Shown here piece by piece: positions 1 through 64,000 of a stretch of 64,000 bases of DNA (within the stretch, counting starts at the first letter, position 1; each line of letters opens with the position of its first letter). The notes beneath the pieces are model-generated. The model was not told the origin of the DNA and searched no databases. It worked only from the letters and a program-made list of their open reading frames with translations. Origin of the DNA: Bolinopsis microptera (taxonomy: Eukaryota); assembly GCF_026151205.1 (NCBI RefSeq), contig NC_087073.1, positions 19,228,658-19,292,657 of the forward strand, read 5' to 3'. The position numbers were made by a program, and so were the translations under genes.

Positions 1-207
1 CTTTTTACACTTTTGCTCACATCACTCACAGTCAGCCGCTCTGACATGGTTAACCACCTTCCTTGTGTTGTTGGTTAATCATATGAGCGGGATATAAATA
101 CCTCATTTCATTTCATTTCAATATTGACATGTGTATGACGTAATTGTGTGATAGTAGTGATAGTAACAAACGTTTAAACAATTCTCTCAATTATTGCAAC
201 ATATCCT

Positions 208-397
208 TGTTAGTATTCTCACTGAGCTGCGAGGGCCACATCGCTGCAGTGTTTCTATTTCTATTATGGATTGTATTTGTATTTATATTCATTTATTTAT
301 TTATTAAGATGACTAACCATCTATCTCCATAGGAGTGGTGGGGCTGTTTTTACACTACAATTACTGCCTATCATTGCACCGTCTAACCAATAAAACA
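208..397 (+). repeat. 5' LTR of copia-type element (190 bp)
   Basis: Identical to 5732-5921. Starts TGTTAG and ends AAAACA. Confidence 0.9.
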
Positions 398-3300
398 TGG
401 TAAACAGTGAAGATGAAAAAGAAAGTAATCCACCACCTGATACAGCAACATCATCAAATGTTCAAGGAGCAGTACTGCAACCAGAGCCAATACAAGTGCA
501 GTACCAACAGCCAGCAGCCCGCCTTACAGCCCCACCGCAATGGAAAGCATCTATGAGTTATGAGGAATGGAGACTACAAGTTGAGATGTGGGACAAATTA
601 TGTGCAGTCAGAAAAGTAGACCCCGCAGAGCAAGGGTATGCCTTGTTCAACCTAGTATCTCAACACACTGATCATAATATCGTATCAAAGCTCAACTCAG
701 CAGTAAAAAACAAAGACATCGATGTTCTTGACGGGGAAGGAGTACAAAACATCATGAAGCTATTAGATAGAACATACAGGAAAGATGATACCAGTAAGAT
801 GATGAAATCCTGGTCGGATTTTATCAATCTTAGGAGAAAGGACAGTCAAGATATGTCAAGCTTTCTCAATAACTTTGATCAAGCCAACACCAACTTGAAA
901 ATTAGCAAGATATCTCTTCCTGGAACTGTGTTAGCATTACACATGCTAGAAAGATCCGGTTTATCAGCAAATGACAAAAAGCTGGTAATGACTGGAGTTG
1001 AGTTAGTTAAAACAGAGTCTGTTGTTGAAGATATGATGAATTCAATCAAGAAATACTTTGGTGAAGGAATCCGTGAGGTTGAAAAGAGACCACAATGTGA
1101 TACGCCCATCAAAGAAGAGCCAGTATTCAATGGTGAGAGACTTTTTTCTGAATCGTCAGAATCTACACGTTCATCATCAGATCCTGATAACATGTCTGAA
1201 GAAGAGGAAGCCTACTACACCAATTGGAGAAATAGAGGAAAGGCTTGGAGAAGAACAGATAATAACAGATCATACAACAATCACATCTCAAGATTTAATC
1301 GTGACAAAAGGGATAATGACAAAGGAGAATACAAGCCAAAGAGATATTCAGATAATGATCGAAGAAGAGATAACTCTAGAAGTTTCAAAAAAGAGTACTC
1401 TAAGACATATAAGACAGCTGATGACTCTAGGGCAACTCAGAAGTTTAACCCCCGGTTGAGATGTAATAGATGTGAATCAGTAATGCATTTGATTAAAGAT
1501 TGTCCTCATTCAGATAGATCAGAAAATGTTAATGAATGTAGAGAGATTTCAGAGATGGAGACAGCAGAATGCCATCAGGTAGCACTTTTAGACTCTGCTT
1601 GCTCGAAGAATGTAGTTGGCGAAGAATGGATTCGTGAGTACATAGATAACCTGACAGAAGAGGACAAAGCACTCCTGAAAGTGTCAGACGCCCGTTCAAA
1701 ATACAGTTTTGGAGGTAGTGACCCTATTGCTGCCGCAGATGCGGTGAGAGTACCTTGTATAATTGCCGGAAAGAAGACATTCCTTTGGGCTGATATAGTG
1801 CAAAGGAATATTCCATTTCTGATCTCCAAAGAAGAGATGGCAAAGCGAGGGTTTAAATTAGACCTTGGTACAAGTACGATTGAAGTAGATGGAGAGATGA
1901 TCCCTGTTATAACAACCGAGTCAGGTCTGATTGGCATATCTCTATGGGATTATAATGAAGTTGCTATAGAAGAGCAATGTAATCTAGTCAATCTAGATGA
2001 CACAGTCAGCAGTATTACCAAACTTCATAAGCAGCTGGGTCATTGTTCAGCAGAGAATCTGAAAAAGATTACCAAAAATGCAAACGTACAAGGTGAAAAT
2101 GTGAACAAGGTGATTGATCAAGTGCTAAAAGAATGTGATGCCTGTGCGAGATATAAAAGAACACCCTCCACACCAGTCGTTGGATTACCTATGGCAACGA
2201 AGTTCAATGAGGTAGTAGCTCTTGATTTGAAACAATTTACTGGAATCAATGGTTATGTGATTTACATTGTTGATATGTTCTCAAGATTCTGCAAAGCTAG
2301 GGTGATTTCCAACAAAAAGCCAGAGACAGTAATAAAAGCCTTTACTATGGAATGGATTGCAGCAGGTATGGGACCTCCAGGAAAAATATTAGTGGACAAT
2401 GGAGGAGAATTCGCAAACAATGAACTTAATGATCTCAGTGAACAACTCAACTTTGAAATTTGTGTTACCAGTGCCTACTCACCTTGGTCAAATGGCTTAT
2501 GTGAAAGAAACCATGCTGTGGTTGACAAATCAGTGCTTAAAATGATGTATGACGGGTTTCCATTGAAGATAGCACTTGCATGGTCAATCAATGCCAAGAA
2601 CACACTGTACAATGTCAGTGGATTTTCTCCAGTGCAGATAGTGACAGGTCAGAATCCAAACTTTCCTGGGGTATCTTACAACTTGCTACCTGCTAATGAA
2701 GGAGCAGATGAATCATTATCAAGCGACATTCAAAGGAATCTTAATGCAATGTATCTAAGCAGAAAAGCATATCTAGAGGCAGAGAATTCAGAAAGAGTTA
2801 AAAGAGCTTTGAAAAGACCCTTACGAGATATCAACCAAGACTTTATGATTGGTGATGTTGTATTCTACAAAAGACCTAATATTGAACGCTGGAAAGGACC
2901 TGCCAAGATAGTCGGCAAGGAAGGAAAGACTCTTATACTGAGGCATGGAGGACTGCTTATCAAAGCAGCAAGCTGTAGAATTGTGAAACGAGAATATATA
3001 GTGAGTGACGAGCACAACCAAAACAATGATGATATCTTGGAAACAGAGAATAGCATACATGATGAAGCAGTCAATCTTAACGATGATCAGTTTGATGAAG
3101 CTGCTGAAAACATAGAAGAAATGCCTATTCAATTTCAAGTGCCAGTGGAAACAGAGGAAATACCAACAGGACAAGAAATTATGAGCTCCTCTCCAATACT
3201 TGAAATAGACTCTAAGGTAATTTCCAATGAACAAAAACAACAACTCAAGATTAAGTATTTGGAAACTAGACTTCAGAAAAACGATGTTTCGGTCGGAGAT

Positions 3301-5013
3301 ACGGTGAAACTTGTTAAAGAAGGAAAAGAAAATGAATGGGAGACATGTACCGTGACTCAAAAAGGAAAACGGCTTGGCAGAAAAGATCACTGGGTGAAAC
3401 TTATGACAACCCAAGGTGAAGAAAAGCTGATAGATTGTACAAAGACGGCTATGTACAAAGCTGATGCTGCTATTGATGCAGAACCTGGAGACGATCACGA
3501 AGAATGTAATGTTGTGACAATTCCCACTTCCAGACACAATGAAGATGTGGTTATTAAGGCTAAAGTTATTGAATTGACTAACTGGAAGCAGAGAGAAGTA
3601 TATGATGAAGTCAAGGATTGTGATCAGAATGTCATTACAACAACTTGGGTAATAACAGAAAAACCCAGCACTGAACTTGGAGTTAAAGCCCGGTTAGTAG
3701 TCCGTGGATTTCAAGAGCAAAATCAGTCGATTGAAGTGGAGTCACCTACAGTATTCAAAAACACTCTCAAGGTTGTACTTGCTATAGCTGCAAACCAGCA
3801 GTGGCAACTAACAACGATTGATATCAAAGCTGCCTTTCTGCAAGGAAATAAAATTGAAAGAAATGTTTATGTCATACCACCCAAGGAAGCTCATGTAGAA
3901 AAAGGTTATTTGTGGAGATTGAGAAAGACAGTGTATGGTTTAAATGATGCGGCAAGAGCTTGGTTTATCAGTGTGAAGGGACTTCTTATCAACCTTGGTT
4001 GTACTCAATCAGTGTTAGATCCTGCTTTGTTCATATGGAGAACTAGTACTGGATTCGAAGGAACACTTGTGCTTCACGTTGATGATTTCTTAGTAGCTGG
4101 TACAAAGTCATTCTTTGATAGAGTTGTAAAAGAACTGACATCAAACTTTGAAGCTGGTAAAATCTGCAAATCAAAGTTCAATTACATTGGTCTATCAGTT
4201 GAGCAGACAGAAGACGGTATCCTAGTGAACCAACATGAATATATCCGAGATCTAGCAGATGTCATCAATGATAAAGAACATGAGATATATCATCTGTCGA
4301 CTGACAGGAAGCTTAGAACAATATGTGGTCAGTTGAACTGGGTAGCTGCTCAATCACGCCCAGATTTGTCATTCATGACGTATGATTTAAATGTAACAAA
4401 GAGTGTAGATCCAGTAGAAGCTGTTAAGAAGGCCAATAAAGCATTCAGACGGATGAAAGAGCTCAACGGTTGTTACAACACAAAGTTCTCAAAGTTAGGA
4501 GACATTTCTACACTAAAGATTGTGATCTACTCTGATGCATCATCTATGAACCTCGGTGACAAGGTGTCCACAGGAAAAGGTCATCTAATAGTCCTAATGA
4601 ATGAGGAAGGAAAGATATCACCGTTATCATGGGGAAGTCATAAATGTAAACGAGTTGTAAGCAGCACTTTGAGCGCAGAGACTTTGGCATTCAAAGATAC
4701 ATTAGATCATGGAGTGTATGTCTCTCATCTGATAAGTGAGATCTACTTCGATCAATTTGATAAGTCAATGGTTCCAGTAATAGGCTTTACAGACAATCAA
4801 TCATTAGATAAAGCTTTGCGATCAAGTAAACATGTTGAAGAAAAGAGGTTGAACGTTGATCTGGCTACCATTAGACAAATGCAGCAGAAAGATGAGATTG
4901 AAGTAAAATGGGAAGAGGGAGCTAAACAGCTTGCGGATCCCTTTACTAAAATAACCAGTAACAGTGATAAACTTTTAGTGATGCTAAATAAAGGAGAAAT
5001 TGTTTCAATTTAA
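397..5013 (+). CDS. Copia Gag-Pol polyprotein, uninterrupted 1538 aa
   Basis: Gag zinc knuckle CNRCESVMHLIKDC (CX2CX4HX4C). Protease LLDSACSKNVVG. Integrase HHCC (H..GHCSAENL ... CDACARYK) and DDE residues (IVDMFSRF / LVDNGGEF / CERNH). RT motif LHVDDFLVAG. RNase H region with IVIYSDASSM and TDNQS. Confidence 0.9.
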   Translation: MVNSEDEKESNPPPDTATSSNVQGAVLQPEPIQVQYQQPAARLTAPPQWKASMSYEEWRLQVEMWDKLCAVRKVDPAEQGYALFNLVSQHTDHNIVSKLNSAVKNKDIDVLDGEGVQNIMKLLDRTYRKDDTSKMMKSWSDFINLRRKDSQDMSSFLNNFDQANTNLKISKISLPGTVLALHMLERSGLSANDKKLVMTGVELVKTESVVEDMMNSIKKYFGEGIREVEKRPQCDTPIKEEPVFNGERLFSESSESTRSSSDPDNMSEEEEAYYTNWRNRGKAWRRTDNNRSYNNHISRFNRDKRDNDKGEYKPKRYSDNDRRRDNSRSFKKEYSKTYKTADDSRATQKFNPRLRCNRCESVMHLIKDCPHSDRSENVNECREISEMETAECHQVALLDSACSKNVVGEEWIREYIDNLTEEDKALLKVSDARSKYSFGGSDPIAAADAVRVPCIIAGKKTFLWADIVQRNIPFLISKEEMAKRGFKLDLGTSTIEVDGEMIPVITTESGLIGISLWDYNEVAIEEQCNLVNLDDTVSSITKLHKQLGHCSAENLKKITKNANVQGENVNKVIDQVLKECDACARYKRTPSTPVVGLPMATKFNEVVALDLKQFTGINGYVIYIVDMFSRFCKARVISNKKPETVIKAFTMEWIAAGMGPPGKILVDNGGEFANNELNDLSEQLNFEICVTSAYSPWSNGLCERNHAVVDKSVLKMMYDGFPLKIALAWSINAKNTLYNVSGFSPVQIVTGQNPNFPGVSYNLLPANEGADESLSSDIQRNLNAMYLSRKAYLEAENSERVKRALKRPLRDINQDFMIGDVVFYKRPNIERWKGPAKIVGKEGKTLILRHGGLLIKAASCRIVKREYIVSDEHNQNNDDILETENSIHDEAVNLNDDQFDEAAENIEEMPIQFQVPVETEEIPTGQEIMSSSPILEIDSKVISNEQKQQLKIKYLETRLQKNDVSVGDTVKLVKEGKENEWETCTVTQKGKRLGRKDHWVKLMTTQGEEKLIDCTKTAMYKADAAIDAEPGDDHEECNVVTIPTSRHNEDVVIKAKVIELTNWKQREVYDEVKDCDQNVITTTWVITEKPSTELGVKARLVVRGFQEQNQSIEVESPTVFKNTLKVVLAIAANQQWQLTTIDIKAAFLQGNKIERNVYVIPPKEAHVEKGYLWRLRKTVYGLNDAARAWFISVKGLLINLGCTQSVLDPALFIWRTSTGFEGTLVLHVDDFLVAGTKSFFDRVVKELTSNFEAGKICKSKFNYIGLSVEQTEDGILVNQHEYIRDLADVINDKEHEIYHLSTDRKLRTICGQLNWVAAQSRPDLSFMTYDLNVTKSVDPVEAVKKANKAFRRMKELNGCYNTKFSKLGDISTLKIVIYSDASSMNLGDKVSTGKGHLIVLMNEEGKISPLSWGSHKCKRVVSSTLSAETLAFKDTLDHGVYVSHLISEIYFDQFDKSMVPVIGFTDNQSLDKALRSSKHVEEKRLNVDLATIRQMQQKDEIEVKWEEGAKQLADPFTKITSNSDKLLVMLNKGEIVSI

Positions 5014-5147
5014 TTGGTATTTAATGGTTTTTTAATTAGTGGTAGGTTTTGACGCCAATGAAACAGTGTGCATTTGTTTTTTTTAATTGTTTATAATTTG
5101 TTTATAATTACGAGTGACGATGACTTTAATGTATAATTAACCTTTAA

Positions 5148-5206
<59 letters not shown>

Positions 5207-5319
5207 AACAACAACAACAACAACAATCCGAAGTCCCGGTGACACTTTGTCAAGAACAGCTTATTAAAAGAAAAAGACAATCCGAAGTCCCGGTGACACT
5301 TTGTCAAGAATCAGCCCAT

Positions 5320-5364
<45 letters not shown>
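5148..5364 (+). repeat. Internal A-rich low-complexity region of the copia element: poly(A)~57, (CAA)7, a 34-bp direct repeat x2, then poly(A)~43
   Basis: Seen directly in the sequence. The unit caatccgaagtcccggtgacactttgtcaagaa occurs twice. Confidence 0.85.
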
Positions 5365-5367
<3 letters not shown>

Positions 5368-5731
5368 AACAATATTTACAGGGTTTCACAAGGAATTGGT
5401 ACCTGTGCATCTCTGTTTTGGTTTTGGATCTTGTGATCTCCTGTGGTAGTGTGGCTCTCCTCTTGGCTAGTACCTACTCTCACCTTGCTCTCAACGTGAC
5501 AGACTACTTACTTTCTCCTGCTATCTATGGCCGTTGTGAGAACGGGATACAGACTATGAATAGTACAGTGTAAGAAATTGAAAGGACGGAAAGAATTGAA
5601 ATGAACAGTATTATTATGATTTTTGAAAAAGGAAGGAAGAAAGAATTGAGAATGTGATGATAGTTTTTGGAAAAGTGATGATGATTGTTTTTTTGGAAAA
5701 GTTTTAATCTGTTTTAGAAATTGGGGTAAGA

Positions 5732-5921
5732 TGTTAGTATTCTCACTGAGCTGCGAGGGCCACATCGCTGCAGTGTTTCTATTTCTATTATGGATTGTAT
5801 TTGTATTTATATTCATTTATTTATTTATTAAGATGACTAACCATCTATCTCCATAGGAGTGGTGGGGCTGTTTTTACACTACAATTACTGCCTATCATTG
5901 CACCGTCTAACCAATAAAACA
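5732..5921 (+). repeat. 3' LTR of copia-type element (190 bp)
   Basis: Identical to 208-397. Followed directly by the ATCCT target-site duplication. Confidence 0.9.
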
Positions 5922-7130
5922 ATCCTCAATTTAATTCTTACAGTTATTCAGGTTCATGCCGGTTCATGAGGTTTGAATTGAGCCCTTTATTAACTATCAC
6001 AATAATTAACCAGTTTGATGTAAATTTGAGTCATAATGAACTAAACGTTTCTGAGTAACTTTTTACCTTTCATTGCACAAAGGAACTCCCCAGTATACTA
6101 ACAATTTGTATCATCTATTTGATGTGGAATAGGTTACATGTTGCTCTCTATAATGAAAGTGAAACTATCTATTTCAGTTTCTTTTTAGTTTCTGGATAAA
6201 TCACGCCCGTGTTAAAACAGAGAACACATCAATTTTAGTCGATCAAACTTAGTTCGCACTGCTCTCATTCATTTCGCAACTTTATCCTTTCGAACTTGGT
6301 GACGTTTATAGTCTTTATACTTTCCTGCTTAGATGAGCATGAACTATTAGTACTATACCCACTACCTAATAGTTAACCTAATCTGAAGTCTTTATGTATC
6401 CTTCAAACAAGTCCCCTGTTATCTTCTTAATTATATATCTACAGTACTTTAAACTATTATTCCGTTCTGTGAACGATCCCAAGGCATCTTATCCTCAATT
6501 TTCATTCAATAGCAACAATTTCTAAAATTTAGTCGGCAAAAAAATAGCAGGCAAATGGAGTCGACTTTTAGCAAGGTTGTAGAAAAATGATATGCTGCTA
6601 TAAATGTAATTTTAGGATTTGATAATGGCCTTACTTGGTTATAAGCTCATGAGGGTACTTTCCAACTCTTCGTCAGGGATTGTTCGCATATTATTACGCT
6701 ACGAGGTGACAAAGTCACTACTCCCTCAGTCAAGTGACTATTATAATGTAAAGAGGCTTTTAAGTTTTAAATCGTATTTTAACAAGATATTATACACAAA
6801 ACGAAATAATTACGTAAAGGCTGTAATTTTACTTTTATATGGAATATTAATGGATTTTTTTTATCTAGACACTTATTTTACTTCGGTGTATTCCAACAGC
6901 CACAATGTTACACAAGTGCAACCAGCCAATTACAGGAAGCCGAAGGATCTTTTTGGCCAGTGACGGTTAAGGTAGTGTGTACCATACTTTCTTCGTCCGA
7001 GACTTTGCTGCAATGTGCAGCTCCTCATTTAACCCTCACACCCGATTTCTCGAGTATTCGGCTGAGTAGACCGGGGGGCTGCATAGACCACTCATGATCC
7101 TTAGCTGAACGTCGACGACGCTCACCCCAC

Positions 7131-7213
7131 GACCAGGCAGTCAGTGGGTTTCGAACTCGCAACCTAACGATTGTAAGACAGGCGTTCTAACCAACTGCGC
7201 TACCTGGCCGTTA
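7131..7213 (-). other. tRNA-derived sequence, probably the head of a SINE or a pseudo-tRNA, not a functional tRNA
   Basis: Minus strand reads GGCCAGGTAGCGCAGTTGGTTAGAACGCC...GAGTTCGAAACCC...CCTGGTC. This has pol III A box (TAGCGCAGTTGG) and B box (GAGTTCGAAACC) and a 7-bp acceptor pairing (GGCCAGG / CCTGGTC). The anticodon arm does not fold canonically. Unique-looking sequence continues 3' of it down to about 6960. Confidence 0.35.
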
Positions 7214-8372
7214 AAAAAAAGTAAATGGATAAAATTTTTACTATACACATCTAGAACGGTTCCTAAATTAACAGATCGGTCAATTATAAACACGACATAG
7301 TGTTCCTTGTTTTGAGTCTTTAGTTTTGGGAAATACAAAAAGTTTCACCAAAAACGACTTGAAAGTTGGCGAATTTAACATATTAATGGTTCAGCAAATT
7401 ATTATGTCTGATTTCTGGAACCGTTTGTTAAATGGCTCCATTTGAAGGTTATGGCCACAATTTTGTCAAAAATACAGGGTGGGGGGCCAAAGTAACGTTG
7501 CATACATTGGCCTTTATGGCTCAGTCACTGATCGTCCGATTGAGGTAATTCTTTTTGGTATGACTTACTTTCACCACTCATTCGAGGAATATGTTAAATC
7601 AAAGAATATTCATGTTAATTTTTTTCGAATGAAGGTTCATTATCGCATTTATTTGATAGTTCTGATAATCGGATCGAGCCAAATTTTATTGAATTGTGTT
7701 CGGCCATTCGAATCACGTTTGTCCTGAACAGATGAGAGTTGTAGCTTCTCAGATAACTGAGATAGAAGCATAACGAGTTTATTCATTATGTGTGATCAGG
7801 CTTACCTGATTGTGAAGGCAGCCCAGTTAAGGTGTCGTGTCACATAATCAACCAATCAATTTTGTTAAAGAGATACAAAAAATCAAAAATTCTTGATAAC
7901 ATCGTCATTTCATATCTATCTATTATATGGGCGCGGTCTGAAATACTCGAATTTTCGAATTTTGTTAACTAGTAAGGTTTTTTTCAAACCTTACCAGTTA
8001 CCACTTACCATGGCCAAAGATCACGAATAAATCTTAATGTTTTCAAACAGTTCAAACCCCATTCAAATTTACTCGATTTCAGGTTTAAAAAGTGGCAGAT
8101 TTTACACTTGGAGGAAGCTTAGCTTGGACAAAATTTAAAACCAGCAAAACTATGGTGCAATATAAATTGGGACAATCTAATATAGCCTATAAAAGTACTA
8201 AGTACTATTAGTTTCATGTTAGATAACAATCGTATAGTTTCTTTGCGTGTACCACTTTTATTTGTGAACATTCTTAAATACTGTGTCCAACTAGTATTCC
8301 GAATTTAAATGTTATTAACATTATACGATATATCCTGTAGTTCATTTTATCAGCACACCTAAAAGAGCTCAC

Positions 8373-8852
8373 TTGCGTATTGAGCCTAATGTTTGTTTAA
8401 TTTTTCTGTCGATATTACTAATCCTCGTTAATTTCTGTATAGCAATGATGATCACCTTCATTGTGACACTTTCCCTGGTTTGTGCTCTAGCCTCTAGTAA
8501 TGACGGACTGAAGGTCCGAGCTCTGTCATTTGGTCGAACAAATGCAGACTATGTACAATTCAAACCCAGTGGTGATATGTCTCCGTTCTCTACTTCCTTT
8601 ACCATATGCTCATGGATGAAGAGACTTCATGATGCGAGTCACCCAATAGTGTTGCACTACTGGCCATGGGAATTGGTCATCGGAGACAACGGATATTGGA
8701 ATTACGCTAACGGGTACCTAGATCTAAGCGGAAGGTTCCCAGAAGCTAAACAGTGGTTCCATCACTGTTTATCGTGGGTGGTTGGAGGTACACAGAGAGT
8801 GTACGTGAACGGTGTACAATTAGGCAGCACATCCGCTTCAGCCTTCAGCTAA
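8373..8852 (+). CDS. Pentraxin-like ORF, N-terminal part (signal peptide and first half of the pentraxin fold)
   Basis: ORF track plus alignment by eye to CRP/SAP: FTVCLHF versus FTICSWM; HICTSWESASGIVEFWVDGKP versus HHCLSWVVGGTQRVYVNGVQ. Confidence 0.7.
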   Translation: MRIEPNVCLIFLSILLILVNFCIAMMITFIVTLSLVCALASSNDGLKVRALSFGRTNADYVQFKPSGDMSPFSTSFTICSWMKRLHDASHPIVLHYWPWELVIGDNGYWNYANGYLDLSGRFPEAKQWFHHCLSWVVGGTQRVYVNGVQLGSTSASAFS

Positions 8853-8862
8853 GAGGCTTACA

Positions 8863-9162
8863 ATGGGAGGGACCATCGCTTTAGGGAACCAGGTACAGAG
8901 TGGTAAGGATACAAATTACATATTCGGTGGACAGTTATTCAAGCTGAACTGGTATTCTGAAGAACTGACCTCATCCCAGATAAGAGAGATGTTTGAAGCT
9001 GGCATGTGTTCTACTGTAGAGGAGGAGTATAGCAGCAGGGAAATAAAATGGGAGCTGATTCTGACGAAACAGAGATACGGCAATGTTACAGAGTTTCTCC
9101 CAACAGAATGTGGAGTAGACTGCAAGACCAAGCTGGAGGAAACACAGACGAAGCTAAATTAA
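8863..9162 (+). CDS. Pentraxin-like ORF, C-terminal half of the domain, in a different frame
   Basis: IILGQEQDSFGG versus IALGNQVQSGKDTNYIFGG. The open frame actually extends back to 8824. Confidence 0.65.
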   Translation: MGGTIALGNQVQSGKDTNYIFGGQLFKLNWYSEELTSSQIREMFEAGMCSTVEEEYSSREIKWELILTKQRYGNVTEFLPTECGVDCKTKLEETQTKLN

Positions 9163-9169
9163 TCAGAAA

Positions 9170-9430
9170 CCAAGCTACAGAAAACACAGACAGCGCTAGA
9201 GGAATCAGAGACCAAGCACCAAGGGACCAAAAGTGTGCTAACAGAATCAGAGACCCAGCACCAAGGAACCAAGACTGAGCTAAGTGAATTAGAATCTGAG
9301 CTACAGGAAGCATGGACAGCGCTAGAGGAATCAGAGACCAAGCACCAAGAGACCAAAAGTGTGCTAACAGAATCAGAGACCCAGCACCAAGGAACCAAGA
9401 CTGAGCTAAGTGAATCAGAGACCGAACTAC
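9170..9430 (+). repeat. Two tandem 126-bp (42-aa) coding repeats with a heptad-like coiled-coil composition (ESETKHQGTKSVLTESETQHQGTKTELSE...)
   Basis: The string gcgctagaggaatcagagaccaagcaccaag recurs at 9193 and 9319, a period of 126 bp. Confidence 0.7.
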
Positions 9431-10043
9431 AGCAAAAAGAAAACAAACTAATCAAAACCGAACAGGAACTACAAGAAATAACTAAAACTCTAAACGACAC
9501 TCTATCGGAACTAACAGAGATGAAAGAGAACAAGGCTGATTGTAGGGAATTAAAGATGAAGCTCCAGGAAACTGATGCCAAACTTAACAGCACCCAACAG
9601 GAACTACAAGAAAACACGAAAACTCAGAACGGAAACCTTTTGGAGGAGGCTAGAAGTCTTGAAACTGTCAGTAGATGGGACGTTTTGTTCACTCCCCCTT
9701 ACCTGAATAAGCTCTTTACACGGCAGCTCTACAATCAACTGACCAACTGCAGTTGGGATATGATGGGTAATTCTTAACTCTTTTCTTCTTGTCGGTTTTG
9801 TATCTTTCAGAGAATATTAGTTATACAGAATACTATATTTAAATAACAATGAATCAGATAAAGAATACCACTGATCTAACCAAACTTATAACATTTCAGA
9901 AGAGTTCATTGGGGTGAACGTTACAGTGGGACTGGTGGAGCATTTCAGACAAAACCACGCGGAACACGAAACTTGCGACGAGGAATGAACTGAACATCAG
10001 CTACTGTAGTCAACTACTTGTTATTGGGTCCTGTTATCATTTA

Positions 10044-10160
10044 TAATCATCTGTAATCGTCTGCAATCATCTGTAAATCATCTGTAAATCATCTGTAATC
10101 ATCTGTAATCATCTGCAATCATCTGCAAATCATCTGCAAATCATCTTTAATCATATGCAA
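10044..10160. repeat. Minisatellite (ATCTGTAATC / ATCTGCAATC)n, about 12 copies
   Basis: Direct reading. The same array resumes at 11380-11530. Confidence 0.85.
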
Positions 10161-10165
10161 TCAAC

Positions 10166-11363
10166 TGCTTTAGAGCTCGGCTAATAGCCGGCTAGTGACC
10201 GCTTAGTAGCCGGTTAGTAGCCACTTTGTGGTCACTAGCCGGCTAGTAGCCGGTTAGTAGCCGGCTAGTGACCACTTTTCAAGTGCCGGTTAGTAGCCGG
10301 TTGGTAATGTGAAGTTGAGGAGCTGTTATTACAAAAGTGGCTACTAGCCGGCTTGTAGCCGGCTAGTAGCCGGTGTTCATATGGTACTGTGCAGGGACGT
10401 TGCATAGACGTTGCATAGACGTTGCATAGACGTTGCATAGACTGACCGTGCAGGGAGTGTGCATAGAGTGTTCATTGTGCAGGGACGTTGCATAGACGTT
10501 GCATAGACGGTTCTTTTGTTGTTGCACGGACGTTGCATAGACGTTGCATAGACTGTCCGGAGCTAAACGACCAACTTCCCTGATTGGCAACTTAGTCGTT
10601 TAGCTCCGGACAGTCTATGCAACGTCTATGCAACGTCCATGCAACAACAAAAGAACCGTCTATGCAACGTCTCTAAAGCAGACCTATTAGTAGCCGGTTC
10701 TAAACCGGCTACTAGCCGGCACTTGAAAAGCGGTCACTCGTCGGCTACTAACCGGCTACTAACCGGCTAGTAACCGCCAAGTGGCTACTAACCGGCTACT
10801 AACCGGTCACTAGCCGGCTATTAGCCGAGCTCTAAAGCAGACCTACTAGTAGCCGGTTCCAAACCGGCTACTAGCCGGCACTTAGAAAGCGGTCACTAGC
10901 CGGCTACTAACCGGCTACTAACCGGCTAGTAACCACCAAGTGGCTACTAGTAGGTCTGCTTTAGAGCTCGGCTAATAGCCGGCTAGTGACCGCTTAGTAG
11001 CCGGTTAGTAGCCACTTTGTGGTCACTAGCCGGCTAGTAGCCGGTTAGTAGCCGGCTAGTGACCACTTTTCAAGTGCCGGTTAGTAGCCGGTTGGTAATG
11101 TGAAGTTGAGGAGCTGTTATTACAAAAGTGGCTACTAGCCGGCTAGTAGCCGGCTAGTAGCCGGTGTTCATATGGTACTGTGCAGGGACGTTGCATAGAC
11201 GTTGCATAGACGTTGCATAGACGTTGCATAGACTGACCGTGCAGGGAGTGTGCATAGAGTGTTCATTGTGCAGGGACGTTGCATAGACGTTGCATAGACG
11301 GTTCTTTTGTTGTTGCATGGACGTTGCATAGACGTTGCATAGACTGTCCGGAGCTAAACGACC
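10166..11363. mobile_element. Foldback-like composite element inserted in the minisatellite: a right-arm-only copy (10166-10572), a 21-bp spacer, then a full foldback copy (10594-11363)
   Basis: Arms are built from tandem GCTAGTAGCCGG / GTTAGTAGCCGG 12-mers and ACGTTGCATAG 10-11-mers. Termini GGTCGTTTAGCTCCGGACAGTCTATGCAACG ... CGTTGCATAGACTGTCCGGAGCTAAACGACC are inverted repeats of each other. The same element is at 24567-25474. Confidence 0.6.
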
Positions 11364-11379
11364 AAGTTGCCAATCAACT

Positions 11380-11530
11380 TTAAATCATCTTTAATCATAT
11401 GCAATCATCTTTAAATCATCTTTAATCATCTGCGATCATATATAATCATCTATCATCATATTTTATCATCTGTATTCTGTAATCATCTGTAATCATCTGT
11501 AATCATCTGTAATCATCTGTTATCATCTTA
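11380..11530. repeat. Minisatellite (ATCATCTGTA)n, continuation of the 10044-10160 array on the far side of the insertion
   Basis: Direct reading. Confidence 0.85.
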
Positions 11531-11560
11531 TAATCAACAATTTAAATTAGCTGTGACATT

Positions 11561-11700
11561 AACAGTGACAATAGTTTATAGTTTATTATATTATAATAAA
11601 CTATAAACTATAAACTATAAACTATAAACTATAAACTATAAACTATAAACTATAAACAATAAACTATAAACTATAAACTATAAACTATAAACTATAAACT
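11561..11700. repeat. (AAACTAT)n microsatellite, about 15 copies, preceded by its own inverted complement TAGTTTATAGTTTAT, which can form a hairpin
   Basis: Direct reading. Confidence 0.85.
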
Positions 11701-12899
11701 GCAATATCAGCTGCTGCTATCTATTCTATGTGGCTTTTTTAAATTACTAAAATGTGTCAGTTATATATTAAGCTATTTTGCTGTGGTTTAAACGTCTTAT
11801 TGATAAGTTTTATTGCATGCTTAAAGTTAAAACTCGATTTTACATCCGTACGCGTAGGGTCATAAGAGTTTCAAATAAATTTAAGTTTTGAAATGATTTT
11901 TCTGGTTCCGGAGACTTTAACAAGTGATCGGAGAGGTAATAATTCACCGTACTCTGAGTAAAGTACTAAACTATTACCTGTTCACTCTTTCTAAACTCCG
12001 CGATATGGAATTTGAACTGATAACAATTATCATTTAAACTCAGTTGTGTTATGAAGAACTAATTTATCAAAATTATTGAATACGGTTTTATTATTTTTTA
12101 AGATTATAGCAAATAACTTACAGCTTACAGTAAATTGATATGTTCCAAGATGAAGTGTTCGTTATTATTCTACTGACCAGCTTCATAACTAACTATATAA
12201 TTACATCAATAGTAACCTTTCATGATGTTGTTAGAAATGAACAAATTGTCAACCTCCCCTAAATTTTAAAAGATCCTAATATCAGATCATCAATCTTAAC
12301 TAAATGATTCACCATCACATTCTCCTGGAACAGTAATGTCTCAAGTGGAGATAAAGTCTATAACTTAACCAAATTCAAATTATCTTCCAGATGATACGAT
12401 AAAATATTCTCATATTGATAACTATCTTGTAAATATATATATAGATATGTGTGCCGAACGGAGATGCCTGGGTATGAAAGTACACATTACAATGCATATA
12501 GTTAGGCTATAACATGCGAATAAATTATACGAGAAGGTATATAATATTATGTAAGATATTATCTCGTGTAATAGTTAATCAGCTTGACAATCCTTTACAA
12601 ATATCAACAGTTCACAGCTCTTGTTTTGAGTGACATGGTTCCAGTTAAATTATTAAAATACAATTTGTCGATTTTCTTAGAGATAAAAGGCTACACTTGA
12701 AGCAATTAAAATGAGAGCGCTAGATTTCTGGATGTTTGAAATTTCCCTATTTACATCTTAGTGTAAAAGTGTGTATTTAAACACCAAAACTGCATTTACA
12801 ATGAGAACTTAAACAGTCAAGCTCTTGTATTACTGGAGTAGCAGGGAGGGGCTACTTATACTCCAGTATATTGTGTATCCAAATGAGCACATTTCTTAC

Positions 12900-12988
12900 T
12901 AATATAATATCTGCCTGTCTGAGAAAAAACATGAACTCAGTAACTTCAACTCCACCCCTCGGCCTCGCACGGCGCACATGACGTATCA
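12900..12988 (-). CDS. PWP2: PWP2 internal exon (tentative); the remaining C-terminal exons lie further down (below 12900) and were not mapped
   Basis: ...GGVEVTEFMFFLRQADIIL versus human ...TTTEGLLIYSLDTRVLF. Acceptor ttttatacagtacag, donor TTA|GTAAGA. Weaker similarity than the other exons. Confidence 0.45.
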
Positions 12989-13082
12989 CTGTACTGTATA
13001 AAATAGAAACCGAAAGCTGGAGAATCCCTCCAGAAAAAAAGCCAAAGGTATTGCAAAATGCTAACAATAAAAGCAGACTCAC

Positions 13083-13345
13083 CAGTAGGACAGAACTGTA
13101 CAGACTGTACATTTATCTGGGGTTCCACTCTGCGCTTGGAGAAGTCTCCCCTGGAGACACCAGGTAGGGCTATCTCTGAACCGTGCTCGTGCTCTCCTGT
13201 CTCCATGAGATCTAGTGGACCCTGGTCTGTCATGTTATCACTGCGCAGGAACTGGAGCATCGCATCGTAGGACAGGTTCCGGGACACTTCAAAGCGTTTT
13301 ATCAGCACTGTTTGTTCTACGTTGTATATACAGATGTACTTTGAC
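13083..13345 (-). CDS. PWP2: PWP2 internal exon
   Basis: RSKYICIYNVEQTVLIKRFEVSRNLSYDAMLQFLRSDNMTDQGPLDLMETGEHEHGSEIALPGVSRGDFSKRRVEPQINVQSVQFCPTG versus human MSKFVCIYHVREQILMKRFEISCNLSLDAMEEFLNRRKMTEFGNLALID...PLPGVRKGDMSSRHFKPEIRVTSLRFSPTG. Donor G|GTGAGT. Confidence 0.8.
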
Positions 13346-13526
13346 CTGTTGGGAATTGTGGAAATTTAGCTATGATTTTAGACAATTAAGCATCCCGTAT
13401 AATTCAACACTAGATAGCCTTCAGGAGTGTGTCAGAGACTCTATCGAACGTACATCGACTTTCCCTTTAAAAACTGAAATTATCAACTCAGATCGCTATT
13501 ACAGTACAATAAGAGTGGTTGCTAAC

Positions 13527-13729
13527 CTGCCACCAGCGAGAATAACACTACCATCAGCACTGTAGCTGAGACTGGTAAAGCAGCGGTTAAGTTTCTGCGA
13601 GTCAGCTGATATGAGATCGTCCTTAGACCGTCCCGCCCACAGGTCGTTCCTACCCTCCACACTTCCTACAGTTACTCCTAACTTCAGGTTGTAGAATGTT
13701 ATCTCAGAGTTCAACGTCGCTACCGCTAT
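13527..13729 (-). CDS. PWP2: PWP2 internal exon
   Basis: IAVATLNSEITFYNLKLGVTVGSVEGRNDLWAGRSKDDLISADSQKLNRCFTSLSYSADGSVILAGG versus human LAVATLNSQITFWDPENAVQTGSIEGRHDLKTGRKELDKITAKHAAKGKAFTALCYSADGHSILAGG. Acceptor acttcag, donor CAG|GTTAGC. Confidence 0.8.
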
Positions 13730-14379
13730 CTGAAGTGTCAAGTGGATCAGGGGGTTAAAGTTTTGGTAATTGGTACATTTTTGTTTTAGGTCATTTTGTC
13801 GCAATGCCTCACAAATGGGAAGGAGGGCTTCGTTATTAGCCCAAAAGCTGACGCTCATGTTATTTTTACACAATAGCCATCTTCAAAATTGTTAACGGAG
13901 GGGTAGAAGGTCTGAAAATGGCAACATATTTGCTGACGTCATTATAAGTGTTCGAAACAAGACCATCGAAGAAAAGAATTTAAAAGCTGCGGCTGGTATT
14001 GGTGAAATGGTCACTTATCTATTTGAACAATGAATAATGTAACGTGAACTGTGACGTCATGTTCACCTATTTAGCTGTTATACATGTCGATTGTCGGAGT
14101 GCCTAATGTGTCTAGTTAACCTGCTTCTCAAGATGGGCAATTTGGGGATCATTTTCGAACGATTATGACTTTTAAGGACAATTAAATCGTTGGGTAACCT
14201 GCCCGCTGTCCTTTTACCTGACTTCAAAGTTTAATAGCCGAATTCTCTTTAAATAAAGTAACCCTTCAAGTCTGCTGTTGAGTGGTTTTGACGTCTAACG
14301 TCATACGGTATTAAAAATAACTTGGACATATAATATTTGGAGTTCTGCCACCAAGATTAGAACACGTGTCATTGTGTAC

Positions 14380-14510
14380 CTGAGTGTTGTCAGGACTAGC
14401 CACAACAGCAGTGCAGTCTGAGGAAAGTGTCAGGGTGTCGGTGGTTCCCTTCCGCTCAAACGTGTCCCAGACTCGAGCTGTTTTGTCCCAAGAGGAGGAT
14501 ACCAACATTC
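14380..14510 (-). CDS. PWP2: PWP2 internal exon with a classic WD repeat
   Basis: GMLVSSSWDKTARVWDTFERKGTTDTLTLSSDCTAVVASPDNTQ versus human SVLASASWDKTVRLWDMFDSWRTKETLALTSDALAVTFRPDGAEL. Donor CAG|GTACAC. Confidence 0.8.
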
Positions 14511-14688
14511 CTGGTATAGAATTTCAGATAAGACAGGTAGAATAAGAAACAGTAAACACATCAAACTAATATTTTATTGAGGCCAACAGCTAACCCATCG
14601 CGGGTATATTACTACAACGGACAACTTGGATAGGATTAATTTATCATAATTCAATTATGAACAAGCTGGGATGTATTAGTGAAATTAC

Positions 14689-14776
14689 CTTCAGTAAATA
14701 CGAGAGAGGAGATAGGACCAGCGTGTCCAGACAACAGTTCCAACAATCTTCCAGTCTGCATGTTCCACGTACATAC
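14689..14776 (-). CDS. PWP2: PWP2 internal exon
   Basis: VCTWNMQTGRLLELLSGHAGPISSLVFTE versus human FVWSMQTGRLLDVLSGHEGPISGLCFNP. Acceptor ttttctcag, donor GAAG|GTAATT. Confidence 0.75.
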
Positions 14777-14880
14777 CTGAGAAAACCATTATTAGGTTCG
14801 TTTCTCGCTAGTACCATTATATTACCCAGATAAAACTGATTCACTTTTATTCCATTTAAAATCTAAAGCTTTATAGATAC

Positions 14881-14989
14881 CTGGAAAGTGTCCGTAGTTC
14901 CAGCAGCTACAATCTCACCACTAGCATCACATGAGACACAACTAAACTGAACCGGTGTAGGACAGGTCATCGTCCGGAAATTCCGGTAC
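14881..14989 (-). CDS. PWP2: PWP2 internal exon
   Basis: RYRNFRTMTCPTPVQFSCVSCDASGEIVAAGTTDTFQ versus human RYRNFRTFTSPRPTQFSCVAVDASGEIVSAGAQDSFE. Confidence 0.8.
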
Positions 14990-15240
14990 CTGGTAACGGA
15001 AATAGCGCGTGATAACTGGTGCAGTTTAGATTCACACGAGAATTACTAATAATAATATGTATGATAATTCTATGTGTATTCCTAGAACAGATGTTGTAAT
15101 ATTTAATAAGAATAAGAAAAATGTTTAATATGTTTCTTTAATTGCAGAGGATTATATCTTTAATCATTTTCAAGTATCACGATATTTAAGAAGATGATGC
15201 TTGATTATCTGAAAAACCTGTAAAGCTTTCCTTATTAAAC

Positions 15241-15416
15241 CTGTAAAGATCGAAAGCTCTGACAGTCCCATCTAAACTAGCAGAGAGAGCGACATTTCCA
15301 GTCTTTCTAAAGTGCACATCAGTTACTCCAGCAGTGTGCTCGTTGAATGTGACGTAACAGAACCCTGTTTCTGTGCTCCATACCTTTACTTTACCATCGT
15401 CTCCCCCTGAGTAGGG
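15241..15416 (-). CDS. PWP2: PWP2 internal exon
   Basis: GDDGKVKVWSTETGFCYVTFNEHTAGVTDVHFRKTGNVALSASLDGTVRAFDLY versus human GDDGKVKVWNTLSGFCFVTFTEHSSGVTGVTFTATGYVVVTSSMDGTVRAFDLH. Donor CAG|GTTTAA. Confidence 0.8.
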
Positions 15417-15602
15417 ATGAGAGATGTCAGCTTAGAGCTTGTGGTGCCCAAAACATTCTTTCAGTCTTTTAAAGGAATTAAAGGGGAATTGATCCTGGAA
15501 ATCACCACCAAAACTGTGTTTAAAATATTTACAATTTATAATAGATAGAATTGTTCAAACATGAAAAATAGTTCGAAATATGAACTTAAACGAGTTACCA
15601 AC

Positions 15603-15749
15603 CAGTAGCAATAGCAAGAGAGTCGGGACTGTAAGACACACAATTCATATTGTAACTGTGACCCTGCTGTTTAAGAACGTATGTCTCACTCTTCCACTCC
15701 CATACCAGGAGTTGACCGTGCCCCCGACACCCAAACCCTAGCAGATCTC
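15603..15749 (-). CDS. PWP2: PWP2 internal exon
   Basis: GDLLGFGCRGHGQLLVWEWKSETYVLKQQGHSYNMNCVSYSPDSLAIATG versus human GDWIAFGCSGLGQLLVWEWQSESYVLKQQGHFNSMVALAYSPDGQYIVTG. Acceptor cttcag, donor ACTG|GTTGGT. Exons between here and 20480 were not mapped. Confidence 0.75.
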
Positions 15750-15770
15750 CTGAAGATGTTTATTGTTAAC

Positions 15771-16135
15771 TAACACTGTTACTAACTAACACTGTTACTA
15801 ACTAACACTGTTACTAACTAACACTGTTACTATTTACTTACTAACACTGTTACTAACTAACACTGTTACTAACTAACACTGTTACTAACTAACACTGTTA
15901 CTAACTAACACTGTTACTAACTAACACTGTTACTATTTACTTACTAACACTGTTACTAACTAACACTGTTACTAACTAACACTGTTACTAACTAACAATG
16001 TTACTAACTAACACTGTTACTAACTAACACTGTTAGTACTAACTAACAATGTTTGTACTAACTAACACTGTTAGTAGTTACTAACACTGTTACTAACTAA
16101 CACTGTTACTAACTAACATTGTTAGTACTCGTGTT
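15771..16135. repeat. 18-bp minisatellite (CTAACTAACACTGTTACT)n, about 20 copies, inside a PWP2 intron
   Basis: Direct reading. Confidence 0.9.
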
Positions 16136-16640
16136 ATTCTAGTCATTTCTTTGTTGAGAATATTGATTATTGATTGTAAGTTGTGGTGGTTGTCAAAAAT
16201 TTCATGAGACGAAATGTATCGAATTCCACATGGAAAATTACCTTTTAAATTGCTTACTTTACTTAAAACTGCAGATCTTATGTAGTACAGTGACTACCAT
16301 TGCAAATATGTAATAAGTGTAGTAAACGAGCAATTGGAACCAACTGTTCCACTAAGTTTAACCACAGGAATGTAATTTGATACATTATGTTCCCCTGGTG
16401 CAGTGTCAATCATTGACATTACTTATAATTTACAGAACTGTGTTTTACAATACTTATCATTACAGACCGTTATATTTATAGTAAAAACATTCGTCTGGAA
16501 TCTGGATCATTGTGTCTATTATATACTTATTATATACTTAGTACATCTCACAGACTGTAGACTGTACAATGAGCTATTTGTACTAGATAAACACACACAG
16601 TCACATGGAATGTAGTATGTTGCCCGGTTAGTTGACAAAA

Positions 16641-16650
16641 TGGACACACA

Positions 16651-16710
<60 letters not shown>

Positions 16711-16716
16711 CCACCA

Positions 16717-16805
<89 letters not shown>
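16641..16805. repeat. (CACG)~12 followed by a (CA)~55 microsatellite
   Basis: Direct reading. The ORFs on both strands here are repeat artefacts. Confidence 0.95.
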
Positions 16806-16807
<2 letters not shown>

Positions 16808-17891
16808 TACATCATCACAGTAGTACAGAACAGATCCCTGGAGGTGATACACAGTGCTCATTACACAGAACCATGTCAATGTAATCTGGTAGCACTGCAA
16901 CTAACAGCTGTATCATCCTACTCATTAGTTGATTGGGCAGCAGAGGAACGTGCTAACTGTAGCTGTCACGTGACTGACGTAACAACCATTATTACAGCGA
17001 GACTTAAGGACTGTGATATCTAGAGAGACTGACTGTAAAAGCGTAGTGTGATTAATTTTGCCCTGATTATATCGGAGGCGATCTGGGCACGATTTTCATA
17101 CTACAAACTTGTCAAAGTCAATGAAACTGAAGCCACAGTGTGACAGAACATTTGGGTATTAATGTCTTTGTGTAAGGACTGAGAATAACACATGTATCTA
17201 TTAGCAATACTAGCAGGAACCCGTCTACCCTAAAGTGGTGTCAAGACTCGAGAGACTAAAATAATTATTACCTAATTAATTCGCGTTTTTGACACCACTT
17301 GGGAGTCAAAATTTTGGGCACTAAAATTCTTATTCCTTGGCCAATTTTTAATTTTTTCATGCTTATTTGAAGGCCATTAAAGCATTTGACCCAGTCAAAA
17401 AAATTTCAGTTGTATATCTTTTACGGTTTTTGCGGAAAGTCGCGTTAAAGTTGATGCCGTGGTGTCAGTAAAATGGCACGGATCCATATACATATTATAT
17501 ATATATTTCATGGCTGGACTTCTACACAATAAAAGAAAGCGGTTGTGATTAGATCTTCGAAAGTCTTTGCATCGTTTATTTACATCAATTCTGAGAAATT
17601 ATATCATTAAAGTAACTACAACAGATACGAATCATATACAATTGAGAATAAATACAAACTAAAAGCAGTGGGAAAATCTGATGAACTGAAATTTAAAAAA
17701 GAAACTGAAAGCCGTTAAAAATGTACTCTTATCTTATCTCTTATCTAAATACTGATAACTGATTCTCGGAAAATCACTTAAAATCACAACAAAAACCTGT
17801 AAAATTTATACTTAAGTAAAAAATGTAATATGCACGTCTCTGGAATAATGGTATAACTAAATAAAATCTACAAAATATACTAAAACTAAAA

Positions 17892-18731
17892 CTAAGCTCC
17901 GGCAGATTTAAAAAGTAGATGGTTACTATCAAGGGTGTTCATACCCCCAAACCGTTCAAGGGTTTTCAATTGGGTCTGGTAGAACCCCTCTCTAGCTTCC
18001 ATAGCCTTTTCTTTGTCTGCTTTACTAATATTAGGCTCAAATACTAAAGCGTCTACTATAATGACAGAAAGGTGCTTACTGAGTGAGGAATTATAGGAGG
18101 CTATGGTACTAAAATCTAAATCATGATCAATATCTAAAAAATGGTTAACTAATTTACAACTTCTTATACCTTTCTTTATGTGACTCTTATGGTTAGAGAA
18201 TCTCTTAGGGAGATTTGAGGTAGTATAACCGACATACGACTGTTTACAAGTCTTACACTCCATTAAATAAATGAGGTTATAACTCTGACAAGATATATAC
18301 TTAGTTATAGGGAAAACTTGTTTAGAATGGTGACTACTAAAATTGGAACAGGGGGACAGGAAATTTTGCTTACAAACATAACATTTACCACAAGCATGGC
18401 ACCCTGGGTCGACAGCCCCGGGAACCGCCCTTAGACTTTCGGAGTCCGGTTCCTGGATCTGGCTTGCAGTTGTTTCTCTCTCATTATCACAGTTTAAAGT
18501 TCCACTGGCACGGTACTTATTGTGTACAAGCATGCCACCGATAGTTTGATTCTTTCGATGACTCACGAATACACTGTCCACACGTACCAGCTTCTTCAGG
18601 GCCGGTTCAAGGTTGAGAAGGTGCTTATACTTATGGATAATGCCCCCCATGTTGGGAAGTGCTGGATTTTGATCCATCACCATGGGTATTAAACAGGCAG
18701 TCGACTCATCCTTGTCTTTAAGGGTATACAA
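17892..18731 (-). CDS. Free-standing ORF (279 aa) with a Cys-rich zinc motif and a complete GIY-YIG nuclease domain of Penelope-like-element (PLE) type. No RT is present, so this is probably a 5'-truncated PLE or an EN-only derivative.
   Basis: CHACGKCYVC (CX2-5CXXC-like) lies upstream of LIYLMEC..SYVGYTT....R...H (GIY...YVG), followed by the conserved Arg, His, Glu (EAREGFYQ) and Asn (GGMN). About 35% identical to the ORF at 35823-36452. Confidence 0.65.
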   Translation of the reverse strand: MYTLKDKDESTACLIPMVMDQNPALPNMGGIIHKYKHLLNLEPALKKLVRVDSVFVSHRKNQTIGGMLVHNKYRASGTLNCDNERETTASQIQEPDSESLRAVPGAVDPGCHACGKCYVCKQNFLSPCSNFSSHHSKQVFPITKYISCQSYNLIYLMECKTCKQSYVGYTTSNLPKRFSNHKSHIKKGIRSCKLVNHFLDIDHDLDFSTIASYNSSLSKHLSVIIVDALVFEPNISKADKEKAMEAREGFYQTQLKTLERFGGMNTLDSNHLLFKSAGA

Positions 18732-18825
18732 GTTTTTCCTATTAGCTATATCACTAAATTTGTTAAAGGCATCTTCTATAATACTGGAATGATAACCTCG
18801 GGCTATATATATTATATATTTTATT

Positions 18826-19239
18826 ACTAAATATATAACTTGTCAGAGTAATAACCTTATTTATTTAATGGAGTGTAGAACTTGTAAACAGTCGTATGTA
18901 GGATATACTACTTCTAATCTCCCTAAGAGATTTTCTAATCATAAGAGCCACATTAAGAAAGGTATCAGAAGTTGTAAGTTAGTAAATCACTTTTTAGATA
19001 TTGATCATGATTTAGATTTTAGTTCAATAGCCTTATATAACTCTTCACTTAGTACGCACCTTTCTGTTATTATAGTGGACGCTCTTGAATTTAAACCTGA
19101 AATAAGTCAAGCAGATAGGGAAAAGGCCATGGAAGCTAGAGAGGGGTTCTACCAGACCCAATTGAAAACCCTTGAGCGTTATGGGGGTATGAACACCCTC
19201 GATAGTAACCACATCCTTTTTAAATCCGCTGGAGCTTAA
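18826..19239 (+). mobile_element. Inverted, 5'-truncated duplicate of the GIY-YIG domain (about 90% amino-acid identity to the C-terminal 125 aa of the 17892-18731 ORF), head-to-head with the longer copy
   Basis: KYITCQSNNLIYLMECRTCKQSYVGYTTSNLPKRFSNHKSHIKKG... is encoded on the plus strand. Homology breaks at about 18810-18826. Confidence 0.7.
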
Positions 19240-19904
19240 TGTTTAGTTTATTTATTTTATTTGACATGATCTCAGCCTATTAACCAGTGTTTAGTTTACA
19301 ATATTGCTATCAGAGACGTGTTATATTCATTACTATTTATATATTTTTACTGCTTGATTCAGAGAAATCTAGCTTTTTCCGAGAAACTAATCTTTAATAG
19401 ATTAGATAAAATGTACGCAGCCATTCTTTTCGTTTGATTATTACTCAGTATATTTTAGTTTTGTACCGTTTTAAGTCACATAGTTTTGTACGTCTTCCTA
19501 AGACTTGTTTTCCTTTCCTAGTTTGTAAGTTATTTTAAAGATTTGTGAATATTCCAGTTGCTTTTAGAACAATTTTATCTCAGATAACGATGTTTAATAA
19601 AATGATGCAAAGACTTATTTCGAAGATCTAATCAACACCGACTTTTAATGTGTAGGAGTACAGCTACAAAATATATATATATATATCGTCTCGCTATATT
19701 ATATAGTAAGATAAAAGGAATATAGGCTGTAGTGTATGTACAATGAAAACCTACACTAAAATTACTAACCCGAAGGACTAATGGAAACTGTAGAGATATC
19801 TTTCTGGGAGATTGAGAGGGTGTGTATCTGGTCAAATGTGGGGAGGTCATACAACGTGAACTGACCACTGAAATTATTTACATGTTATTCGTTTTCTTTA
19901 TAGA

Positions 19905-20285
19905 TATTTATTATATAACTATTCAAATCAAAAATAGAACATAGAGAACATCTTGATGACCTGATAAGTCACCAAGAGAAAAATAACACAGAATAAACTA
20001 AATCATGCTTAACTCTCTCCATGCTTTTCTATCTGTTGCAAAAAGTCTTAAATGGTATAAATCGTCTGTATTTACAAGTCTAAAGTTTCTGTCACTTAAA
20101 TCGTTCAAAATAGTTTTTAACAAGTTTGACTGGTGTCGTCCGACTCTACCTCTCATCAAACTCTGACTCTCTACAGCAAAATGTAAGGCAAGCTGGGCAG
20201 GTAAGTTATTATCACTGGCCACTGCGGAGGATGTGACCGAGCATTCTCCACCGTGTACGAGCAACACGCTCACTTAGTGGAACAA
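19905..20285 (-). mobile_element. 3' fragment of a LINE (same family as 23945-26260) inside a PWP2 intron
   Basis: SDNNLPAQLALHFAVESQSLMRGRVGRHQSNLLKTILNDLSDRNFRLVNTDDLYHLRL parallels 23969-24595. The 3' UTR (tatataactattcaaatcaaaaatagaac) is shared with 23945-23990. Confidence 0.65.
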
Positions 20286-20479
20286 CTTATAGATATTTAT
20301 GTTGTGCAATATGCTATAACGTTGATAGAGTTGTCAATCGGTGGTTATCATTAAATATACCTCTCGCTGCATTTTAAGGTAAGGTTTTTGTCATTTTTGC
20401 AGTAAAATCAAAAGGTATTTGAAACTTGTCGAGATATCGAAGATGGTTGAAGTGGGGAATTCAACTTGTTTATACTTAC

Positions 20480-20581
20480 TTGGATAACCCGACGACCAGA
20501 AGAGCAGATCGCAGAGCAGCACAAGTTATGTGTATTCCTCCAGCTTGATTCACAAAGTTTTTAGACAAAACACTCCACTTA
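20480..20581 (-). CDS. PWP2: PWP2 exon 5 (probably directly after exon 4)
   Basis: KWSVLSKNFVNQAGGIHITCAALRSALLVVGLS versus human KVKYSRLAKYFFNKEGDFNNLTAAAFHKKSHLLVTGFAS. Donor CAA|GTAAGT. Phase 2+1 fits exon 4. Confidence 0.7.
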
Positions 20582-20896
20582 CTGAAAAGATCATTTTTAA
20601 ATGACAATTGGTGTTAGAAACGATTAGTTCGAAAACCTGCCTCCTAATGACTGTTATTTATCTATCTTTGCTCAGAAATAACCCACGCTAAATGAGCGAG
20701 TGGTTGGTTGGATCTATAGATTGGTACGTGTTTTAAGAAAATTGCAGATAGTGTAGAGAATAGAGATTAGAGATGTATGAGAAAAGCACACCTCAAATGT
20801 TGTAAAATAACATCTGAGAAGATTTACACCTCTCATCTCTTGTCTATTTGCAGGAACTTCTTCATGGTTATCATTATCATTAAAACATCAACCTAC

Positions 20897-21126
20897 CCAG
20901 TAAGAGCACTGCGTTCCCACAGAAACATACCACCGTCAGCACTGACTGAGATAACCTCTTGCGCACCACCAGGTCCAAACCAGGCGCCCACCACGCTGCG
21001 CTTGTGTCCCGTCAGGGTAACGGGTACAAAGTTCTCTTCTGGTTCACGAGAGAGCACTTTAACTGTCATGTCCACACTTCCACATACTAGGTAACGGGAA
21101 CACGCGCTCCAACTTATCGTAGACAC
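20897..21126 (-). CDS. PWP2: PWP2 exon 4
   Basis: VSTISWSACSRYLVCGSVDMTVKVLSREPEENFVPVTLTGHKRSVVGAWFGPGGAQEVISVSADGGMFLWERSALTG versus human TTCIDWTDDSRCFVVGSKDMSTWVF...GGHKDAIVACFF...SLSQDGVLCMWQ. Acceptor tgtcag, donor TGG|GTAGGT. Confidence 0.75.
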
Positions 21127-21278
21127 CTGACAGGTAACAGGATGTTCATTGTTTATTAGCAAACAGCCAAACAAGATAATCAGAAGAGTTGTTCAATGTT
21201 CATGATATATAGATATAGGGAAGATTTGGTTCACAAATTGCACAATGAAGCTGAAATACACTGAATATCTCCCCGCAC

Positions 21279-21455
21279 CTCATCGTATTGTCCAGGGTAA
21301 GTGCGCACTAGAGTGAAAGGAGTGAACTCTTTACTGGTGCCAGGCGCGCACCACAGCTGCACGTGCTTGCCGTGTGACACTGCAATGTGGGCTCCGTCCG
21401 GGGAATAGCTGATGGCACTGACGGGCTTTTTGAAGTTGTGGTGTGCCAGTAATAC
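21279..21455 (-). CDS. PWP2: PWP2 exon 3
   Basis: VLLAHHNFKKPVSAISYSPDGAHIAVSHGKHVQLWCAPGTSKEFTPFTLVRTYPGQYDE versus human VLHHFHFKGSVHSVSFSPDGRKFVVTKGNIAQMYHAPGKKREFNAFVLDKTYFGPYDE. Donor GAG|GTGCGG. Confidence 0.8.
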
Positions 21456-21677
21456 CTAGAGGGGAGTATAATTTGTTTGGAATGTTGCAACCCCCGGCAA
21501 TTAAGATGTGAGATGCAGCAAATGATAAAAATAGATTTCATTATAACACTGCACGGTTGCGCAGCAAAGCAGAGTTGAGAGTATTGCAGTTGCGAGAATA
21601 TTCCTTTGTGTTGAGTGGAGAGAGATGACCAAGAAAGGATTTAAGCATATAATATTCAATATTGTGAAACAACTCAC

Positions 21678-21803
21678 CCTTTTTCTGAGGTTTATAAGGA
21701 TAGCTCGGCCCTCCACATCGACACAAACCAACATGTTACCGCAGGGTGACAGGGCGAAACATTCCATGTTTTTACGTGTTTCAAATGGTAATGTCACCGT
21801 CTT
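21678..21803 (-). CDS. PWP2: PWP2 exon 2
   Basis: SKTVTLPFETRKNMECFALSPCGNMLVCVDVEGRAILINLRKR versus human TLPLATRYNVKCVGLSPDGRLAIIVDEGGDALLVSLVCRS. Acceptor tttcag, donor AGG|GTGAGT. Phase is consistent with exon 1. Confidence 0.8.
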
Positions 21804-21935
21804 GCTGAAATCAAAGAAATTTGAAAATCTTTTAATGATCTCAATAAACCAATAGATTGCGGTTTGGTTTTCCACAAAATAATATCTGATGGCTGCTAAC
21901 TGTTTTAACCTATTATATAAGATACTGAACGAATA

Positions 21936-22045
21936 TTAAGAATTTAAAGAATTTAAAAAATTTAAAGAATTTAAAGAATTTAAAGAATTTAAAGAATTTA
22001 AAGAATTTAAAGAATTTTAAGAATTTAAAGAATTAAGTCAGAGTC
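21936..22045. repeat. 9-bp minisatellite (AAGAATTTA)~12, beginning about 6 bp inside PWP2 intron 1
   Basis: Direct reading. Exon 1 ends at 22051. Confidence 0.9.
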
Positions 22046-22050
22046 CAGAC

Positions 22051-22184
22051 CTGCCCTTCATATCGAAGATAGTGATCCTACTGCCGACTGGACTGAGCAG
22101 CTTGTTACTGTCTGGACTGAAAATGAGGTTTCCTCCCTTGTACACCGTACCGCACAAGTTACTGAACTCATAGCTGAACTTCAT
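22051..22184 (-). CDS. PWP2: PWP2 (periodic tryptophan protein 2, WD40 / UTP-B small-subunit processome) first coding exon with the start codon
   Basis: MKFSYEFSNLCGTVYKGGNLIFSPDSNKLLSPVGSRITIFDMKG aligns with the human PWP2 N-terminus MKFAYRFSNLLGTVYRRGNLNFTCDGNSVISPVGNRVTVFDLK. ATG at 22184-22182. Donor CAG|GTCTGG. Confidence 0.8.
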
Positions 22185-23311
22185 CTGATCTCTGTTCAAA
22201 TTGTGTACAGTCAAGTAATTACCAATTAGCACATAATTACCATGAGTAACACAATTACTATAATTATAAGGAACATTATTTGTACTAGTAACATTCATAA
22301 TTATTGGCTACATTACATTTCATTGTAATTTGCGAGTCTGTCTATAATTGCACATTTGATAAAGTTGCAGAAGGATAGATCATTCGCCCAATAATTTAAA
22401 TTTAATCTAATTTTTACGCTTTTATTTTCTAAACTGCAAATTTTATCAACCACACGACCTCATAACTTCATAATATTATAATCCCATTTTCTCATCAATC
22501 TAGAAATTATCATGAATGATCAGTACATCATCCAATTGGACTGATTACGTAAATGTATGAGTAACAGTACACAAATACAATACTGCGCCCGTTAATTACC
22601 ACTGCTCTGATATTGCACCACCTTCAGAATACATTGCTCAATATACACGCTGCTTTGTGTCTTTGCGGGTGAAATGTTATGAAAGGGAGGAGATACGCGG
22701 AGCGTGACGTAATAGCACCACAAGAGATATATAATGTGGGTAATTTGCTTTACTGGCTATTTGACTGTCAAGATAAACTGGATTGTCTGGAGTGGCTCAC
22801 TGTTATACTGGGAACCAGGTGGTTTAAGAAGCTCAGCTTTCCAACTTTACGCAGTGAAACTACAGGAATCTGCTTGAGTGCGAATATGGTTGGCATTGTA
22901 TATTATAATTTACGAATGTATAAATTGATAAAACGTTAAAAGTAGGTTTCATATAATATATTACCCCTATATTAGCAAAATCATGTAAAAAGCATAAAAC
23001 ATGATACAATTTTAAAACATTAGCAGTACGAAATTGTATCCAAAACAGCAAATGTGTCCGGTTAAATAGGTCATATTCACATCTTGACCTTGATAATGTT
23101 AATGTTTAAGTGGTTTAAAATTGTATACGTGCGTCGTCAGTCGTGCATACAGCATAATCGATAACATTATTATGCTTCTCAAAATTTGGGAATCTGATGT
23201 TAGATGTTAAACGCGATTTACCATTATGTAAATCTGTCCACATTTGTATAACCATATTTCGACTGGTACTACAAAGAGAGTGGTAACCAAGTTAAAATCT
23301 GAACACCAGGG

Positions 23312-23920
23312 TTAATACCGACTATCTGACTGTTTAGCTACTGATTCCTGCCTCTCCACTTCACCTTCCTCAATTCTCGAGGTTACCTCCGCTGAATGGT
23401 CCTCCAATATGCTGTTTACTAACCCCCTGTGTTTCTCCATGATAGTCCGGCACCCCTCATGTACCTTACCTCCCTTAAACTTCTGTCTCCGCCTCTTGCT
23501 GTCTCTCTGTAACTTTATCAACTCCAGTTTAGATTTAGCCTGGGCTTCTTGCTTTTGTTTCAGTTTTTCTTCCGGGTCAAATTCTTGAAGATCTGATAAA
23601 TTGAGCTGGTTTGGGAGGTCGCTGCTGTTTTCAACGAGGAAAGTGTAAAGTTCCAACTTTGCTGCAGGTGGGAGGAGACTGAACGCTTCAGTGAAATCAC
23701 CAGAGGGAACACTGTTTTCTTCGTACAACGATAAAATTTTTGTCTCAACTTTATGATCAAGAGAGGGCGGGGGTCGCTTCTTCGATCGTTTATGAGATGG
23801 CGAGTAATTCAAAAACTTTTCTAAATCATATCCAATATCTGTGACGAATGTTTCAATTGTTCGTTGGAGTTCTTCTATTTTTTCGTAGAGTTTAACTTCA
23901 TTAATACTTAGTTCACTCAT
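23312..23920 (-). CDS. Uncharacterised intronless ORF (202 aa), acidic with basic NLS-like patches (HKRSKKRPPP, RDSKRRRQKFKGGK). Product unknown.
   Basis: ORF track only. ATG in a reasonable Kozak context (gtcATGa). It begins about 25 bp from the LINE 3' end. Confidence 0.3.
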   Translation of the reverse strand: MSELSINEVKLYEKIEELQRTIETFVTDIGYDLEKFLNYSPSHKRSKKRPPPSLDHKVETKILSLYEENSVPSGDFTEAFSLLPPAAKLELYTFLVENSSDLPNQLNLSDLQEFDPEEKLKQKQEAQAKSKLELIKLQRDSKRRRQKFKGGKVHEGCRTIMEKHRGLVNSILEDHSAEVTSRIEEGEVERQESVAKQSDSRY

Positions 23921-23944
23921 GACCCTGACAAATCAAATGTGGTT

Positions 23945-26260
23945 AATTAATATATTATATAACTTTATTCAAATCAAAAATAGAACATAAATGAACATCT
24001 TAAAGATCTGATAAGTAGCCAGAAAAAAAGAAATACTGATACACAAGCTATATAACAACTTCTTCCATCCCGCTCTATCAGAGGCTAAAAGTCTTAAATT
24101 GTACAAATCGTCTGTATTTACAAATGGAATGTTCCTACTACCTAAATCAAATTTAATAGTCTTAAGCAAGTTCGACTGGTGTCTGCCTACTCTACCCTTT
24201 TTGGTACTCTGACTCTCTACTGCAAAGTGTAATGCAAGCTGTGCAGGTGAGTTGTTATCACTGCGAAGGACATGTCCGAGCATCCTCCATCGTGCACATG
24301 CAACACACTCACTGAGTGGAACCACTTCACATCTCTTGTAAAGGGTGTCGTTTTTGATTATATTAGGGTAAGTCATTCTGATGATTTGCCTCAGATGCTT
24401 TCTGTGGCAAATATCCAGTTTACTCAGTAGCTGCTTTGAAGCAGCCCAGCAGCTACAATTATACATTAAGACGGAGACCACCTGGGCTTCGTAGATCTTA
24501 AGTCTGGTCTTAAGAGGTATGCGTTTACCTTGTTCCCAAACTTTCTTGTAGGTTTGGAGGGAAGTTGGTCGTTTAGCTCCGGACAGTCTATGCAACGTCT
24601 ATGCAACGTCCGTGCAACAACAAAAGAACCGTCTATGCAACGTCTATGCAACGTCCCTGCACAATGAACACTCTATGCACACTCCCTGCACGGTCAGTCT
24701 ATGCAACGTCTATGCAATGTCTATGCAACGTCCCTGCACAGTACCATATGAACACCGGCTACTAGCCGGCTACTAGCCGGCTAGTAGCCACTTTTTTAAT
24801 AACAGCTCCTCAACTTCACATTAACAACCGGCTACTAACCGGCACTTGAAAAGTGGTCACTAGCCGGCTACTAACCGGCTACTAGCCGGCTAGTGACCAC
24901 AAAGTGGCTACTAACCGGCTACTAAGCGGTCACTAGCCGGCTATTAGCCGAGCTCTAAAGCAGACCTATTAGTAGCCGGTTCTAAACCGGCTACTAGCCG
25001 GCACTTGAAAAGCGGTCACTAGCCGGCTACTAACCGGCTACTAACCGGCTAGTAACCACCAAGTGGCTACTAACCGGCTACTAACCGGTCACTAGCCGGC
25101 TCTAAAGCAGACCTATTAGTAGCCGGTTAGTAGCCACTTTGTGGTCACTAGCCGGCTAGTAGCCGGTTAGTAGCCGGCTAGTGACCACTTTTCAAGTGCC
25201 GGTTAGTAGCCGGTTGGTAATGTGAAGTTGAGGAGCTGTTATTACAAAAGTGGCTACTAGCCGGCTAGTAGCCGGCTAGTAGCCGGTGTTCATATGGTAC
25301 TGTGCAGGGACGTTGCATAGACGTTGCATAGACGTTGCATAGACTGACCGTGCAGGGAGTGTGCATAGAGTGTTCATTGTGCAGGGACGTTGCATAGACG
25401 TTGCATAGACGGTTCTTTTGTTGTTGCATGGACGTTGCATAGACGTTGCATAGACTGTCCGGAGCTAAACGACCAAGTTGCCGGTTTGGAAAGCAAGATT
25501 TGCCAGAATACATCGTCTTTTTATGTCCTCGTTGCTGCACAATTTGGAACCAAGTGAGATAGATGATCTCCAGGGCTCTCTTCCTCGAAGTGGCTCTCCT
25601 TTGTCATCAACTTCGTTCTTCTCGGCCAGATAGATATGTGTGAACTCTGTTTTTGATTCGTTGACAAAAAGATTCCACTCCTCCAATATCTCCTTGCATA
25701 TTGGTAACATGGACTCCAAATTCTTTTTATCCTCGTCTGTGAAGTCTGCGTCGTCTGCGTACTCCCACTCAAGAGGTAGCAGGTTTTCAGCAAACGGAGG
25801 GTTGGGTCTTAGATAAGACATAAAGGCACGAAGGTGATAAAGTGCGCCAGCCAAATACAGGGTGAAAAGGTTTCCAGACAAACTATCACCTTGGAACGCA
25901 CCTATCGTGACAATGAACTCCCCTGATACGGTAGACCTCACTTTAATCTTCAGTTTGGTACATGAGAGTAGGTACCTTATCAGTCGGATGTCGTCTTCAC
26001 TACAACCAGCATCAGCAAGAAGTTCTAGCAAAACTGATCTCTTAATGGTGTCGAATGCAGATGACATATCAATACCCATTTTGTGTAGAGACCAGCGTTT
26101 CTCCTTCACAACTGAAACTAGGATCCGTTGTGTCCAAACAATATTTGCACAGCTATGGCCAGGCTTGTAGGCATTTTGCCAAGGTCCTGTGTACTGAGAA
26201 ACTTGTCTTTGAATGCGTCTAAGGACTATCATGGACAATATCTTCCTGGTGCCGTTTAAA
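23945..26260 (-). mobile_element. 5'-truncated non-LTR retrotransposon (LINE; RT and C-terminal domain only, no EN), interrupted by the foldback-like insertion at 24567-25474
   Basis: 25465-26238 encodes RT motifs (GPWQNAYKPGHS, DMSSAFDTI, FQGDSLSGNLF, EYADDADF). 23969-24595 encodes the thumb/C-terminal region (LMYNCSCWAA...ARWRMLGHVLR). Reading continues in frame across the insertion when both flanking AACTT copies are kept. Confidence 0.75.
24567..25474. mobile_element. Foldback-like element (908 bp): long inverted arms built of short tandem subrepeats, inserted into the LINE RT ORF
   Basis: Left arm 24567 to about 24960 is the reverse complement of right arm about 25130 to 25474. Termini GGTCGTTTAGCTCCGGACAG / CTGTCCGGAGCTAAACGACC. 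Flanked by AAGTT on both sides (24562-24566 and 25475-25479). Same family as 10166-11363. Confidence 0.7.
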
Positions 26261-27627
26261 AGACAAAGAGGGCGCAGACTTTTTAAAGGTCCACGTGGCT
26301 TACCAGTTTAATAACGTATTAAAAAATCGCCATATAAGACTTAAATAAATTTCAAACAGCAGGTATATTTACTTAATTCAGGCCTCTCATTTTGGTAATG
26401 TGACTTTTTCAAACTATGTAACCACACCTCACTTCGATTGGTAGATCTTAATAGCTAAGACAATAACTTTATTCAGCACTTCATTAGTTTCATATAATTC
26501 GGTTTAATTTAATCGAATTTGATTTAATCAGATATGTATGACCTTTTCCAAATTCTGTTAGTACTTCCCATTCGTTGACTTGCGCATATTTCAGCCAATA
26601 AAAAGCTTAAAGCTTTAAAGAGTGAAGAAATGACCGCATATTATACGTCGCGTATAATACATATTGACCCACTTACTGAGAACCTATAAGCGGAGTACAG
26701 ACTACAGAAGTGTTGAACAGGAAATTGCGATGTACGGGAACAATGAGATTCACATGAACTTTACAATTGTCATGGTGGCTGATCCATTCTTTACACCCTT
26801 ACCTACATCATCTTACATCTATCTATACTTAACAATCCTCTCAACACTCAACTACAATTATAAGCTTTGTGTGCTTTAAGAATGTCACGTGATTCCATAT
26901 GAAGAGCAGGTATGTGATGAGGTTTCCATCGAGGGAAGTGAGCCTCATGAACAGGGGTTGATGAGTGGTCTGGAGCGGAATACTGTGATATCTAATGATT
27001 ATTTGCATATTTTGTAAATAGTAACAATGCAATGTTGAGAGAAGATGTAAGAAGAATGTTGTTTGTTTGTTACGAGCAATGTGAATAAGAAGAGTGGCGG
27101 CCGTGTGTCTATATTTCATGATTATGATGATTGATGAGGTAGAAAATAGTCGTTTGAAAAAAGACTTTAAAAATATATGAAAGAGACATGTTTTATCCGT
27201 ACAGATTTTACGTACGCTACTTAAATGTTCATTTGTATAAATATCTGATAATTTACAGTCATAAATAAACTGAACTTGCGAGCCATTATCCACATTTACT
27301 ATGGTTATGTTTTGAGCGGAGTTTAAATCATATCCTCACTTTGCAAATGCAATATAAGATGGTAGTTACCGGAACATAAATGTGGAGATCATTTAAACTG
27401 TTGACAAATGAACAGCATATTATAAAATATACATAATATCGAGATAGTTAGTACATCATGTTAACAGTGATTTTGATCCCAACTGTTTCTAGTTCACTCC
27501 TAGAATTTATAATTATAAGATTGCTTATTTCTTCTAAGCAGAACACACCAAGTTTTCAGCAGCTATCGCCTCATTACAAGGAGTTCTTATGACTTTATGA
27601 TAACAAAAGTTCACAACAAAATGTCGA

Positions 27628-29031
27628 TCACAGTGTCTTTGACTTGTCTGTGGTTGGATCTATCTTAAAACTACCCTTAGTTGATTCCTTCTTTTTGTTG
27701 TTTCGGCTGCCAAATCGTGCTCTATTGATAAGAGACTTAGTCTTGTCGATGAATGAGAATTGTTTTGGCGGATTTGAACCGTTTGAAGAGCCACCATGTG
27801 GTGAGATCAGGACTCGACGTGTTCTTATACTTCCTGAATTACCAGCACTAGAACCCTGCTGTAATTGTAAAGCCTTCACAGAATCCATTGTAGTGCAGGA
27901 CCGTCGGGAGGATTTGGTTGAGAACTGACGAGCTGGTTTGCGAGGTGGGAGCGGATTTTTGGGAATCGAAGAAGGGGTAGGAAGTTTTGGTGGTGGCACT
28001 TGAACGATCGGGCTTGCATGTGATACAGGTCGAGATCGGCTCACCTTGTATGTCATGTACAAGGGGTCTCCGTTCAGGGAATGACTTCTTAAAACGCCCG
28101 GTATCACGGTACGTTTGGGGTGTCTGAAAGAACTGGACCCTCCTAGAGGACGAACATTTGGGAAACTTTTCTTAGCTGCTGACTCTGGAGTAACAGTCAG
28201 ATCAGTCAAGGCTTGCAAAGCAAGAGCTTTACAAAGGGCAGTGTTTTGATCGTGACTCTCTGATGGGTCTCCAACTTCACAGTTATGATCAATGGGACAC
28301 GTCTTATTCACAACAGTCGGGGGTTGATCTTGCTTAATTGTGATCACAGTAGAGGGGCTCAGTGTTGCCATCTCAGACATGGGTTCGTAATAAGTGTGTG
28401 AAGTTTGGAGAATCTGGGATTCCGTGTCGTAAGTTACAGGTGTGTTTAATGTGGAACTGTCAGGTAAATTCACCTGGTGTCCAAAATGTCTGCTTGACAT
28501 AGACGCTCTCGAAATTGACAACCTCTCAGAATTTACTGAAGGAGTGTTGTGAGGAGTCTGAGAGAGTGACCTCATGAGAGAGTCAGAAAAGGGCGTTGAG
28601 GGGAATGAGGTGTAAGCAGCCATTGTGATCCTGCTGTCAGTATATTCAGACAAACTCTGAAGAAGGTTAACCTTGCTCTCGTCTGCTAAAATGGACGAGA
28701 CGCCCAGTTCAGGAATTACTGTAGATGGTGTATCTGGATAGATTCTACCAGACTGGCCCCCTAAATTCTCCAGCAGTTGTAAAGAAGCCAGAGCATACTG
28801 GGCCATAGCAGCTTGAAACTCATTCTCCGGCTCTATGCTGTCCAGTGTCTGAAAAGCTAGTCTGAGATCACCTCTGTTCTGTGTCATCTGAGCCAGGGAA
28901 GCAGATGCTATGTTGTCCATTGTACTCATGACGTCACTCAAGCTCAAATGCTGAGACTCCCACTCCGGAGATCCTGGGCTTCCTCCACTTGAGATGATTT
29001 GCTGTAGCGCATCTCGCAGATTCAATTTCAT
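27628..29031 (-). CDS. Uncharacterised Ser/Pro-rich ORF (467 aa), probably an intrinsically disordered protein. Product not recognised.
   Basis: ORF track. ATG at 29031. No recognisable domain by eye. Confidence 0.3.
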   Translation of the reverse strand: MKLNLRDALQQIISSGGSPGSPEWESQHLSLSDVMSTMDNIASASLAQMTQNRGDLRLAFQTLDSIEPENEFQAAMAQYALASLQLLENLGGQSGRIYPDTPSTVIPELGVSSILADESKVNLLQSLSEYTDSRITMAAYTSFPSTPFSDSLMRSLSQTPHNTPSVNSERLSISRASMSSRHFGHQVNLPDSSTLNTPVTYDTESQILQTSHTYYEPMSEMATLSPSTVITIKQDQPPTVVNKTCPIDHNCEVGDPSESHDQNTALCKALALQALTDLTVTPESAAKKSFPNVRPLGGSSSFRHPKRTVIPGVLRSHSLNGDPLYMTYKVSRSRPVSHASPIVQVPPPKLPTPSSIPKNPLPPRKPARQFSTKSSRRSCTTMDSVKALQLQQGSSAGNSGSIRTRRVLISPHGGSSNGSNPPKQFSFIDKTKSLINRARFGSRNNKKKESTKGSFKIDPTTDKSKTL

Positions 29032-29744
29032 GTCATTCCGACAACATCAAATCAAGGTTAAACGTACGATATGAAAATTAGGGAGACGGGAGGAAAAGCC
29101 AAAAATATGTTGTGGCGTCAGAGTGAAAGGTGTAATGCATGAGTACATGGCCTGGGGCAGGTTATGTGGCGTAAAGTTGAGAAGTCATAGCCTACTCTAA
29201 TTGGACGAAACTAATTGAAAAATTACCAACTTAATTTCTACATGCACATACCTGCTGAAATTAATTAACAAATTCCAACTTCTTTTGAAGTTTGATTTGT
29301 AAAATTGGCCGATAGCGGATTACGTGTTCATATTAAAATTTGCCAAAAAGATATTAGGACAGATCTATGGATTCAATAAATAGAGGGACAATTATCATTT
29401 CTATCACATTAAATGTCAAAAACGAACAAGGAAATTAATATTGGACTGAGAATTACTGCAAATAGAATTGTTGCAATAACCAGCCTAACAAGATAAAGCA
29501 TACCATTATAATATATTCTATCTTGTCAACAGTTTAGCTGACTAAACGTCACCATTCACTTATATCAGCGGCAAGATATTTTATAAAAACAACAGCATAT
29601 AAAACATTCATGTCACTCTCCCAATTAATTTATAGTAAAAATTTGCCGAAACCAGCGACAAAAGGGAATTAAATCACTTAACCATGTAAAGAACTCAAAT
29701 AAAAGCGGACCTGGATACGCTTCCAAATCTAACAATCTTTTCGG

Positions 29745-30248
29745 CTATTCCAAGTACCTAACTCGCTCTGCGGCTATATAAAATCTAGTCTTATCATTGA
29801 TATCATGCCACCCTATAGGTCCAACCTCACAGTCAGCACATGACAAAAACTTTATATTTTCCACTAAATGGGAAACCCCTATGTTCTCGAAAGCCATTAA
29901 AGAAGTAAGCAACCAAAACTTAGTGACAACTTCATTTTCTGGTGCATCTACTTTGTACCTAGACATTTTCATTTCACTCTCGACCAGCACCGCTGTGTCT
30001 GCCAAACAAATCTTACTAGGACACCTTGGACAATGTATCTCCTTGTTTTTGCTTCCTTCAGCGCATTCAATTGAACCCCACTCCACAAAGGACTGGTTTG
30101 TTGGTTGAGACGCTCCGCTGAGCGCAGCTCCCCCCATTAAAAGTTCTCGGAGTTGGTCCGCAGAGAGCTGGTGTTCAGGCCCAATGTTCTCTATATCGGA
30201 GGCAGCAGCCGCGACAGCGGTGTCCGGTAATTCTGCGTCACCAGGCAT
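29745..30248 (-). CDS. RABIF: MSS4 / RABIF-like Rab guanine-nucleotide exchange factor and chaperone, intronless
   Basis: FENIGVSHLVENIKFLSCADCEVGPIGWHDINDKTRFYIAAERV versus human MSS4 FENVGFTKDVGNIKFLVCADCEIGPIGWHCLDDKNSFYVALERV. Zinc-site HCPRCPSK versus LCQRCGSR. An alternative upstream ATG exists at 30290. Confidence 0.8.
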   Translation of the reverse strand: MPGDAELPDTAVAAAASDIENIGPEHQLSADQLRELLMGGAALSGASQPTNQSFVEWGSIECAEGSKNKEIHCPRCPSKICLADTAVLVESEMKMSRYKVDAPENEVVTKFWLLTSLMAFENIGVSHLVENIKFLSCADCEVGPIGWHDINDKTRFYIAAERVRYLE

Positions 30249-32198
30249 GGTTAGCTGTGTCAAGGATAGTTTGTTAGAATTACAATACATATTATGTAGG
30301 GGATTATCTTAAGGTTTCAAACACGCTTTAAATTTAAAATAATAGTTCTGAGCGTGAATTTAAATCTTAATCTTCTCTAACAGAGGCGACAGATAATATC
30401 AGCGATAAGAAGGAGGCAGGATTTCGATTAGATAAAACTCATTCAAATTAAACATGAGAATACACTATACTACATTAAATACACATTCGCAAAATTTGTT
30501 TAAATCAATTCCATTCACAATCAAAAACCACAATCAAAACCTCCTAATATATCTTATATCTGGTTGAATTGATTTGTCGTATTCTCATAGTCATAGAATT
30601 ATTGTCATTATTTCATCGATCATTTTATCATAATATTTAAAAACAAAGAAGTAACATTTTGTATTGACTTTTATCAATTTTTCGGAATTGTTTTTTACGA
30701 GCTCGGCATAGTCGAGCAAATTGTAAACGAAGTCTTTTAATGATTATCAATATCATCTGAAATTTTTAAAAACCTTCGAAATAATTAATTTCACATTTCG
30801 ACAAGAACCCAAAAAACAAGGCAAACAAAAATAATAATTCTAGCTCAATGCTTTCTAATAAAGCTTGTAGGTAGGCTGAGTTTAATAAGTCTATCGAAAC
30901 ACTAACTCACACAGGACATTGACAACGATTAACTATTATAATGCTACTGTCAAAACGATTGAAACCGTCCGGCACTATGTCCGGCACTATGTCCGGCACT
31001 ATGACCAAAACTACAGCCTCAAAGTTCCAACCTCAGTGATATACTAACTCCAGGACGTCATGCTCCAAAATATGCAATACCTTAAGTTCAGTTTTTACCC
31101 CTACAGTAACCCAAATTAAGCCGATTGCCTGGACCCAAAGTAATAACTTTTAAAACAGTTTTGTGCTCAAATTTAGAAGAACACGAAAATTTTAAAGATG
31201 AAAATATAATGTCTGTGCTAAAGCTTGACAGTTGCAACTAAAGAAGGAGTAGTAGTATCTAAAAGTAAAGGTATCAGGTTCTAGTCTATAATAGTGTATA
31301 CACAACGAATAAGGTCCTGTTCCAGTCGGCCTAAAGGACAGTACCCTTTTGAAGCAACCTTAACTCGAGTCAATCTAATCTGCAAAAGCCCTCCTCAAGT
31401 GCAACGATGGAATTTTATGACTATGGACCGAGCTCGGAGCGAGACTTAGTAGTGTTATGTTTTGTTTTACTTTTGATGAGGTACAAAATTCGTTCTCTTA
31501 TTCAATTACTATTCTGAAAAATCATTATATTCCCCATACAGAACATTTGGTGATGGTATTTTTTAAAGTTATGTGAAAATACCACACGGACACATCAGTT
31601 AATAACCTCCATAAATTATCTGAGAATAAAACGTATTAAACATTAACTATAACATTTGACAAGACGTGTCAAGGAAATTATTTGCATACTGCGTAAGGAA
31701 AATAGCATAAATCTAATAATTTTAAATCAAAGAAAAAACAAATTAAATTACACACCATACATTAAATATCATATATGAATTATGATATAATATAGCAATA
31801 ATTTAATATTTAGAATTAGATTAAGATTTAAACGAAATACCACACAAAATGATTAAAACTGCAAGGCATAGATTCCATAATCAGAATCTCAAGATATAAT
31901 TGTAGAAGGTGGATCGTCTGATAATAACACATAACATTATTATTATAAAAAAACTTAGTAACCAAGCAGTACTCTGGTAAGCCTAGTAACTTGTATATAA
32001 TATGTTTATATTGAGTCCTCGTTGTGATTTTCTATAGTAGCTGCATCAGCCCAGTCCCAATTAACGTCCAAACACACTACTGAGAGTCTAACATTTAGTC
32101 AACATAGTACAAATCATTGAGTGACATGGACAGTTGTTATTCCTATTGAATTATTAATGTCGGTGCTGGCCGGAGCACACACACACAAACAGTGCCAC

Positions 32199-32288
32199 TC
32201 AGCAGAGACATGATGATTCGGAGGCTTGGGACTTGTCTAACGGCACTGTGTCTGTAGGCTCTGTCGGCGCGTTCACACTGTCAGCCAT
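32199..32288 (-). CDS. Rab3-like exon 6 (C-terminal tail ending in a CLC prenylation motif, stop TGA)
   Basis: MADSVNAPTEPTDTVPLDKSQASESSCLC*. Acceptor ctcactttcag. The CXC C-terminus matches the Rab3 CAC. Confidence 0.75.
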   Translation of the reverse strand: MADSVNAPTEPTDTVPLDKSQASESSCLC

Positions 32289-32487
32289 CTGAAAGTGAGC
32301 GGGGTTAGTGTAGGACTCATCAGGTAATTTCAGTTGTGGATCCGTCAAAATGAACTATACAATTCATTATAATAACCTTATTGATTATAACTTGATAACG
32401 TATAAAATTGATTTAGTTTCCACAAGTTGTGAACAACATTTAATAGAACTAATAATTATAGGGTTCATTTGAATAAGGAAGCATTAC

Positions 32488-32592
32488 CTGTACACATATT
32501 GAGCTCACGAGAGAGTGGAATGTAGACTGGACACTGTCCGATGTTTTGGCGCTTGCTTCAAAGAACTCATACCCCAGCTCGTTTGCAAGATC
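32488..32592 (-). CDS. Rab3-like exon 5 (SAK motif); the acceptor position is uncertain
   Basis: [35 protein letters not shown] versus Rab3A [35 protein letters not shown]. The in-frame acceptor ...cgcaag|GAT is weak. A pyrimidine-rich AG at 32614 would be out of frame. Confidence 0.65.
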
Positions 32593-32840
32593 CTTGCGAA
32601 TGTCATTGTTAACTAATTTCAGATTAAACAAAATATTTCGATTCTTTCACATTTTTATGTTTCTGGTTTATCAAACCAATTTATTCGCTTAAACAGCCAA
32701 TCAGTTCAGTCTCTACACTTCGAGTTGATGTTATAATAAATGTATCACCATTAACTCGTGAAGGTAACATTGTGAATCTTCACATATCAATAATATGTTT
32801 TACAAAACCCCCTGGTCATCTTGCTCCTACTGGGACTGAA

Positions 32841-32975
32841 CTACTCTAAGTACATACCTTGCCCCGCTGAGTTGGCACTTGGCACTGCTCTAAGTACATA
32901 CCTTGCCCCGCTGAGTTTGCACTGCTCTAAGTACATACCTTGCCCCGATGAATTGGCACTGCTTTGAGTACATAC
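32841..32975 (-). repeat. Three extra tandem copies (37-44-bp units) of the exon-4 end plus donor junction (CAGTGCCAACTCAGCGGGGCAAG|GTATGTACTTAGAG) in intron 4
   Basis: Units with 2-3 substitutions each follow directly 3' of the genuine donor on the minus strand, giving 4 copies in total. Confidence 0.85.
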
Positions 32976-33086
32976 CTTGCCCCGCTGAGTTGGCACTGCG
33001 CGCTGATCCTCTAGATCACTCTTGTTGGCCACGATAATAATCTGCGCGTTCCCAAAACTGTGTTGCTGTACCTTGTGGTAGGTTAT
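32976..33086 (-). CDS. Rab3-like exon 4 (NKxD)
   Basis: ITYHKVQQHSFGNAQIIIVANKSDLEDQRAVPTQRGK versus Rab3A [32 protein letters not shown]. Donor AAG|GTATGT. Confidence 0.8.
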
Positions 33087-33797
33087 CTGTGTTTAACATT
33101 AGCAGTACAGCTCTTCAGAAGTTTGTGCTTCTCTCAGACTACGTAGTGTGTTGCTGCTGACCGGCAGGGAGGCAGTGCTCATGCTCGTGACGTGGTGTTT
33201 AATAGAGGTTTAGTTTGTGGAGTTCAGAGATCGGAGCTGTTAACGTCTGTCACGTGCACTGCCTCCCTGCATATTGTACACACTACCCATTGTACTTCTC
33301 ACTTCATCTATTGGATATGGCCTGACATGTTGCTTTGTTTGGATACATAATGCTCATAAAGACAGGGAATTGTTTGTAAACTCTCAAAATACATTCTTTC
33401 AAGAATATTTCTGATTTTTTCTGATTAGACTCAGTGATGACAACGTTCGGATGACTCACACATTACTTACAAATTACAAACAATTATACAATTCCTCTTC
33501 GTTATCATTGAGATTGAAATAACAAGGGATATGAACACAAAACATTCAGCTTACCACAGACACTAAGAACAATATCATGCCAATTGTTATACTAGTAGTT
33601 TGGCTGGATTTAAAGGGAGTTAATCCAAGAAAAAGTACAATGCAGCAATGAGAAGTAGAGTAGAGAAATCGAAATTCAAAGAAAAAGATGCAATAAAACG
33701 GAAAAGTCTGATTCGCTTCCAAGGGTTAGGCTACAATTTGAGATTTAAAAGTTTGAGCATTTTCTGATGACTAAAACTGCAACAATTGATATTTTAC

Positions 33798-33911
33798 CTG
33801 ACTGAGCCAGTTTCTGATGTCGAGAAAAGACGTTTCATTGGTTATATCGTACATGACTAAGAATCCCATAGCATGCCGATAGTATTGAGTCGTTATTATC
33901 TTATACCTCTC
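33798..33911 (-). CDS. Rab3-like exon 3
   Basis: [38 protein letters not shown] versus Rab3A [38 protein letters not shown]. Confidence 0.9.
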
Positions 33912-34041
33912 CTGAAAATTAACGTGTTAAGAGTAAATCATAAATCGTGATATAATTAACTTTGAAAGAATTGCAATTTATTCAATGATCGATAAAATTA
34001 CTACCATCAAAGAGATGGTACTTGTGCCTCAAAAGACTTAC

Positions 34042-34161
34042 CTGACCAGCAGTGTCCCAAACTTGAAGCTTTATCCTTTTATCCTTCACAATAACAGTTT
34101 TTACTTTAAAATCTATTCCAACAGTGCTCACAAAGGCAGGATTAAATTTTCCCTCGCAATA
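34042..34161 (-). CDS. Rab3-like exon 2 (switch I/II, DTAGQ)
   Basis: [40 protein letters not shown] versus Rab3[41 protein letters not shown]. Acceptor ttttcag, donor CAG|GTAAGT. Confidence 0.9.
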
Positions 34162-34309
34162 CTGAAAATAAATTCGATGGACTATTAAGAAGAACTGTAT
34201 AAGAGAAATATTATTTCTTTAAGGATCTTCAAAAGTGATATAGGAAAATTTCAATTCAAGGAACCAATAGAATGCATTCAGCTACTTTTAAGAATCTTAA
34301 TTTACAAAC

Positions 34310-34447
34310 CTGCAACAAAAAGGAAGTTTTGCCTACTCCAGAATTTCCAATCAGCAATATCTTGAACATGCAATCAAAATTCATGTCACTGTACTCTGCC
34401 CCAGGGTTGCTCTCCGCAACGGGTGTTTCAGAAGCAGTGGGAGCCAT
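34310..34447 (-). CDS. Rab3-like small GTPase, exon 1 (start codon, P-loop)
   Basis: MAPTASETPVAESNPGAEYSDMNFDCMFKILLIGNSGVGKTSFLLQ versus Rab3A [24 protein letters not shown]. Donor CAG|GTTTGT. Confidence 0.85.
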
Positions 34448-34959
34448 TGTGCATTGACCTGACCAGCCAGCCTTCACATTACTCCTTCAATATAATGCGT
34501 GTACAGATTAGTATTGTTGCTTTGTTGGAAAATAACAATATTACATAATTACAGAAACATAATTTTTTTCACCTCAGATAGAATACAATACACATTAATT
34601 TTGTAAAGACAAACAGCGATTTTGCAAAAATAACTCATAAAATTAATGCACACTGAATTTAAAATTGGGATGATTGTTTGATGGTCAATCTTTGAGTGAC
34701 GACGCCTAACTCTGCCCCTTCCCTCCTACGGTCCCCCTTACAAGCAAGATGTGTATTACTAAAACAAAATCATTAAGACATATATGAATAAATCTAAATA
34801 ACTTAAGTTCTTGATCATTTGTTGCTACATTCCACCACAATAGGAAGAAAATGATTTATATTCGAATGAATAGGTTTCCAATAGCAAAACGGTTTCATTT
34901 ACAAACGTGTTTCTTCAATTAATATAATTTAACAAGTCATTATGCTATAACATCCTATT

Positions 34960-35307
34960 TCACTTAAAACTCCCAGTGGATAGGGTTATAGTATCAAGGT
35001 ACTCGATAGGCTGAGGAGAAGCAGTTTCTTCTTCAATGATTTCTGCTGAAACAAATGCTCTTAACTTAAAGTTTTTAAGGTTTGGCACAACAAGTTGAGG
35101 GGTCATTAATGGATCTTCTATAAAGCTACTGGAATCCTCTGATAAGTAACCATATGCTGAAGCAGTTCTTTTGTTATATCTCCAATAAGATCCAGCCCTA
35201 TCATCTTTTCCAGTTTTTGGTCCCCTATGTTTGAATGGTTTGACGAATCTTTCTCTACGAATGCATGCATTTGCAACACGTCCAATGACACCACTAGACA
35301 TGATCAC
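34960..35307 (-). CDS. MRPL41: Mitochondrial ribosomal protein L41 (mL41 / MRPL41)-like, intronless
   Basis: HRGPKTGKDDRAG...LMTPQLVVPNLKNFKLRAFVS versus human MRPL41 KRGPRTFRGRKGRGAKG...[20 protein letters not shown]. Confidence 0.7.
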   Translation of the reverse strand: MIMSSGVIGRVANACIRRERFVKPFKHRGPKTGKDDRAGSYWRYNKRTASAYGYLSEDSSSFIEDPLMTPQLVVPNLKNFKLRAFVSAEIIEEETASPQPIEYLDTITLSTGSFK

Positions 35308-35660
35308 TGTAGAAATAAGTAATGGTTAAGAAAATGTAGCAGTGAATTATTTCACCATAAAATATTACAAAATTAAAAGCGAATCAAGAGATCCCAGATC
35401 TTTTTTCTTGTGGTTGTATCTACAAACAAAATCAGTCAAAGCATAGATCAATATCAGAATCAAAGGTAATGATGAGTTATGCAAAATTTTAAAAACAAAA
35501 AAAAACAAATGAGTAAGCATAAAAAGCAAATGGTATAGATTAGGTGAAATACAAATTTATAACATGTAAATTAAATTTTGTAATTGAGGGATAATTGAGG
35601 AGCTTGGTCAGCCATCAGATCCAGTGGCTTAACAAAGTGCCCCATTTACCCCGCTGTGCG

Positions 35661-35705
35661 GCAGTGCCCAGTGGCGTAACGTTGCCTGTTGCGGGCCCTT
35701 CGTTA
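35661..35705. repeat. Hairpin motif H: 13-bp perfect stem (CAGTGGCGTAACG / CGTTACGCCACTG) with a 19-nt loop. Half-copies occur at 47021-47050 and 55448-55478.
   Basis: Direct reading. Lies about 120 bp upstream of the GIY-YIG ORF. Confidence 0.6.
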
Positions 35706-35822
35706 CGCCACTGCTGTGTGGGGGTGCCAAGTCGTTGTTTGAATGTGGGACAATTTAAAAAAACTTAACTTCAGTACTAGCAAAACTGTGCGTTTTGCTC
35801 TAGATACCTGAGATACCTCTAG

Positions 35823-36452
35823 ATTACCTCTAGTAACCTGAGTGACTCAAAACAACAGAGTAGCACCCTTGAAGAAAAGAAGAATGGCAAAAAGTTCTTC
35901 CAATTTGTCAAGAAAACAGGAAGCAACCTCAAAAGCCGGTTGGTTAAGGTGAAAGAAATAGCTCTGGGGAAAAAGCATGGTCAAACAAGGCCGTGTAGAA
36001 AGAAGAACTGTGCAACGTGTGAGTCTATTGATAGTGCTACACAAATCAGCATCAATGGGAAACGGGTAAAACCAGCACCAGGTACATGCATCACTTACAA
36101 CATCATATATTTGATCAGATGTAAACTGTGTGAGAAACCATACGTAGGCAAATCCACCAGAATGCTACGGGTAAGGTTTGGCGAACACAGAAGAGCATTC
36201 TACAAGATCATCAGTGGGCAAAAGGTTGACACGGATGATGACTCAAACTGCGTAGGACTCCACCTCCATATAGAGCATGGACTGACTCAGAAGGAAAATT
36301 TTAACAATAGTGTTTCAGTGTGTATCCTAGAAAATTCAAGTCCTAGTAGTTTAGATGTTAAGGAGCACCGATATATACATGCCTTAAATTCCCTCCGCCC
36401 CTCAGGAATGAATAGTACAAACCCTTTTAAGATTCCTTTATTGCATAATTGA
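35823..36452 (+). CDS. Second free-standing PLE-type zinc-motif + GIY-YIG nuclease ORF. There is no in-frame ATG near its start, so it is probably a 5'-truncated element.
   Basis: CRKKNCATC (CX4CX2C), then IIYLIRCKLCEKPYVGKST..R..FGEHRR (GIY..YVG..R..H), then LENSS...EHRYIHALNSLRPSGMN (Glu/Asn). Same architecture as 17892-18731. Confidence 0.6.
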   Translation: MTSSNLSDSKQQSSTLEEKKNGKKFFQFVKKTGSNLKSRLVKVKEIALGKKHGQTRPCRKKNCATCESIDSATQISINGKRVKPAPGTCITYNIIYLIRCKLCEKPYVGKSTRMLRVRFGEHRRAFYKIISGQKVDTDDDSNCVGLHLHIEHGLTQKENFNNSVSVCILENSSPSSLDVKEHRYIHALNSLRPSGMNSTNPFKIPLLHN

Positions 36453-36708
36453 TTTTTATTTTGCCTGAGGGGCTTTCCATAAATTATTTTTTTAAATAAT
36501 TGGTCCTTTTATTGATGTTTCATATTTCACGGCAGTTTCCTTTTCAGAGTTTGAGTTTATATTTAGAAACTAACCATACTATCTTTTAGATTTATGTCAC
36601 TTATGATGGCTCCGGCTGAAAGTACTATGACTCATTTTATCTAGAAGATTGTAGTTTCATTGCTTCTGAAGTAGCTATCAGTTCGCCGGTCAATGTTGGG
36701 TATAATAC

Positions 36709-38825
36709 TCTTGTTGCTCTAGATACATACTTTTTAAAGGATTTTACCCACGTATCCTCTAATATCACCTAATTTGTCCAATTTTACGTTTCTACTTTAA
36801 GAGGGGGAGGGGCACCAACTGGTGGCGCTTTTGCAGCGGGGGTGCCAACATGCAACATTATGCTACTGAATAGATCTAGAATCTTCTAAGAGTACCATAG
36901 TACTACAATTTAGATGTATATAATGCCTTTTGTTTAATAGAACCAGGATAAAGGTGCAATTGTGGAATGTAAAGATACTTGGACTCCAAACAAATTTAAA
37001 TTGCAGTACGTAATCTAATCTAATTGCAGCGGCACACACTTAAAAGCTTTAGTGATTCGTATAAGAAACAGCTACTCTCATCTATAACAACAGACCCTAA
37101 TTATACCGTCGACAATTCATATGACAAATTTTACACTGCAATCATAGTCAACGATAACTAAGTATCTTCTAATTCTTTTAAATCTGAGGCATATATAATT
37201 GATGTATCGAAAGGATATTCCCTTTTTTACCACCTTACCATTCTGATTGATTTTGCACATGACTGACATGTTTTAACTGGAGAAGGGGTTCGCACAGTGG
37301 TAGTTTTATAAACCACTTTTAATTTATTGACCTATTATACCTAGTGGTAGTTTTATAGACCACATTTAATTTATTAACTTATTATACTTAGTATTTATTT
37401 TTGGTGACTGTATCACCCAGTTTTAACATTTGATAATTGTACAGTTTATTGACGACACATTGACTGAATGTTATTTTATATTCTAATTTATATTCTAGAT
37501 ATTTTATTTATTTTTCAACAGACGACAACTTCCTGTTTTTTCTTCTATATTAGTTACTCATATCTCTTGTACAGACTGTTTTACAAGGACATTGACAGAT
37601 GATACTCACATTAGGCATTCATTATTGCATCTAAATTATTTCACTTGCATTAGGTTTAGAAATTTATTCTCTGGTTAACAGACTCAAATGTTTAATTAAT
37701 TTGTAGTATGACAGTAAGGTATCGTATATAAGAAGTTATTTAATTTTGCTTGGGCTATTATATTGACTATTGAGGTTTAATGATGATATGGAATTTGAAT
37801 ATTATATAAATTTACACTATGTGGTTGGGGCATTTTGCATAGTAAATATGGTTACTACTCCTATATATCATATTATTTGATTGGCATTCGATTTCTGGTT
37901 ATTTTCCTAGGAATATGATTATTATATCTCAATTTGGCTTTAGGTAGGGTGCCCCGCTAATAGAACTGGATTCTTCCAGGAAGCATCCCGTGCACAGAGC
38001 TTGGTCTACATATATATTAAATTATTAACCATTCATTCTGTATGTGCACGAAAATTTATTTCAATCAAAAACTTACTATTACTATCATGATTGTACTATA
38101 GACAGAAAATCTCTCAAATCGATTTTGGGCGCTTTTAACCATTTGTTGTAATGTTTTTAAATACTAAATATCTAAATTTATATTTACGAATTAATTAATA
38201 TTTAACAATTTATTCGGTAGTTCTATCTGATATTGATATTGATATTGATTATATTGATATTGTTGTTATTGAACGAAGCTAACTCTAGACATACCTTACT
38301 CGGGAATATTATGACTGGGATAAAGTGGTGGGTTTTGGAAAATTCCGCCATATTTTTCCCGGTCAAAAATTTTACCAGTCATAATAAAACCCGCCGAGTC
38401 AGATTATGGGGTTCCAAGGGGGTGGTGATCATCATATTTTACCTGAAGTCTCATATGTGCTAGAGAAGACGTTTGAAGCAGTGGATGGAGGGCTGTAACT
38501 TTATTGGCTGTTGCTACCATAATTTCGTTATAAAAATCACAATTTGGTTGTAGAAATCAGATTTCAGGATAGACCGTGATTCTCATTTCTCTTGGCCTTG
38601 CCCATGAATCAGTGAATCGTAGAGAAGAAAACAATTTATATGTTATAGAAGAAATCAGTGGAACGAGAGACATCAGCTGAGTCGCTCAAGATTGATCGCT
38701 TCTCGTGTGCAGTGTGTAGACTAAAAAAGAGGGAGTTTTTCCCGTTAAGGGGGGGGGCCAATGGATATTTTTTTGTGAAACTTGATTTCGAGATAGTAGT
38801 TGACCAACAAACTAAGACCAGTGAC
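36709..38825 (+). repeat. Copy 1 of a 2128-bp direct tandem duplication
   Basis: Near-identical to 38837-40953 (identical ORFs in the ORF track with a period of 2128). The junction carries an 11-bp TCTAGAGCAAC, the inverse complement of the unit start TCTTGTTGCTCTAGA. Confidence 0.85.
38301..38400. repeat. Roughly 100-bp hairpin-forming MITE-like module (inverted ends CTCGGGAATATTATGACTGGGATAA ... TTACCAGTCATAAT). Also at 40429-40528 (duplicate) and, diverged, at 45608-45716.
   Basis: Direct reading. The 45.6-kb copy ends with ATAATATTCCCGAG, the reverse complement of the 38.3-kb copy start. Confidence 0.55.
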
Positions 38826-38836
38826 TCTAGAGCAAC

Positions 38837-40953
38837 TCTTGTTGCTCTAGATACATACTTTTTAAAGGATTTTACCCACGTATCCTCTAATATCACCTAA
38901 TTTGTCCAATTTTACGTTTCTACTTTAAGAGGGGGAGGGGCACCAACTGGTGGCGCTTTTGCAGCGGGGGTGCCAACATGCAACATTATGCTACTGAATA
39001 GATCTAGAATCTTCTAAGAGTACCATAGTACTACAATTTAGATGTATATAATGCCTTTTGTTTAATAGAACCAGGATAAAGGTGCAATTGTGGAATGTAA
39101 AGATACTTGGACTCCAAACAAATTTAAATTGCAGTACGTAATCTAATCTAATTGCAGCGGCACACACTTAAAAGCTTTAGTGATTCGTATAAGAAACAGC
39201 TACTCTCATCTATAACAACAGACCCTAATTATACCGTCGACAATTCATATGACAAATTTTACACTGCAATCATAGTCAACGATAACTAAGTATCTTCTAA
39301 TTCTTTTAAATCTGAGGCATATATAATTGATGTATCGAAAGGATATTCCCTTTTTTACCACCTTACCATTCTGATTGATTTTGCACATGACTGACATGTT
39401 TTAACTGGAGAAGGGGTTCGCACAGTGGTAGTTTTATAAACCACTTTTAATTTATTGACCTATTATACCTAGTGGTAGTTTTATAGACCACATTTAATTT
39501 ATTAACTTATTATACTTAGTATTTATTTTTGGTGACTGTATCACCCAGTTTTAACATTTGATAATTGTACAGTTTATTGACGACACATTGACTGAATGTT
39601 ATTTTATATTCTAATTTATATTCTAGATATTTTATTTATTTTTCAACAGACGACAACTTCCTGTTTTTTCTTCTATATTAGTTACTCATATCTCTTGTAC
39701 AGACTGTTTTACAAGGACATTGACAGATGATACTCACATTAGGCATTCATTATTGCATCTAAATTATTTCACTTGCATTAGGTTTAGAAATTTATTCTCT
39801 GGTTAACAGACTCAAATGTTTAATTAATTTGTAGTATGACAGTAAGGTATCGTATATAAGAAGTTATTTAATTTTGCTTGGGCTATTATATTGACTATTG
39901 AGGTTTAATGATGATATGGAATTTGAATATTATATAAATTTACACTATGTGGTTGGGGCATTTTGCATAGTAAATATGGTTACTACTCCTATATATCATA
40001 TTATTTGATTGGCATTCGATTTCTGGTTATTTTCCTAGGAATATGATTATTATATCTCAATTTGGCTTTAGGTAGGGTGCCCCGCTAATAGAACTGGATT
40101 CTTCCAGGAAGCATCCCGTGCACAGAGCTTGGTCTACATATATATTAAATTATTAACCATTCATTCTGTATGTGCACGAAAATTTATTTCAATCAAAAAC
40201 TTACTATTACTATCATGATTGTACTATAGACAGAAAATCTCTCAAATCGATTTTGGGCGCTTTTAACCATTTGTTGTAATGTTTTTAAATACTAAATATC
40301 TAAATTTATATTTACGAATTAATTAATATTTAACAATTTATTCGGTAGTTCTATCTGATATTGATATTGATATTGATTATATTGATATTGTTGTTATTGA
40401 ACGAAGCTAACTCTAGACATACCTTACTCGGGAATATTATGACTGGGATAAAGTGGTGGGTTTTGGAAAATTCCGCCATATTTTTCCCGGTCAAAAATTT
40501 TACCAGTCATAATAAAACCCGCCGAGTCAGATTATGGGGTTCCAAGGGGGTGGTGATCATCATATTTTACCTGAAGTCTCATATGTGCTAGAGAAGACGT
40601 TTGAAGCAGTGGATGGAGGGCTGTAACTTTATTGGCTGTTGCTACCATAATTTCGTTATAAAAATCACAATTTGGTTGTAGAAATCAGATTTCAGGATAG
40701 ACCGTGATTCTCATTTCTCTTGGCCTTGCCCATGAATCAGTGAATCGTAGAGAAGAAAACAATTTATATGTTATAGAAGAAATCAGTGGAACGAGAGACA
40801 TCAGCTGAGTCGCTCAAGATTGATCGCTTCTCGTGTGCAGTGTGTAGACTAAAAAAGAGGGAGTTTTTCCCGTTAAGGGGGGGGGCCAATGGATATTTTT
40901 TTGTGAAACTTGATTTCGAGATAGTAGTTGACCAACAAACTAAGACCAGTGAC
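38837..40953 (+). repeat. Copy 2 of the 2128-bp tandem duplication. Its last 81 bp (40873-40953) form the outer part of the left arm of the following palindrome.
   Basis: Direct comparison with copy 1. Confidence 0.85.
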
Positions 40954-42301
40954 CGAACTTTTGAGGGGGTCCCGGACCCCAACCGCCAAACGGTGCGCGC
41001 AGGGCAGCCACGCCCATATTTGGTCCAAATTAGGCCCAATTTAGCCAAATACCCTGAACATGCCCAAAACCAAGGTTTATGGTGCTCTACTTGTAGCTAG
41101 TGGTCTCCTGAACTCGTATATGAAATTTCATCAAGATTGGACGAAAAATGACTGAGTTATGAGCCAAAAACCATATGCCCATATTTGGACATACGCACCA
41201 AATTTGGTAGATTTCGTCCCATAAATTGGTTAAATATCAATATTTTTGAATGAAACTTACTTTATATGAAAGGTAAGCCTAAACTACATATTATCTGTAA
41301 GTTATAGCTTTAAAAATCAAGAGGCTTGCATATAATGAACATATTGACACGGGTGCAGAGTTGAGTCTGTGTGTTTAAATGTGGATACTAAGGCGAAAAA
41401 ACCACAAAAAATTAACTAAATTGCCCATATCTCGGTTCGCGATATTCGCGGAATTGATCTCATTAAAATTGTAACAACTCAATCAGTTTTCAAAATTTTT
41501 GCATGAAATTTTCGGAATCGACTCGAAATTGCATTTCCACCTTATTTTAAATACGGATTTTTGATTTAGGCCTCCAAAAAAATTTGGCGGCCAAATTCCA
41601 AAATTATCTCACAAAAATTCAGAATTTGGCCGCCAAATTTTTTTGGAGGCCTAAATCAAAAATCTGTATTTAAAATAAGGTGGAAATGCGATTTCGAGTC
41701 GATTCCGAAAATTTCATGCAAAAATTTTGAAAACTGATTGAGTTGTTACAATTTTAATGAGATCAATTCCGCAAATATCGCGAACCGAGATATGGGCAAT
41801 TTAGTTCATTTTTGTGGTTTTTTCGCCTAAGTATCCACATTTAAACAGATATAAAGCTATAACTTACAGATAATATGTAGTTTAGGCTTACCTTTCATAT
41901 AAAGTAAGTTTCATTCAAAAATATTGATATTTGACCAATTTATGGGACGAAATCTACCAAATTTGGTGCATATGCCCAAATATGGGCATATGGTTTTTGG
42001 CTCATAACTCAGTCATTTTTTGTCCAATCTTGATGAAATTTCATATACGAGTTCAGGAGACCACTAGCTAGAAGTAGAGCACCATAAACCTTGGTTTTGG
42101 GCATGTTCAGGGTATTTGGCTAAATTGGGCCTAATTTGGACCAAATATGGGCGTGGCTGCCATGCGCGCACCGTTTGGCGGTTGGGGTCCGGGACCCCCT
42201 CAAAAGTTCGGTCACTGGTCTTAGTTTGTTGGTCAATTGCTATCTCGAAATCAAGTTTCACAAAAAATACCCATTGCCCCCCCCCCCCCCCCCCCCCTTA
42301 A
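40873..42301. repeat. 1.43-kb imperfect palindrome (arms 40877-41598 and 41622-42297, about 97% identical, 23-nt central spacer) bounded by TTAA on both sides
   Basis: The right arm is the reverse complement of the left. It has one roughly 60-bp indel, a few substitutions and unequal terminal homopolymers (G9 versus C20). TTAA at 40873-40876 and 42298-42301. Homology to the external sequence ends exactly at the TTAA. Confidence 0.85.
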
Positions 42302-43004
42302 AGTAACTTGTGGCCACATCCCGCTAGAAGTGAGTAAACTGTGCCACTAATTCATGGTCCACGGTGGATTGATTACTGGAGCAGTTGAAGATGCAAAGCC
42401 AAGACGTTCCCAAATACCAAGCGGTGGGCAGGAAATCAAGCTCCGGCTGACCTTCAGAGCAGTAGCCCCACTAGCGGACAAAATGAAAGTCTTGTTTATT
42501 ATTATTATTAAATCTAAAATAGCTAATAATTTAATAAATTATTAACAGGCCCCGGCCCCTTAACGTGGGCAATAATATACGCTTTATAAATTATATAAAC
42601 AAATTGCAGTCTATTTTTCCAATGTTGTTAAGTGTCTCTTTAGATCTGTTTTGGTGTTTTGTGGGAGTTCCCACATTTGTTGGTTGAGAATGCTCAACAT
42701 AACATACATGATGCTTGACTGCTTTATTGACCCGGACAGGCACCGGGGGCAGACATCCCAACACCAGTGCGTTGGGACATAGTGTTGGTCTGCTTCAGGA
42801 CGTGTTAGATCCTAGAGAAGCCGCCATCCCCTCTACTGCTTTAGCTCAGCGGCAGCATGAGCCCTGGTTTCCTGCCACATTGGTACCTCTGAAAGTACAG
42901 AAAAGTGGTGGATTTCGGGGTCCAGGATCCTCCCTCTTTAATCTTTACGGTGGTGTTATTTCTCTGAGATGTTTGCAGAGTCTTTATTTTATGATCTTTC
43001 TAGT

Positions 43005-45188
43005 TTAGTTGGATAAATCCTGGAGAGCATCATTTTGTCCCCAAAGAAATTCGACTCTTCTAATGAATGCTTTTTGTGTGCTGCTTTTTGTTAACACTTC
43101 ATCTAGATAGGAATGTGAGTCAGCCCCACCCAGCTCTTCTTTTAGCTGCAGGTAACTGGTGTCTTGCACCTCCAGACACAATAGGAGCTGGTGTACAGGA
43201 GAATCATCGAAGCTGTTGCAGAAACGACAGGCCTCACCACTGTCACCACCCATGATCTTTTGGATATTCGCAAAGAGTGGTGAGCTGCCGTGAATGTAGT
43301 CCATTATTCGGCTGTCCAGATTTTTACTCGTGTTGTGCCCGAATAAGAAGTTGTTTTTGTCTAGGAGCAGCCCACTGTTTTTGATCTTTGTGATCACACC
43401 AAGTATCTTGGTCTCCTTGTTGTTACTGACAGTTCTGCATTGCAGATTTGTTTCGATGCTGTCAATCCAGATCTTATTTTTGTAGCTCATTATGTCTGCC
43501 TGAGTGTAATAGGCCAGATCCTTGAAATGTTGCTGCGTTAGGTCTATCATTCTGGTTCCGTGTGACTTATTTTCTTTCCAAAGGAAGTACTTTTTCAGTG
43601 ACATTGTTAAGACATGAAAGCTTGGTATTCTGCTTTCTTCAACTTGGTAGAGTGTAGCTGAGAGATTGTCACCTTGTGTGAGTACTTTGCACATGAATTT
43701 AACCGAAAGAGCTTCGAGTTGCACATCCAGTGGTGGGAGGTGGAGAGCAAGTTCGGTTAATTCCCTTTGTGGATTCAGGACTGATCCAGATATTTTTAGA
43801 ATGATTTTATTCCAGAAGCTTTTAAATTGATTGAGACACTTGTGAAGCCAAATAGGTGCTGCGTAGAACAGTTTAGTGAGGACCATTGTTTTAAGGAGGA
43901 GAGTGAGGCTGTAAACGTTTAGACCGTAGTTGCGGTTAGTTGATTTTGTTATTAATCCCCACTTTCTTTTGCATTCTTTAAGTTTTTGAGACGCATGTTT
44001 CTTGAAATTGAGGTCTTCATCTACTATTACCCCAAGGACCTTTGTGCTTTGGACGTAGTTGATGCTTTTCCCATTAATACATAATTCTGCAGGTTTCTGT
44101 TCTTCAGTATAAGCTGCAGTTTTCAAGATTATGGCCTCCGTTTTATTCGTATCACAGTTCACTACTAGCTTGTTCTTGATGCACCACTTGCTGAGGTGGT
44201 CACAAACCATCTGCATTTTTTCATGGCATCCGGAGATGTTCTCGAAGGAAATCATAAGTGTACCGTCATCAGCAAATTTGTAGCAGCTTAGATATCTTTT
44301 TACTTCTTCCGGGGTGTTGTGTGTCATGTCTGCTATGTATAGGATGAAGAGGAGAGGTGATAGTACAGCCCCCTGAGGTAATCCAAATATTGTACATTTT
44401 CTTTTTTCTCCTTTATAGTTGTTCACTTTTAGACATATCGTCCGGTTGAACAGGAAATTTCTCAGCACGTTAAGAATATTTCCTTGAATACCGAGAGTTG
44501 ATAGTTTGACACATAGTGATGGGAGATGAACACTATCAAATGCCTTTTCGAAGTCCAGGAAAAGCACTATACATGCCAGCTTCTGTCTTTTAACTTCCTC
44601 AAGGTTAGCCAGCATTCTGAAAAGATATCGCGTTGTTGATCTCCCTCCAATGAAACCTTCTTGATCTTCATCAAGAGTTCCTTCAATGTCCAGGAAGAGT
44701 CTCAATCTTTTATCTAGCACTCTTTCACAAATCTTTCCAAAGTAGGATGATATGGAAATCGGTCTATAAGCACCAGGTAACATGTAGCTGGATTTTCCTT
44801 CTTTCCTTAGGAATGTTACATCTGAAGTTTTCCACAGCCATTTTCCTGTGCTCATACACCAGTTAAATATAATCTGCAAGACGTGAAGACAATTTGTTTT
44901 CATATGTTTGAGGATGGTAGGGTGAATATTGTCTGCATCACATGATTTGTCATTTGTTTCTTGCCTTTCTATAGCTGCTTTTATCTCGTCCATAGAAATA
45001 GGGTTGTTCAGCGGATCATCTTCATTGTAACTACTTGCAGATTTGCTGCTATCATTCTGTAATTTACTGAACTCGTTATTTACATGCATGTCGTGCTCTC
45101 GGTCATTGGGTTGGTTTTGAAGGTGTTTTCCTGTGAAGAAAGTATTAAATAACAATTCCTCCTTATCTTTTTCAGATGTGACCAGCAA
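43005..45188 (-). CDS. LINE ORF2 reverse transcriptase (5'-truncated, no EN), FADD-type with a C-terminal Cys/His motif
   Basis: 727-aa ORF with PISISSYFGKICERVL, FLDFEKAFDSV, GLPQGAVLSPLLF, YKFADDGTLM and a C-terminal CRFCNSFDDSPVHQLLLC. Confidence 0.8.
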   Translation of the reverse strand: MLVTSEKDKEELLFNTFFTGKHLQNQPNDREHDMHVNNEFSKLQNDSSKSASSYNEDDPLNNPISMDEIKAAIERQETNDKSCDADNIHPTILKHMKTNCLHVLQIIFNWCMSTGKWLWKTSDVTFLRKEGKSSYMLPGAYRPISISSYFGKICERVLDKRLRLFLDIEGTLDEDQEGFIGGRSTTRYLFRMLANLEEVKRQKLACIVLFLDFEKAFDSVHLPSLCVKLSTLGIQGNILNVLRNFLFNRTICLKVNNYKGEKRKCTIFGLPQGAVLSPLLFILYIADMTHNTPEEVKRYLSCYKFADDGTLMISFENISGCHEKMQMVCDHLSKWCIKNKLVVNCDTNKTEAIILKTAAYTEEQKPAELCINGKSINYVQSTKVLGVIVDEDLNFKKHASQKLKECKRKWGLITKSTNRNYGLNVYSLTLLLKTMVLTKLFYAAPIWLHKCLNQFKSFWNKIILKISGSVLNPQRELTELALHLPPLDVQLEALSVKFMCKVLTQGDNLSATLYQVEESRIPSFHVLTMSLKKYFLWKENKSHGTRMIDLTQQHFKDLAYYTQADIMSYKNKIWIDSIETNLQCRTVSNNKETKILGVITKIKNSGLLLDKNNFLFGHNTSKNLDSRIMDYIHGSSPLFANIQKIMGGDSGEACRFCNSFDDSPVHQLLLCLEVQDTSYLQLKEELGGADSHSYLDEVLTKSSTQKAFIRRVEFLWGQNDALQDLSN

Positions 45189-45360
45189 GTCACAGTCTTT
45201 GAGGTTGCAGATAAAATTGTCAGTTAAGAAAGTCAGAAAGTCTTGTTAAGACAACAATACGACTTCGAATTTGACGGTCAGCAGCAGGGGGATATTAACA
45301 ATGATAATGAAGGGGACATTAGCGATAATGAGAATGAGAATACGCTTTAATGAAGATTTG

Positions 45361-45432
45361 ACTTATTATTGCTTAGATTTATTTGTAGCGCGATGCGTTA
45401 CTGTGCCGCGCCGAGCTGCGATGAATTGACAT
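45361..45432 (+). repeat. Dispersed repeat R1 (about 70 bp: TTTGTAGCGCGATGCGYTACTGTGCCGCGCCGAGCTGCG(CG)ATGAATTGACATCGTCAATTAAAG). Also at 47161-47233 (+) and 59054-59203 (-, split by a 24-bp tandem insert).
   Basis: Direct reading. Contains the small hairpin TTGAC-ATC-GTCAA. Confidence 0.8.
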
Positions 45433-46649
45433 CGTCAATTAAAGATTTATTTTCCTTTCAATAGACGTGTCTTTTTTTCTATTTCTGAGTAATATCAATA
45501 ACTGTAAATTGAAATAACTTCTTTAACAAGTAACAAAAAACAGAAATTTCGGTTGAAAATTTGTTGACCTCTGAAAAAAAAACTTGAAAGGTCGGCCACC
45601 GGTAAATTCATGACCGGGATAATTTGGCGGGTTTTGGGAAAGTCCGCCATATTTTTCCCGGTCATTAATTTTCCCAGTCATAAATTAACCCGCTATAATA
45701 TTCCCGAGTAACAAAGGGACTTGGAGTATAAACGACCAAGTTTGCATAAATTTTTATCCAACCAAAAATTCAGGAGGCAAAGGTTGGTGCGTAAACTATA
45801 TGGTCTGCACTCTCCGATCCTGTATCACCCTGGATTCTTTTCGACGTATCTTTGTAAAAGGTATATATACCTTTTATATGTACCATATGTACCTTCTAGT
45901 CAATCTTTTGCTACTCCAAGTCCGATCCCCTAGGATATCTGATCTAAAGTTCGTGCTAGTTATATATATGAAATATATTTTTTTCTGCTTTATATATATT
46001 AATTGATACTAATATAAATAAAATTTTTGTTTTCCCCCTAGGATGTAGGATATCTGATCTAAAGTTCGTGCTAGTTATATATATGAAATATATTTTTTTC
46101 TGCTTTATATATATTAATTGATACTAATATAAATAAAATTGTTGTTTTCTTGAAATTGTTGTTTTTTTGTAAGTAAAGTACAAAATTTTAAAAATAGGGT
46201 AGCCAAGACACCTCACAATAATCAATAATAATAATTCTATACAGTTACATAATTGAAATAATTATTGCCCCTTATTGTGGGCAGAGTACGTGTCTTTGTT
46301 GAAATGTCCTAGTATAAACTTATCTGAGTCACTGCATTGAAATGATTTAAGGAGACGAGATCGAGAGTTATTTTAAAACTTTAAGACGAAAGGGATAAAT
46401 ACTAGGACCTAATAAAATCAAAACAAAATGATTTGAAACACCTAGCTCACAGCAAAGTAGACCAGAATGGCTCTTGCTTGGGAAAGGTGCATTAACTACC
46501 CGCCGAAGCGGTGGGTTTGGGGTCGGGAGTCCCTCCTGGGATCATTTCGTCCGCAAAGTTGTACACAATACAAAAGCTACAATGAGTTATTTGGAGGACT
46601 TCGCCGCTTTGACGCGCCGCGCAAACAAGCATTCTTGCTTCGCCTTGTA

Positions 46650-46770
46650 GGTTTACAACTTACCTGAGGACCCCAGGCTATTATGTTCATTAACATAATA
46701 AAGATTTGGCGGAATGACATTAACATAATAAAGATTTGGCGGAATGACAGGCTGAGCGCGGCCCAGTAAG
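46650..46770. repeat. Dispersed repeat R3 (TTACCTGAGGACCCCAGGCTATTATGTTCATTAACATAA(TAA)AGATTTGGCGGAATGACAGGCTGAGCGCGGCCCAGTAAG), partly duplicated here. Also at 50241-50335 and 54011-54088. An adjacent related repeat R2 lies at 46771-46935 (-) and 54330-54500 (+).
   Basis: Direct reading. R3 and R2 co-occur at both loci, suggesting one composite SINE-like unit. Confidence 0.65.
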
Positions 46771-47289
46771 TTTACAACCTACCAGGACGCACGCCGAGTT
46801 GGACTCGTCGAGAACAGATATTTTACGAGTATCACCCGTTAAGCTTCGCCTCGAAGCAAGAACAAATAATGCTAGTTGCTTTGCTTTGCAGAGCAACGAT
46901 CTGGAAGGGTTGACATCGTCAATCAATAAGTACTATACCACAGTACTATAAATGGCCGCCAACTCGGCGCGCGTCTTGGTACTGGTAGGCTATAATGAAA
47001 TTAAAGACGATAGTTGTAGTGGCGTAACGTTGCCTGTTGGCGCGCCCTCCCTTTAAGCCCCCCTCGGCCTTAAAATTGAACAAATTAGGCGATTTTATAC
47101 GATACGCCGGAAAAATCTTTTAAAAAGTGTGTTTCTAAGCCAAAGCAAAACGCGCAGTTAAGTTTTTTTGTAGCGCGATGCGCTACTGTGCCGCGCCGAG
47201 CTGCGCGATGAATTGACATCGTCAATTAAAGTTTTTCAAAATTGTCTCACGTTCAAACGACGATTTGGCGCCCCCCCTCATTTACGGTT

Positions 47290-47690
47290 CCAATTAGATT
47301 AAGACCTCTTCAGGGAAACACAGTATTACAGTATATTTATTTCTAGTTCCTGGCATCCAATAATTTAATTTTATTCCCCTTGATGGTTCCAATTAGATTA
47401 AGACCTCTTCAGGGAAACACAGTATTCCAGTATATTTATTTCTAGTTCCTGGCATCCAATAATTTAATTTTATTCCCCTTGATGGTTCCAATTAGATTAA
47501 GACCTCTTCAGGGAAACACAGTATTACAGTATATTTATTTCTAGTTCCTGGCATCCAATAATTTTATTTCATTCCCCTTGATGGTTCCAATTAGATTAAG
47601 ACCTCTTCAGGGAAACACAGTATTACAGTATATTTATTTCTAGTTCCTGGCATCCAATAATTTTATTTCATTCCCCTTGAAAAATAAATA
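47290..47690. repeat. Roughly 99-bp tandem repeat x4 (CCAATTAGATTAAGACCTCTTCAGGGAAACACAGTATTACAGTATATTTATTTCTAGTTCCTGGCATCCAATAATTTAATTTTATTCCCCTTGATGGTT)
   Basis: Direct reading. Confidence 0.9.
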
Positions 47691-48010
47691 AATTCTGGCA
47701 TCTTGGGACAAATTATCACCACACCAATGGCGAATTGAATGTCAAGCAATACAGTTTAAATTTGCATTAAAATACATGTATGTGCTAACATGAAAGTCTT
47801 ACAGTCTTAATACAGACTAAGTTTGAACATGATTTTACCGAATTTCAGAAATTTCCTTACTGCTTACTGTCACAAAAAATGATGAAAAATACCCTTATTT
47901 TCTGTGACGTCCGAAATTTGACGGTTTTTGTTCAATTTCGCCATATTTTCGGACCGCCAAAATTTCGGTCGTCGCAAATTAGGCCGCCATAAATATGTCT
48001 TGTAAGGTAT

Positions 48011-48274
48011 ATGGGCATGAAGGAGACACCTCTAGACTTTCTGTCCTGTAGAGAGTGTGGGAGACATTCCCCTGTCATCCTCTTTGATGTGAAAGCAATA
48101 GATAAAGGCTCTGACGGCAAACCTGATGTCTACCCCATACAATTTGATGACTTGTGGAACATCACCAAGCAGAAACCCGGATCTAACGTCATATACGGGA
48201 TGATTGACATGCTTAAATTAAACAAGAAGGGGACACTGAGACAACGGGCGGAGAGAATAATAGAACTCGACTGA
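48011..48274 (+). CDS. Small unassigned ORF (87 aa). Product not recognised; may be a spurious ORF or an isolated exon.
   Basis: ORF track only. Confidence 0.15.
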   Translation: MGMKETPLDFLSCRECGRHSPVILFDVKAIDKGSDGKPDVYPIQFDDLWNITKQKPGSNVIYGMIDMLKLNKKGTLRQRAERIIELD

Positions 48275-49012
48275 CTTACTGACTTGACTGACCTAAGGCC
48301 CCACAGCCAGAAACCATAGCAGATAATCTGCAAGGAAATTTTCGATTTCGGAGGAAATTTTTGGTGCCAAAGAGGAAATTTATAAAGTCTACGATCTGAA
48401 TTTTTTACCATGAATTTTCTGGGGTAAAGAGGAGATTTTCTAAAAACAATCCAAAATTGTTGACAAATGAAAGAGGAAAAAACTAACAGTTCTTTGAATC
48501 GTTCTTGAAACTGTGTTTGAAAATGATCTCTATTGCCAAATTGCTTCTAGGCCTTCTGTGTGGGAAAAATCATCAAGAATTTTTGCCTGCGGCAAACATA
48601 TCTTCAATTCCTGTCTGTGCGAAAGTTTAAGTTGTATGCACTCTATATTTCTCAGGACATGGTTGCGTCTACTCTGCAAGGCACATTACACATATAATAA
48701 TAATTTGTGATAACTACGACAGATGGTGCAAGCTGGCCATGTTTTACTTGTGGGTTGTAGGAGAAAGCCGTTTTGTAATACACTATTTTGAAGGACTTCA
48801 GATATTTTGTTATTGTAGATTTTAATGTGGCCAAGCAAAAACGCAAAAAAAATGTTCTGGGGCCTAGCTTTGAATGCTTAAGACTGTCTTGCTTCACTCG
48901 CCGACATTGCAAAAAAGGAAAGTTTGCGAGCGAAGCGAGCGGGCCACAGAAAACAGAAAATGTGTATCTGCGAGGAAATTTTTAACTTTCTGGATGTGGG
49001 CTTAAGGCGGCT

Positions 49013-49522
49013 TCAGCGTCCGAGTATTGATGCGCTGTCTCTGGATAGAACTCTATCCGCCATAAGTCCGCTCATTTCTCCAGTGTCGTTGAGACCCGTG
49101 TCAGCTCGTGGGCTATCAACATAAGTCATGGCTGGTCTCCCCCTACTCCGTACCCCATGAGTTGGTTCCCAGAGTAGCAAGCGGTTTGCGACTAGTTCTG
49201 GGTGCCGGTGGATATGGCCTGCTAGTCGCATCCTGCGCTCTTGGATCTTCATGGTTGCTCTCGGTAGGTTGCCGTAGACTTCTTTGTTGGTTTTGCGCTG
49301 CTTCCAATCCACATTTAGTGCCATCCTTATCATTCTAGTGTTGCAGCCATCAATGCGTTTCTTCAATTGCTCTGTCAACGTCCACGTTTCAGAACCATAA
49401 AGAAGTATTGACTCCACAGTAGCAACAAACAATGCCAGTCTGGTGAAGATGGTTTCCAGAAGCTGACAGTCTACAATTGTATGGTTGTTGTTATTGAACA
49501 GTGAACACCCCTTCCGAGACAT
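49013..49522 (-). mobile_element. 3' fragment of an RTE-like non-LTR retrotransposon (RT thumb / C-terminal region)
   Basis: LLYGSETWTLTEQLKKRIDGCNTRMIRMALNVDWKQRKTNKEVYG...RRMRLAGHIHRH...LLLWEPTHGVRSRGRPAMTY is the conserved RTE/BovB-type ORF2 C-terminus. Confidence 0.7.
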
Positions 49523-52500
49523 CTGTGTAATGTGTATCGATATGGAGTCTGACAGGTGAAACAGAACTTAACATGTATGTCAACAGTCGTCACTGCCTCC
49601 TTCTGTAACCAACTGCCCTGGTTACAGTGGGTGCAGATTTTCTTGGATGGAATACGTTTTGACAGGGATTTGACTGACATTCCGTCTTACACACGAGTGG
49701 ATTACACTCAGTGGAATGCGTTTGTTTTCCATCGCATGTTTTAGCATAGGCTCTACAGTTGAATCACCCCTTGGTGGATATTGTAGGGGCAGCCCCGAGG
49801 CAGATAACTCAGTCTCAACCTGATTCATGGTAAGATCATGAACACAACACAGATCACTATTCGTTCACTAAAAAGTTTGTACAGATTGCTGGGAAGAGTG
49901 GTGGACTTCTCACAGTTATGTGTCCACATGAATATGTGTAGGGTTTAAGGTCCTCTACCTGCATGAAGGGGCATCGGATTACGTTCAGTTCCTTAGATCA
50001 TGGCAGCATATTCCGTCAATATCTGTTGTGGACTTTGCTCCCCAAGTGGCCCGCTATGCCGAGAAGCAGTTCCCTGGTATGCTGCCACCATACGGAGGAA
50101 AGCTGGCAGACTCTTCAAAACCGGAGATCCCGCAATTCATCAAATCCGGCGGCCTCATAAGCTTCGATGAGCTGTGGCACCACAAAGTTTAAACTGTGAA
50201 ATCCAACCCTAGAGACCATCCTGTAACCAAGTTAAGCCACAAGTTACCTGGGGACCTCAGGCTATTATATTTATGTCCATAATCATAGATAGAGATTCGG
50301 TGGAATGACAGTGCTGGCTGAGCGTCGCCCAGTAAGCCATAAGTACATCTTATTTGACAGATATCATGAGGTGACTTTTAAAAATCCATTAGATATATTT
50401 CATCTGTTGGATATTTGCGCACAGCTGCTACGGAATAGAATAAACACATCAATTTGTGAGCAAAATCACAAGGAATGAGCTTAATAGGTACAGATATTCA
50501 TTATATAACATGTCGGGGATGAAATTCCTGCTGTTACATTCATATATCTTATGAGAAACAGGTCTACTATAGAAAAGAAAAAGAAGTTTGAGAAAAACCT
50601 GGGGTATGAGCTAGATGTGTTTGAGGAGACCGGTCAGTGGGTGGAATAGGGAGTGAAGCCTGTTACCATTTCTCCACTCTTTAGGAAAATAGAGCCAGCA
50701 TCGAAGATTAATAATCGCCTGCCAGTTCCTGTAGCAACTAAATCATCTAGTGAGTGCGTGAGGATGGTGACCGGATTTTTTGAAGAGAAGAACATCCAAC
50801 AGCAAGGAATGTGAAATATATCAGTGTCTTGCCGTGCCAACAGCAGTCTCAGCAGACGGATAACTTCTCATGTGGACCTCTATGCTTTCTCTCCTAGCTC
50901 CAACTACAACCGAAATACTGTAATATAAGCCCATCACCCTCTTCATCAGCCTCTGGAAAGCCACTTGAAGTACCTACAGGTGTATCTATACTAGTATACT
51001 CATTCCACTAGCATGTAACATGTGCACGTAATCATTATAATGAGCTTTCTTCACTTCTTCACTTATCACTCAACCCAGCTCTCTCTTCCAGTGCTCTGGA
51101 TTTGGAGGACTTAATTAATGATACACTCAATTAATATACTTGTTAATTGATCTTTGATGTAATTTCTATTCGGTCTATTATTTTAATTTTGTTCGTGCAT
51201 GGAGCGAGTCATATGTGTATTAAATTTCGTAATGAAGACTGCTTTCAATTCCTAATTGAATTTGTTTTAGTTCTTAGTACAATATTTTAAGAGATCTAGA
51301 GAAAAGGAAGTTTTGATATTATGGTTTCGTACACGCTGCTTTGCCTTTAAAGCTTTAATAACTTAACTTCCTGGGTTGATGTTATACAGGTGGGCTGTGT
51401 AGAATAATTTTAAATTTGCTTTTAAGTTGTAAAACTTTTACTTAGCAGTGTGAGAACAACTGCAAAAGAGCAAACTGATATAAGTGCCACAATAACTCTA
51501 TCCTAAATTAACAGCCTTCCCAGCAATGCACGATAAATTAATATAAAAATAGTGTATAGTACAAATAGTACACACTACACCGTATTATGTACTATATTAA
51601 TGCTAATGGTACACAGGCACATTCAATCATTTAGTAACCTGAAATGTTTAGCCAGTGAATTATTTTAATGTTATATTTTACACACTGTTCCGCATGATGA
51701 GTGGTATATTAAAGCTTCGTTACCGGGACTACTGTATTTCGTTTACTTGTTAATCCGACCGACTGGTTTAAACTTTTTAAAAAGTGTGTTATCTTCAAAT
51801 TAATTCTGAGACCCACTCAATTAAATCAATACGATGCTGTATTCCGTGTTTACATTGTTCCTAATTACATTGTTAACTTCATCCATGATCGCTAATAAGC
51901 TTAATGACATTGTTTGTAATTTAGCACTTCTTTTTCACTTGTTTACAAAAGAGATATGACTCTGAATTTTTCAGCTCCAGTACCTTGGTCGAGTGAAATC
52001 GTTTCTGCTCAGATGTCCGCTGGAGTGCTTCGTCCGCTGGAGTACTTCGTGATGTAATTGTTCTAAGGATGAACAAAGGTAGTACAAAGTTTTAGATTGT
52101 AAATCTTTAGAATCATACTGTCTAGTGCCTAATCGTTCAAAATCTGGCGAGTAACTGAGATAATTAAAACCTGATTGAGATTTGAAAAGTCTCAATTATA
52201 CCATTGTAGAGTCACGAATTGTATTTTTTAAATTTCAGCATAATGATGAGAGAGGGCTATCAATGTCTGGGATTTCTGCTGCTTTGTTACAGTCATCTGA
52301 CTTTTTACTCGGTGACTTTCTGAGGAAAGAGTTCTGCTAAAAAAGATAAAGAAGATATGCACGCGAGACATGTTTACTCTGAGATTATGCTGATACCGGA
52401 TGCGTCACAAGCACATACTATTCAAACTGCAAATCGGAGAACTTTTTTTCTAATCCTGAACTTGATTTAAAATCCTTACTTAAAATCAGTTCTCGTCCAA

Positions 52501-54744
52501 TACTTTACAGAGATTGCATCTAAGAGAGTAACAGGACGCTCGCAATATCTTGTATATATATATATTTCGTTGCTGTACTCCTACACATTAAAAGTCGGTG
52601 TTGATAATATATACAAGATATTATATAATATATATTGTTAGTCAGCCACAACTGTCATTAAAACAACGCCTTGACATCAAATGTCGGTAAAATGTACCTT
52701 TACAGTCATCCTCAATAAATGTAATAGATTTGTAGTGTTGTAATTAGTTTAAAACTATATATATATATATACTTTCTTGTGTTTTAAGTCATATCTTAAG
52801 TTTGGCACATATAAATACTCCAATACTCTCACACATTATCCGCCATATAACGATGTAACTATCTGGAAAGTTTAAAGAAAGTCTATCAGTCAGACCTTGA
52901 GAAAATCAAAAATATATTCAAAGTTATTCACTAAAACACTCTATTTTCGAACAGATTTATCGTTCTGGTACCAAAATGCTTTACCATAATAAACGTACGG
53001 CGCGAGAACATTTTCTCGTCCAAAGTCTGACAGTTAACAACATGCGTAGGATTCCCTCAAGAGGTGAAAACGTAATCGCCACCCTCATTTACGTCTCTAA
53101 AATGCATGGTAGGATTGGCAGTTTATAATTATATACCTCATTGTTTATTTAAATAAGTATGAAGTAGATAACTTTTAACGAGCAAATTATAAGTAGGCAG
53201 TGCGCCATCGACAATAAGACGCGCGCGCTGACCATTGAATGGTTTTTTAGTTCTAATTTCGGCCAGCACATTATTTATTTTGGAAACAATCGAAAAGTTA
53301 TAATTTAATACTTCCCATATAACAATTTTGTTGAAATTTGGTCAGCTTACGTAAACACTTATGTTCTACTAAACATAATTTAGTTTGAGCAATTTCGATG
53401 GTCAGAATTTGAGTTATCAACTAATTTATTGACCATTGTTAATGATCTGGCCCGGCGCGCGCTACTTCGTAGCTCTTACCTATTTTGTCATTTTTAGACC
53501 TCTTAATCAAAGCCGATCTCTCCCAACTAAATTGCGTTCGGTAGTTAAGTATGATTGGAAGGTTCTGACAAATTTTCAGCATGATTCATGTTCAGGAACC
53601 GAAGATATGACAGAATAATACGACAAAAATCCAAAAGCCGCGCACCATCAAATATGGCACCTAGGCGATACTCGCGGATCATTCCAAAAAGGTATAATAA
53701 ATTTGGTACTGTGAAAATTCTCACACGTCACAGTCTCTAGAAAACGATGGTACAAAAATTTTGAAAATCCGAGCAAGTTTATTTTATCGTGCACCGCCTA
53801 TTATAAGCAAATTTTAATTGCAAAACTCAATTAAGACACATGATAAGGACATTTGTTTGTGCTTAAAAGTGTGTAAAACAATTATTGTAGCTAAAAGTAA
53901 ATACTAATAGCTTGAACTTTCCTAATATGTAATATAATGAAGTCTAATGAAAATATTTTGAAAATAATTAGAGAAAATAGTATGTTTTGGGCGAATTACA
54001 CCTAAAAATGACTTACCTGAGGACCCCAGGCTATTATGTTCATTAACATAAAGATTTGGCGGAATGACAGGCTGAGCGCGGCCCAGTAAAAAATGACCAG
54101 AAAAAGAAGGAAAACTACTAAACTTTGTCTCGATATCAACTTGAAATTATCTAGATAAGTAGATATTAAGAAATTATGGGTTTTAAAGGGGCCTGACCCA
54201 AAAGTTTGTTTTTTTTACACTACGCGGCACAACAAAATCTATTAAGCTCCTGAATTATTTGAGGTCTAAGAGTGCGGATTCTGTGTAAGCACTTTGCACG
54301 ATCTCATAGACCTCTCTCATGGTTTTAACGAGTGGGGTCAAAGATCCCGGGTCTTCCTCTCTCCCAACTTGAAGTAAAATATTCATTAACGGGTGATACT
54401 CGTAAAATATCTGTTCCATATATTGGACCGTCGACCATATACAGGACCGTCGACGAGTCCAACTCGGCGCGTGTCCTGGTAGGTTGTAAACCTACAAACC
54501 AAGCTCTAACATCGCTATGCACACATTTTCAAAAACTTGGTGATGAATATGAACTCCCTAAACCTTATCGGACGTTATTTGACCGGACATTGCGTGAACG
54601 GACATAATTTCGAACGGACATTAAAATGAACTCTTCGAAGGCATTCATGATCAGTATTTAACTTTAAGTTAACTACCTTATCGCATATTATTTGAACGGA
54701 TATCAAAATGAGGGCCTCCAGCGTCCAATTAATGTCCGTTCAAA

Positions 54745-54975
54745 TAAAGTCCGATACTTACAGAGCCTAAATAAAGTCCGATACTTACAGACCTAAGTAA
54801 AGTCCGATACTTACAGAGCCTAAATAAAGTTCGATACTTACAGAGCCTAAGTAAAGTCCGATACTTACAGAGCCTAAATAAAGTCCGATACTTACAGAGC
54901 CTAAATAAAGTCCGATACTTACAGAGCCTAAATAAAGTCCGATACTTACAGATCCAAAATAAAGTCCGACACTAA
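54745..54975. repeat. 27-bp minisatellite (AGCCTAAATAAAGTCCGATACTTACAG)n, about 8 copies
   Basis: Direct reading. Units are contiguous with no unique spacers. Confidence 0.9.
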
Positions 54976-56102
54976 CAGAGCCTAAGACGGCGAATATCTT
55001 GCTGATCTCCTCATAGGCGAGAATATACGTCTGAAGGTTCACGTGACTCTAGCCCACTGTAGTAATACTCGCTGTTACAGTGGCTACGTGATGTGAAGTA
55101 CCCACTGTAATACTTTCTATAAACTTAACTCGAACCTGAGGTGGGAGATTAGAGCTGGATAGATTGTGATATCGTAGTAAGTAATAGAAACACAATTCGC
55201 TTTGCTTGAGTCCATTATCTTACGTAAGCTGAGTGGTCATTTAAAGATGCTTGCTGAAAAGAGCGAGGTAGTGTCGAACTATAAATTTTAAGGAAGAGGC
55301 TGACTTGAACAATTACATTACAATTAAAATGGAAACTATCTTACCAGATCTAGGTCTTCCATCTGACAAGCTGAACAGAGGAAACACAGAGGAAATGCAC
55401 CCCACCAGATACAAGCTCAGCAGATCAGTACAGGCATTATTCTTCGCCTGGTAACCATGTCAGCGGGGCCCTTCGTTGCGCCACTGCTAATATGCCTGGA
55501 ATGTTAGTAATAGTATGACTATGCAATATGTACCCTCCCCCCTCCTGTACTACTTTAGAATAACTCTGCACATGGTCGCTAAATAGTTCCTAATTACGCT
55601 ACCCTCGCGGAACACAGAAACATGCATTAGGGCTCCAAAATTTATAAAAGCGCCATTTCAATAGCAATTTGTGGCGTCATTGATAACGAGCTGGTGGTTC
55701 TCGTACTCAGTTCCATTCAGACCGGTCTTTCAAATGGTTTGCTTTGCTTGTTTTCTGAGCATTTGTATAATAGTCAGTGGATCGTCACGGAGACGAAAGC
55801 AGAAGGGAAGAGAGACGAAAAGAAAAAATGGAATGTGGCTGCAGCTGATAACAGTACAGCATTGCAACCTCATCAGCCCGTTGCGGATCTTAATAGAATA
55901 TCAGGACTGATTGTTGACGATACTTTCATAAAAGCAGGAAAATCTGATAGAAAAAGTTCCGAACACAACAGATATAAAAACATTACAAAAGAGGTGGAGG
56001 AAGAAAGTGGAGGAGAGAAAGTTCTAGAGGCTCCTAGTAGTGTGTGCAGGAATAATAATAAAAAGAAAAAGGGAAATTGTACTAATTCGACTTTAACGGC
56101 AA

Positions 56103-58271
56103 ATGACAGTAAAAGAGACAAACAGAAAATCAAGAGTGAAGAAATCCTCGTCATGGAAAAAGGCAGCAAATGTTCTTCGAGAACCCTTACGCCTGAACTT
56201 TAGGTGGAAAAACTTTGGAACAATTAAAGAACTGCGAGAAAAGAAGGGGGATTACCACGAGTGTAGGTACCTGTACAACTCACTAAAATCAGACCCCCTG
56301 ACCTGCTATCTGAAGACAGAGCTCCTGTGTGACGGCGTCTCTGCGTGCGCTGATGACGAGTGCGGCTGTGACCAGGGTGCCGATGTATTCTATTGTAGTG
56401 ATGGTCTGGGTTGTGTGGCTATGGACCAGGTCTGTGATGGACAGCCAGACTGTCTAGATCAGAGCGATGAGTGTGTTTGTGAGAATTACCTGAACTGCCA
56501 AACCAACAGAGTCTTCTCCAGGTGTAAAAGTAGGACAGAGCGTGCAGACAAGTGTGGGCGGGCAGGAGGTCAGCTCATCTCTAGTTCCACCTCAGATCAG
56601 GCTGGTCTGGGACTGTTAAAGTGTTTGAATACTTTTACAGAAACAGGTTGGGCCAAGAAGAAGTCAGTTCTGAAACAGTATTCTAAGAGTATGAAGCAGG
56701 CGTATAAGTCTGCATGTAGAACACAATGCCAACCTATTGAGAATCACTGCGAGTTCATCGACTGGAGCAACATAGAGATGAACCCAGCGACCAAGACACT
56801 GTCTGCGAACTACTCCTGTGGCGATGGCAGCAGCATCCCTCTCTCAGATGATATGGACGTGTGTGACGGCTACAACGATTGTCCTAACAAAGCCGATGAA
56901 ACCTTCTGCGCCTCCAGATTCTACTGTTCGGATGGAAGCAAGAGTTTGGCGCCCTCAAGGGTGTGTGACGCTGTCCCGGACTGTACCGACCTCTCGGACG
57001 AGTGTCAGACCTGTGCACGTGATAACCTCGCAGATGAGAAACATATGATAAGTAACAAATATTTGAATTATTATATGGTTATATTGTGTCTTCTGATCCT
57101 GGTCTTGAACTGCAGGGGGTTGTATGGCCATGGGGCTAGACTCAACTACATTATTCGTCACAATTCAAGAATAGACAGTGCTTTGTGCCTCCAGCTCTCA
57201 CTGTACGATTTTTTGATGGGGGTCTACCTTCTAATTATAACCCAGAAGAATTTCCAGTATTACGGCTCGTACTGCCTTCATGATGCAAGCTGGAGGTCCT
57301 CGGCAGCGTGTAACTTCAGTGGTTTCATCTTCACTCTCTCCTCTCATGGCTCCCTCATGACTGTAGTGATCATGGGAGCTATCCGCTGCTACAACTGCGA
57401 GAACATGCTCGCCTTCTTCTCTCTCAAACGCTTCCTCATCGGACTCACCCTAGGGAACTTTCTCAACATTTTTTGCAGTGCAGTTGCTCTCTTTCCCACC
57501 GAATATTTGGAGAATGTGTTCGTGACTACAATATTCTTCCAGGACAATAGACTAATGAAGAAAGGTACCAAAGCACTTATAGACGATCTTCTGAAGGAGT
57601 ACTACGGACACAACCTAACGTATGAAGTGCCTGGTTGGTCCAATAGACTGGATCTCCTCTCAAAGATCACATCAAATCCTGAATTGTTTCTTCCGACCTA
57701 CAAGTTTGGATTCTTCAACCAATCGCCTCTTTGTATCCAGAATCTCTTCTCCAATGACCCTGATGACGATCTACAGCTTCTCAAAATGCTGTATGTGAGC
57801 TTCCTTGGAGCTGTGATTCTGAGTTTCACCGTGTGCTACATCTGGATTGTGTTTATCAGGGTCAAGTCAGTTGTTCCCACAGCAAGCCCGGCCTTCAGAC
57901 GGAACACTCTGCGGAACAACAAGAAGCTTTCAAGAAAGGTTTCTTTGATTATTTCTTCACAACTAATAGCCTGGATCCCAATAATAATCGCTACCATCCT
58001 GACACTCTCTCACAAGAAGATCCCCCCTGATTTCTATGAGATGACAGCTATAGTCCTGGTCCCGGTCAACAGTTTGTTCAACCCCATCTTCCACAGTCCA
58101 CGGCACGTACCTAAGAAGACAAAGAGGGGAGCTACTTTGGTAACCATGGCGACCATGAGATCTCAAAGTACAGGAGACAACAGAGCAGCCCCGCTGTATC
58201 AACAGAGCTGGAGGACTGAGGTGAAAAGTGGAGAAGTTACCAACAATCTTGTCGGGATTGACTTAAAGTAG
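56103..58271 (+). CDS. Intronless 722-aa ORF with multiple LDL-receptor class A (LDLa) cysteine modules followed by a divergent rhodopsin-type 7TM domain (GRL101 / relaxin-receptor-like LDLa-GPCR without visible LRRs)
   Basis: LDLa consensus repeats CDGVSACADDECGC, CDGQPDCLDQSDEC, CDGYNDCPNKADETFC, CDAVPDCTDLSDEC. Seven hydrophobic segments (YMVILCLLILVL ... IVLVPVNSLFNPIFH). Degenerate E/DRY (IRC) and NPxxY (NPIFH) motifs. Confidence 0.65.
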   Translation: MTVKETNRKSRVKKSSSWKKAANVLREPLRLNFRWKNFGTIKELREKKGDYHECRYLYNSLKSDPLTCYLKTELLCDGVSACADDECGCDQGADVFYCSDGLGCVAMDQVCDGQPDCLDQSDECVCENYLNCQTNRVFSRCKSRTERADKCGRAGGQLISSSTSDQAGLGLLKCLNTFTETGWAKKKSVLKQYSKSMKQAYKSACRTQCQPIENHCEFIDWSNIEMNPATKTLSANYSCGDGSSIPLSDDMDVCDGYNDCPNKADETFCASRFYCSDGSKSLAPSRVCDAVPDCTDLSDECQTCARDNLADEKHMISNKYLNYYMVILCLLILVLNCRGLYGHGARLNYIIRHNSRIDSALCLQLSLYDFLMGVYLLIITQKNFQYYGSYCLHDASWRSSAACNFSGFIFTLSSHGSLMTVVIMGAIRCYNCENMLAFFSLKRFLIGLTLGNFLNIFCSAVALFPTEYLENVFVTTIFFQDNRLMKKGTKALIDDLLKEYYGHNLTYEVPGWSNRLDLLSKITSNPELFLPTYKFGFFNQSPLCIQNLFSNDPDDDLQLLKMLYVSFLGAVILSFTVCYIWIVFIRVKSVVPTASPAFRRNTLRNNKKLSRKVSLIISSQLIAWIPIIIATILTLSHKKIPPDFYEMTAIVLVPVNSLFNPIFHSPRHVPKKTKRGATLVTMATMRSQSTGDNRAAPLYQQSWRTEVKSGEVTNNLVGIDLK

Positions 58272-58601
58272 ATGATAGATACTTTCTAGATGCATAATAA
58301 AGGTGACCATATCAATATGTCACCTACCTATGACCACCCCTCAAATGATCAATAACTGAGAACGTAACTTTTAATTCACATTGGCTGCAGGGTATGACCT
58401 CGGCTGTGTGTGAAAAAGTGTTCAGACCTCCAGATAATGCGATTAGGGTGTGGTAGATTCATAAATTTATTTTACAAATTGTCCAATAACTGGCTCGTTT
58501 TATGCTATCTGCTTGTTCCAAAGTGAAATCATTTGATGTTGTACTTGGATAACCACCTCATTTGCTTGAAAACTGCAAATCATTGCTGAGCCCTCTTGCC
58601 T

Positions 58602-58884
58602 CAGGTCAGGGTCAGGGTCAGGGTCAGGGTCAGGGTCAGGGTCAGGGTCAGGGTCAGGGTCAGGGTCAGGGTCAGGGTCAGGGTCAGGGTCAGGGTCAGG
58701 GTCAGGGTCAGGGTCAGGGTCAGGGTCAGGGTCAGGGTCAGGGTCAGGGTCAGGGTCAGGGTCAGGGTCAGGGTCAGGGTCAGGGTCAGGGTCAGGGTCA
58801 GGGTCAGGGTCAGGGTCAGGGTCAGGGTCAGGGTCAGGGTCAGGGTCAGGGTCAGGGTCAGGGTCAGGGTCAGGGTCAGGGTCA
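58602..58884. repeat. (GGTCAG)~47 hexanucleotide microsatellite, about 330 bp downstream of the GPCR stop
   Basis: Direct reading. The overlapping ORFs (poly-DP, GQ, RV, LT) are artefacts. Confidence 0.95.
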
Positions 58885-59344
58885 TACAACGTATGACAAA
58901 CAAACCCGATTATCTTGTAAGTTTATCACGAGTATCACCCGTTAAAGATTATCTAAATCTATCAAACACCAAGGTCATGAGCCATAAACTATATGCCCAT
59001 ACTTAGGCATACGATTTCAGTCCATAAATCGGTCAAATGTCAATATTTGAAGGTCAGACTTAATTGACGATGTCAATTCATCTCAGCTCGGCGCGGCACA
59101 GTAGCGCATCACGCCGATCTAGAGAAGCCTCATCACGCCGATCTAGAGAAGCCTCATTGAGTGCGCGGCGCGGCACAGTAACGCATCGCGCTACAAGGTC
59201 AGACCAACTTTATATTAAACATATTCTTTGTCTAGAAATTTCTTCGAAGTAGCGCGAGCGCGCGCGCGCCGCTTATTTCTCGAAATGTTATGGCCATTGG
59301 CCCGATGGCTGGATGGCAAGTGCTACGAAGTAGCGCGCGCCGGG

Positions 59345-62300
59345 TGTTAAGTGGCGTACTCGGGTTTCAGCACGACAACTTACTTAACGGCCTATTTAAT
59401 GCTCCAATTTTCCATGACTTCTAGAGATTATTTATTTGTTATATTTCATTACTTTGTGATGGTATTAAATTAACTACGTATAATGGGCTCCTTTTAACTA
59501 GAGTATGGAAATTCAAGTTCCGATATTATGGAATACCTCCCGGTTTGAAACTCACTCAGGGCACAGTTCAAACCCAAACTCTCTTTGTACAGATGCATTT
59601 TTAGGACAGTAATTTCTATTGTAATTATGGATTTCAGAATTTAAGGTGAATTTATATCTGGAAGATAACCAATTAAAACAAATTAATAAAGGGTTGTAAA
59701 ATAATTGGGTTAAATAGGACTACAATATTAATTTAACTCTCATATCTCATAACTTAGTCTTAATGTCCATTTACCCCAATAATTGAAGTAGTAGCGAATG
59801 TGGCGAGGGTGAAGCGATTAAATAGGATGATTCACGAGGTCGCTGTTCCGGTTCTCTCTCTCTCTCTCAAGGAATAAGAATATAAAGTGGCGATCTGGTC
59901 TTTTCATATAGTGGAATGTCAACTAGAACTGAACCATCTTGCATGGTCATCTCGAGGATCTAACATAGTGACGAACGGTTCTCGAGGAAGGAGGGGGGAA
60001 TCAATCTGAAGTAAGATAATTATAAGTACGGAGCGTTTAAGTAGTGACAATAATCAGATTGATTAAGTTAAATTAAGGGAAAATCTATCGTAGGAACCTC
60101 TTAATGAAGACGTAATAAACTTACGAAGCAATACGACTGGTGGAGCTTAGGTGAGGACAGGCAGAGCAAGTGGGGTGGGTATCACCGTCATATTGCCTGG
60201 AAATTAATAACTATTAGAACTAATAATTAGTACACAGGAAATAACTATAATACTACAATCGTCGACTTTAACGAGTGGAAAAGTGCTATGATTATGAACG
60301 ATGGATTAAGGTTTACGTAAGATTTTTACCTCAGGAAAGGAACTCCATAGCCTAATTCTGGAAGGATCTATCGGGAACAGGTAGTACTAGTAGTGCGAGG
60401 AATCTGATGAGATATTATGTATATTAACGGCATATTAAGCATTATACGACGGAAATTGACCTAAGTACGAACTAATCTTTAAGGTCAACCTTTTGATACG
60501 AATGCAATCAATGACAATAACATGATCAAGAACTTAATCTAAATTACGAACCTATAATAGAAATGAGTAACATGTGGAGAGAGAACGGACACAGCAGAAC
60601 AAGACCCCGGGCCATGATAGGAGACAGGTGAATGCAGAAGGCGAAAGGCAGCCAGCAGCAGGCGAGCTTCCCTTTTTGTATAGTGCTGGTTGACAGGTCT
60701 TTGGGGAGTTGAAGGGGGAGTTGATTCTCATGGCACTCTTGTAACACCTCGGCTAGTTCGTCAACACAATAATCAACAATCAATGCTGTTAAAATAATTG
60801 TAAGTATTCTTTTAACTATAAGTTCTAATAAATTTGAAACTTTAACAATTTTTAAGCCACTGCTTTTCCCACCGGGAACGTCACAATTCCAAATAACTAC
60901 TAATTTACAACGGCTTAAAATACTAACTACAGCTTCACGCCGTGAGACATCTCAATCATACAAACCTTACAACTTTCAGCTTGTTACGCTGACTCCAAAT
61001 ATTTTCTAAATTGATAAAGACTTTAAATTAATCGACCGACTACCCGTCTCTCAGTACAAATATTTTATAAGATACTAATACAGGCCGTGAGATATTTGCA
61101 AACCTGTTCACCCTCAATTCACTATACCCCTACCTAACATCTCCCCGATCGAAAATTAATGACGACCACGTCATATCAAAACTATCTATAATTAAAGAAA
61201 ATGATAAATCTACAACCTTCTTTTTTTTTTTTTTCTTTTAAAAAAAAATTTTCAAAAGAACTATTAGTAATAAGGTATGCCCGTTCTTATAGTAAAAAAT
61301 CATTAATTTAAAGAACCGTATTTCTCGCGCACAACCAACAAAATTAAATATAATCGTACAAACAAACATTTGAATTACCATAAGTTAATATCTCAAAGTA
61401 AAGTCGTTGTAATTGTATGTGTCATTGTAGTGCATATTCTGGTCGTAATTATCTTTATTGTCATAGTACTGTCCGTAATTGTCCGACACAATTTGGTCAC
61501 TATTCTCAGCAGGGTTATAAGTTCCAGGGTCTACTTGTGTACTTGCATTGGTAGACAATAACTCAATTATAGTATCTAACTTGTATAACACGTCTTGGTT
61601 ACTAACAGTGGTAGTGGCATTTTCAAGCTCTATGGTTGCATTAACTTGCTGGTTGCTTTTAAACTGAGATGCATTTTTGCAGTTAATCAAAAGTTCTGCT
61701 CGCTCTAATAGCTGCTCATTGGGTAAGTCAGGGGTTTCCCTGAGTCTAGCACTAATTCCGGAATCTGTGATATTGTTGATGAAGGCGTCGCGGAGTGCGT
61801 TACTGTTATTTCTTCACAAATCTATAAATGCCTAATGCAGTAATTAATGTGCAGCCACCAGCCATATTTCACAACGTAAATTACCCCAACTTCAACAAAA
61901 TTTGTCACTTCTGGTCTTCGACCTCCTGTTACATTTCAACTGCTTCTATTCAATCATAACTTTCATTTTATGCACCCTTACTTACTTATTTATTCTTACT
62001 TAATCCATATGTGTAACCAGGCGCAGTCTGAGCTGACCCCATTCCCGCAGTTTAAAGAACTGCCCATTGCTTCCCGAGGTTCACTTTTTAATCCCCTCGA
62101 TCACAACAGCTACATTCGCTTACTAACTGGACGATCATAAAGACCAAGTCGCTTTTAGCTTATGTAGGCCCGACTGTACATTGAGCAGATCACGCAACCT
62201 TTTACATAAAAGGATGTTACGCATATGTGAACCTACCGGCAAGGGACCCAGTCTGTAGCGATGGATGACCAGTAAGTGGGATTGGCACTCCTGGGTTCCA

Positions 62301-64000
62301 CCGACGGTCTGACCCATAGAGGACTTAGCTGTCACAACTATGAACTTTGACCGTTTTCTCTTGCCTTGCCTGTTCACTAGATCTTATCTTCCAAATTTTT
62401 ATTTACTCCCTTTCTGGGTAATTTTCCACCTTTGTGGGGTTCAAAAAGATAAGATACTAGCTAGGTGTGGACTGTCGTCCACGTACCACCGTGTTCCACT
62501 TGCCTGGGGACGTATGTCCAGTCCTGGGGGTGACAAGCTCCAGGTACTGAACACCAGGTAGCCCGAAAACACGGCCGACTAGAGGGTACCAAGGCAGTGT
62601 GTTAATTCACACTTCGTTAGACACGGGAGCCTTCAGTTTCCTCTCCAGCACTATAGAAATGTTTAACGTGTCCCCGGATCCTTGCAGATCCGCCTCCCCC
62701 TGTTAAGGACTGGGATTATAAGGAGCTCATCCCTCTTCCCAATCCCTTATTTCCCAGCATGATTCCACCATGCCAACTTTAACAACATCACTTCTATCTC
62801 AAATCACTTCTCTATGTATCTACTTCATTTAAAATATCTTCCCTTCTTCTTCACGTCCGCATACCCTATTACACTAAATCATCTTTATTTTTTAAACAAC
62901 AAACCCTTTATCAAATCTCCCTCTGTCTCATCATAATTAAAATATCTTCTCTTCTTCACGTCCGCATACCCTATTAGTATTACGCTAAATCATCTTTATT
63001 TTTAAACAACAAATCCCTTATCAAATCTCCCTCTGTATCATATCTTCTCTTCTTCACGTCCGCATACCCTATTACGCTAAATCATGTTGCCAATCTTAGT
63101 TTCAAAGTTCGAAGGGTCGTACTGAATCCGAAGTGTTTCTAACCACCAAGCGCGCTTTTGGCGGTATCACAACACTCAAATAACAGATAAGAAGCCCATC
63201 TACTTATTAAAACTAACACCTTGTCAACAACCATTATAGCACCTCCTCCCAATAAACTTCACAACATCTTCTAAACCCCGTATCCCTTAGCCGGCTAATA
63301 ATTTATACTGCAGTTTAATATATCTCCCCATAATATAATTGTCTCACATTTCAACATCTCATTATAACATAATCTCATTATCTCGTAACATCATACATCT
63401 CTCGTATCATTCCCATCTTTACCTAATTATACGGCCGTATATAATATCATCACAACTTACCCACGATATCTCATAATTACTTTTCAACTTCTACACTAAA
63501 CAATTCTCTCTTCAACCTACTTCCTCTGCTGTGACTTCATCATTTTATGGCGATGGCTGCAACAACTAATATCAATGTAAATAAACAAATTGCACTAACG
63601 GTGCACTAACAAAACAAACTAAGGTTTGGTGTCTCTTCCAGATTTTTTGAAAATTTTGCTAGAAAATTTTGTACAGAGAGAGCCGCATTAGGGCTACATT
63701 GTTAAGTGGCGTACTCGGGTTTCAGCACGACAACTTACTTAACGGCCTATTTAATGCTCCAATTTTCCATGACTTCTAGAGATTATTTATTTGTTATATT
63801 TCATTACTTTGTGATGGTATTAAATTAACTACGTATAATGGGCTCCTTTTAACTAGAGTATGGAAATTCAAGTTCCGATATTATGGAATACCTCCCGGTT
63901 TGAAACTCACTCAGGGCACAGTTCAAACCCAAACTCTCTTTGTACAGATGCATTTTTAGGACAGTAATTTCTATTGTAATTATGGATTTCAGAATTTAAG
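59345..64000 (+). mobile_element. Candidate non-autonomous terminal-direct-repeat element (LTR-like repeats of at least 300 bp at 59345-59650 and 63700-64000, starting TGTTAAG). No gag/pol ORFs inside. The right repeat is cut off by the window end.
   Basis: The two repeats read identically, 4355 bp apart. The interior has only short ORFs plus a roughly 70-bp x3 tandem array (62790-63080) and a purine-rich run just before the second repeat. Confidence 0.45.

Follow-up and report, generated by a model that had tools for sequence, protein, structure and literature searches.

The two related loci described here, both in a 64-kb window (the whole stretch of 64,000 nucleotides that was analysed), very probably represent one family of nonautonomous class II (cut-and-paste) DNA transposons with a foldback architecture, residing in the genome of a lobate ctenophore whose nearest match is Bolinopsis microptera. 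The family has the properties of class II TIR transposons of the MITE-like kind, namely sharp and reproducible ends, a target site duplication (TSD) of fixed length together with an empty site, and no coding capacity. It is a new family, but of a well-known kind of element. The label "FB-type", given in the initial annotation, is appropriate for the architecture and for an inserted, noncoding foldback transposon, but not as an assignment to the Drosophila FB family or to a superfamily.

Structure and boundaries of the complete element at locus 2

The 31-base terminus GGTCGTTTAGCTCCGGACAGTCTATGCAACG occurs five times in the window and is not matched in any of 100 shuffles, which is in agreement with the earlier proposal that the two loci have common termini. 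These occurrences and the parts of the complete element are as follows.

10542-10572, minus strand: GGTCGTTTAGCTCCGGACAGTCTATGCAACG
10594-10624, plus strand: GGTCGTTTAGCTCCGGACAGTCTATGCAACG with 1 mismatch
11333-11363, minus strand: GGTCGTTTAGCTCCGGACAGTCTATGCAACG
24567-24597, plus strand: GGTCGTTTAGCTCCGGACAGTCTATGCAACG
25444-25474, minus strand: GGTCGTTTAGCTCCGGACAGTCTATGCAACG
24559-25482, plus strand: complete element of locus 2, 924 bp, with tips GGGAAGTT (left) and AAGTTGCC (right)
24559-24931, plus strand: left arm, from the inverted-repeat search, with (from the tip inward) the 8-bp tip and then a 19-bp unique subterminal stretch
24586-24732: degenerate GTCTATGCAAC 11-mers of the left arm
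24755-24789: CCGGCTACTAG 11-mers of the left arm
from 24826: array starting in the left arm and continuing into the middle
24932-25109, plus strand: middle, 178 bp, itself repeat and not unique sequence
25110-25482, minus strand: right arm, 98% complementary to the left arm

The inverted-repeat search places the boundaries of locus 2 exactly at 24559 and 25482, with arms of 373 nt each, and the ends read GGGAAGTT-GGTCG...CGACC-AAGTTGCC. The true ends are therefore 8 bp further out on each side than in the extent first proposed (24567-25474, 908 bp), and the AAGTT that had been taken as a TSD on both sides belongs to the imperfect tips of the element. The arms consist, as had been noticed, of tandem subrepeats in inverted orientation, and the period of these GTCTATGCAAC and CCGGCTACTAG units is measured as 11 bp rather than 10 to 12 bp. 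A module of about 159 bp is duplicated, such that 24826-24942 matches 24985-25101, the second copy being inside the middle. When folded as single-stranded DNA, locus 2 forms one hairpin of -544 kcal/mol (z-score -64). Locus 2 has a foldback architecture, with long TIRs built of subrepeats and a middle that is itself repeat.

Insertion into a LINE and the target site duplication

The element at locus 2 interrupts the reverse transcriptase (RT) frame of a LINE, as previously suggested. The features of this insertion and its neighbourhood are listed below.

23953-26309, minus strand: 5'-truncated LINE (non-LTR retrotransposon) copy, recipient of the locus 2 insertion
24551-24558: left TSD of locus 2, GGTTTGGA, identical to 25483-25490
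25483-25490: right TSD of locus 2, GGTTTGGA
23312-23920: neighbouring 202-aa ORF
29745-30290: neighbouring Mss4

The LINE has an RVT_1 match (6.6e-16), and its nucleotide identity to positions 10643-12066 of a paralogous LINE copy (L001) is 96 to 97%, in two blocks that overlap at the TSD. The paralogous copy has the empty site CTTGCTT-TCCAAAAC-TACAA, in which TCCAAAAC, the TSD of locus 2 as read on the LINE strand, is present once and without tip bases. The insertion duplicates 8 bp of the target. When the 924 bp and one copy of the 8-bp TSD are excised, a continuous RT frame of 468 aa is restored, whereas no ORF longer than 289 aa results when 908 bp and AAGTT are removed. The element is also absent from related LINE proteins, as P0001 and P0036 are uninterrupted across the site (AFQTYKKVW/AFQNYKKVW); the latter, a Bolinopsis microptera protein, matches the query at 99% identity in the 53% of it that can be aligned, and the other named matches are from Mnemiopsis leidyi. 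No exact copies of the neighbouring proteins (the 202-aa ORF and Mss4), sought for an allelic or orthologous empty site, are on record, and the same holds for P0036.

Two other TSDs had been considered, the 5-bp AAGTT and the 9-bp CAATCAACT. Both are ruled out by the empty site, by the restoration of the ORF and by the alignment of 13 ends described below; the TSD is 8 bp at every insertion at which it can be read.

Further copies define the family

The sample comprises the two loci of the window and about six elsewhere (about eight loci in total). Eight further ends are found in L002-L007, which come from marine metagenomes and one ENA assembly, and all of them start at the same GG. In all 13 aligned ends the homology begins at this GG and the flanks are unrelated. 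The inverted arms are likewise reproduced in these independent copies. With the LINE paralogues that lack the element, both of the refuting conditions set in the initial annotation are decided in favour of an inserted transposon.

Perfect 8-bp TSDs are present in L005 (GTTACAAC) and L007 (GAATCAGC). The flanks of L002 (CAGCTATT, next to a GGG tip) and L003 (AATAGCTG, next to a GGC tip) are reverse complements of each other, from which we infer that these two different metagenome contigs probably carry the two sides of one insertion with an 8-bp TSD. With this pair, the TSD is 8 bp in five of five cases (locus 1, locus 2, L005, L007 and L002/L003), and at locus 2, L005 and L007 the two flanks no longer agree when a ninth base is included.

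Each complete copy (4/4) has one GGG tip and one GGC tip. The tips are of the GGGAAG, GGCAAG and GGCAAC types, a copy having the 8-bp tip GGGAAGTT on one side and GGCAA[G/C]TT on the opposite one; the terminus pattern of the family is GG[G/C]AA[G/C]TTGGTCGTTTAGC, the terminal stretch beginning GG[G/C]AA[G/C]TTGGTCGTTTAGCTCCGGACAGTCTATGCAACG. The tip is followed by the 19-bp subterminal stretch GGTCGTTTAGCTCCGGACA, which is invariant among copies, and by two blocks of 11-bp repeats per arm, with almost no unique centre. The copy lengths are 259, 316, about 490 and 924 bp. L006 and L007 have a common insertion site and different interior lengths, and appear to represent two size variants of the copy at that site. 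The comparison of the copies shows that they differ by internal deletions and module duplications, and that the palindromic, repetitive arms make them unstable. Scans for the DNA patterns of the element gave no matches in viral contigs and, in genome contigs (596 Gb), one 20-mer match in a Lachnospiraceae MAG, without further similarity, where about one match is expected by chance.

The sequence of the element consists almost wholly of tandem and inverted repeats, and one of the loci lies in a minisatellite, as would be the case for a palindromic satellite or higher-order repeat generated locally; the element could also have been a part of the LINE. That it is not a transposon is nevertheless barely credible, given the sharp, identical ends in unrelated flanks, the perfect 8-bp duplications at four sites, and the paralogous empty site together with the excision that restores the ORF.

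Locus 1 as one rearranged insertion

The transposon copy at locus 1 is a composite, embedded in a minisatellite, as had been recognized; TRF finds two blocks of 10-bp units on either side, at 10031-10167 and 11372-11536.

10031-11536: 10-bp minisatellite (AATCATCTGT-type units, TRF), split by the locus 1 composite
10159-10166: left 8-bp direct repeat AATCAACT, with an "ACT" that departs from the minisatellite unit and is common to 11372-11379
10167-11371: locus 1 composite, bracketed by the 8-bp repeat AATCAACT
10167-10580, minus strand: P2, full arm with left-type tip AACTTCCC at 10573-10580 (diagnostic bases)
10581-10585: TGATT, reverse complement of the first 5 bp of the right flank (AATCA)
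10586-10672, plus strand: P4, 87-bp short arm with right-type tip GGCAACTT, inverted copy of 11285-11371
10673-10957, plus strand: P5, internal modules of about 159 bp bounded by CTCTAAAGCAGACC
10958-11371, minus strand: P6, full right arm with tip AAGTTGCC
11372-11379: right 8-bp direct repeat AATCAACT

The first arm (P2) is 96.6% identical to the reverse complement of the left arm of locus 2, and its inner end lies against the left TSD, so that it has the same direction as the right arm P6. Locus 1 is one rearranged insertion of the family. The initial annotation had instead described two independent insertions, a solitary right arm and a full copy separated by a 21-bp spacer, with CAATCAACT on both outer flanks. 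Two intact tips do face each other 5 bp apart, and composite or adjacent insertions are known among foldback elements. This interpretation is however unlikely. The supposed spacer is really tip AACTTCCC, TGATT and tip GGCAACTT, and the left arm has a left-type (GGG) tip. The supposed full copy (10586-11371) lies between CCCTGATT and AATCAACT and so lacks a separate TSD, and it has GGC tips at both ends, breaking the pattern of one GGG and one GGC tip seen in the four complete copies. Taken together with TGATT, its short arm repeats in inverted orientation its own right end and the adjoining 5 bp of flank (10581-10672 / 11285-11376, 92 nt, 99% complementary). The flanking repeat is the 8-mer AATCAACT, the right-hand C of CAATCAACT being the last base of the element, and this sole 8-bp direct repeat brackets the entire composite.

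A fourth GACGTTGCATA unit, common to P2 and P6, was considered as proof that these are the arms of one element and was rejected, because L005-L007 also have four units.

When read on the minus strand, the centre of locus 1 is tipR-AATCA-tipL, in which the 5 bp are an inverted copy of the right flank of the locus itself. This centre resembles the junction of a circle or of a head-to-tail dimer, in which one end would have attacked just outside the other, and the family and its transposase would then sometimes use a one-ended or copy-out-like pathway. If true, this would be new to eukaryotic foldback elements, for which, to our knowledge, such a pathway has not been described. We regard this as very unlikely, and the same applies to a separate idea, that the CpG-containing 11-mer arrays could be bound by host architectural zinc-finger proteins like those reported at chromatin-loop anchors in ctenophores (PMC12221973).

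Coding capacity and proposed mechanism of transposition

The earlier statement that no transposase is encoded holds for the element and for the whole window. Within the element there are only short frames (at most 54 aa) that run through the repeats; these have no match in Pfam, and an element frame searched as protein matched only three ORFs, each of which lies in another copy of the element. The Pfam scan of window ORFs of at least 85 aa finds no DNA-transposase domain and only retroelement or host domains, and manual inspection, without Pfam scan, of the ORFs of at least 170 aa of L001 and L005-L007 finds only retroelement or host features and no autonomous partner. A tblastn search with Beroe Merlin proteins against all DNA gathered for the analysis gives nothing, and none of the six loci found by a Merlin profile search (L009-L014) has the termini of the element. 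The possibility of an RNA gene is ruled out by the absence of Rfam and tRNA matches in the window.

Because no autonomous partner was found, we infer both the mobilization in trans and the type of the transposase. A transposase encoded elsewhere would recognize the tip and the subterminal motif, and would probably load cooperatively on the 11-bp arrays, at about one repeat per helical turn; it would then cut at the tips and integrate with an 8-bp stagger. By analogy, the 11-bp arrays may be the binding sites of this transposase.

Superfamily assignment

The termini and the TSD fit both a Mutator-like element (the Muta1/Tm1 type of foldback) and Merlin, which are ranked first and second, respectively, the Mutator-like assignment being a tentative first guess. 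The TSDs of MULEs are 8 to 10 bp long, usually 9 bp; that of the element is inside this range, at its low end, and invariant. A length of exactly 8 bp in all five cases is less typical of Mutator-like elements than of Merlin or hAT elements.

A nonautonomous derivative of a Merlin (IS1016-like) transposon is possible, if unlikely. Both sequence features compared for this superfamily, GG tips and an 8-bp TSD, are present in the element, and Merlin transposase genes occur in the same sample as the related copies, from which one Merlin element (L014) was recovered. Against this, none of the six Merlin loci L009-L014 resembles the element in BLAST comparisons, and the candidate TIR of L014, GGCCGCTATTAAAGTGCCC (3508-3531 / 6945-6968; GGCCGCTATTAAAG...), is unrelated. 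We know of no description of foldback architecture as a Merlin feature, and no report of long arms of tandem subrepeats was found, apart from tandem repeats mentioned in passing for one Symbiodinium family. The ctenophore Merlin contigs given in the supplement of PMC8101967 do not contain the motifs of the element.

A MITE of the hAT superfamily, or of the P superfamily (Galileo-like foldback), is less probable still. The 8-bp TSD, a hallmark of hAT and P elements, is present here, but the tips GGGAAG, GGCAAG and GGCAAC do not match the terminal consensus of hAT, YARNG (CAG/TAG-type), and long composite arms are atypical for hAT. P and Galileo elements have CA-type termini and TSDs of 7 to 8 bp, such that the TSD length fits and the GG-start termini do not. 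The P superfamily is known to include foldback elements (PMC5499845).

Implications for genome annotation and genome stability

The exact ends, the asymmetry of the tips, the 8-bp TSD and the module map provide a family definition for the annotation of ctenophore genomes; when no such definition is available, elements of this kind tend to be broken up by automated pipelines into satellites and "unknown" repeats. Rearrangements and assembly breaks concentrate at long perfect palindromes, as exemplified by contigs L002 and L006, both of which end inside copies of the element, and by the scrambling of locus 1. The insertion at locus 2 is probably recent, because its arms are 98% identical. Together with the size variants L006 and L007, this suggests that the family was active not long ago, and an active transposase may therefore still exist.

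Comparison with known elements

Like members of the Merlin superfamily, the element has a terminal GG and an 8-bp TSD and is found in ctenophores (PMC8101967, PMC10045372). In Merlin elements the terminal 5'-GG is conserved, the TSDs are 8 or 9 bp and the TIRs 24 to 462 bp long (PMC8101967).

With Drosophila FB it shares long inverted arms of tandem subrepeats, little or no centre, heterogeneous copy lengths and a tendency to rearrange. Drosophila FB has 9-bp TSDs and repeats of 10, 20 and 31 bp, in contrast to the 8-bp TSD found here in five of five cases; there is no sequence relationship, and the likeness is architectural only.

Tm1 (a Mutator/Foldback family of the Phantom subclass, from Meloidogyne) combines 14-bp repeats with terminal motifs that are asymmetric, and it has MITE-like derivatives (PMC3169594). 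As in Tm1, the TIRs are composite and of variable length, with tandem repeats of 11 bp here and about 14 bp there, the two tips of any complete copy are different, and most copies are MITE-like. In both, a copy occasionally has identical tips and lacks a TSD, which the Tm1 authors attributed to recombination (PMC3169594). The 7-bp tips of Tm1 are mutually unrelated, whereas the 8-bp tips differ here at only one or two positions; the TSDs of Tm1 are mostly 9 bp, its host is from a different phylum, and, unlike for Tm1, no autonomous copy of the element is known.

The geometry of the ends is paralleled by Muta1, a "type 2 foldback" MULE of Aedes aegypti, with a short tip that starts with GGG and a subterminal array that follows it to form a long TIR. 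Muta1 has 8- or 9-bp TSDs and the terminal motif GGGTCTACCC, and its 12-bp subterminal repeats enhance both the binding of the transposase and excision (PMC5225508, PMC5499845). The two are not similar in sequence, and no MULE transposase was found with the ends of the element. The repeat units are about 12 bp in Muta1 and 11 bp here, the TIRs 145 bp and about 370 to 415 bp (with two repeat types and the higher-order module of about 159 bp), and the TSDs 8 or 9 bp and, in five of five cases, 8 bp, respectively. Both have 8-bp TSDs and nonautonomous derivatives with unequal arm lengths. The family adds a nonbilaterian case to the "tip + subterminal repeat array" design known from work on Muta1, and is otherwise an ordinary finding.

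Ends and target-site duplication of the complete element

Loci 1 and 2 are members of a real, well-delimited family of non-autonomous, foldback-type DNA transposons having an 8-bp target-site duplication (TSD). The element at locus 2 comprises positions 24559-25482 (924 bp), as given by its inverted repeat, which reaches 8 bp further on both sides than the ends proposed in the initial annotation (24567-25474), and by the junctions, which read on the plus strand ...cttgtaGGTTTGGA-GGGAAGTTGGTCG... (left) and ...CGACCAAGTTGCC-GGTTTGGAaagcaag... (right). On each side lies the 8-bp sequence GGTTTGGA (24551-24558 and 25483-25490), a perfect direct repeat, and this is the TSD; the AAGTT previously considered as such belongs to the tips (the outermost 8 bp) of the element, GGGAAGTT and AAGTTGCC, which match each other imperfectly.

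These ends and the TSD are backed by three independent tests: ORF restoration, a paralogous empty site and uninterrupted proteins. Deletion of 24559-25490 (the element plus one copy of the repeat) joins two minus-strand ORFs into a continuous frame of 468 aa, which reads ...RRCILANLAFQTYKKVWEQGKRIPLKTRL... and contains an RVT_1 domain (6.6e-16). When the previously proposed 908 bp and one AAGTT are deleted, the longest ORF is only 289 aa. A protein search with the restored frame finds an intact paralog (P0001), being 98% identical across 99% of the query, and the DNA encoding it (L001, ENA sample ERZ25073835) aligns with the LINE of the window in two blocks of 96-97% identity, overlapping by 6 bases in L001. 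The junction in L001 is CTTGCTT-TCCAAAAC-TACAAAAAAG, with the target present once and the tip bases absent; its counterpart in the window is CTTGCTT-TCCAAACC-element-TCCAAACC-TACAAG. The Bolinopsis microptera protein of LOC134821349 (NCBI; P0036), which is 99% identical to the query over the aligned 53% of the query, reads ...LAFQTYKKVW... unbroken at the insertion point. The concern that the sequence might be part of the LINE itself is answered by this empty site and this uninterrupted protein. The named organisms among the protein matches are Bolinopsis microptera (99% identity) and Mnemiopsis leidyi, which points to a lobate ctenophore as the source of the window, most likely B. microptera or a near relative.

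Architecture and coding capacity

The window contains five occurrences of the 31-base terminus GGTCGTTTAGCTCCGGACAGTCTATGCAACG, against none in any of 100 dinucleotide-preserving shuffles.

Occurrences of the 31-base terminus
10542-10572, minus strand: copy 1
10594-10624, plus strand: copy 2, one mismatch
11333-11363, minus strand: copy 3
24567-24597, plus strand: copy 4
25444-25474, minus strand: copy 5

Self-BLAST identifies loci 1 and 2 as the only family members within the window. The inverted arms of locus 2 (24559-24931 and 25110-25482) are 373 nt long and 98% complementary, with 178 nt between them, and as single-stranded DNA the 924 nt form a single long hairpin (-544 kcal/mol; shuffled mean -137, z-score -64), in agreement with the foldback nature and architecture recognized in the initial annotation. 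The arm units, described there as 10-12 bp, have a period of 11 bp according to Tandem Repeats Finder, being GTCTATGCAAC near the ends and CCGGCTACTAG or AACCGGCTACT further in. The middle of locus 2 is not unique, as self-BLAST shows that 24985-25101 duplicates an approximately 159-bp module at 24826-24942. Apart from the base at its center, the 11-mer GGCTAGTAGCC equals its own reverse complement, as does CAAGTTG in the tip, and the arms therefore contain nested local palindromes; one example is a 48-mer of 92% self-complementarity (10228-10275 and 11019-11066).

Within the element the open frames are short (at most 54 aa) and run through the GTCTATGCAAC repeats; stop codons abound in the CCGGCTACTAG blocks. 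The matches among window ORFs of at least 85 aa are to copia-like pol, RVT_1, GIY-YIG, WD40, Mss4, LDLa/7tm and MRP-L27, and none of these ORFs has a DNA-transposase domain; no transposase is found in the related loci either, on inspection of the ORFs of at least 170 aa in L001 and L005-L007. The earlier view that no transposase is encoded thus holds, and classification of the element as non-autonomous is supported, its mobilization in trans being the standard inference.

Copies in other contigs

Scanning metagenomes with a terminal 26-mer identifies three marine contigs (L002-L004), and a protein search with the open frame through the terminal repeats finds three spurious 'proteins', whose contigs (L005-L007) are all from ENA sample ERZ25073835.

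Copies and ends with their flanks
L005, 10011-10326: copy of 316 bp, TSD GTTACAAC on both sides
L007, 9970-10228: copy of 259 bp, TSD GAATCAGC on both sides
L002: end with GGG tip, flank CAGCTATT
L003: end with GGC tip, flank AATAGCTG

The flanks of the L002 and L003 ends are exact reverse complements, and these ends are most simply read as the two sides of one insertion, sampled in two metagenomes. When 13 ends are stacked inward from the flank, similarity begins at the identical position in all of them, and the sequences outside the tips are unrelated. The tip consensus is GG[G/C]AA[G/C]TT, directly followed by GGTCGTTTAGC in 12 of the 13 ends (the exception being part P4 of locus 1, with AGTCG...), and the invariant stretch runs on as ...TCCGGACA in all ends but the truncated right end of L005. 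There are five 8-bp duplications in all (loci 1 and 2, L005, L007 and the L002/L003 pair), and extension to 9 bp breaks the match in each of the three fully read pairs. The complete copies (locus 2, L005, L007 and the L002/L003 pair) always have one GGGAAGTT tip and one GGCAA[G/C]TT tip. Identity over the terminal 190 bp is 88-98% from copy to copy (98% between the arms of locus 2), and internal deletions result in copy lengths of 259 to 924 bp. The family has probably been active recently.

In L005 just 19 bp of terminal sequence remain on the right, yet the TSD is perfect; either one end can function with very little sequence, or a deletion followed insertion. L006 and L007 have the flank and insertion point in common, and the interior of L006, whose contig stops inside the element, is much longer (9970-10347 versus the 259-bp version at 9970-10228), reflecting either allelic size variation or a palindrome collapsed in assembly. 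In L004 (1-2203) the copy finishes at position 691, the first 300 bp are a more diverged form of the repeats, and from about 850 bp there is an AT-rich ORF that, judged by reading the sequence, resembles a bacterial M3-family peptidase; this contig may be chimeric.

The composite at locus 1

Locus 1 was initially described as one copy with a right arm only, then a spacer of 21 bp and one full copy; on the plus strand the order of its parts is instead P2-TGATT-P4-P5-P6.

Parts of locus 1 and its flanking repeats
10159-10166: left repeat, AATCAACT
10167-10580: P2, complete arm that starts at its inner boundary (GCTTTAGAGCTC...) and finishes with the left-type tip, which is intact, ...CGACC-AACTTCCC
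10581-10585: linker, TGATT
10586-10672: P4, 87-bp arm, GGCAACTT-AGTCG...
10673-10957: P5, internal modules
10958-11371: P6, complete right arm, ending ...CGACC-AAGTTGCC
11372-11379: right repeat, AATCAACT

The 10-bp minisatellite is identical in kind on either side. Since 'ACT' in the flanking 8-mer deviates from the minisatellite unit (AATCATCT...) and is present in both copies, AATCAACT is taken as a true TSD bracketing the entire composite. The sequence just downstream of this minisatellite (11596-11700) is an (ATAAACT)15 microsatellite. The markers of P2 are left-type (tip AACTTCCC, C at alignment column 375) and those of P4 and P6 are right-type. Together, TGATT and P4 repeat in inverted orientation, at 99%, the final 87 bp of P6 and the adjoining 5 bp of the right flank (AATCA). 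Both tips of the inner 'copy' (10586-11371) are of the GGC type, and this copy lacks a separate TSD. A 2-bp CT microhomology is present at each internal breakpoint (10165-10167 and 10671-10673), and each sits within the motif CTCTAAAGC(AGACC). This motif also borders the internal modules of approximately 159 bp and is similar to the subterminal motif (GGTCTGCTTTAGAGCTCGG versus GGTCGTTTAGCTCCGG).

We infer that locus 1 is a single insertion, which created the AATCAACT duplication and was rearranged later, possibly by aberrant transposition with precisely cut tips or by template switching inside the palindrome. Alternatively, two tip-to-tip copies may have moved as a composite, which then lost sequence on one side by deletion from the left tip. 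For Tm1, recombination between elements is the published explanation of a copy that lacks a TSD and has the identical terminal motif at its two ends (PMC3169594).

Surroundings of the insertions

An uninterrupted ORF of 1538 aa at 397-5013 (plus strand) contains integrase (rve) and RVT_2 domains and appears to be the intact pol of a copia-like LTR retrotransposon. Three window ORFs (17892-18842, minus strand, and two others) match the GIY-YIG catalytic domain and probably represent Penelope-like retroelements; 43005-45245 (minus strand) contains a second RT ORF. Host genes around the insertions include WD40-repeat exons (20896-22307, minus strand) and an Mss4-domain ORF (29745-30290, minus strand), and a receptor-like host ORF at 56103-58271 (plus strand) has LDLa and a weak 7tm_1 match (below Pfam's cut-off). 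L001 has three long tandem-repeat blocks, open in several frames (7290-8482, 15422-16199 and 17514-19313), two of which are covered by gene calls of the metagenome pipeline (15553-16041 and 17583-19316).

Proposed mechanism and relationship to known transposons

The established features are sharp ends, integration with an 8-bp stagger, the absence of coding capacity and interiors that vary. Most likely, a DDE transposase encoded elsewhere recognizes the 8-bp tip and the adjoining invariant 19 bp. By analogy with Muta1, the 11-bp arrays, with about one repeat per helical turn, would provide many low-affinity binding sites, and the conserved GGG/GGC difference may tell the two ends apart.

Transposons of the hAT superfamily have 8-bp TSDs and YARNG ends, and those of P/Galileo have TSDs of 7-8 bp and CA-type ends; the TSD lengths agree with the 8 bp of the element but these ends clash with its GG termini, making such an origin improbable. 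For Merlin both testable features agree, as its conserved terminal GG and 8-9-bp TSDs are reported, and it occurs in ctenophores (PMC8101967, PMC10045372). A profile (A3) of the Beroe and Pleurobrachia Merlin proteins from the PMC8101967 supplement identifies six Merlin loci (L009-L014), none of which (0/6) has sequence in common with the element; at L014, from the same sample as L005-L007, the candidate terminal inverted repeat is GGCCGCTATTAAAGTGCCC, and the motifs of the element are absent from the ctenophore contigs of that supplement. This comparison appears to weaken the Merlin reading, which is considered unlikely. A Mutator-like origin is the leading, still tentative, candidate, having the closest architectural matches (Muta1 and Tm1), although the TSD of the element is constant at 8 bp. 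The remaining probability lies with other or unknown superfamilies.

Among the Merlin loci, L012 and L013 (ENA ERZ25073829, contig ctg11368), with Merlin (DDE_Tnp_IS1595) ORFs and constant neighbor ORFs every ~3476 bp, are a tandem array of a DNA transposon. The Merlin copy of L014 (ENA ERZ25073835; ~3.46 kb, candidate inverted repeats at 3508-3531 and 6945-6968) agrees in length with this period.

A full-text literature search found no paper combining ctenophores and foldback elements. The family is new and its kind is already known, the one unusual feature being the tip-to-tip junction of locus 1, carrying 5 bp of its own flank. Muta1, classed by its authors as a type 2 foldback, has 8/9-bp TSDs and the terminal motif GGGTCTACCC, and its nine subterminal repeats of 12 bp increase transposase binding and excision (PMC5225508, PMC5499845), whereas the element has 11-bp repeats and an invariant 8-bp TSD. 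Tm1 has end-specific terminal motifs and 14-bp repeat arrays, and its copies are mostly MITE-like (PMC3169594); it shares with the element tips that differ by end, and differs from it in repeat length (14 versus 11 bp).

Follow-up and report, generated by a model that had tools for sequence, protein, structure and literature searches.

Zinc-motif and GIY-YIG open reading frames in a Bolinopsis microptera genomic window are probable 3' tails of 5'-truncated Penelope-like elements

Three open reading frames (ORFs) with a GIY-YIG nuclease domain were analysed in a 64,000-nucleotide stretch of the Bolinopsis microptera genome, which is called the window here. They are most likely 3' tails of insertions that were 5'-truncated and dead on arrival and that came from two families of Penelope-like elements (PLEs) with a C-terminal endonuclease (EN), and we put the probability of this reading at about 0.87. 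The analysis established the domain identities, the reverse transcriptase (RT) in fuller relatives, the truncation points, the TA flanks, a target-site duplication (TSD) and, between the arms of an inverted pair, a signature of selection. The features listed in the initial annotation, namely the zinc-motif and GIY-YIG ORFs and an inverted partial copy, were all present in the sequence. The ORFs belong to copies A, B and C, and a short fourth copy, D, was also detected (Table 1). Homologous proteins are numbered P and genomic loci L.

Table 1. Features of the window and of related loci, named according to the preferred reading; profile positions refer to the 767-position family profile
Feature	Position	Strand	Content or retained part
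Copy A, family-A PLE, 5'-truncated	17506..18806	-	ORF remnant + 3' UTR; profile 511-753
Copy A ORF remnant	17892-18806	-	end of RT thumb/HTH region, Cys linker, GIY-YIG
Copy A 3' UTR	17506-17891	-	terminal sequence ...GTGTAGAAGTCCAGCCATGAAA
(TA)n-like flank adjoining copy A 3' end	17486..17505		(TA)n-like sequence
TA-rich remnant, 5'-5' junction of A and B	18804..18821		sequence TATATATATTATATATTT
Copy B, family-A, deeper 5' truncation, other sub-lineage than A	18814..19671	+	profile 645-754
Copy B ORF remnant	18814-19239	+	GIY-YIG only
Copy B 3' UTR	19240-19671	+	terminal sequence ...GTGTAGGAGTACAGCTACAAAA
(TA)n flank adjoining copy B 3' end	19672..19686		(TA)n sequence
TSD of copy C, left	35795..35807		13 nt, TTGCTCTAGATAC, perfect direct repeat
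Copy C, second PLE family, 5'-truncated	35808..36713	+	ORF remnant + 3' UTR; profile 571-752
Copy C ORF remnant	35823-36452	+	linker + GIY-YIG
Copy C 3' UTR	36453-~36711	+	
TSD of copy C, right	36714..36726		13 nt, TTGCTCTAGATAC, starts 2-3 nt past L004 homology end
Copy D, family-A 3' terminus of B type, extreme 5' truncation	52565..52604	-	last 40 nt, TCAACACCGACTTTTAATGTGTAGGAGTACAGCAACGAAA
Conserved family-A 3' terminus	17506-17600; 19578-19671; L001 1700-1797; L006 6960-7061; L007 and L009 3' ends		
L001			from P0038 aa 234
L002			from immediately upstream of DKG
L006			from P0003 aa 189
L007			from P0038 aa 232
L008			from P0038 aa <=204 (contig edge)
L009			from P0038 aa 260
LINE-type ORFs and fragments	43005-45188; 25465-26238; 23969-24595; 49013-49522; 19998-20273	-	RVT_1 ORFs (727 aa, 257 aa) and C-terminal fragments

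The nuclease domain was searched against Pfam GIY-YIG (PF01541). The ORF at 17892-18731 (-) in copy A matched above the gathering score (E=1.5e-7), as did inverted partial copy B (E=3.8e-5), and the copy C ORF was slightly under it (E~9e-4). The GIY-YIG call of the initial annotation was thus upheld. The structure model of the nuclease gave pLDDT >90, and its best structural match was I-TevI. The GIY, YxG, Arg, Glu and Asn catalytic residues, which are hallmarks of the GIY-YIG superfamily, were present. In a 25-sequence alignment covering both families, the three linker Cys, the Cys before the GIY strand, I-Y and the G of YxG were invariant or at least 90% conserved, and the Arg, two His, Glu and Asn behaved likewise. 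The linker read GCHACGKCYVC in copy A and CRKKNCATC in copy C. Both correspond to the CX2-5CxxC linker that stands upstream of the C-terminal GIY-YIG domain in Neptune and Nematis. The CCHH residues were found as LIYLMEC-xx-CKQSYVG...NHKSH in copies A and B and as IIYLIRC-KL-CEKPYVG...EH in copy C. With this linker, two Cys between GIY and YIG and the His residues that follow, the earlier assignment to a PLE-type nuclease was right. Only the second Cys between GIY and YIG was kept in several distant relatives, including P0077, P0086 and P0078. The alignment consensus of relatives was also of the one-Cys form, so that the 'universal' CCHH seems to vary across the large family.

The extents of the copies were determined by comparison with relatives. 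Copy A matched P0003 aa 177-480, copy B matched P0003 aa 342-480 and copy C matched aa 499-689 of the L003 composite (all by tblastn). The ORF first listed for copy A codes for 279 aa, and homology to relatives runs on to 18806, giving an uninterrupted remnant of 915 nt or 305 codons. The 3' end of copy A was set by comparison with copies B and D, L006 and L001. Copy D was detected when the 3' end of copy A was searched against the window with blastn, and it lies in a TA-rich palindrome. It was 38/40 identical to the terminus of copy B by our own count and clearly less similar to that of copy A. A six-frame scan of the window with the family profile recovered the pieces in A, B and C only, and an RT of the PLE family was absent.

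The RT was found in fuller relatives. ENA/JGI metagenome assemblies, among them several Tara Oceans marine samples, were the only source of homologues, which points to a marine planktonic animal as the probable host. Among homologues of copy A, the longest (444-485 aa) carried Pfam HTH_animal upstream of the nuclease together with the back half of an RT palm, recognised by the motifs "MGPKNSCEYADCAM" and "RLRDDIYMAW". Relatives on long contigs (P0037, P0038, P0042) added "RPFDKG", "NPKAHKPP..PGRMIT" and "AIDISNMFTNIP", which correspond to the DKG motif and RT1-RT3. At locus L002, the RT, HTH and GIY-YIG parts were co-directional and interrupted by frameshifts only. The best long relative of copy C was in L003, immediately downstream of a DUF8422 ORF. 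The L003 composite showed QADKGG, LKIHK..PPIRLVTA, YDFKALYDSL, QKNGVPTGG and RRYIDDGAGF, followed by HTH_animal, the linker and GIY-YIG, with RT and EN again co-directional and with frameshifts. An exhaustive HMMER search with P0038 as query gave 10,820 representative clusters at E<=0.001. Among the relatives, intact single ORFs of 816-916 aa (P0077, P0086, P0078) contained all parts, and P0102, a 32% identical relative, combined RVT_1 above the Pfam threshold with a sub-threshold C-terminal GIY-YIG in one protein.

The order of parts in the fuller relatives was GxKF-like, DKG, RT1-7, thumb (HTH_animal), linker and GIY-YIG, and GIY-YIG was C-terminal to the RT in every full-length relative and locus. 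The DKG motif took the form RPFDKG in P0038 and QADKGG in L003, and a 50-relative consensus showed PADKG. The GxKF/Y motif was 'GPKFVPTP' in P0086 and G..F.P.P in the same consensus. RT and GIY-YIG in one ORF, as in EN+ PLEs, were therefore found in the relatives, and the window copies represent the EN end only. The Pfam label for the RT of the large family was DUF8422 and not RVT_1. Sequence searches of the PDB with both RTs gave no meaningful match, and Pfam did not recognise the RT of P0038 or P0042 even at E<=10. The initial annotation had stated that full-length copies elsewhere in the genome with an upstream PLE RT in the same ORF would make these ORFs ordinary 5'-truncated PLEs, and fuller copies elsewhere did have an upstream RT in the same ORF or direction.

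All genomic copies examined (A, B, C, D, L001, L002, L004, L006, L007, L009) were 5'-truncated, and the flanks were unrelated between copies. Two independent family-A copies from different samples (L001 at ~198, L007 at ~56) were cut at nearly the same place, P0038 aa 234/232 ('AMGPKNS', RT motif B). This near identity could reflect a preferred stop or rejoining point, or it could be a coincidence. The homologue contigs of ~1.75 kb were considered as a defined shorter unit, which was rejected since their 5' boundaries differ (P0038 aa <=204, 232, 234, 260) and their flanks are unrelated.

Two alternatives had been left side by side in the initial annotation, extreme 5' truncation of PLEs and an EN-only family. 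The former stood, and the latter was not supported, as the 5' ends vary by copy. We gave almost no credence to an EN-only (RT-less) zinc-motif + GIY-YIG family that is non-autonomous or domesticated by the host. The lack of a PLE-family RT in the window agrees with it, but in fuller relatives of both families the RT shares the frame or the direction. The 305 open codons of ORF A are what a selected gene would also show; however, the copies do not share a 5' end, and each of them, in the manner of a retrotransposed copy, has the element 3' UTR and terminates in (TA)n or a TSD. Copy B has no linker, and its sole in-frame ATG is located past the GIY strand. The L006 copy lies in non-homologous flanks, which means that it is not an ortholog. 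Purifying selection between arms A and B would also suit an EN-only family, but the low dN/dS is explained by selection that acted on active source elements before insertion.

The A/B inverted repeat was 429 nt long with 87% identity, and the arms shared 125/138 aa by our own count from the translations. Over 138 aligned codons, dN was 0.048 and dS was 0.67, giving dN/dS=0.07. Third codon positions held 38 of the 52 differences (Fisher p=3e-17). Alignment of the A and B 3' UTRs was limited to the final ~110 nt (79%). When L006, a third copy found in a different assembly, was compared, the values were similar to those of A/B. The 5'-5' junction of the pair was TATATATATTATATAT. The outer 3' ends meet (TA)n, as …CAGCCATGAAA / TATATATATAAT and …CAGCTACAAAA / TATATATATATATAT, where the slash marks the boundary. 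(TA)n also terminated the family-A copies L001, L006, L007 and L009, and in L006 and L009 the 5' junction was TA-rich as well.

Since dN/dS was 0.07 and the 3' UTRs aligned over their last part only, the arms were considered to come from two active lineages and not from a duplication. The B-type tail of copy D indicates that the B lineage transposed independently in the source genome. The description of the second arm as a duplicate was not sustained by these values. The simplest reading of the pair is two successive insertions in opposite orientation into one palindromic (TA)n microsatellite, and one complex event using two different RNAs is formally conceivable. A single classical PLE insertion, in which an element and an adjacent inverted 5'-truncated copy arise from the same RNA and decay later, was judged very unlikely. 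It is in line with a junction merely ~7-15 nt wide and with A and B being mutually closest among the available sequences (87%, against 84-86% to L006). However, decay should give uniform divergence and a dN/dS close to 1, whereas the differences between the arms were concentrated at third positions and the UTRs were mostly unalignable. The second B-type tail in the window represents independent transposition of the B lineage, and the (TA)n remnant retained at the junction is expected of two hits in one microsatellite.

Copy C is a 906-bp insertion bounded by a 13-nt TSD. L004, which is 93% identical to copy C, loses homology at window position 36711. The target of copy C was not (TA)n. Hairpin H and the G-rich hairpins had been proposed as possible termini of this copy, and both lie outside the TSD. 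Hairpin H (CAGTGGCGTAACG...CGTTACGCCACTG) forms a perfect 13-bp stem at 35669-35713, and the G-rich motifs are at 36800-36850. Hairpin H and the GGGGGTGCCAA repeats were rejected as termini since they are beyond the TSD and hairpin H recurs in the window. Its sequence was found again at 35622, 47017-47029 and 55474-55486, with 5 matches against 0.5 expected in the window. It probably belongs to a small dispersed repeat of MITE or SINE-like kind that is unrelated to copy C. Between the left TSD and the start of clear protein homology (35798-35845), stuttering target-like units of ~10 nt were seen (CTCTAGATAC CTGAGATAC CTCTAGATTAC CTCTAGTAAC CTGAG). This run at the 5' junction may represent either a PLE 'tail' or a product of template jumping.

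The window as a whole was eukaryotic in character, with long (CA)n and related microsatellites, sparse ORFs, 33-47% GC and many transposable elements. An uninterrupted 1,538-aa gag-pol ORF of Ty1/copia type, in which the rve integrase precedes RVT_2, was located at 397-5013 (+), and the element at the window start looks like a potentially intact LTR retrotransposon. The LINE-type sequences included one 727-aa and one 257-aa RVT_1 ORF, the C-terminal fragments shared 'SPAQLALHFAVESQS..GRVGRHQSNLLKTI', and one fragment was ~300 nt past copy B. Host-like sequences were a 722-aa protein encoded in a single exon, which combines LDL-receptor class A repeats and a rhodopsin-type 7TM region (56103-58271, +), a homologue of Mss4, the Rab guanine-nucleotide exchange factor (29745-30290, -), and an ORF with a Laminin_G_3/concanavalin-like domain (8373-8852, +). 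Long compound microsatellites were present upstream of copy A, (ACGC)n/(AC)n at 16640-16810, and at 58596-59006, where a run of ~290 nt translates as uninterrupted (RV)n.

The 3' UTRs were examined for conserved elements. In family A, the last ~85-110 nt had the conserved blocks ATGATGCAAAGA, TCGAAGATCTAATCA and TGTGTAG..AG..CAGCTACAAAA, and the remainder was unalignable. The consensus fold of this terminus was a 5-bp stem with no covariation, and a conserved secondary structure was not found. From its conservation, the terminus may be a cis element recognised by the RT. Canonical C-terminal-EN PLEs usually carry a hammerhead ribozyme. Rfam searches at the gathering threshold, on 17300-19900 at E<=10 and on L001-L003 at E<=1 gave none, and a regex search of the sense strand of 11 3' UTRs gave no CUGANGA...GAAA hammerhead core. 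PLE insertions are further characterised by variable TSDs and by partial tandems that form pseudo-LTRs. The loci examined showed neither a pseudo-LTR nor a partial tandem.

A mechanism can be proposed for these insertions. The full-length element codes for one protein of ~800-900 aa, with GxKF-like/DKG motifs, RT1-7, thumb, Cys-rich linker and GIY-YIG with CxxC. By analogy with the target-primed process established for PLEs, the GIY-YIG nuclease would nick the target, and the RT would prime at the nick and copy the element RNA from its 3' end. Early termination of copying would leave only the 3' UTR and the nuclease-coding end. Family A would target (TA)n, in which the linker may have a recognition role, and palindromic (TA)n would remain on both sides of the first insertion. 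A second element of a different sub-lineage would then enter the same microsatellite in opposite orientation, producing the head-to-head A/B pair, with the order of the two insertions presumed. Copy C would have been inserted elsewhere, generating its 13-nt TSD.

The copies are most likely ordinary PLE insertions, and the importance of these results is mostly in annotation. When an animal genome shows an orphan zinc-motif + GIY-YIG ORF, the first reading should be a truncated PLE 3' tail. A head-to-head pair need not mean duplication, and codon-position analysis can separate one complex event from two (TA)n hits. The A/B pair illustrates, on a small scale and cleanly, how (TA)n can serve repeatedly as a landing site for either orientation. 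Minor points for curators are the missing hammerhead and a very large RT family that is labelled with DUFs (DUF8422, HTH_animal) in general libraries. We presume that the DUF8422-HTH_animal-GIY-YIG family is already filed under LINE/Penelope in repeat libraries.

The placement among PLEs was considered from published hallmarks. EN+ PLEs have N-terminal GxKF/Y and DKG motifs and a CCHH with two Cys between GIY and YIG, and the CX2-5CxxC linker, which has been tied to (TA)n targeting, occurs in Neptune, Nematis and Naiad (Craig et al. 2021, PMC8557442). PLEs are heavily 5' truncated, often with an adjacent inverted 5'-truncated copy at the 5' end (Craig et al. 2021, PMC8557442). Neptune and Nematis combine a C-terminal GIY-YIG EN with the CX2-5CxxC linker and CCHH (Arkhipova 2006; Craig et al. 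2021, PMC8557442), and Naiad PLEs are also without hammerhead (PMC8557442). Judged by motifs, which exclude Penelope/Poseidon, Hydra, Naiad and Chlamys, a Neptune/Nematis-type architecture is what appears to be left.

It is unlikely that these GIY-YIG retroelements stand apart from the eight named PLE clades and resemble Neptune/Nematis at the motif level only. The missing hammerhead, the filing of the RT by Pfam as DUF8422 and not RVT_1, the Hydra-like RWK (P0042) alongside DKG (P0038) and CxxC in GIY-YIG, and the single Cys between GIY and YIG in many relatives are in its favour, but every checkable motif-level PLE hallmark was present and distant relatives matched RVT_1. The family is very large and animal-associated, and it is probably already catalogued. 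Because of the absent hammerhead, the RT missed by RVT_1 and the mixed Neptune-like and Hydra-like motifs, the DUF8422-HTH_animal-GIY-YIG elements might be imagined as a PLE lineage outside the eight clades, abundant in marine planktonic animals, with the conserved ~85-110-nt 3' terminus replacing the ribozyme as the cis-acting end. This version was considered unlikely too.

The elements resemble Neptune/Nematis in having a single ORF with DKG and GxKF-like motifs, RT, thumb, a Cys-rich linker and, at the C-terminus, a GIY-YIG with CxxC. Heavy 5' truncation and the (TA)n preference of family A are further likenesses, and inverted head-to-head arrangements may be another, with the A/B pair coming from two lineages. 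They differ in that no canonical hammerhead or pseudo-LTR was detected and many relatives have one core Cys. In the case of Hydra, the likenesses are a short single ORF, C-terminal EN, (TA)n as target, an RWK-like motif that directly precedes DKG (P0042) and hosts among aquatic animals. However, Hydra elements carry DKT together with a CxCX5C linker and canonical hammerheads and are devoid of CCHH (Craig et al. 2021), whereas the elements here have DKG, CX2CX2CX2C or CX4CX2C linkers, a CxxC core and no detected hammerhead, and do not belong to Hydra by these motifs. Penelope/Poseidon and Naiad/Chlamys share a related RT + GIY-YIG and the same style of truncated, inverted insertions, and Naiads are likewise without canonical hammerheads and favour (TA)n. 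In contrast, Penelope/Poseidon lack the CX2-5CxxC linker, and the nuclease of Naiad/Chlamys is N-terminal, whereas it is C-terminal here. In I-TevI, unlike the nuclease described here, an upstream Cys linker, a CxxC within the core and a fusion to an RT are all missing.

Follow-up and report, generated by a model that had tools for sequence, protein, structure and literature searches.

The Drosophila foldback elements FB, Galileo and Tetris make target-site duplications of 7-9 bp, which are not TTAA. FB, Galileo (P superfamily, PMC4168063) and Tetris (PMC4079207) consist mostly of very long inverted arms, and most copies are non-coding. Such elements are associated with structural rearrangements. 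Classical Drosophila FB has arms built of tandem subrepeats.

Other non-autonomous elements do use TTAA. Kolobok elements are recognized by this target together with 5'-RR...YY-3' termini (PMC9587614; PMC6004289). Among them, the Xenopus T2-MITEs (PMC6004289; rule in PMC9587614) are non-coding, multi-copy and short, with short TIRs. piggyBac TIRs start with CC[C/T]T (PMC2872659) or with C[C/A/T][C/A/T] (PMC5381638), and the piggyBac-derived CMITEs of corals (PMC2872659) are non-autonomous elements of ~100 bp, with 13-14-bp TIRs starting CCCTT and a TTAA duplication. Finally, kilobase-scale head-to-tail duplications are described for SD-MMEJ / alt-EJ (PMC7407515) and for FoSTeS/MMBIR (PMC2583991). 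The signature of SD-MMEJ is a templated insert, direct or inverted, taken from beside the break and accompanied by a primer repeat or microhomology (PMC7407515).

Here, we describe a palindrome of 1.43 kb at positions 40873-42301 of a 64,000-nucleotide stretch of DNA from Bolinopsis microptera, hereafter the window. TTAA stands at both ends of the palindrome, and its frequency in the window is ~0.009 per position. The parts of the element are as follows.

40873..40876, no strand: left TTAA, left copy of the target-site duplication (TTAA is found at every intact end of relatives; the duplication is read from the L018/L019 empty-site pair, see below)
40877..41598, + strand: left arm of the foldback element, 722 nt (arm and family alignments)
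40877-40885: G9 run opening the left arm
41313..41367, + strand: 55-bp insertion private to the left arm of this copy, missing from the right arm and from the relatives' arms
41599..41621, no strand: central loop, a non-complementary spacer of 23 nt, CAAAATTATCTCACAAAAATTCA
41622..42297, - strand: right arm, reverse complement of the left arm, 676 nt
42277-42297: C21 run closing the right arm
42298..42301, no strand: right TTAA, right copy of the target-site duplication (L018/L019 empty-site pair)

In a global alignment of one half with the reverse complement of the other, the arms are 96.8% identical over aligned bases (658 matches, 22 mismatches, 69 gap columns); the identity is 97.5% when the homopolymers are trimmed. 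As single-stranded DNA, the palindrome is predicted to fold into a single hairpin of -790 kcal/mol. Arms of 722 + 676 nt and a 23-nt loop account for nearly the whole element, as in the foldback / long-TIR class. Unlike those of classical Drosophila FB, the arms contain no tandem repeats, and TRF detected no tandem array inside 40873-42301. These data bear out the TTAA-bounded palindrome with about 97% arm identity and a 23-nt loop reported in the first-pass annotation. One large indel does separate the arms, measuring 55 bp instead of about 60 bp, and the terminal runs are the reported G9 and a C21 in place of C20. The 55-bp insertion is missing from 6/6 arms of three aligned related copies and also from the arms added in a larger family alignment, where the agreement of the window left arm falls to 0.14 over arm nt 451-500. 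No template for it was found in the window. Pfam domains are absent from every arm reading frame, and a derivation of the arms from a gene or from the N-terminus of a transposase was dropped on this ground. No Rfam family was found across the whole window.

The palindrome belongs to a family. Its translated arm sequence matched 40 ORFs in ENA assemblies, and an exhaustive search gave 333 representative ORFs at E<=1e-3, with lengths of 49-152 aa among the best 150 of the 333. Eight related copies were read as DNA (L001, L002, L003, L005, two in L006, L007, and L018). Six of them, in L001, L002, L003, L005, L006, and L007, are palindromes of 1.3-1.4 kb, one of which has an internal deletion in its left arm and another of which has a hAT-like insert nested within it. 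Of the remaining two, one is partial and the other, L018 (719 bp), is a derivative with a single arm. A short-armed relative, P0038, also exists. Full copies measure 1313-1429 bp, with arms of 660-720 bp around a short loop; with the size variants, they lie outside the strict definition of a MITE, that is, an element of up to a few hundred bp and of homogeneous length. Arm identity is 97.5-99.5% inside single copies vs. 85-95% between subfamilies. At least two related marine animals carry the family in abundance. A metagenome DNA scan with a conserved 22-mer returned one short low-coverage contig (L004), in which 369 bp of arm are joined to unrelated coding-like DNA and which is probably chimeric; a scan of viral contigs returned nothing.

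The ends of the copies are very regular. All 16 intact ends over nine copies (15 in fetched loci, plus the window copy) read TTAA and a G-run at one side, a C-run and TTAA at the other. ORF-encoded ends are codon-compatible with TTAA in 31/31 cases, the sole regex failure (P0004) reading TTAA in the DNA, and in 44/54 cases for more divergent ORFs. The diagnostic end of the family is TTAA-Gn-CAATGGGTATTTTTTTGTGAAAC, and the terminal sequence inside TTAA is Gn, then CAATGGGTATTTTTTTGTGAAACTTGATTTCGAGATAG. The terminal homopolymers range from 3 to ~27 nt and differ even between sibling copies that are 99% identical. Homopolymer ends of varying length are odd for a transposase needing a fixed spacing between its cleavage and binding sites.

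Two near-identical siblings, L001 and L002, have in common a 14-bp arm asymmetry and the orientation of the loop, which suggests that the palindrome moves whole, as a unit. The L018 copy interrupts a LINE reverse-transcriptase ORF. Removal of the element and of one TTAA restores a continuous ORF, and paralogous proteins read ...KLSLNVDKTK... across the insertion site. Where L018 has TTAA-element-TTAA, the paralogue L019 reads 'aaattatca TTAA atgtagac'. Because this uninterrupted paralogue carries a single TTAA, TTAA is the target-site duplication, as seen in a filled/empty pair that involves a one-armed relative in another species' assembly rather than the window copy. For the window insertion, the expected empty site is ...TTTTTCCCG TTAA AGTAACTTG..., and a query with the joined site had no paralogous match in either the window or the fetched loci.

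Segment 40873-42301 is very probably a foldback-type DNA transposon with very long TIRs and a TTAA target, non-coding and multi-copy. As mobile elements of animal genomes go, it is ordinary, and it was probably affected later by a tandem duplication. The family is non-coding, present in many copies and flanked by target-site duplications, in line with the foldback / long-TIR class. The foldback or MITE-like element inserted at TTAA proposed in the first-pass annotation is supported by the TTAA-flanked palindromic family and by the paralogous empty site with its single TTAA; the search for other copies and their flanks yielded palindromic relatives whose intact ends all have TTAA. The element inserts as a whole, double-stranded, into TTAA and duplicates the tetranucleotide; its movement would depend on a transposase acting in trans. 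After insertion, the arms diverged by ~2.5% and by one 55-bp insertion. This assignment is mainly useful in annotating the genome and controlling its quality. Repeat masking should treat the locus as a TTAA-specific foldback DNA transposon, probably of Kolobok type, and neither a mis-assembly flag nor a hairpin-gene flag is warranted.

The surroundings of the element contain the following features.

34960-35301: MRPL41 ORF
36902..46223, no strand: block of ~9.3 kb that a related species lacks at its orthologous locus (L008/L009 comparison)
40786-41100: ORF spanning the boundary between the duplicated unit and the element
43005-45188, - strand: LINE RT ORF (RVT_1 match)
56103-58271: GPCR ORF

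In the related species (L008/L009), in which MRPL41 is 98% identical, the sequence homologous to window 36820-36901 is followed immediately by that homologous to 46224 onward. Within the block 36902-46223 lie the LINE RT ORF, the foldback element and the greater part of the two duplication units. The window copy landed in lineage-specific, transposon-rich DNA. Exact-protein look-ups for three window ORFs (GPCR, the 40786-41100 boundary ORF, and MRPL41) gave no match in the collection.

The tandem duplication that adjoins the element comprises two units and a junction.

36707..38825, + strand: copy 1, 2119 nt, 100% identical to copy 2
38826..38836, + strand: duplication junction of 11 nt, TCTAGAGCAAC, composed of 9 nt (TCTAGAGCA, the inverse of unit nt 7-15) plus the 2-nt AC
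38835..40953, + strand: copy 2, running 81 nt into the intact element, 100% identical to copy 1

Not one difference separates the copies over 2119 nt, even in the homopolymers. Each unit ends in 81 nt that correspond to TTAA and the first 77 nt of the left arm. Indeed, 38745-38825 is 100% identical to 40873-40953, vs. 93.5% to the right arm. Since the unit contains the first 81 bp of the element, the duplication is later than the insertion. These 81 bp are 100% identical in the duplicated unit, while the arms differ by 2.5%. At the junction, unit nt 5-15, GTTGCTCTAGA (36713-36723), recur in reverse complement as TCTAGAGCAAC (38826-38836). The AC of the junction is shared with the sequence before copy 1 (36707-36708). 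In context, the junction reads ...CCAGTGAC-TCTAGAGCAAC-TCTTGTTGC..., and it is reproduced exactly by an inverse 9-nt insert, an AC/GT 2-nt primer repeat and a 4-nt loop, AAGA. In the first-pass annotation, the period of 2128 was correct, whereas the identical units start at 36707 and 38835 and not at 36709 and 38837. The unit's 3' end was also said to equal the outer 81 bp of each arm; the identity is 100% for the left arm and 93.5% for the right. The 11-bp inverse copy of the unit start at the junction was correctly recognized, and the junction sequence agrees well with the template switching or hairpin-mediated error suggested there.

The junction carries the templated insert and the primer repeat or microhomology of SD-MMEJ / alt-EJ, and its geometry fits the snap-back form of SD-MMEJ. 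As in duplications of this kind, a kilobase-scale head-to-tail arrangement is accompanied by a short inverse templated insert, from within 15 nt of the breakpoint, and by 2-nt microhomology. In this mechanism, the 2.1-kb segment, whose end lies 81 bp into the left arm, would have been tandemly duplicated after insertion. Repair of a replication fork or of a break in the hairpin-prone arm may have used the sister chromatid, and snap-back synthesis-dependent microhomology-mediated end joining would have made the junction. Two other origins were rejected. Opening of a hairpin with P-nucleotides requires a perfect palindrome, which two central bases break, and alternative transposition using the element end does not agree with a breakpoint 77 nt inside the element, off its terminus.

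We consider that the 2.1-kb tandem duplication is probably real and not an assembly product. Appreciable credence, short of an even chance, goes to an artefact of assembly or library, either a haplotype segment placed in series or an in-vitro template-switch chimera. An artefact would likewise show zero differences over 2119 nt, homopolymers included, assembly is complicated by the hairpin-prone repeat at the breakpoint, the duplication is known from one assembly of the species, and the closest relative is devoid of the whole block. However, the junction is no clean overlap. Its templated insert (9 nt, inverse), together with the 2-nt primer repeat, is a recognized in-vivo end-joining scar (PMC7407515), which haplotype concatenation would not make, even if in-vitro polymerase chimeras could mimic it. 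If the duplication is real, it offers a natural case of a break in a long palindrome mended by snap-back end joining; if not, it marks a spot for assembly correction.

Concerning the superfamily, every copy opens 5'-GGG and closes CCC-3', directly inside TTAA. Because 5'-GG...CC-3' ends adjoin TTAA, Kolobok is pointed to; the TTAA target-site duplication is found (16/16 ends; L018/L019 pair) and all copies have 5'-RR...YY-3' termini. We therefore lean, tentatively, toward Kolobok rather than piggyBac, an assignment that rests on TTAA and two terminal bases. The family shares with the Xenopus T2-MITEs the TTAA duplication, a non-coding and multi-copy nature, and RR at the 5' side and YY at the 3' side inside TTAA (TTAA followed by AGGRR in T2 and by GGGG... 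in the window family). In contrast with the short T2 elements and their short TIRs, it is 1.3-1.4 kb long and consists nearly entirely of inverted arms; its ends are homopolymers of variable length, unlike those of T2. With FB, Galileo, and Tetris, it shares very long inverted arms forming most of the element and the predominance of non-coding copies, but it differs in target-site duplication and in its probable superfamily.

Mobilisation by piggyBac, with a non-autonomous element cut out and pasted at TTAA, is unlikely. A TTAA target-site duplication is indeed present, and marine invertebrates do have piggyBac-derived TTAA MITEs, such as the coral CMITEs (PMC2872659). Like these, the window family is non-autonomous and comes from marine invertebrates, but it starts GGGG and has arms of 660-720 bp, vs. 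CCCTT and 13-14-bp TIRs. More generally, piggyBac TIRs are short (12-19 bp), start with C and end with G, whereas the copies found here have 5'-GGGG...CCCC-3' ends. Hence, of the hint to piggyBac drawn from TTAA in the first-pass annotation, the target stands and the terminal rule fails. The piggyBac-like transposase genes that had been envisaged were not found by Pfam in the window or fetched loci. Among the large ORFs, both in the window and in the loci that surround other copies, Pfam identified only retroelement domains and host genes, and no DNA transposase. Nor was an autonomous partner found in the window or fetched loci, the related ORFs all being short (<=152 aa among the best 150 of 333) and none of them being part of a fusion with an autonomous element. 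The literature on Sola3 with TTAA gave nothing useful.

It is very improbable that the palindrome itself is a sequencing or assembly artefact, derived from a fold-back chimeric long read or a missed adapter. Long-read platforms can yield palindromic reads and the homopolymer lengths are unequal between the arms, but the palindrome is internal, with unique flanks on both sides and exact TTAA bounds, and substitutions and the 55-bp insertion separate its arms. The same layout recurs in 6/8 related copies, which were read from an independent HiFi assembly and have TTAA at all their intact ends. The divergence of the arms had already been taken to rule out a chimeric read, rightly, and the family of palindromic copies strengthens this argument. 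Finally, a local inverted duplication of unique DNA by template switching, immobile and with TTAA by coincidence, deserves next to no credence: template-switch signatures do lie nearby, at the duplication junction, but hundreds of related sequences exist elsewhere, ends and TTAA flanks are common to the copies, and there is an empty site with a single TTAA.

Two further readings of the transposon are possible in principle, and we regard them as quite improbable: that its homopolymer ends are created or re-sized during transposition and not solely by slippage afterwards, and that its hairpin is an in-vivo replication barrier seeding the adjacent duplication. Both are undocumented for TTAA transposons. 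Run length might change by variable opening of a hairpin, by fill-in, or by the addition of non-templated nucleotides at the ends next to TTAA. With a replication barrier, the one-armed deletion derivative L018 might be another outcome of hairpin instability, and the locus would represent natural, sequence-resolved, palindrome-driven structural variation in an animal germline.

The clean diagnostic ends make the element usable as a marker for insertion polymorphism and provide a handle on the autonomous partner. Across subfamilies, the outer ~200 nt of the arm are its best-conserved part (profile of 0.96 over arm nt 51-200). The only repeated motif in the arms is 12 nt long (GCCCATATTTGG) and occurs two to three times in each.

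The palindrome at 40873-42301 is bounded by TTAA on both sides, as in the first-pass annotation, and its arms, its 23-nt loop and both TTAA are recovered:

Components of the palindrome
Left TTAA followed by the left arm, 722 nt (arm 40877-41598)
Central loop, 23 nt (41599-41621)
Right arm, 676 nt (arm 41622-42297), followed by TTAA

Aligned against each other, the arms share 658 of 680 positions (96.8%). They differ by a 55-bp block carried by the left arm only (41313-41367), for which no template was found in the window, and by terminal homopolymers of unequal length (G9 on the left, C21 on the right). The indel and the unequal homopolymers thus stand as first described, although their sizes, given as about 60 bp and C20, are corrected. 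In a folding calculation, single-stranded 40873-42301 forms one hairpin of -790 kcal/mol. Elsewhere in the window, 58974-59048 resembles arm nt 284-373 (about 70% similarity) whichever orientation is compared; this may reflect chance or an ancient remnant of a related element.

Relatives of the arms were searched for with their stop-free translations, which matched 40 ORFs in ENA assemblies. An exhaustive HMMER search gave 333 representative ORFs (E<=1e-3), and all of the best 150 of these 333 are 49-152 aa long. Retrieval of the DNA around seven related ORFs yielded eight copies:

Retrieved family copies
L001, L002, L003 and L005: complete palindromes, 1326-1396 bp
L006, main copy: left arm internally deleted, right end truncated
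L006, second copy: partial
L007: complete palindrome into which a 1383-bp hAT-like element has inserted (8-bp target-site duplication)
L018, 5463-6181: one-armed 719-bp derivative, left arm almost wholly deleted

A G-run or C-run with TTAA is found at 16 of the 16 intact ends of these copies and the window copy; the frequency of TTAA in the window is about 0.009 per position. In the first search, the codons beside the Gly or Pro run are TTAA-compatible in 31/31 ORFs, including one regex mismatch that is confirmed as TTAA in the DNA, and they are so in 44/54 more divergent representatives. The search for other arm copies and their flanks that the first-pass annotation had proposed therefore finds relatives with TTAA at every intact end, which supports its foldback element at TTAA. 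The window palindrome is a member of a transposon family and no local accident, and it belongs to an already known kind of element.

The TTAA is a target-site duplication, by the classical filled-site/empty-site proof, for the family member L018 rather than for the window copy itself. The L018 copy interrupts a LINE reverse transcriptase (RT) ORF. Once the element and one TTAA are removed, the frame runs on without a break over about 230 aa (...ISKWLNVNKLSLNVDKTKTLIF...), and uninterrupted paralogous proteins carry the same residues across the insertion site. At the DNA level, the empty paralogue L019 reads 'aaattatca TTAA atgtagacaaaac' and the filled site of L018 'aaattatca TTAA [element] TTAA atgtagacaaaac'.

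Several copies show secondary changes. The left arm of L018 was lost between two GGCCAA microhomologies, with the G-run and TTAA remaining on both sides, an asymmetric deletion of the type expected to stabilise a long palindrome. In L007, the element nested in the right arm (3876-5258) has perfect 14-bp terminal inverted repeats (TIRs; CAGTGTGCGACCGG / CCGGTCGCACACTG) and an 8-bp duplication, TTTTGGGC, and is called hAT-like on these grounds. Another related ORF, P0038, runs across both arms, each of about 260 bp, of a relative that is divergent and much shorter, so that the family includes MITE-sized members.

TTAA duplications are documented for two superfamilies, piggyBac and Kolobok. All family copies end in TTAA-GG...CC-TTAA. 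This agrees with the terminal hallmark of Kolobok, 5'-RR...YY-3' (PMC9587614), and, as in the Xenopus T2-MITEs, where TTAA is followed by AGGRR (PMC6004289), the 5' end inside TTAA is of the RR type (GG vs. AGGRR). Judged from these termini, the family belongs somewhat more probably than otherwise to Kolobok, a tentative call, since two terminal bases are slender evidence unless an autonomous partner backs them. Most of the remaining probability falls to another or unknown TTAA-specific group. The piggyBac origin hinted at earlier is unlikely, since GG...CC ends conflict with a TIR start in C, described as CC[C/T]T (PMC2872659) or C[C/A/T][C/A/T] (PMC5381638).

The siblings L001 and L002, at about 99% identity, have in common a 14-bp inter-arm difference and the loop orientation; hence the palindrome moves or is copied whole, as a single duplex with its asymmetries included. 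The same asymmetries rule out rebuilding of the palindrome from one arm at each jump. The two arms of one copy are 97.5-99.5% identical, and arms of different subfamilies 85-95%, as expected from one palindromic master per subfamily followed by decay of its copies; among the sampled copies, decay has gone furthest in the window copy (arm divergence 2.5%). Conservation across subfamilies is best at arm nt 51-200, the likely transposase-binding region. The arms have no recognisable coding content (Rfam on the window, Pfam on the arm frames), so a transposase must act in trans; none was found in the window, the retrieved loci or the best 150 of the 333 related ORFs. The G/C runs inside TTAA vary from 3 to about 27 nt, even between siblings (27/27 in L001 vs. 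9/12 in L002). This variation is most simply put down to slippage of long homopolymers, with a possible contribution of sequencing error. Even so, variable spacing between cleavage site and conserved subterminal region is unusual for a cut-and-paste element.

To the left, the palindrome adjoins a tandem duplication:

Tandem duplication, period 2128, copies identical over 2119 nt
36707-38825: first copy
38835-40953: second copy

Each copy ends with TTAA and the 77 nt with which the left arm begins. The spacer, TCTAGAGCA, is with the following AC the reverse complement of unit nt 5-15; both the 2128-bp repeat and the 11-bp inverse copy of the unit start noted in the first reading are recovered. 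The unit holds the first 81 nt of the element at 100% identity, against an arm divergence of 2.5%, which makes the duplication far younger than the insertion. We infer from the junction sequence a snap-back of the type of synthesis-dependent microhomology-mediated end joining (SD-MMEJ). A break at 36706/36707 would leave a bottom-strand 3' tail ...TCTAGAGCAACAAGAGT-3', whose terminal GT could pair with the AC four nucleotides upstream, leaving a loop AAGA. Extension from the paired GT would add TGCTCTAGA, and the extended end would then be joined to a left-arm break after 40953 with no additional microhomology. This scheme gives the exact observed junction, and a GC-rich local hairpin (GGGGGTCCCGGACCCC) lies 10 nt downstream of the 40953 breakpoint. 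SD-MMEJ/alt-EJ has a published signature of this kind, an insert templated in inverse orientation together with a short primer repeat, and palindrome hairpins and tandem duplications have been linked (reviewed in PMC7407515). Alternatively, the duplication may stem from an error in assembly or from a polymerase chimera made in vitro. The unit also carries pieces of two other dispersed repeats, with 84-86% identical copies elsewhere in the window:

Dispersed repeat pairs
36720-36786 vs. 47071-47137
38311-38394 and 40439-40522 vs. 45610-45693

One of the two is also present in L002, and one of the two starts about 12 nt to the right of the left duplication breakpoint.

The window is part of an animal genome and carries a copia-like polyprotein, LINE reverse transcriptases, GIY-YIG fragments, Mss4, a mitochondrial ribosomal protein of the MRP-L27/L41 family and an LDLa-domain GPCR. 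The closest public sequences stem from assemblies of marine metagenomes, among them those of Tara and SOLA samples and the HiFi assemblies ERZ25073835 and ERZ25073829. In the orthologous locus of a related species (L008/L009, about 8139-8127), 36902-46223 (about 9.3 kb) is absent and the homologue of 36820-36901 adjoins that of 46224 onward, with flanking synteny (MRPL41, Mss4) retained at 85-93% DNA identity. The missing block holds most of both duplication units, the foldback element and a LINE RT ORF; the window copy thus lies in lineage-specific, transposon-derived DNA. A 1473-bp contig of ERZ767285 (L004, coverage 0.88) carries an arm's outermost 369 bp, which match the window copy at 97% identity, joined to unrelated GC-rich coding-like sequence. 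It is probably chimeric, and suggests that B. microptera or a very close relative was present in that sample.

Elsewhere in the window, 397-5013 is an intact-looking copia-type polyprotein ORF of 1538 aa (rve + RVT_2), followed at 5149-5365 by A57 and A45 runs on either side of a 54-bp duplicated segment. GIY-YIG nuclease motifs occur in three ORFs, 17892-18731 (-), 18868-19239 (+) and 35940-36452 (+), the first two being an inverted pair of related sequences; these could be what is left of homing-type elements or of retroelements that carried GIY-YIG. Finally, 58604-58884 is a perfect (GGTCAG)47 microsatellite, and minisatellites lie at 47286-47680 (99 bp x4), 54742-54985 (27 bp x9) and 15767-16124 (16/103-bp arrays).
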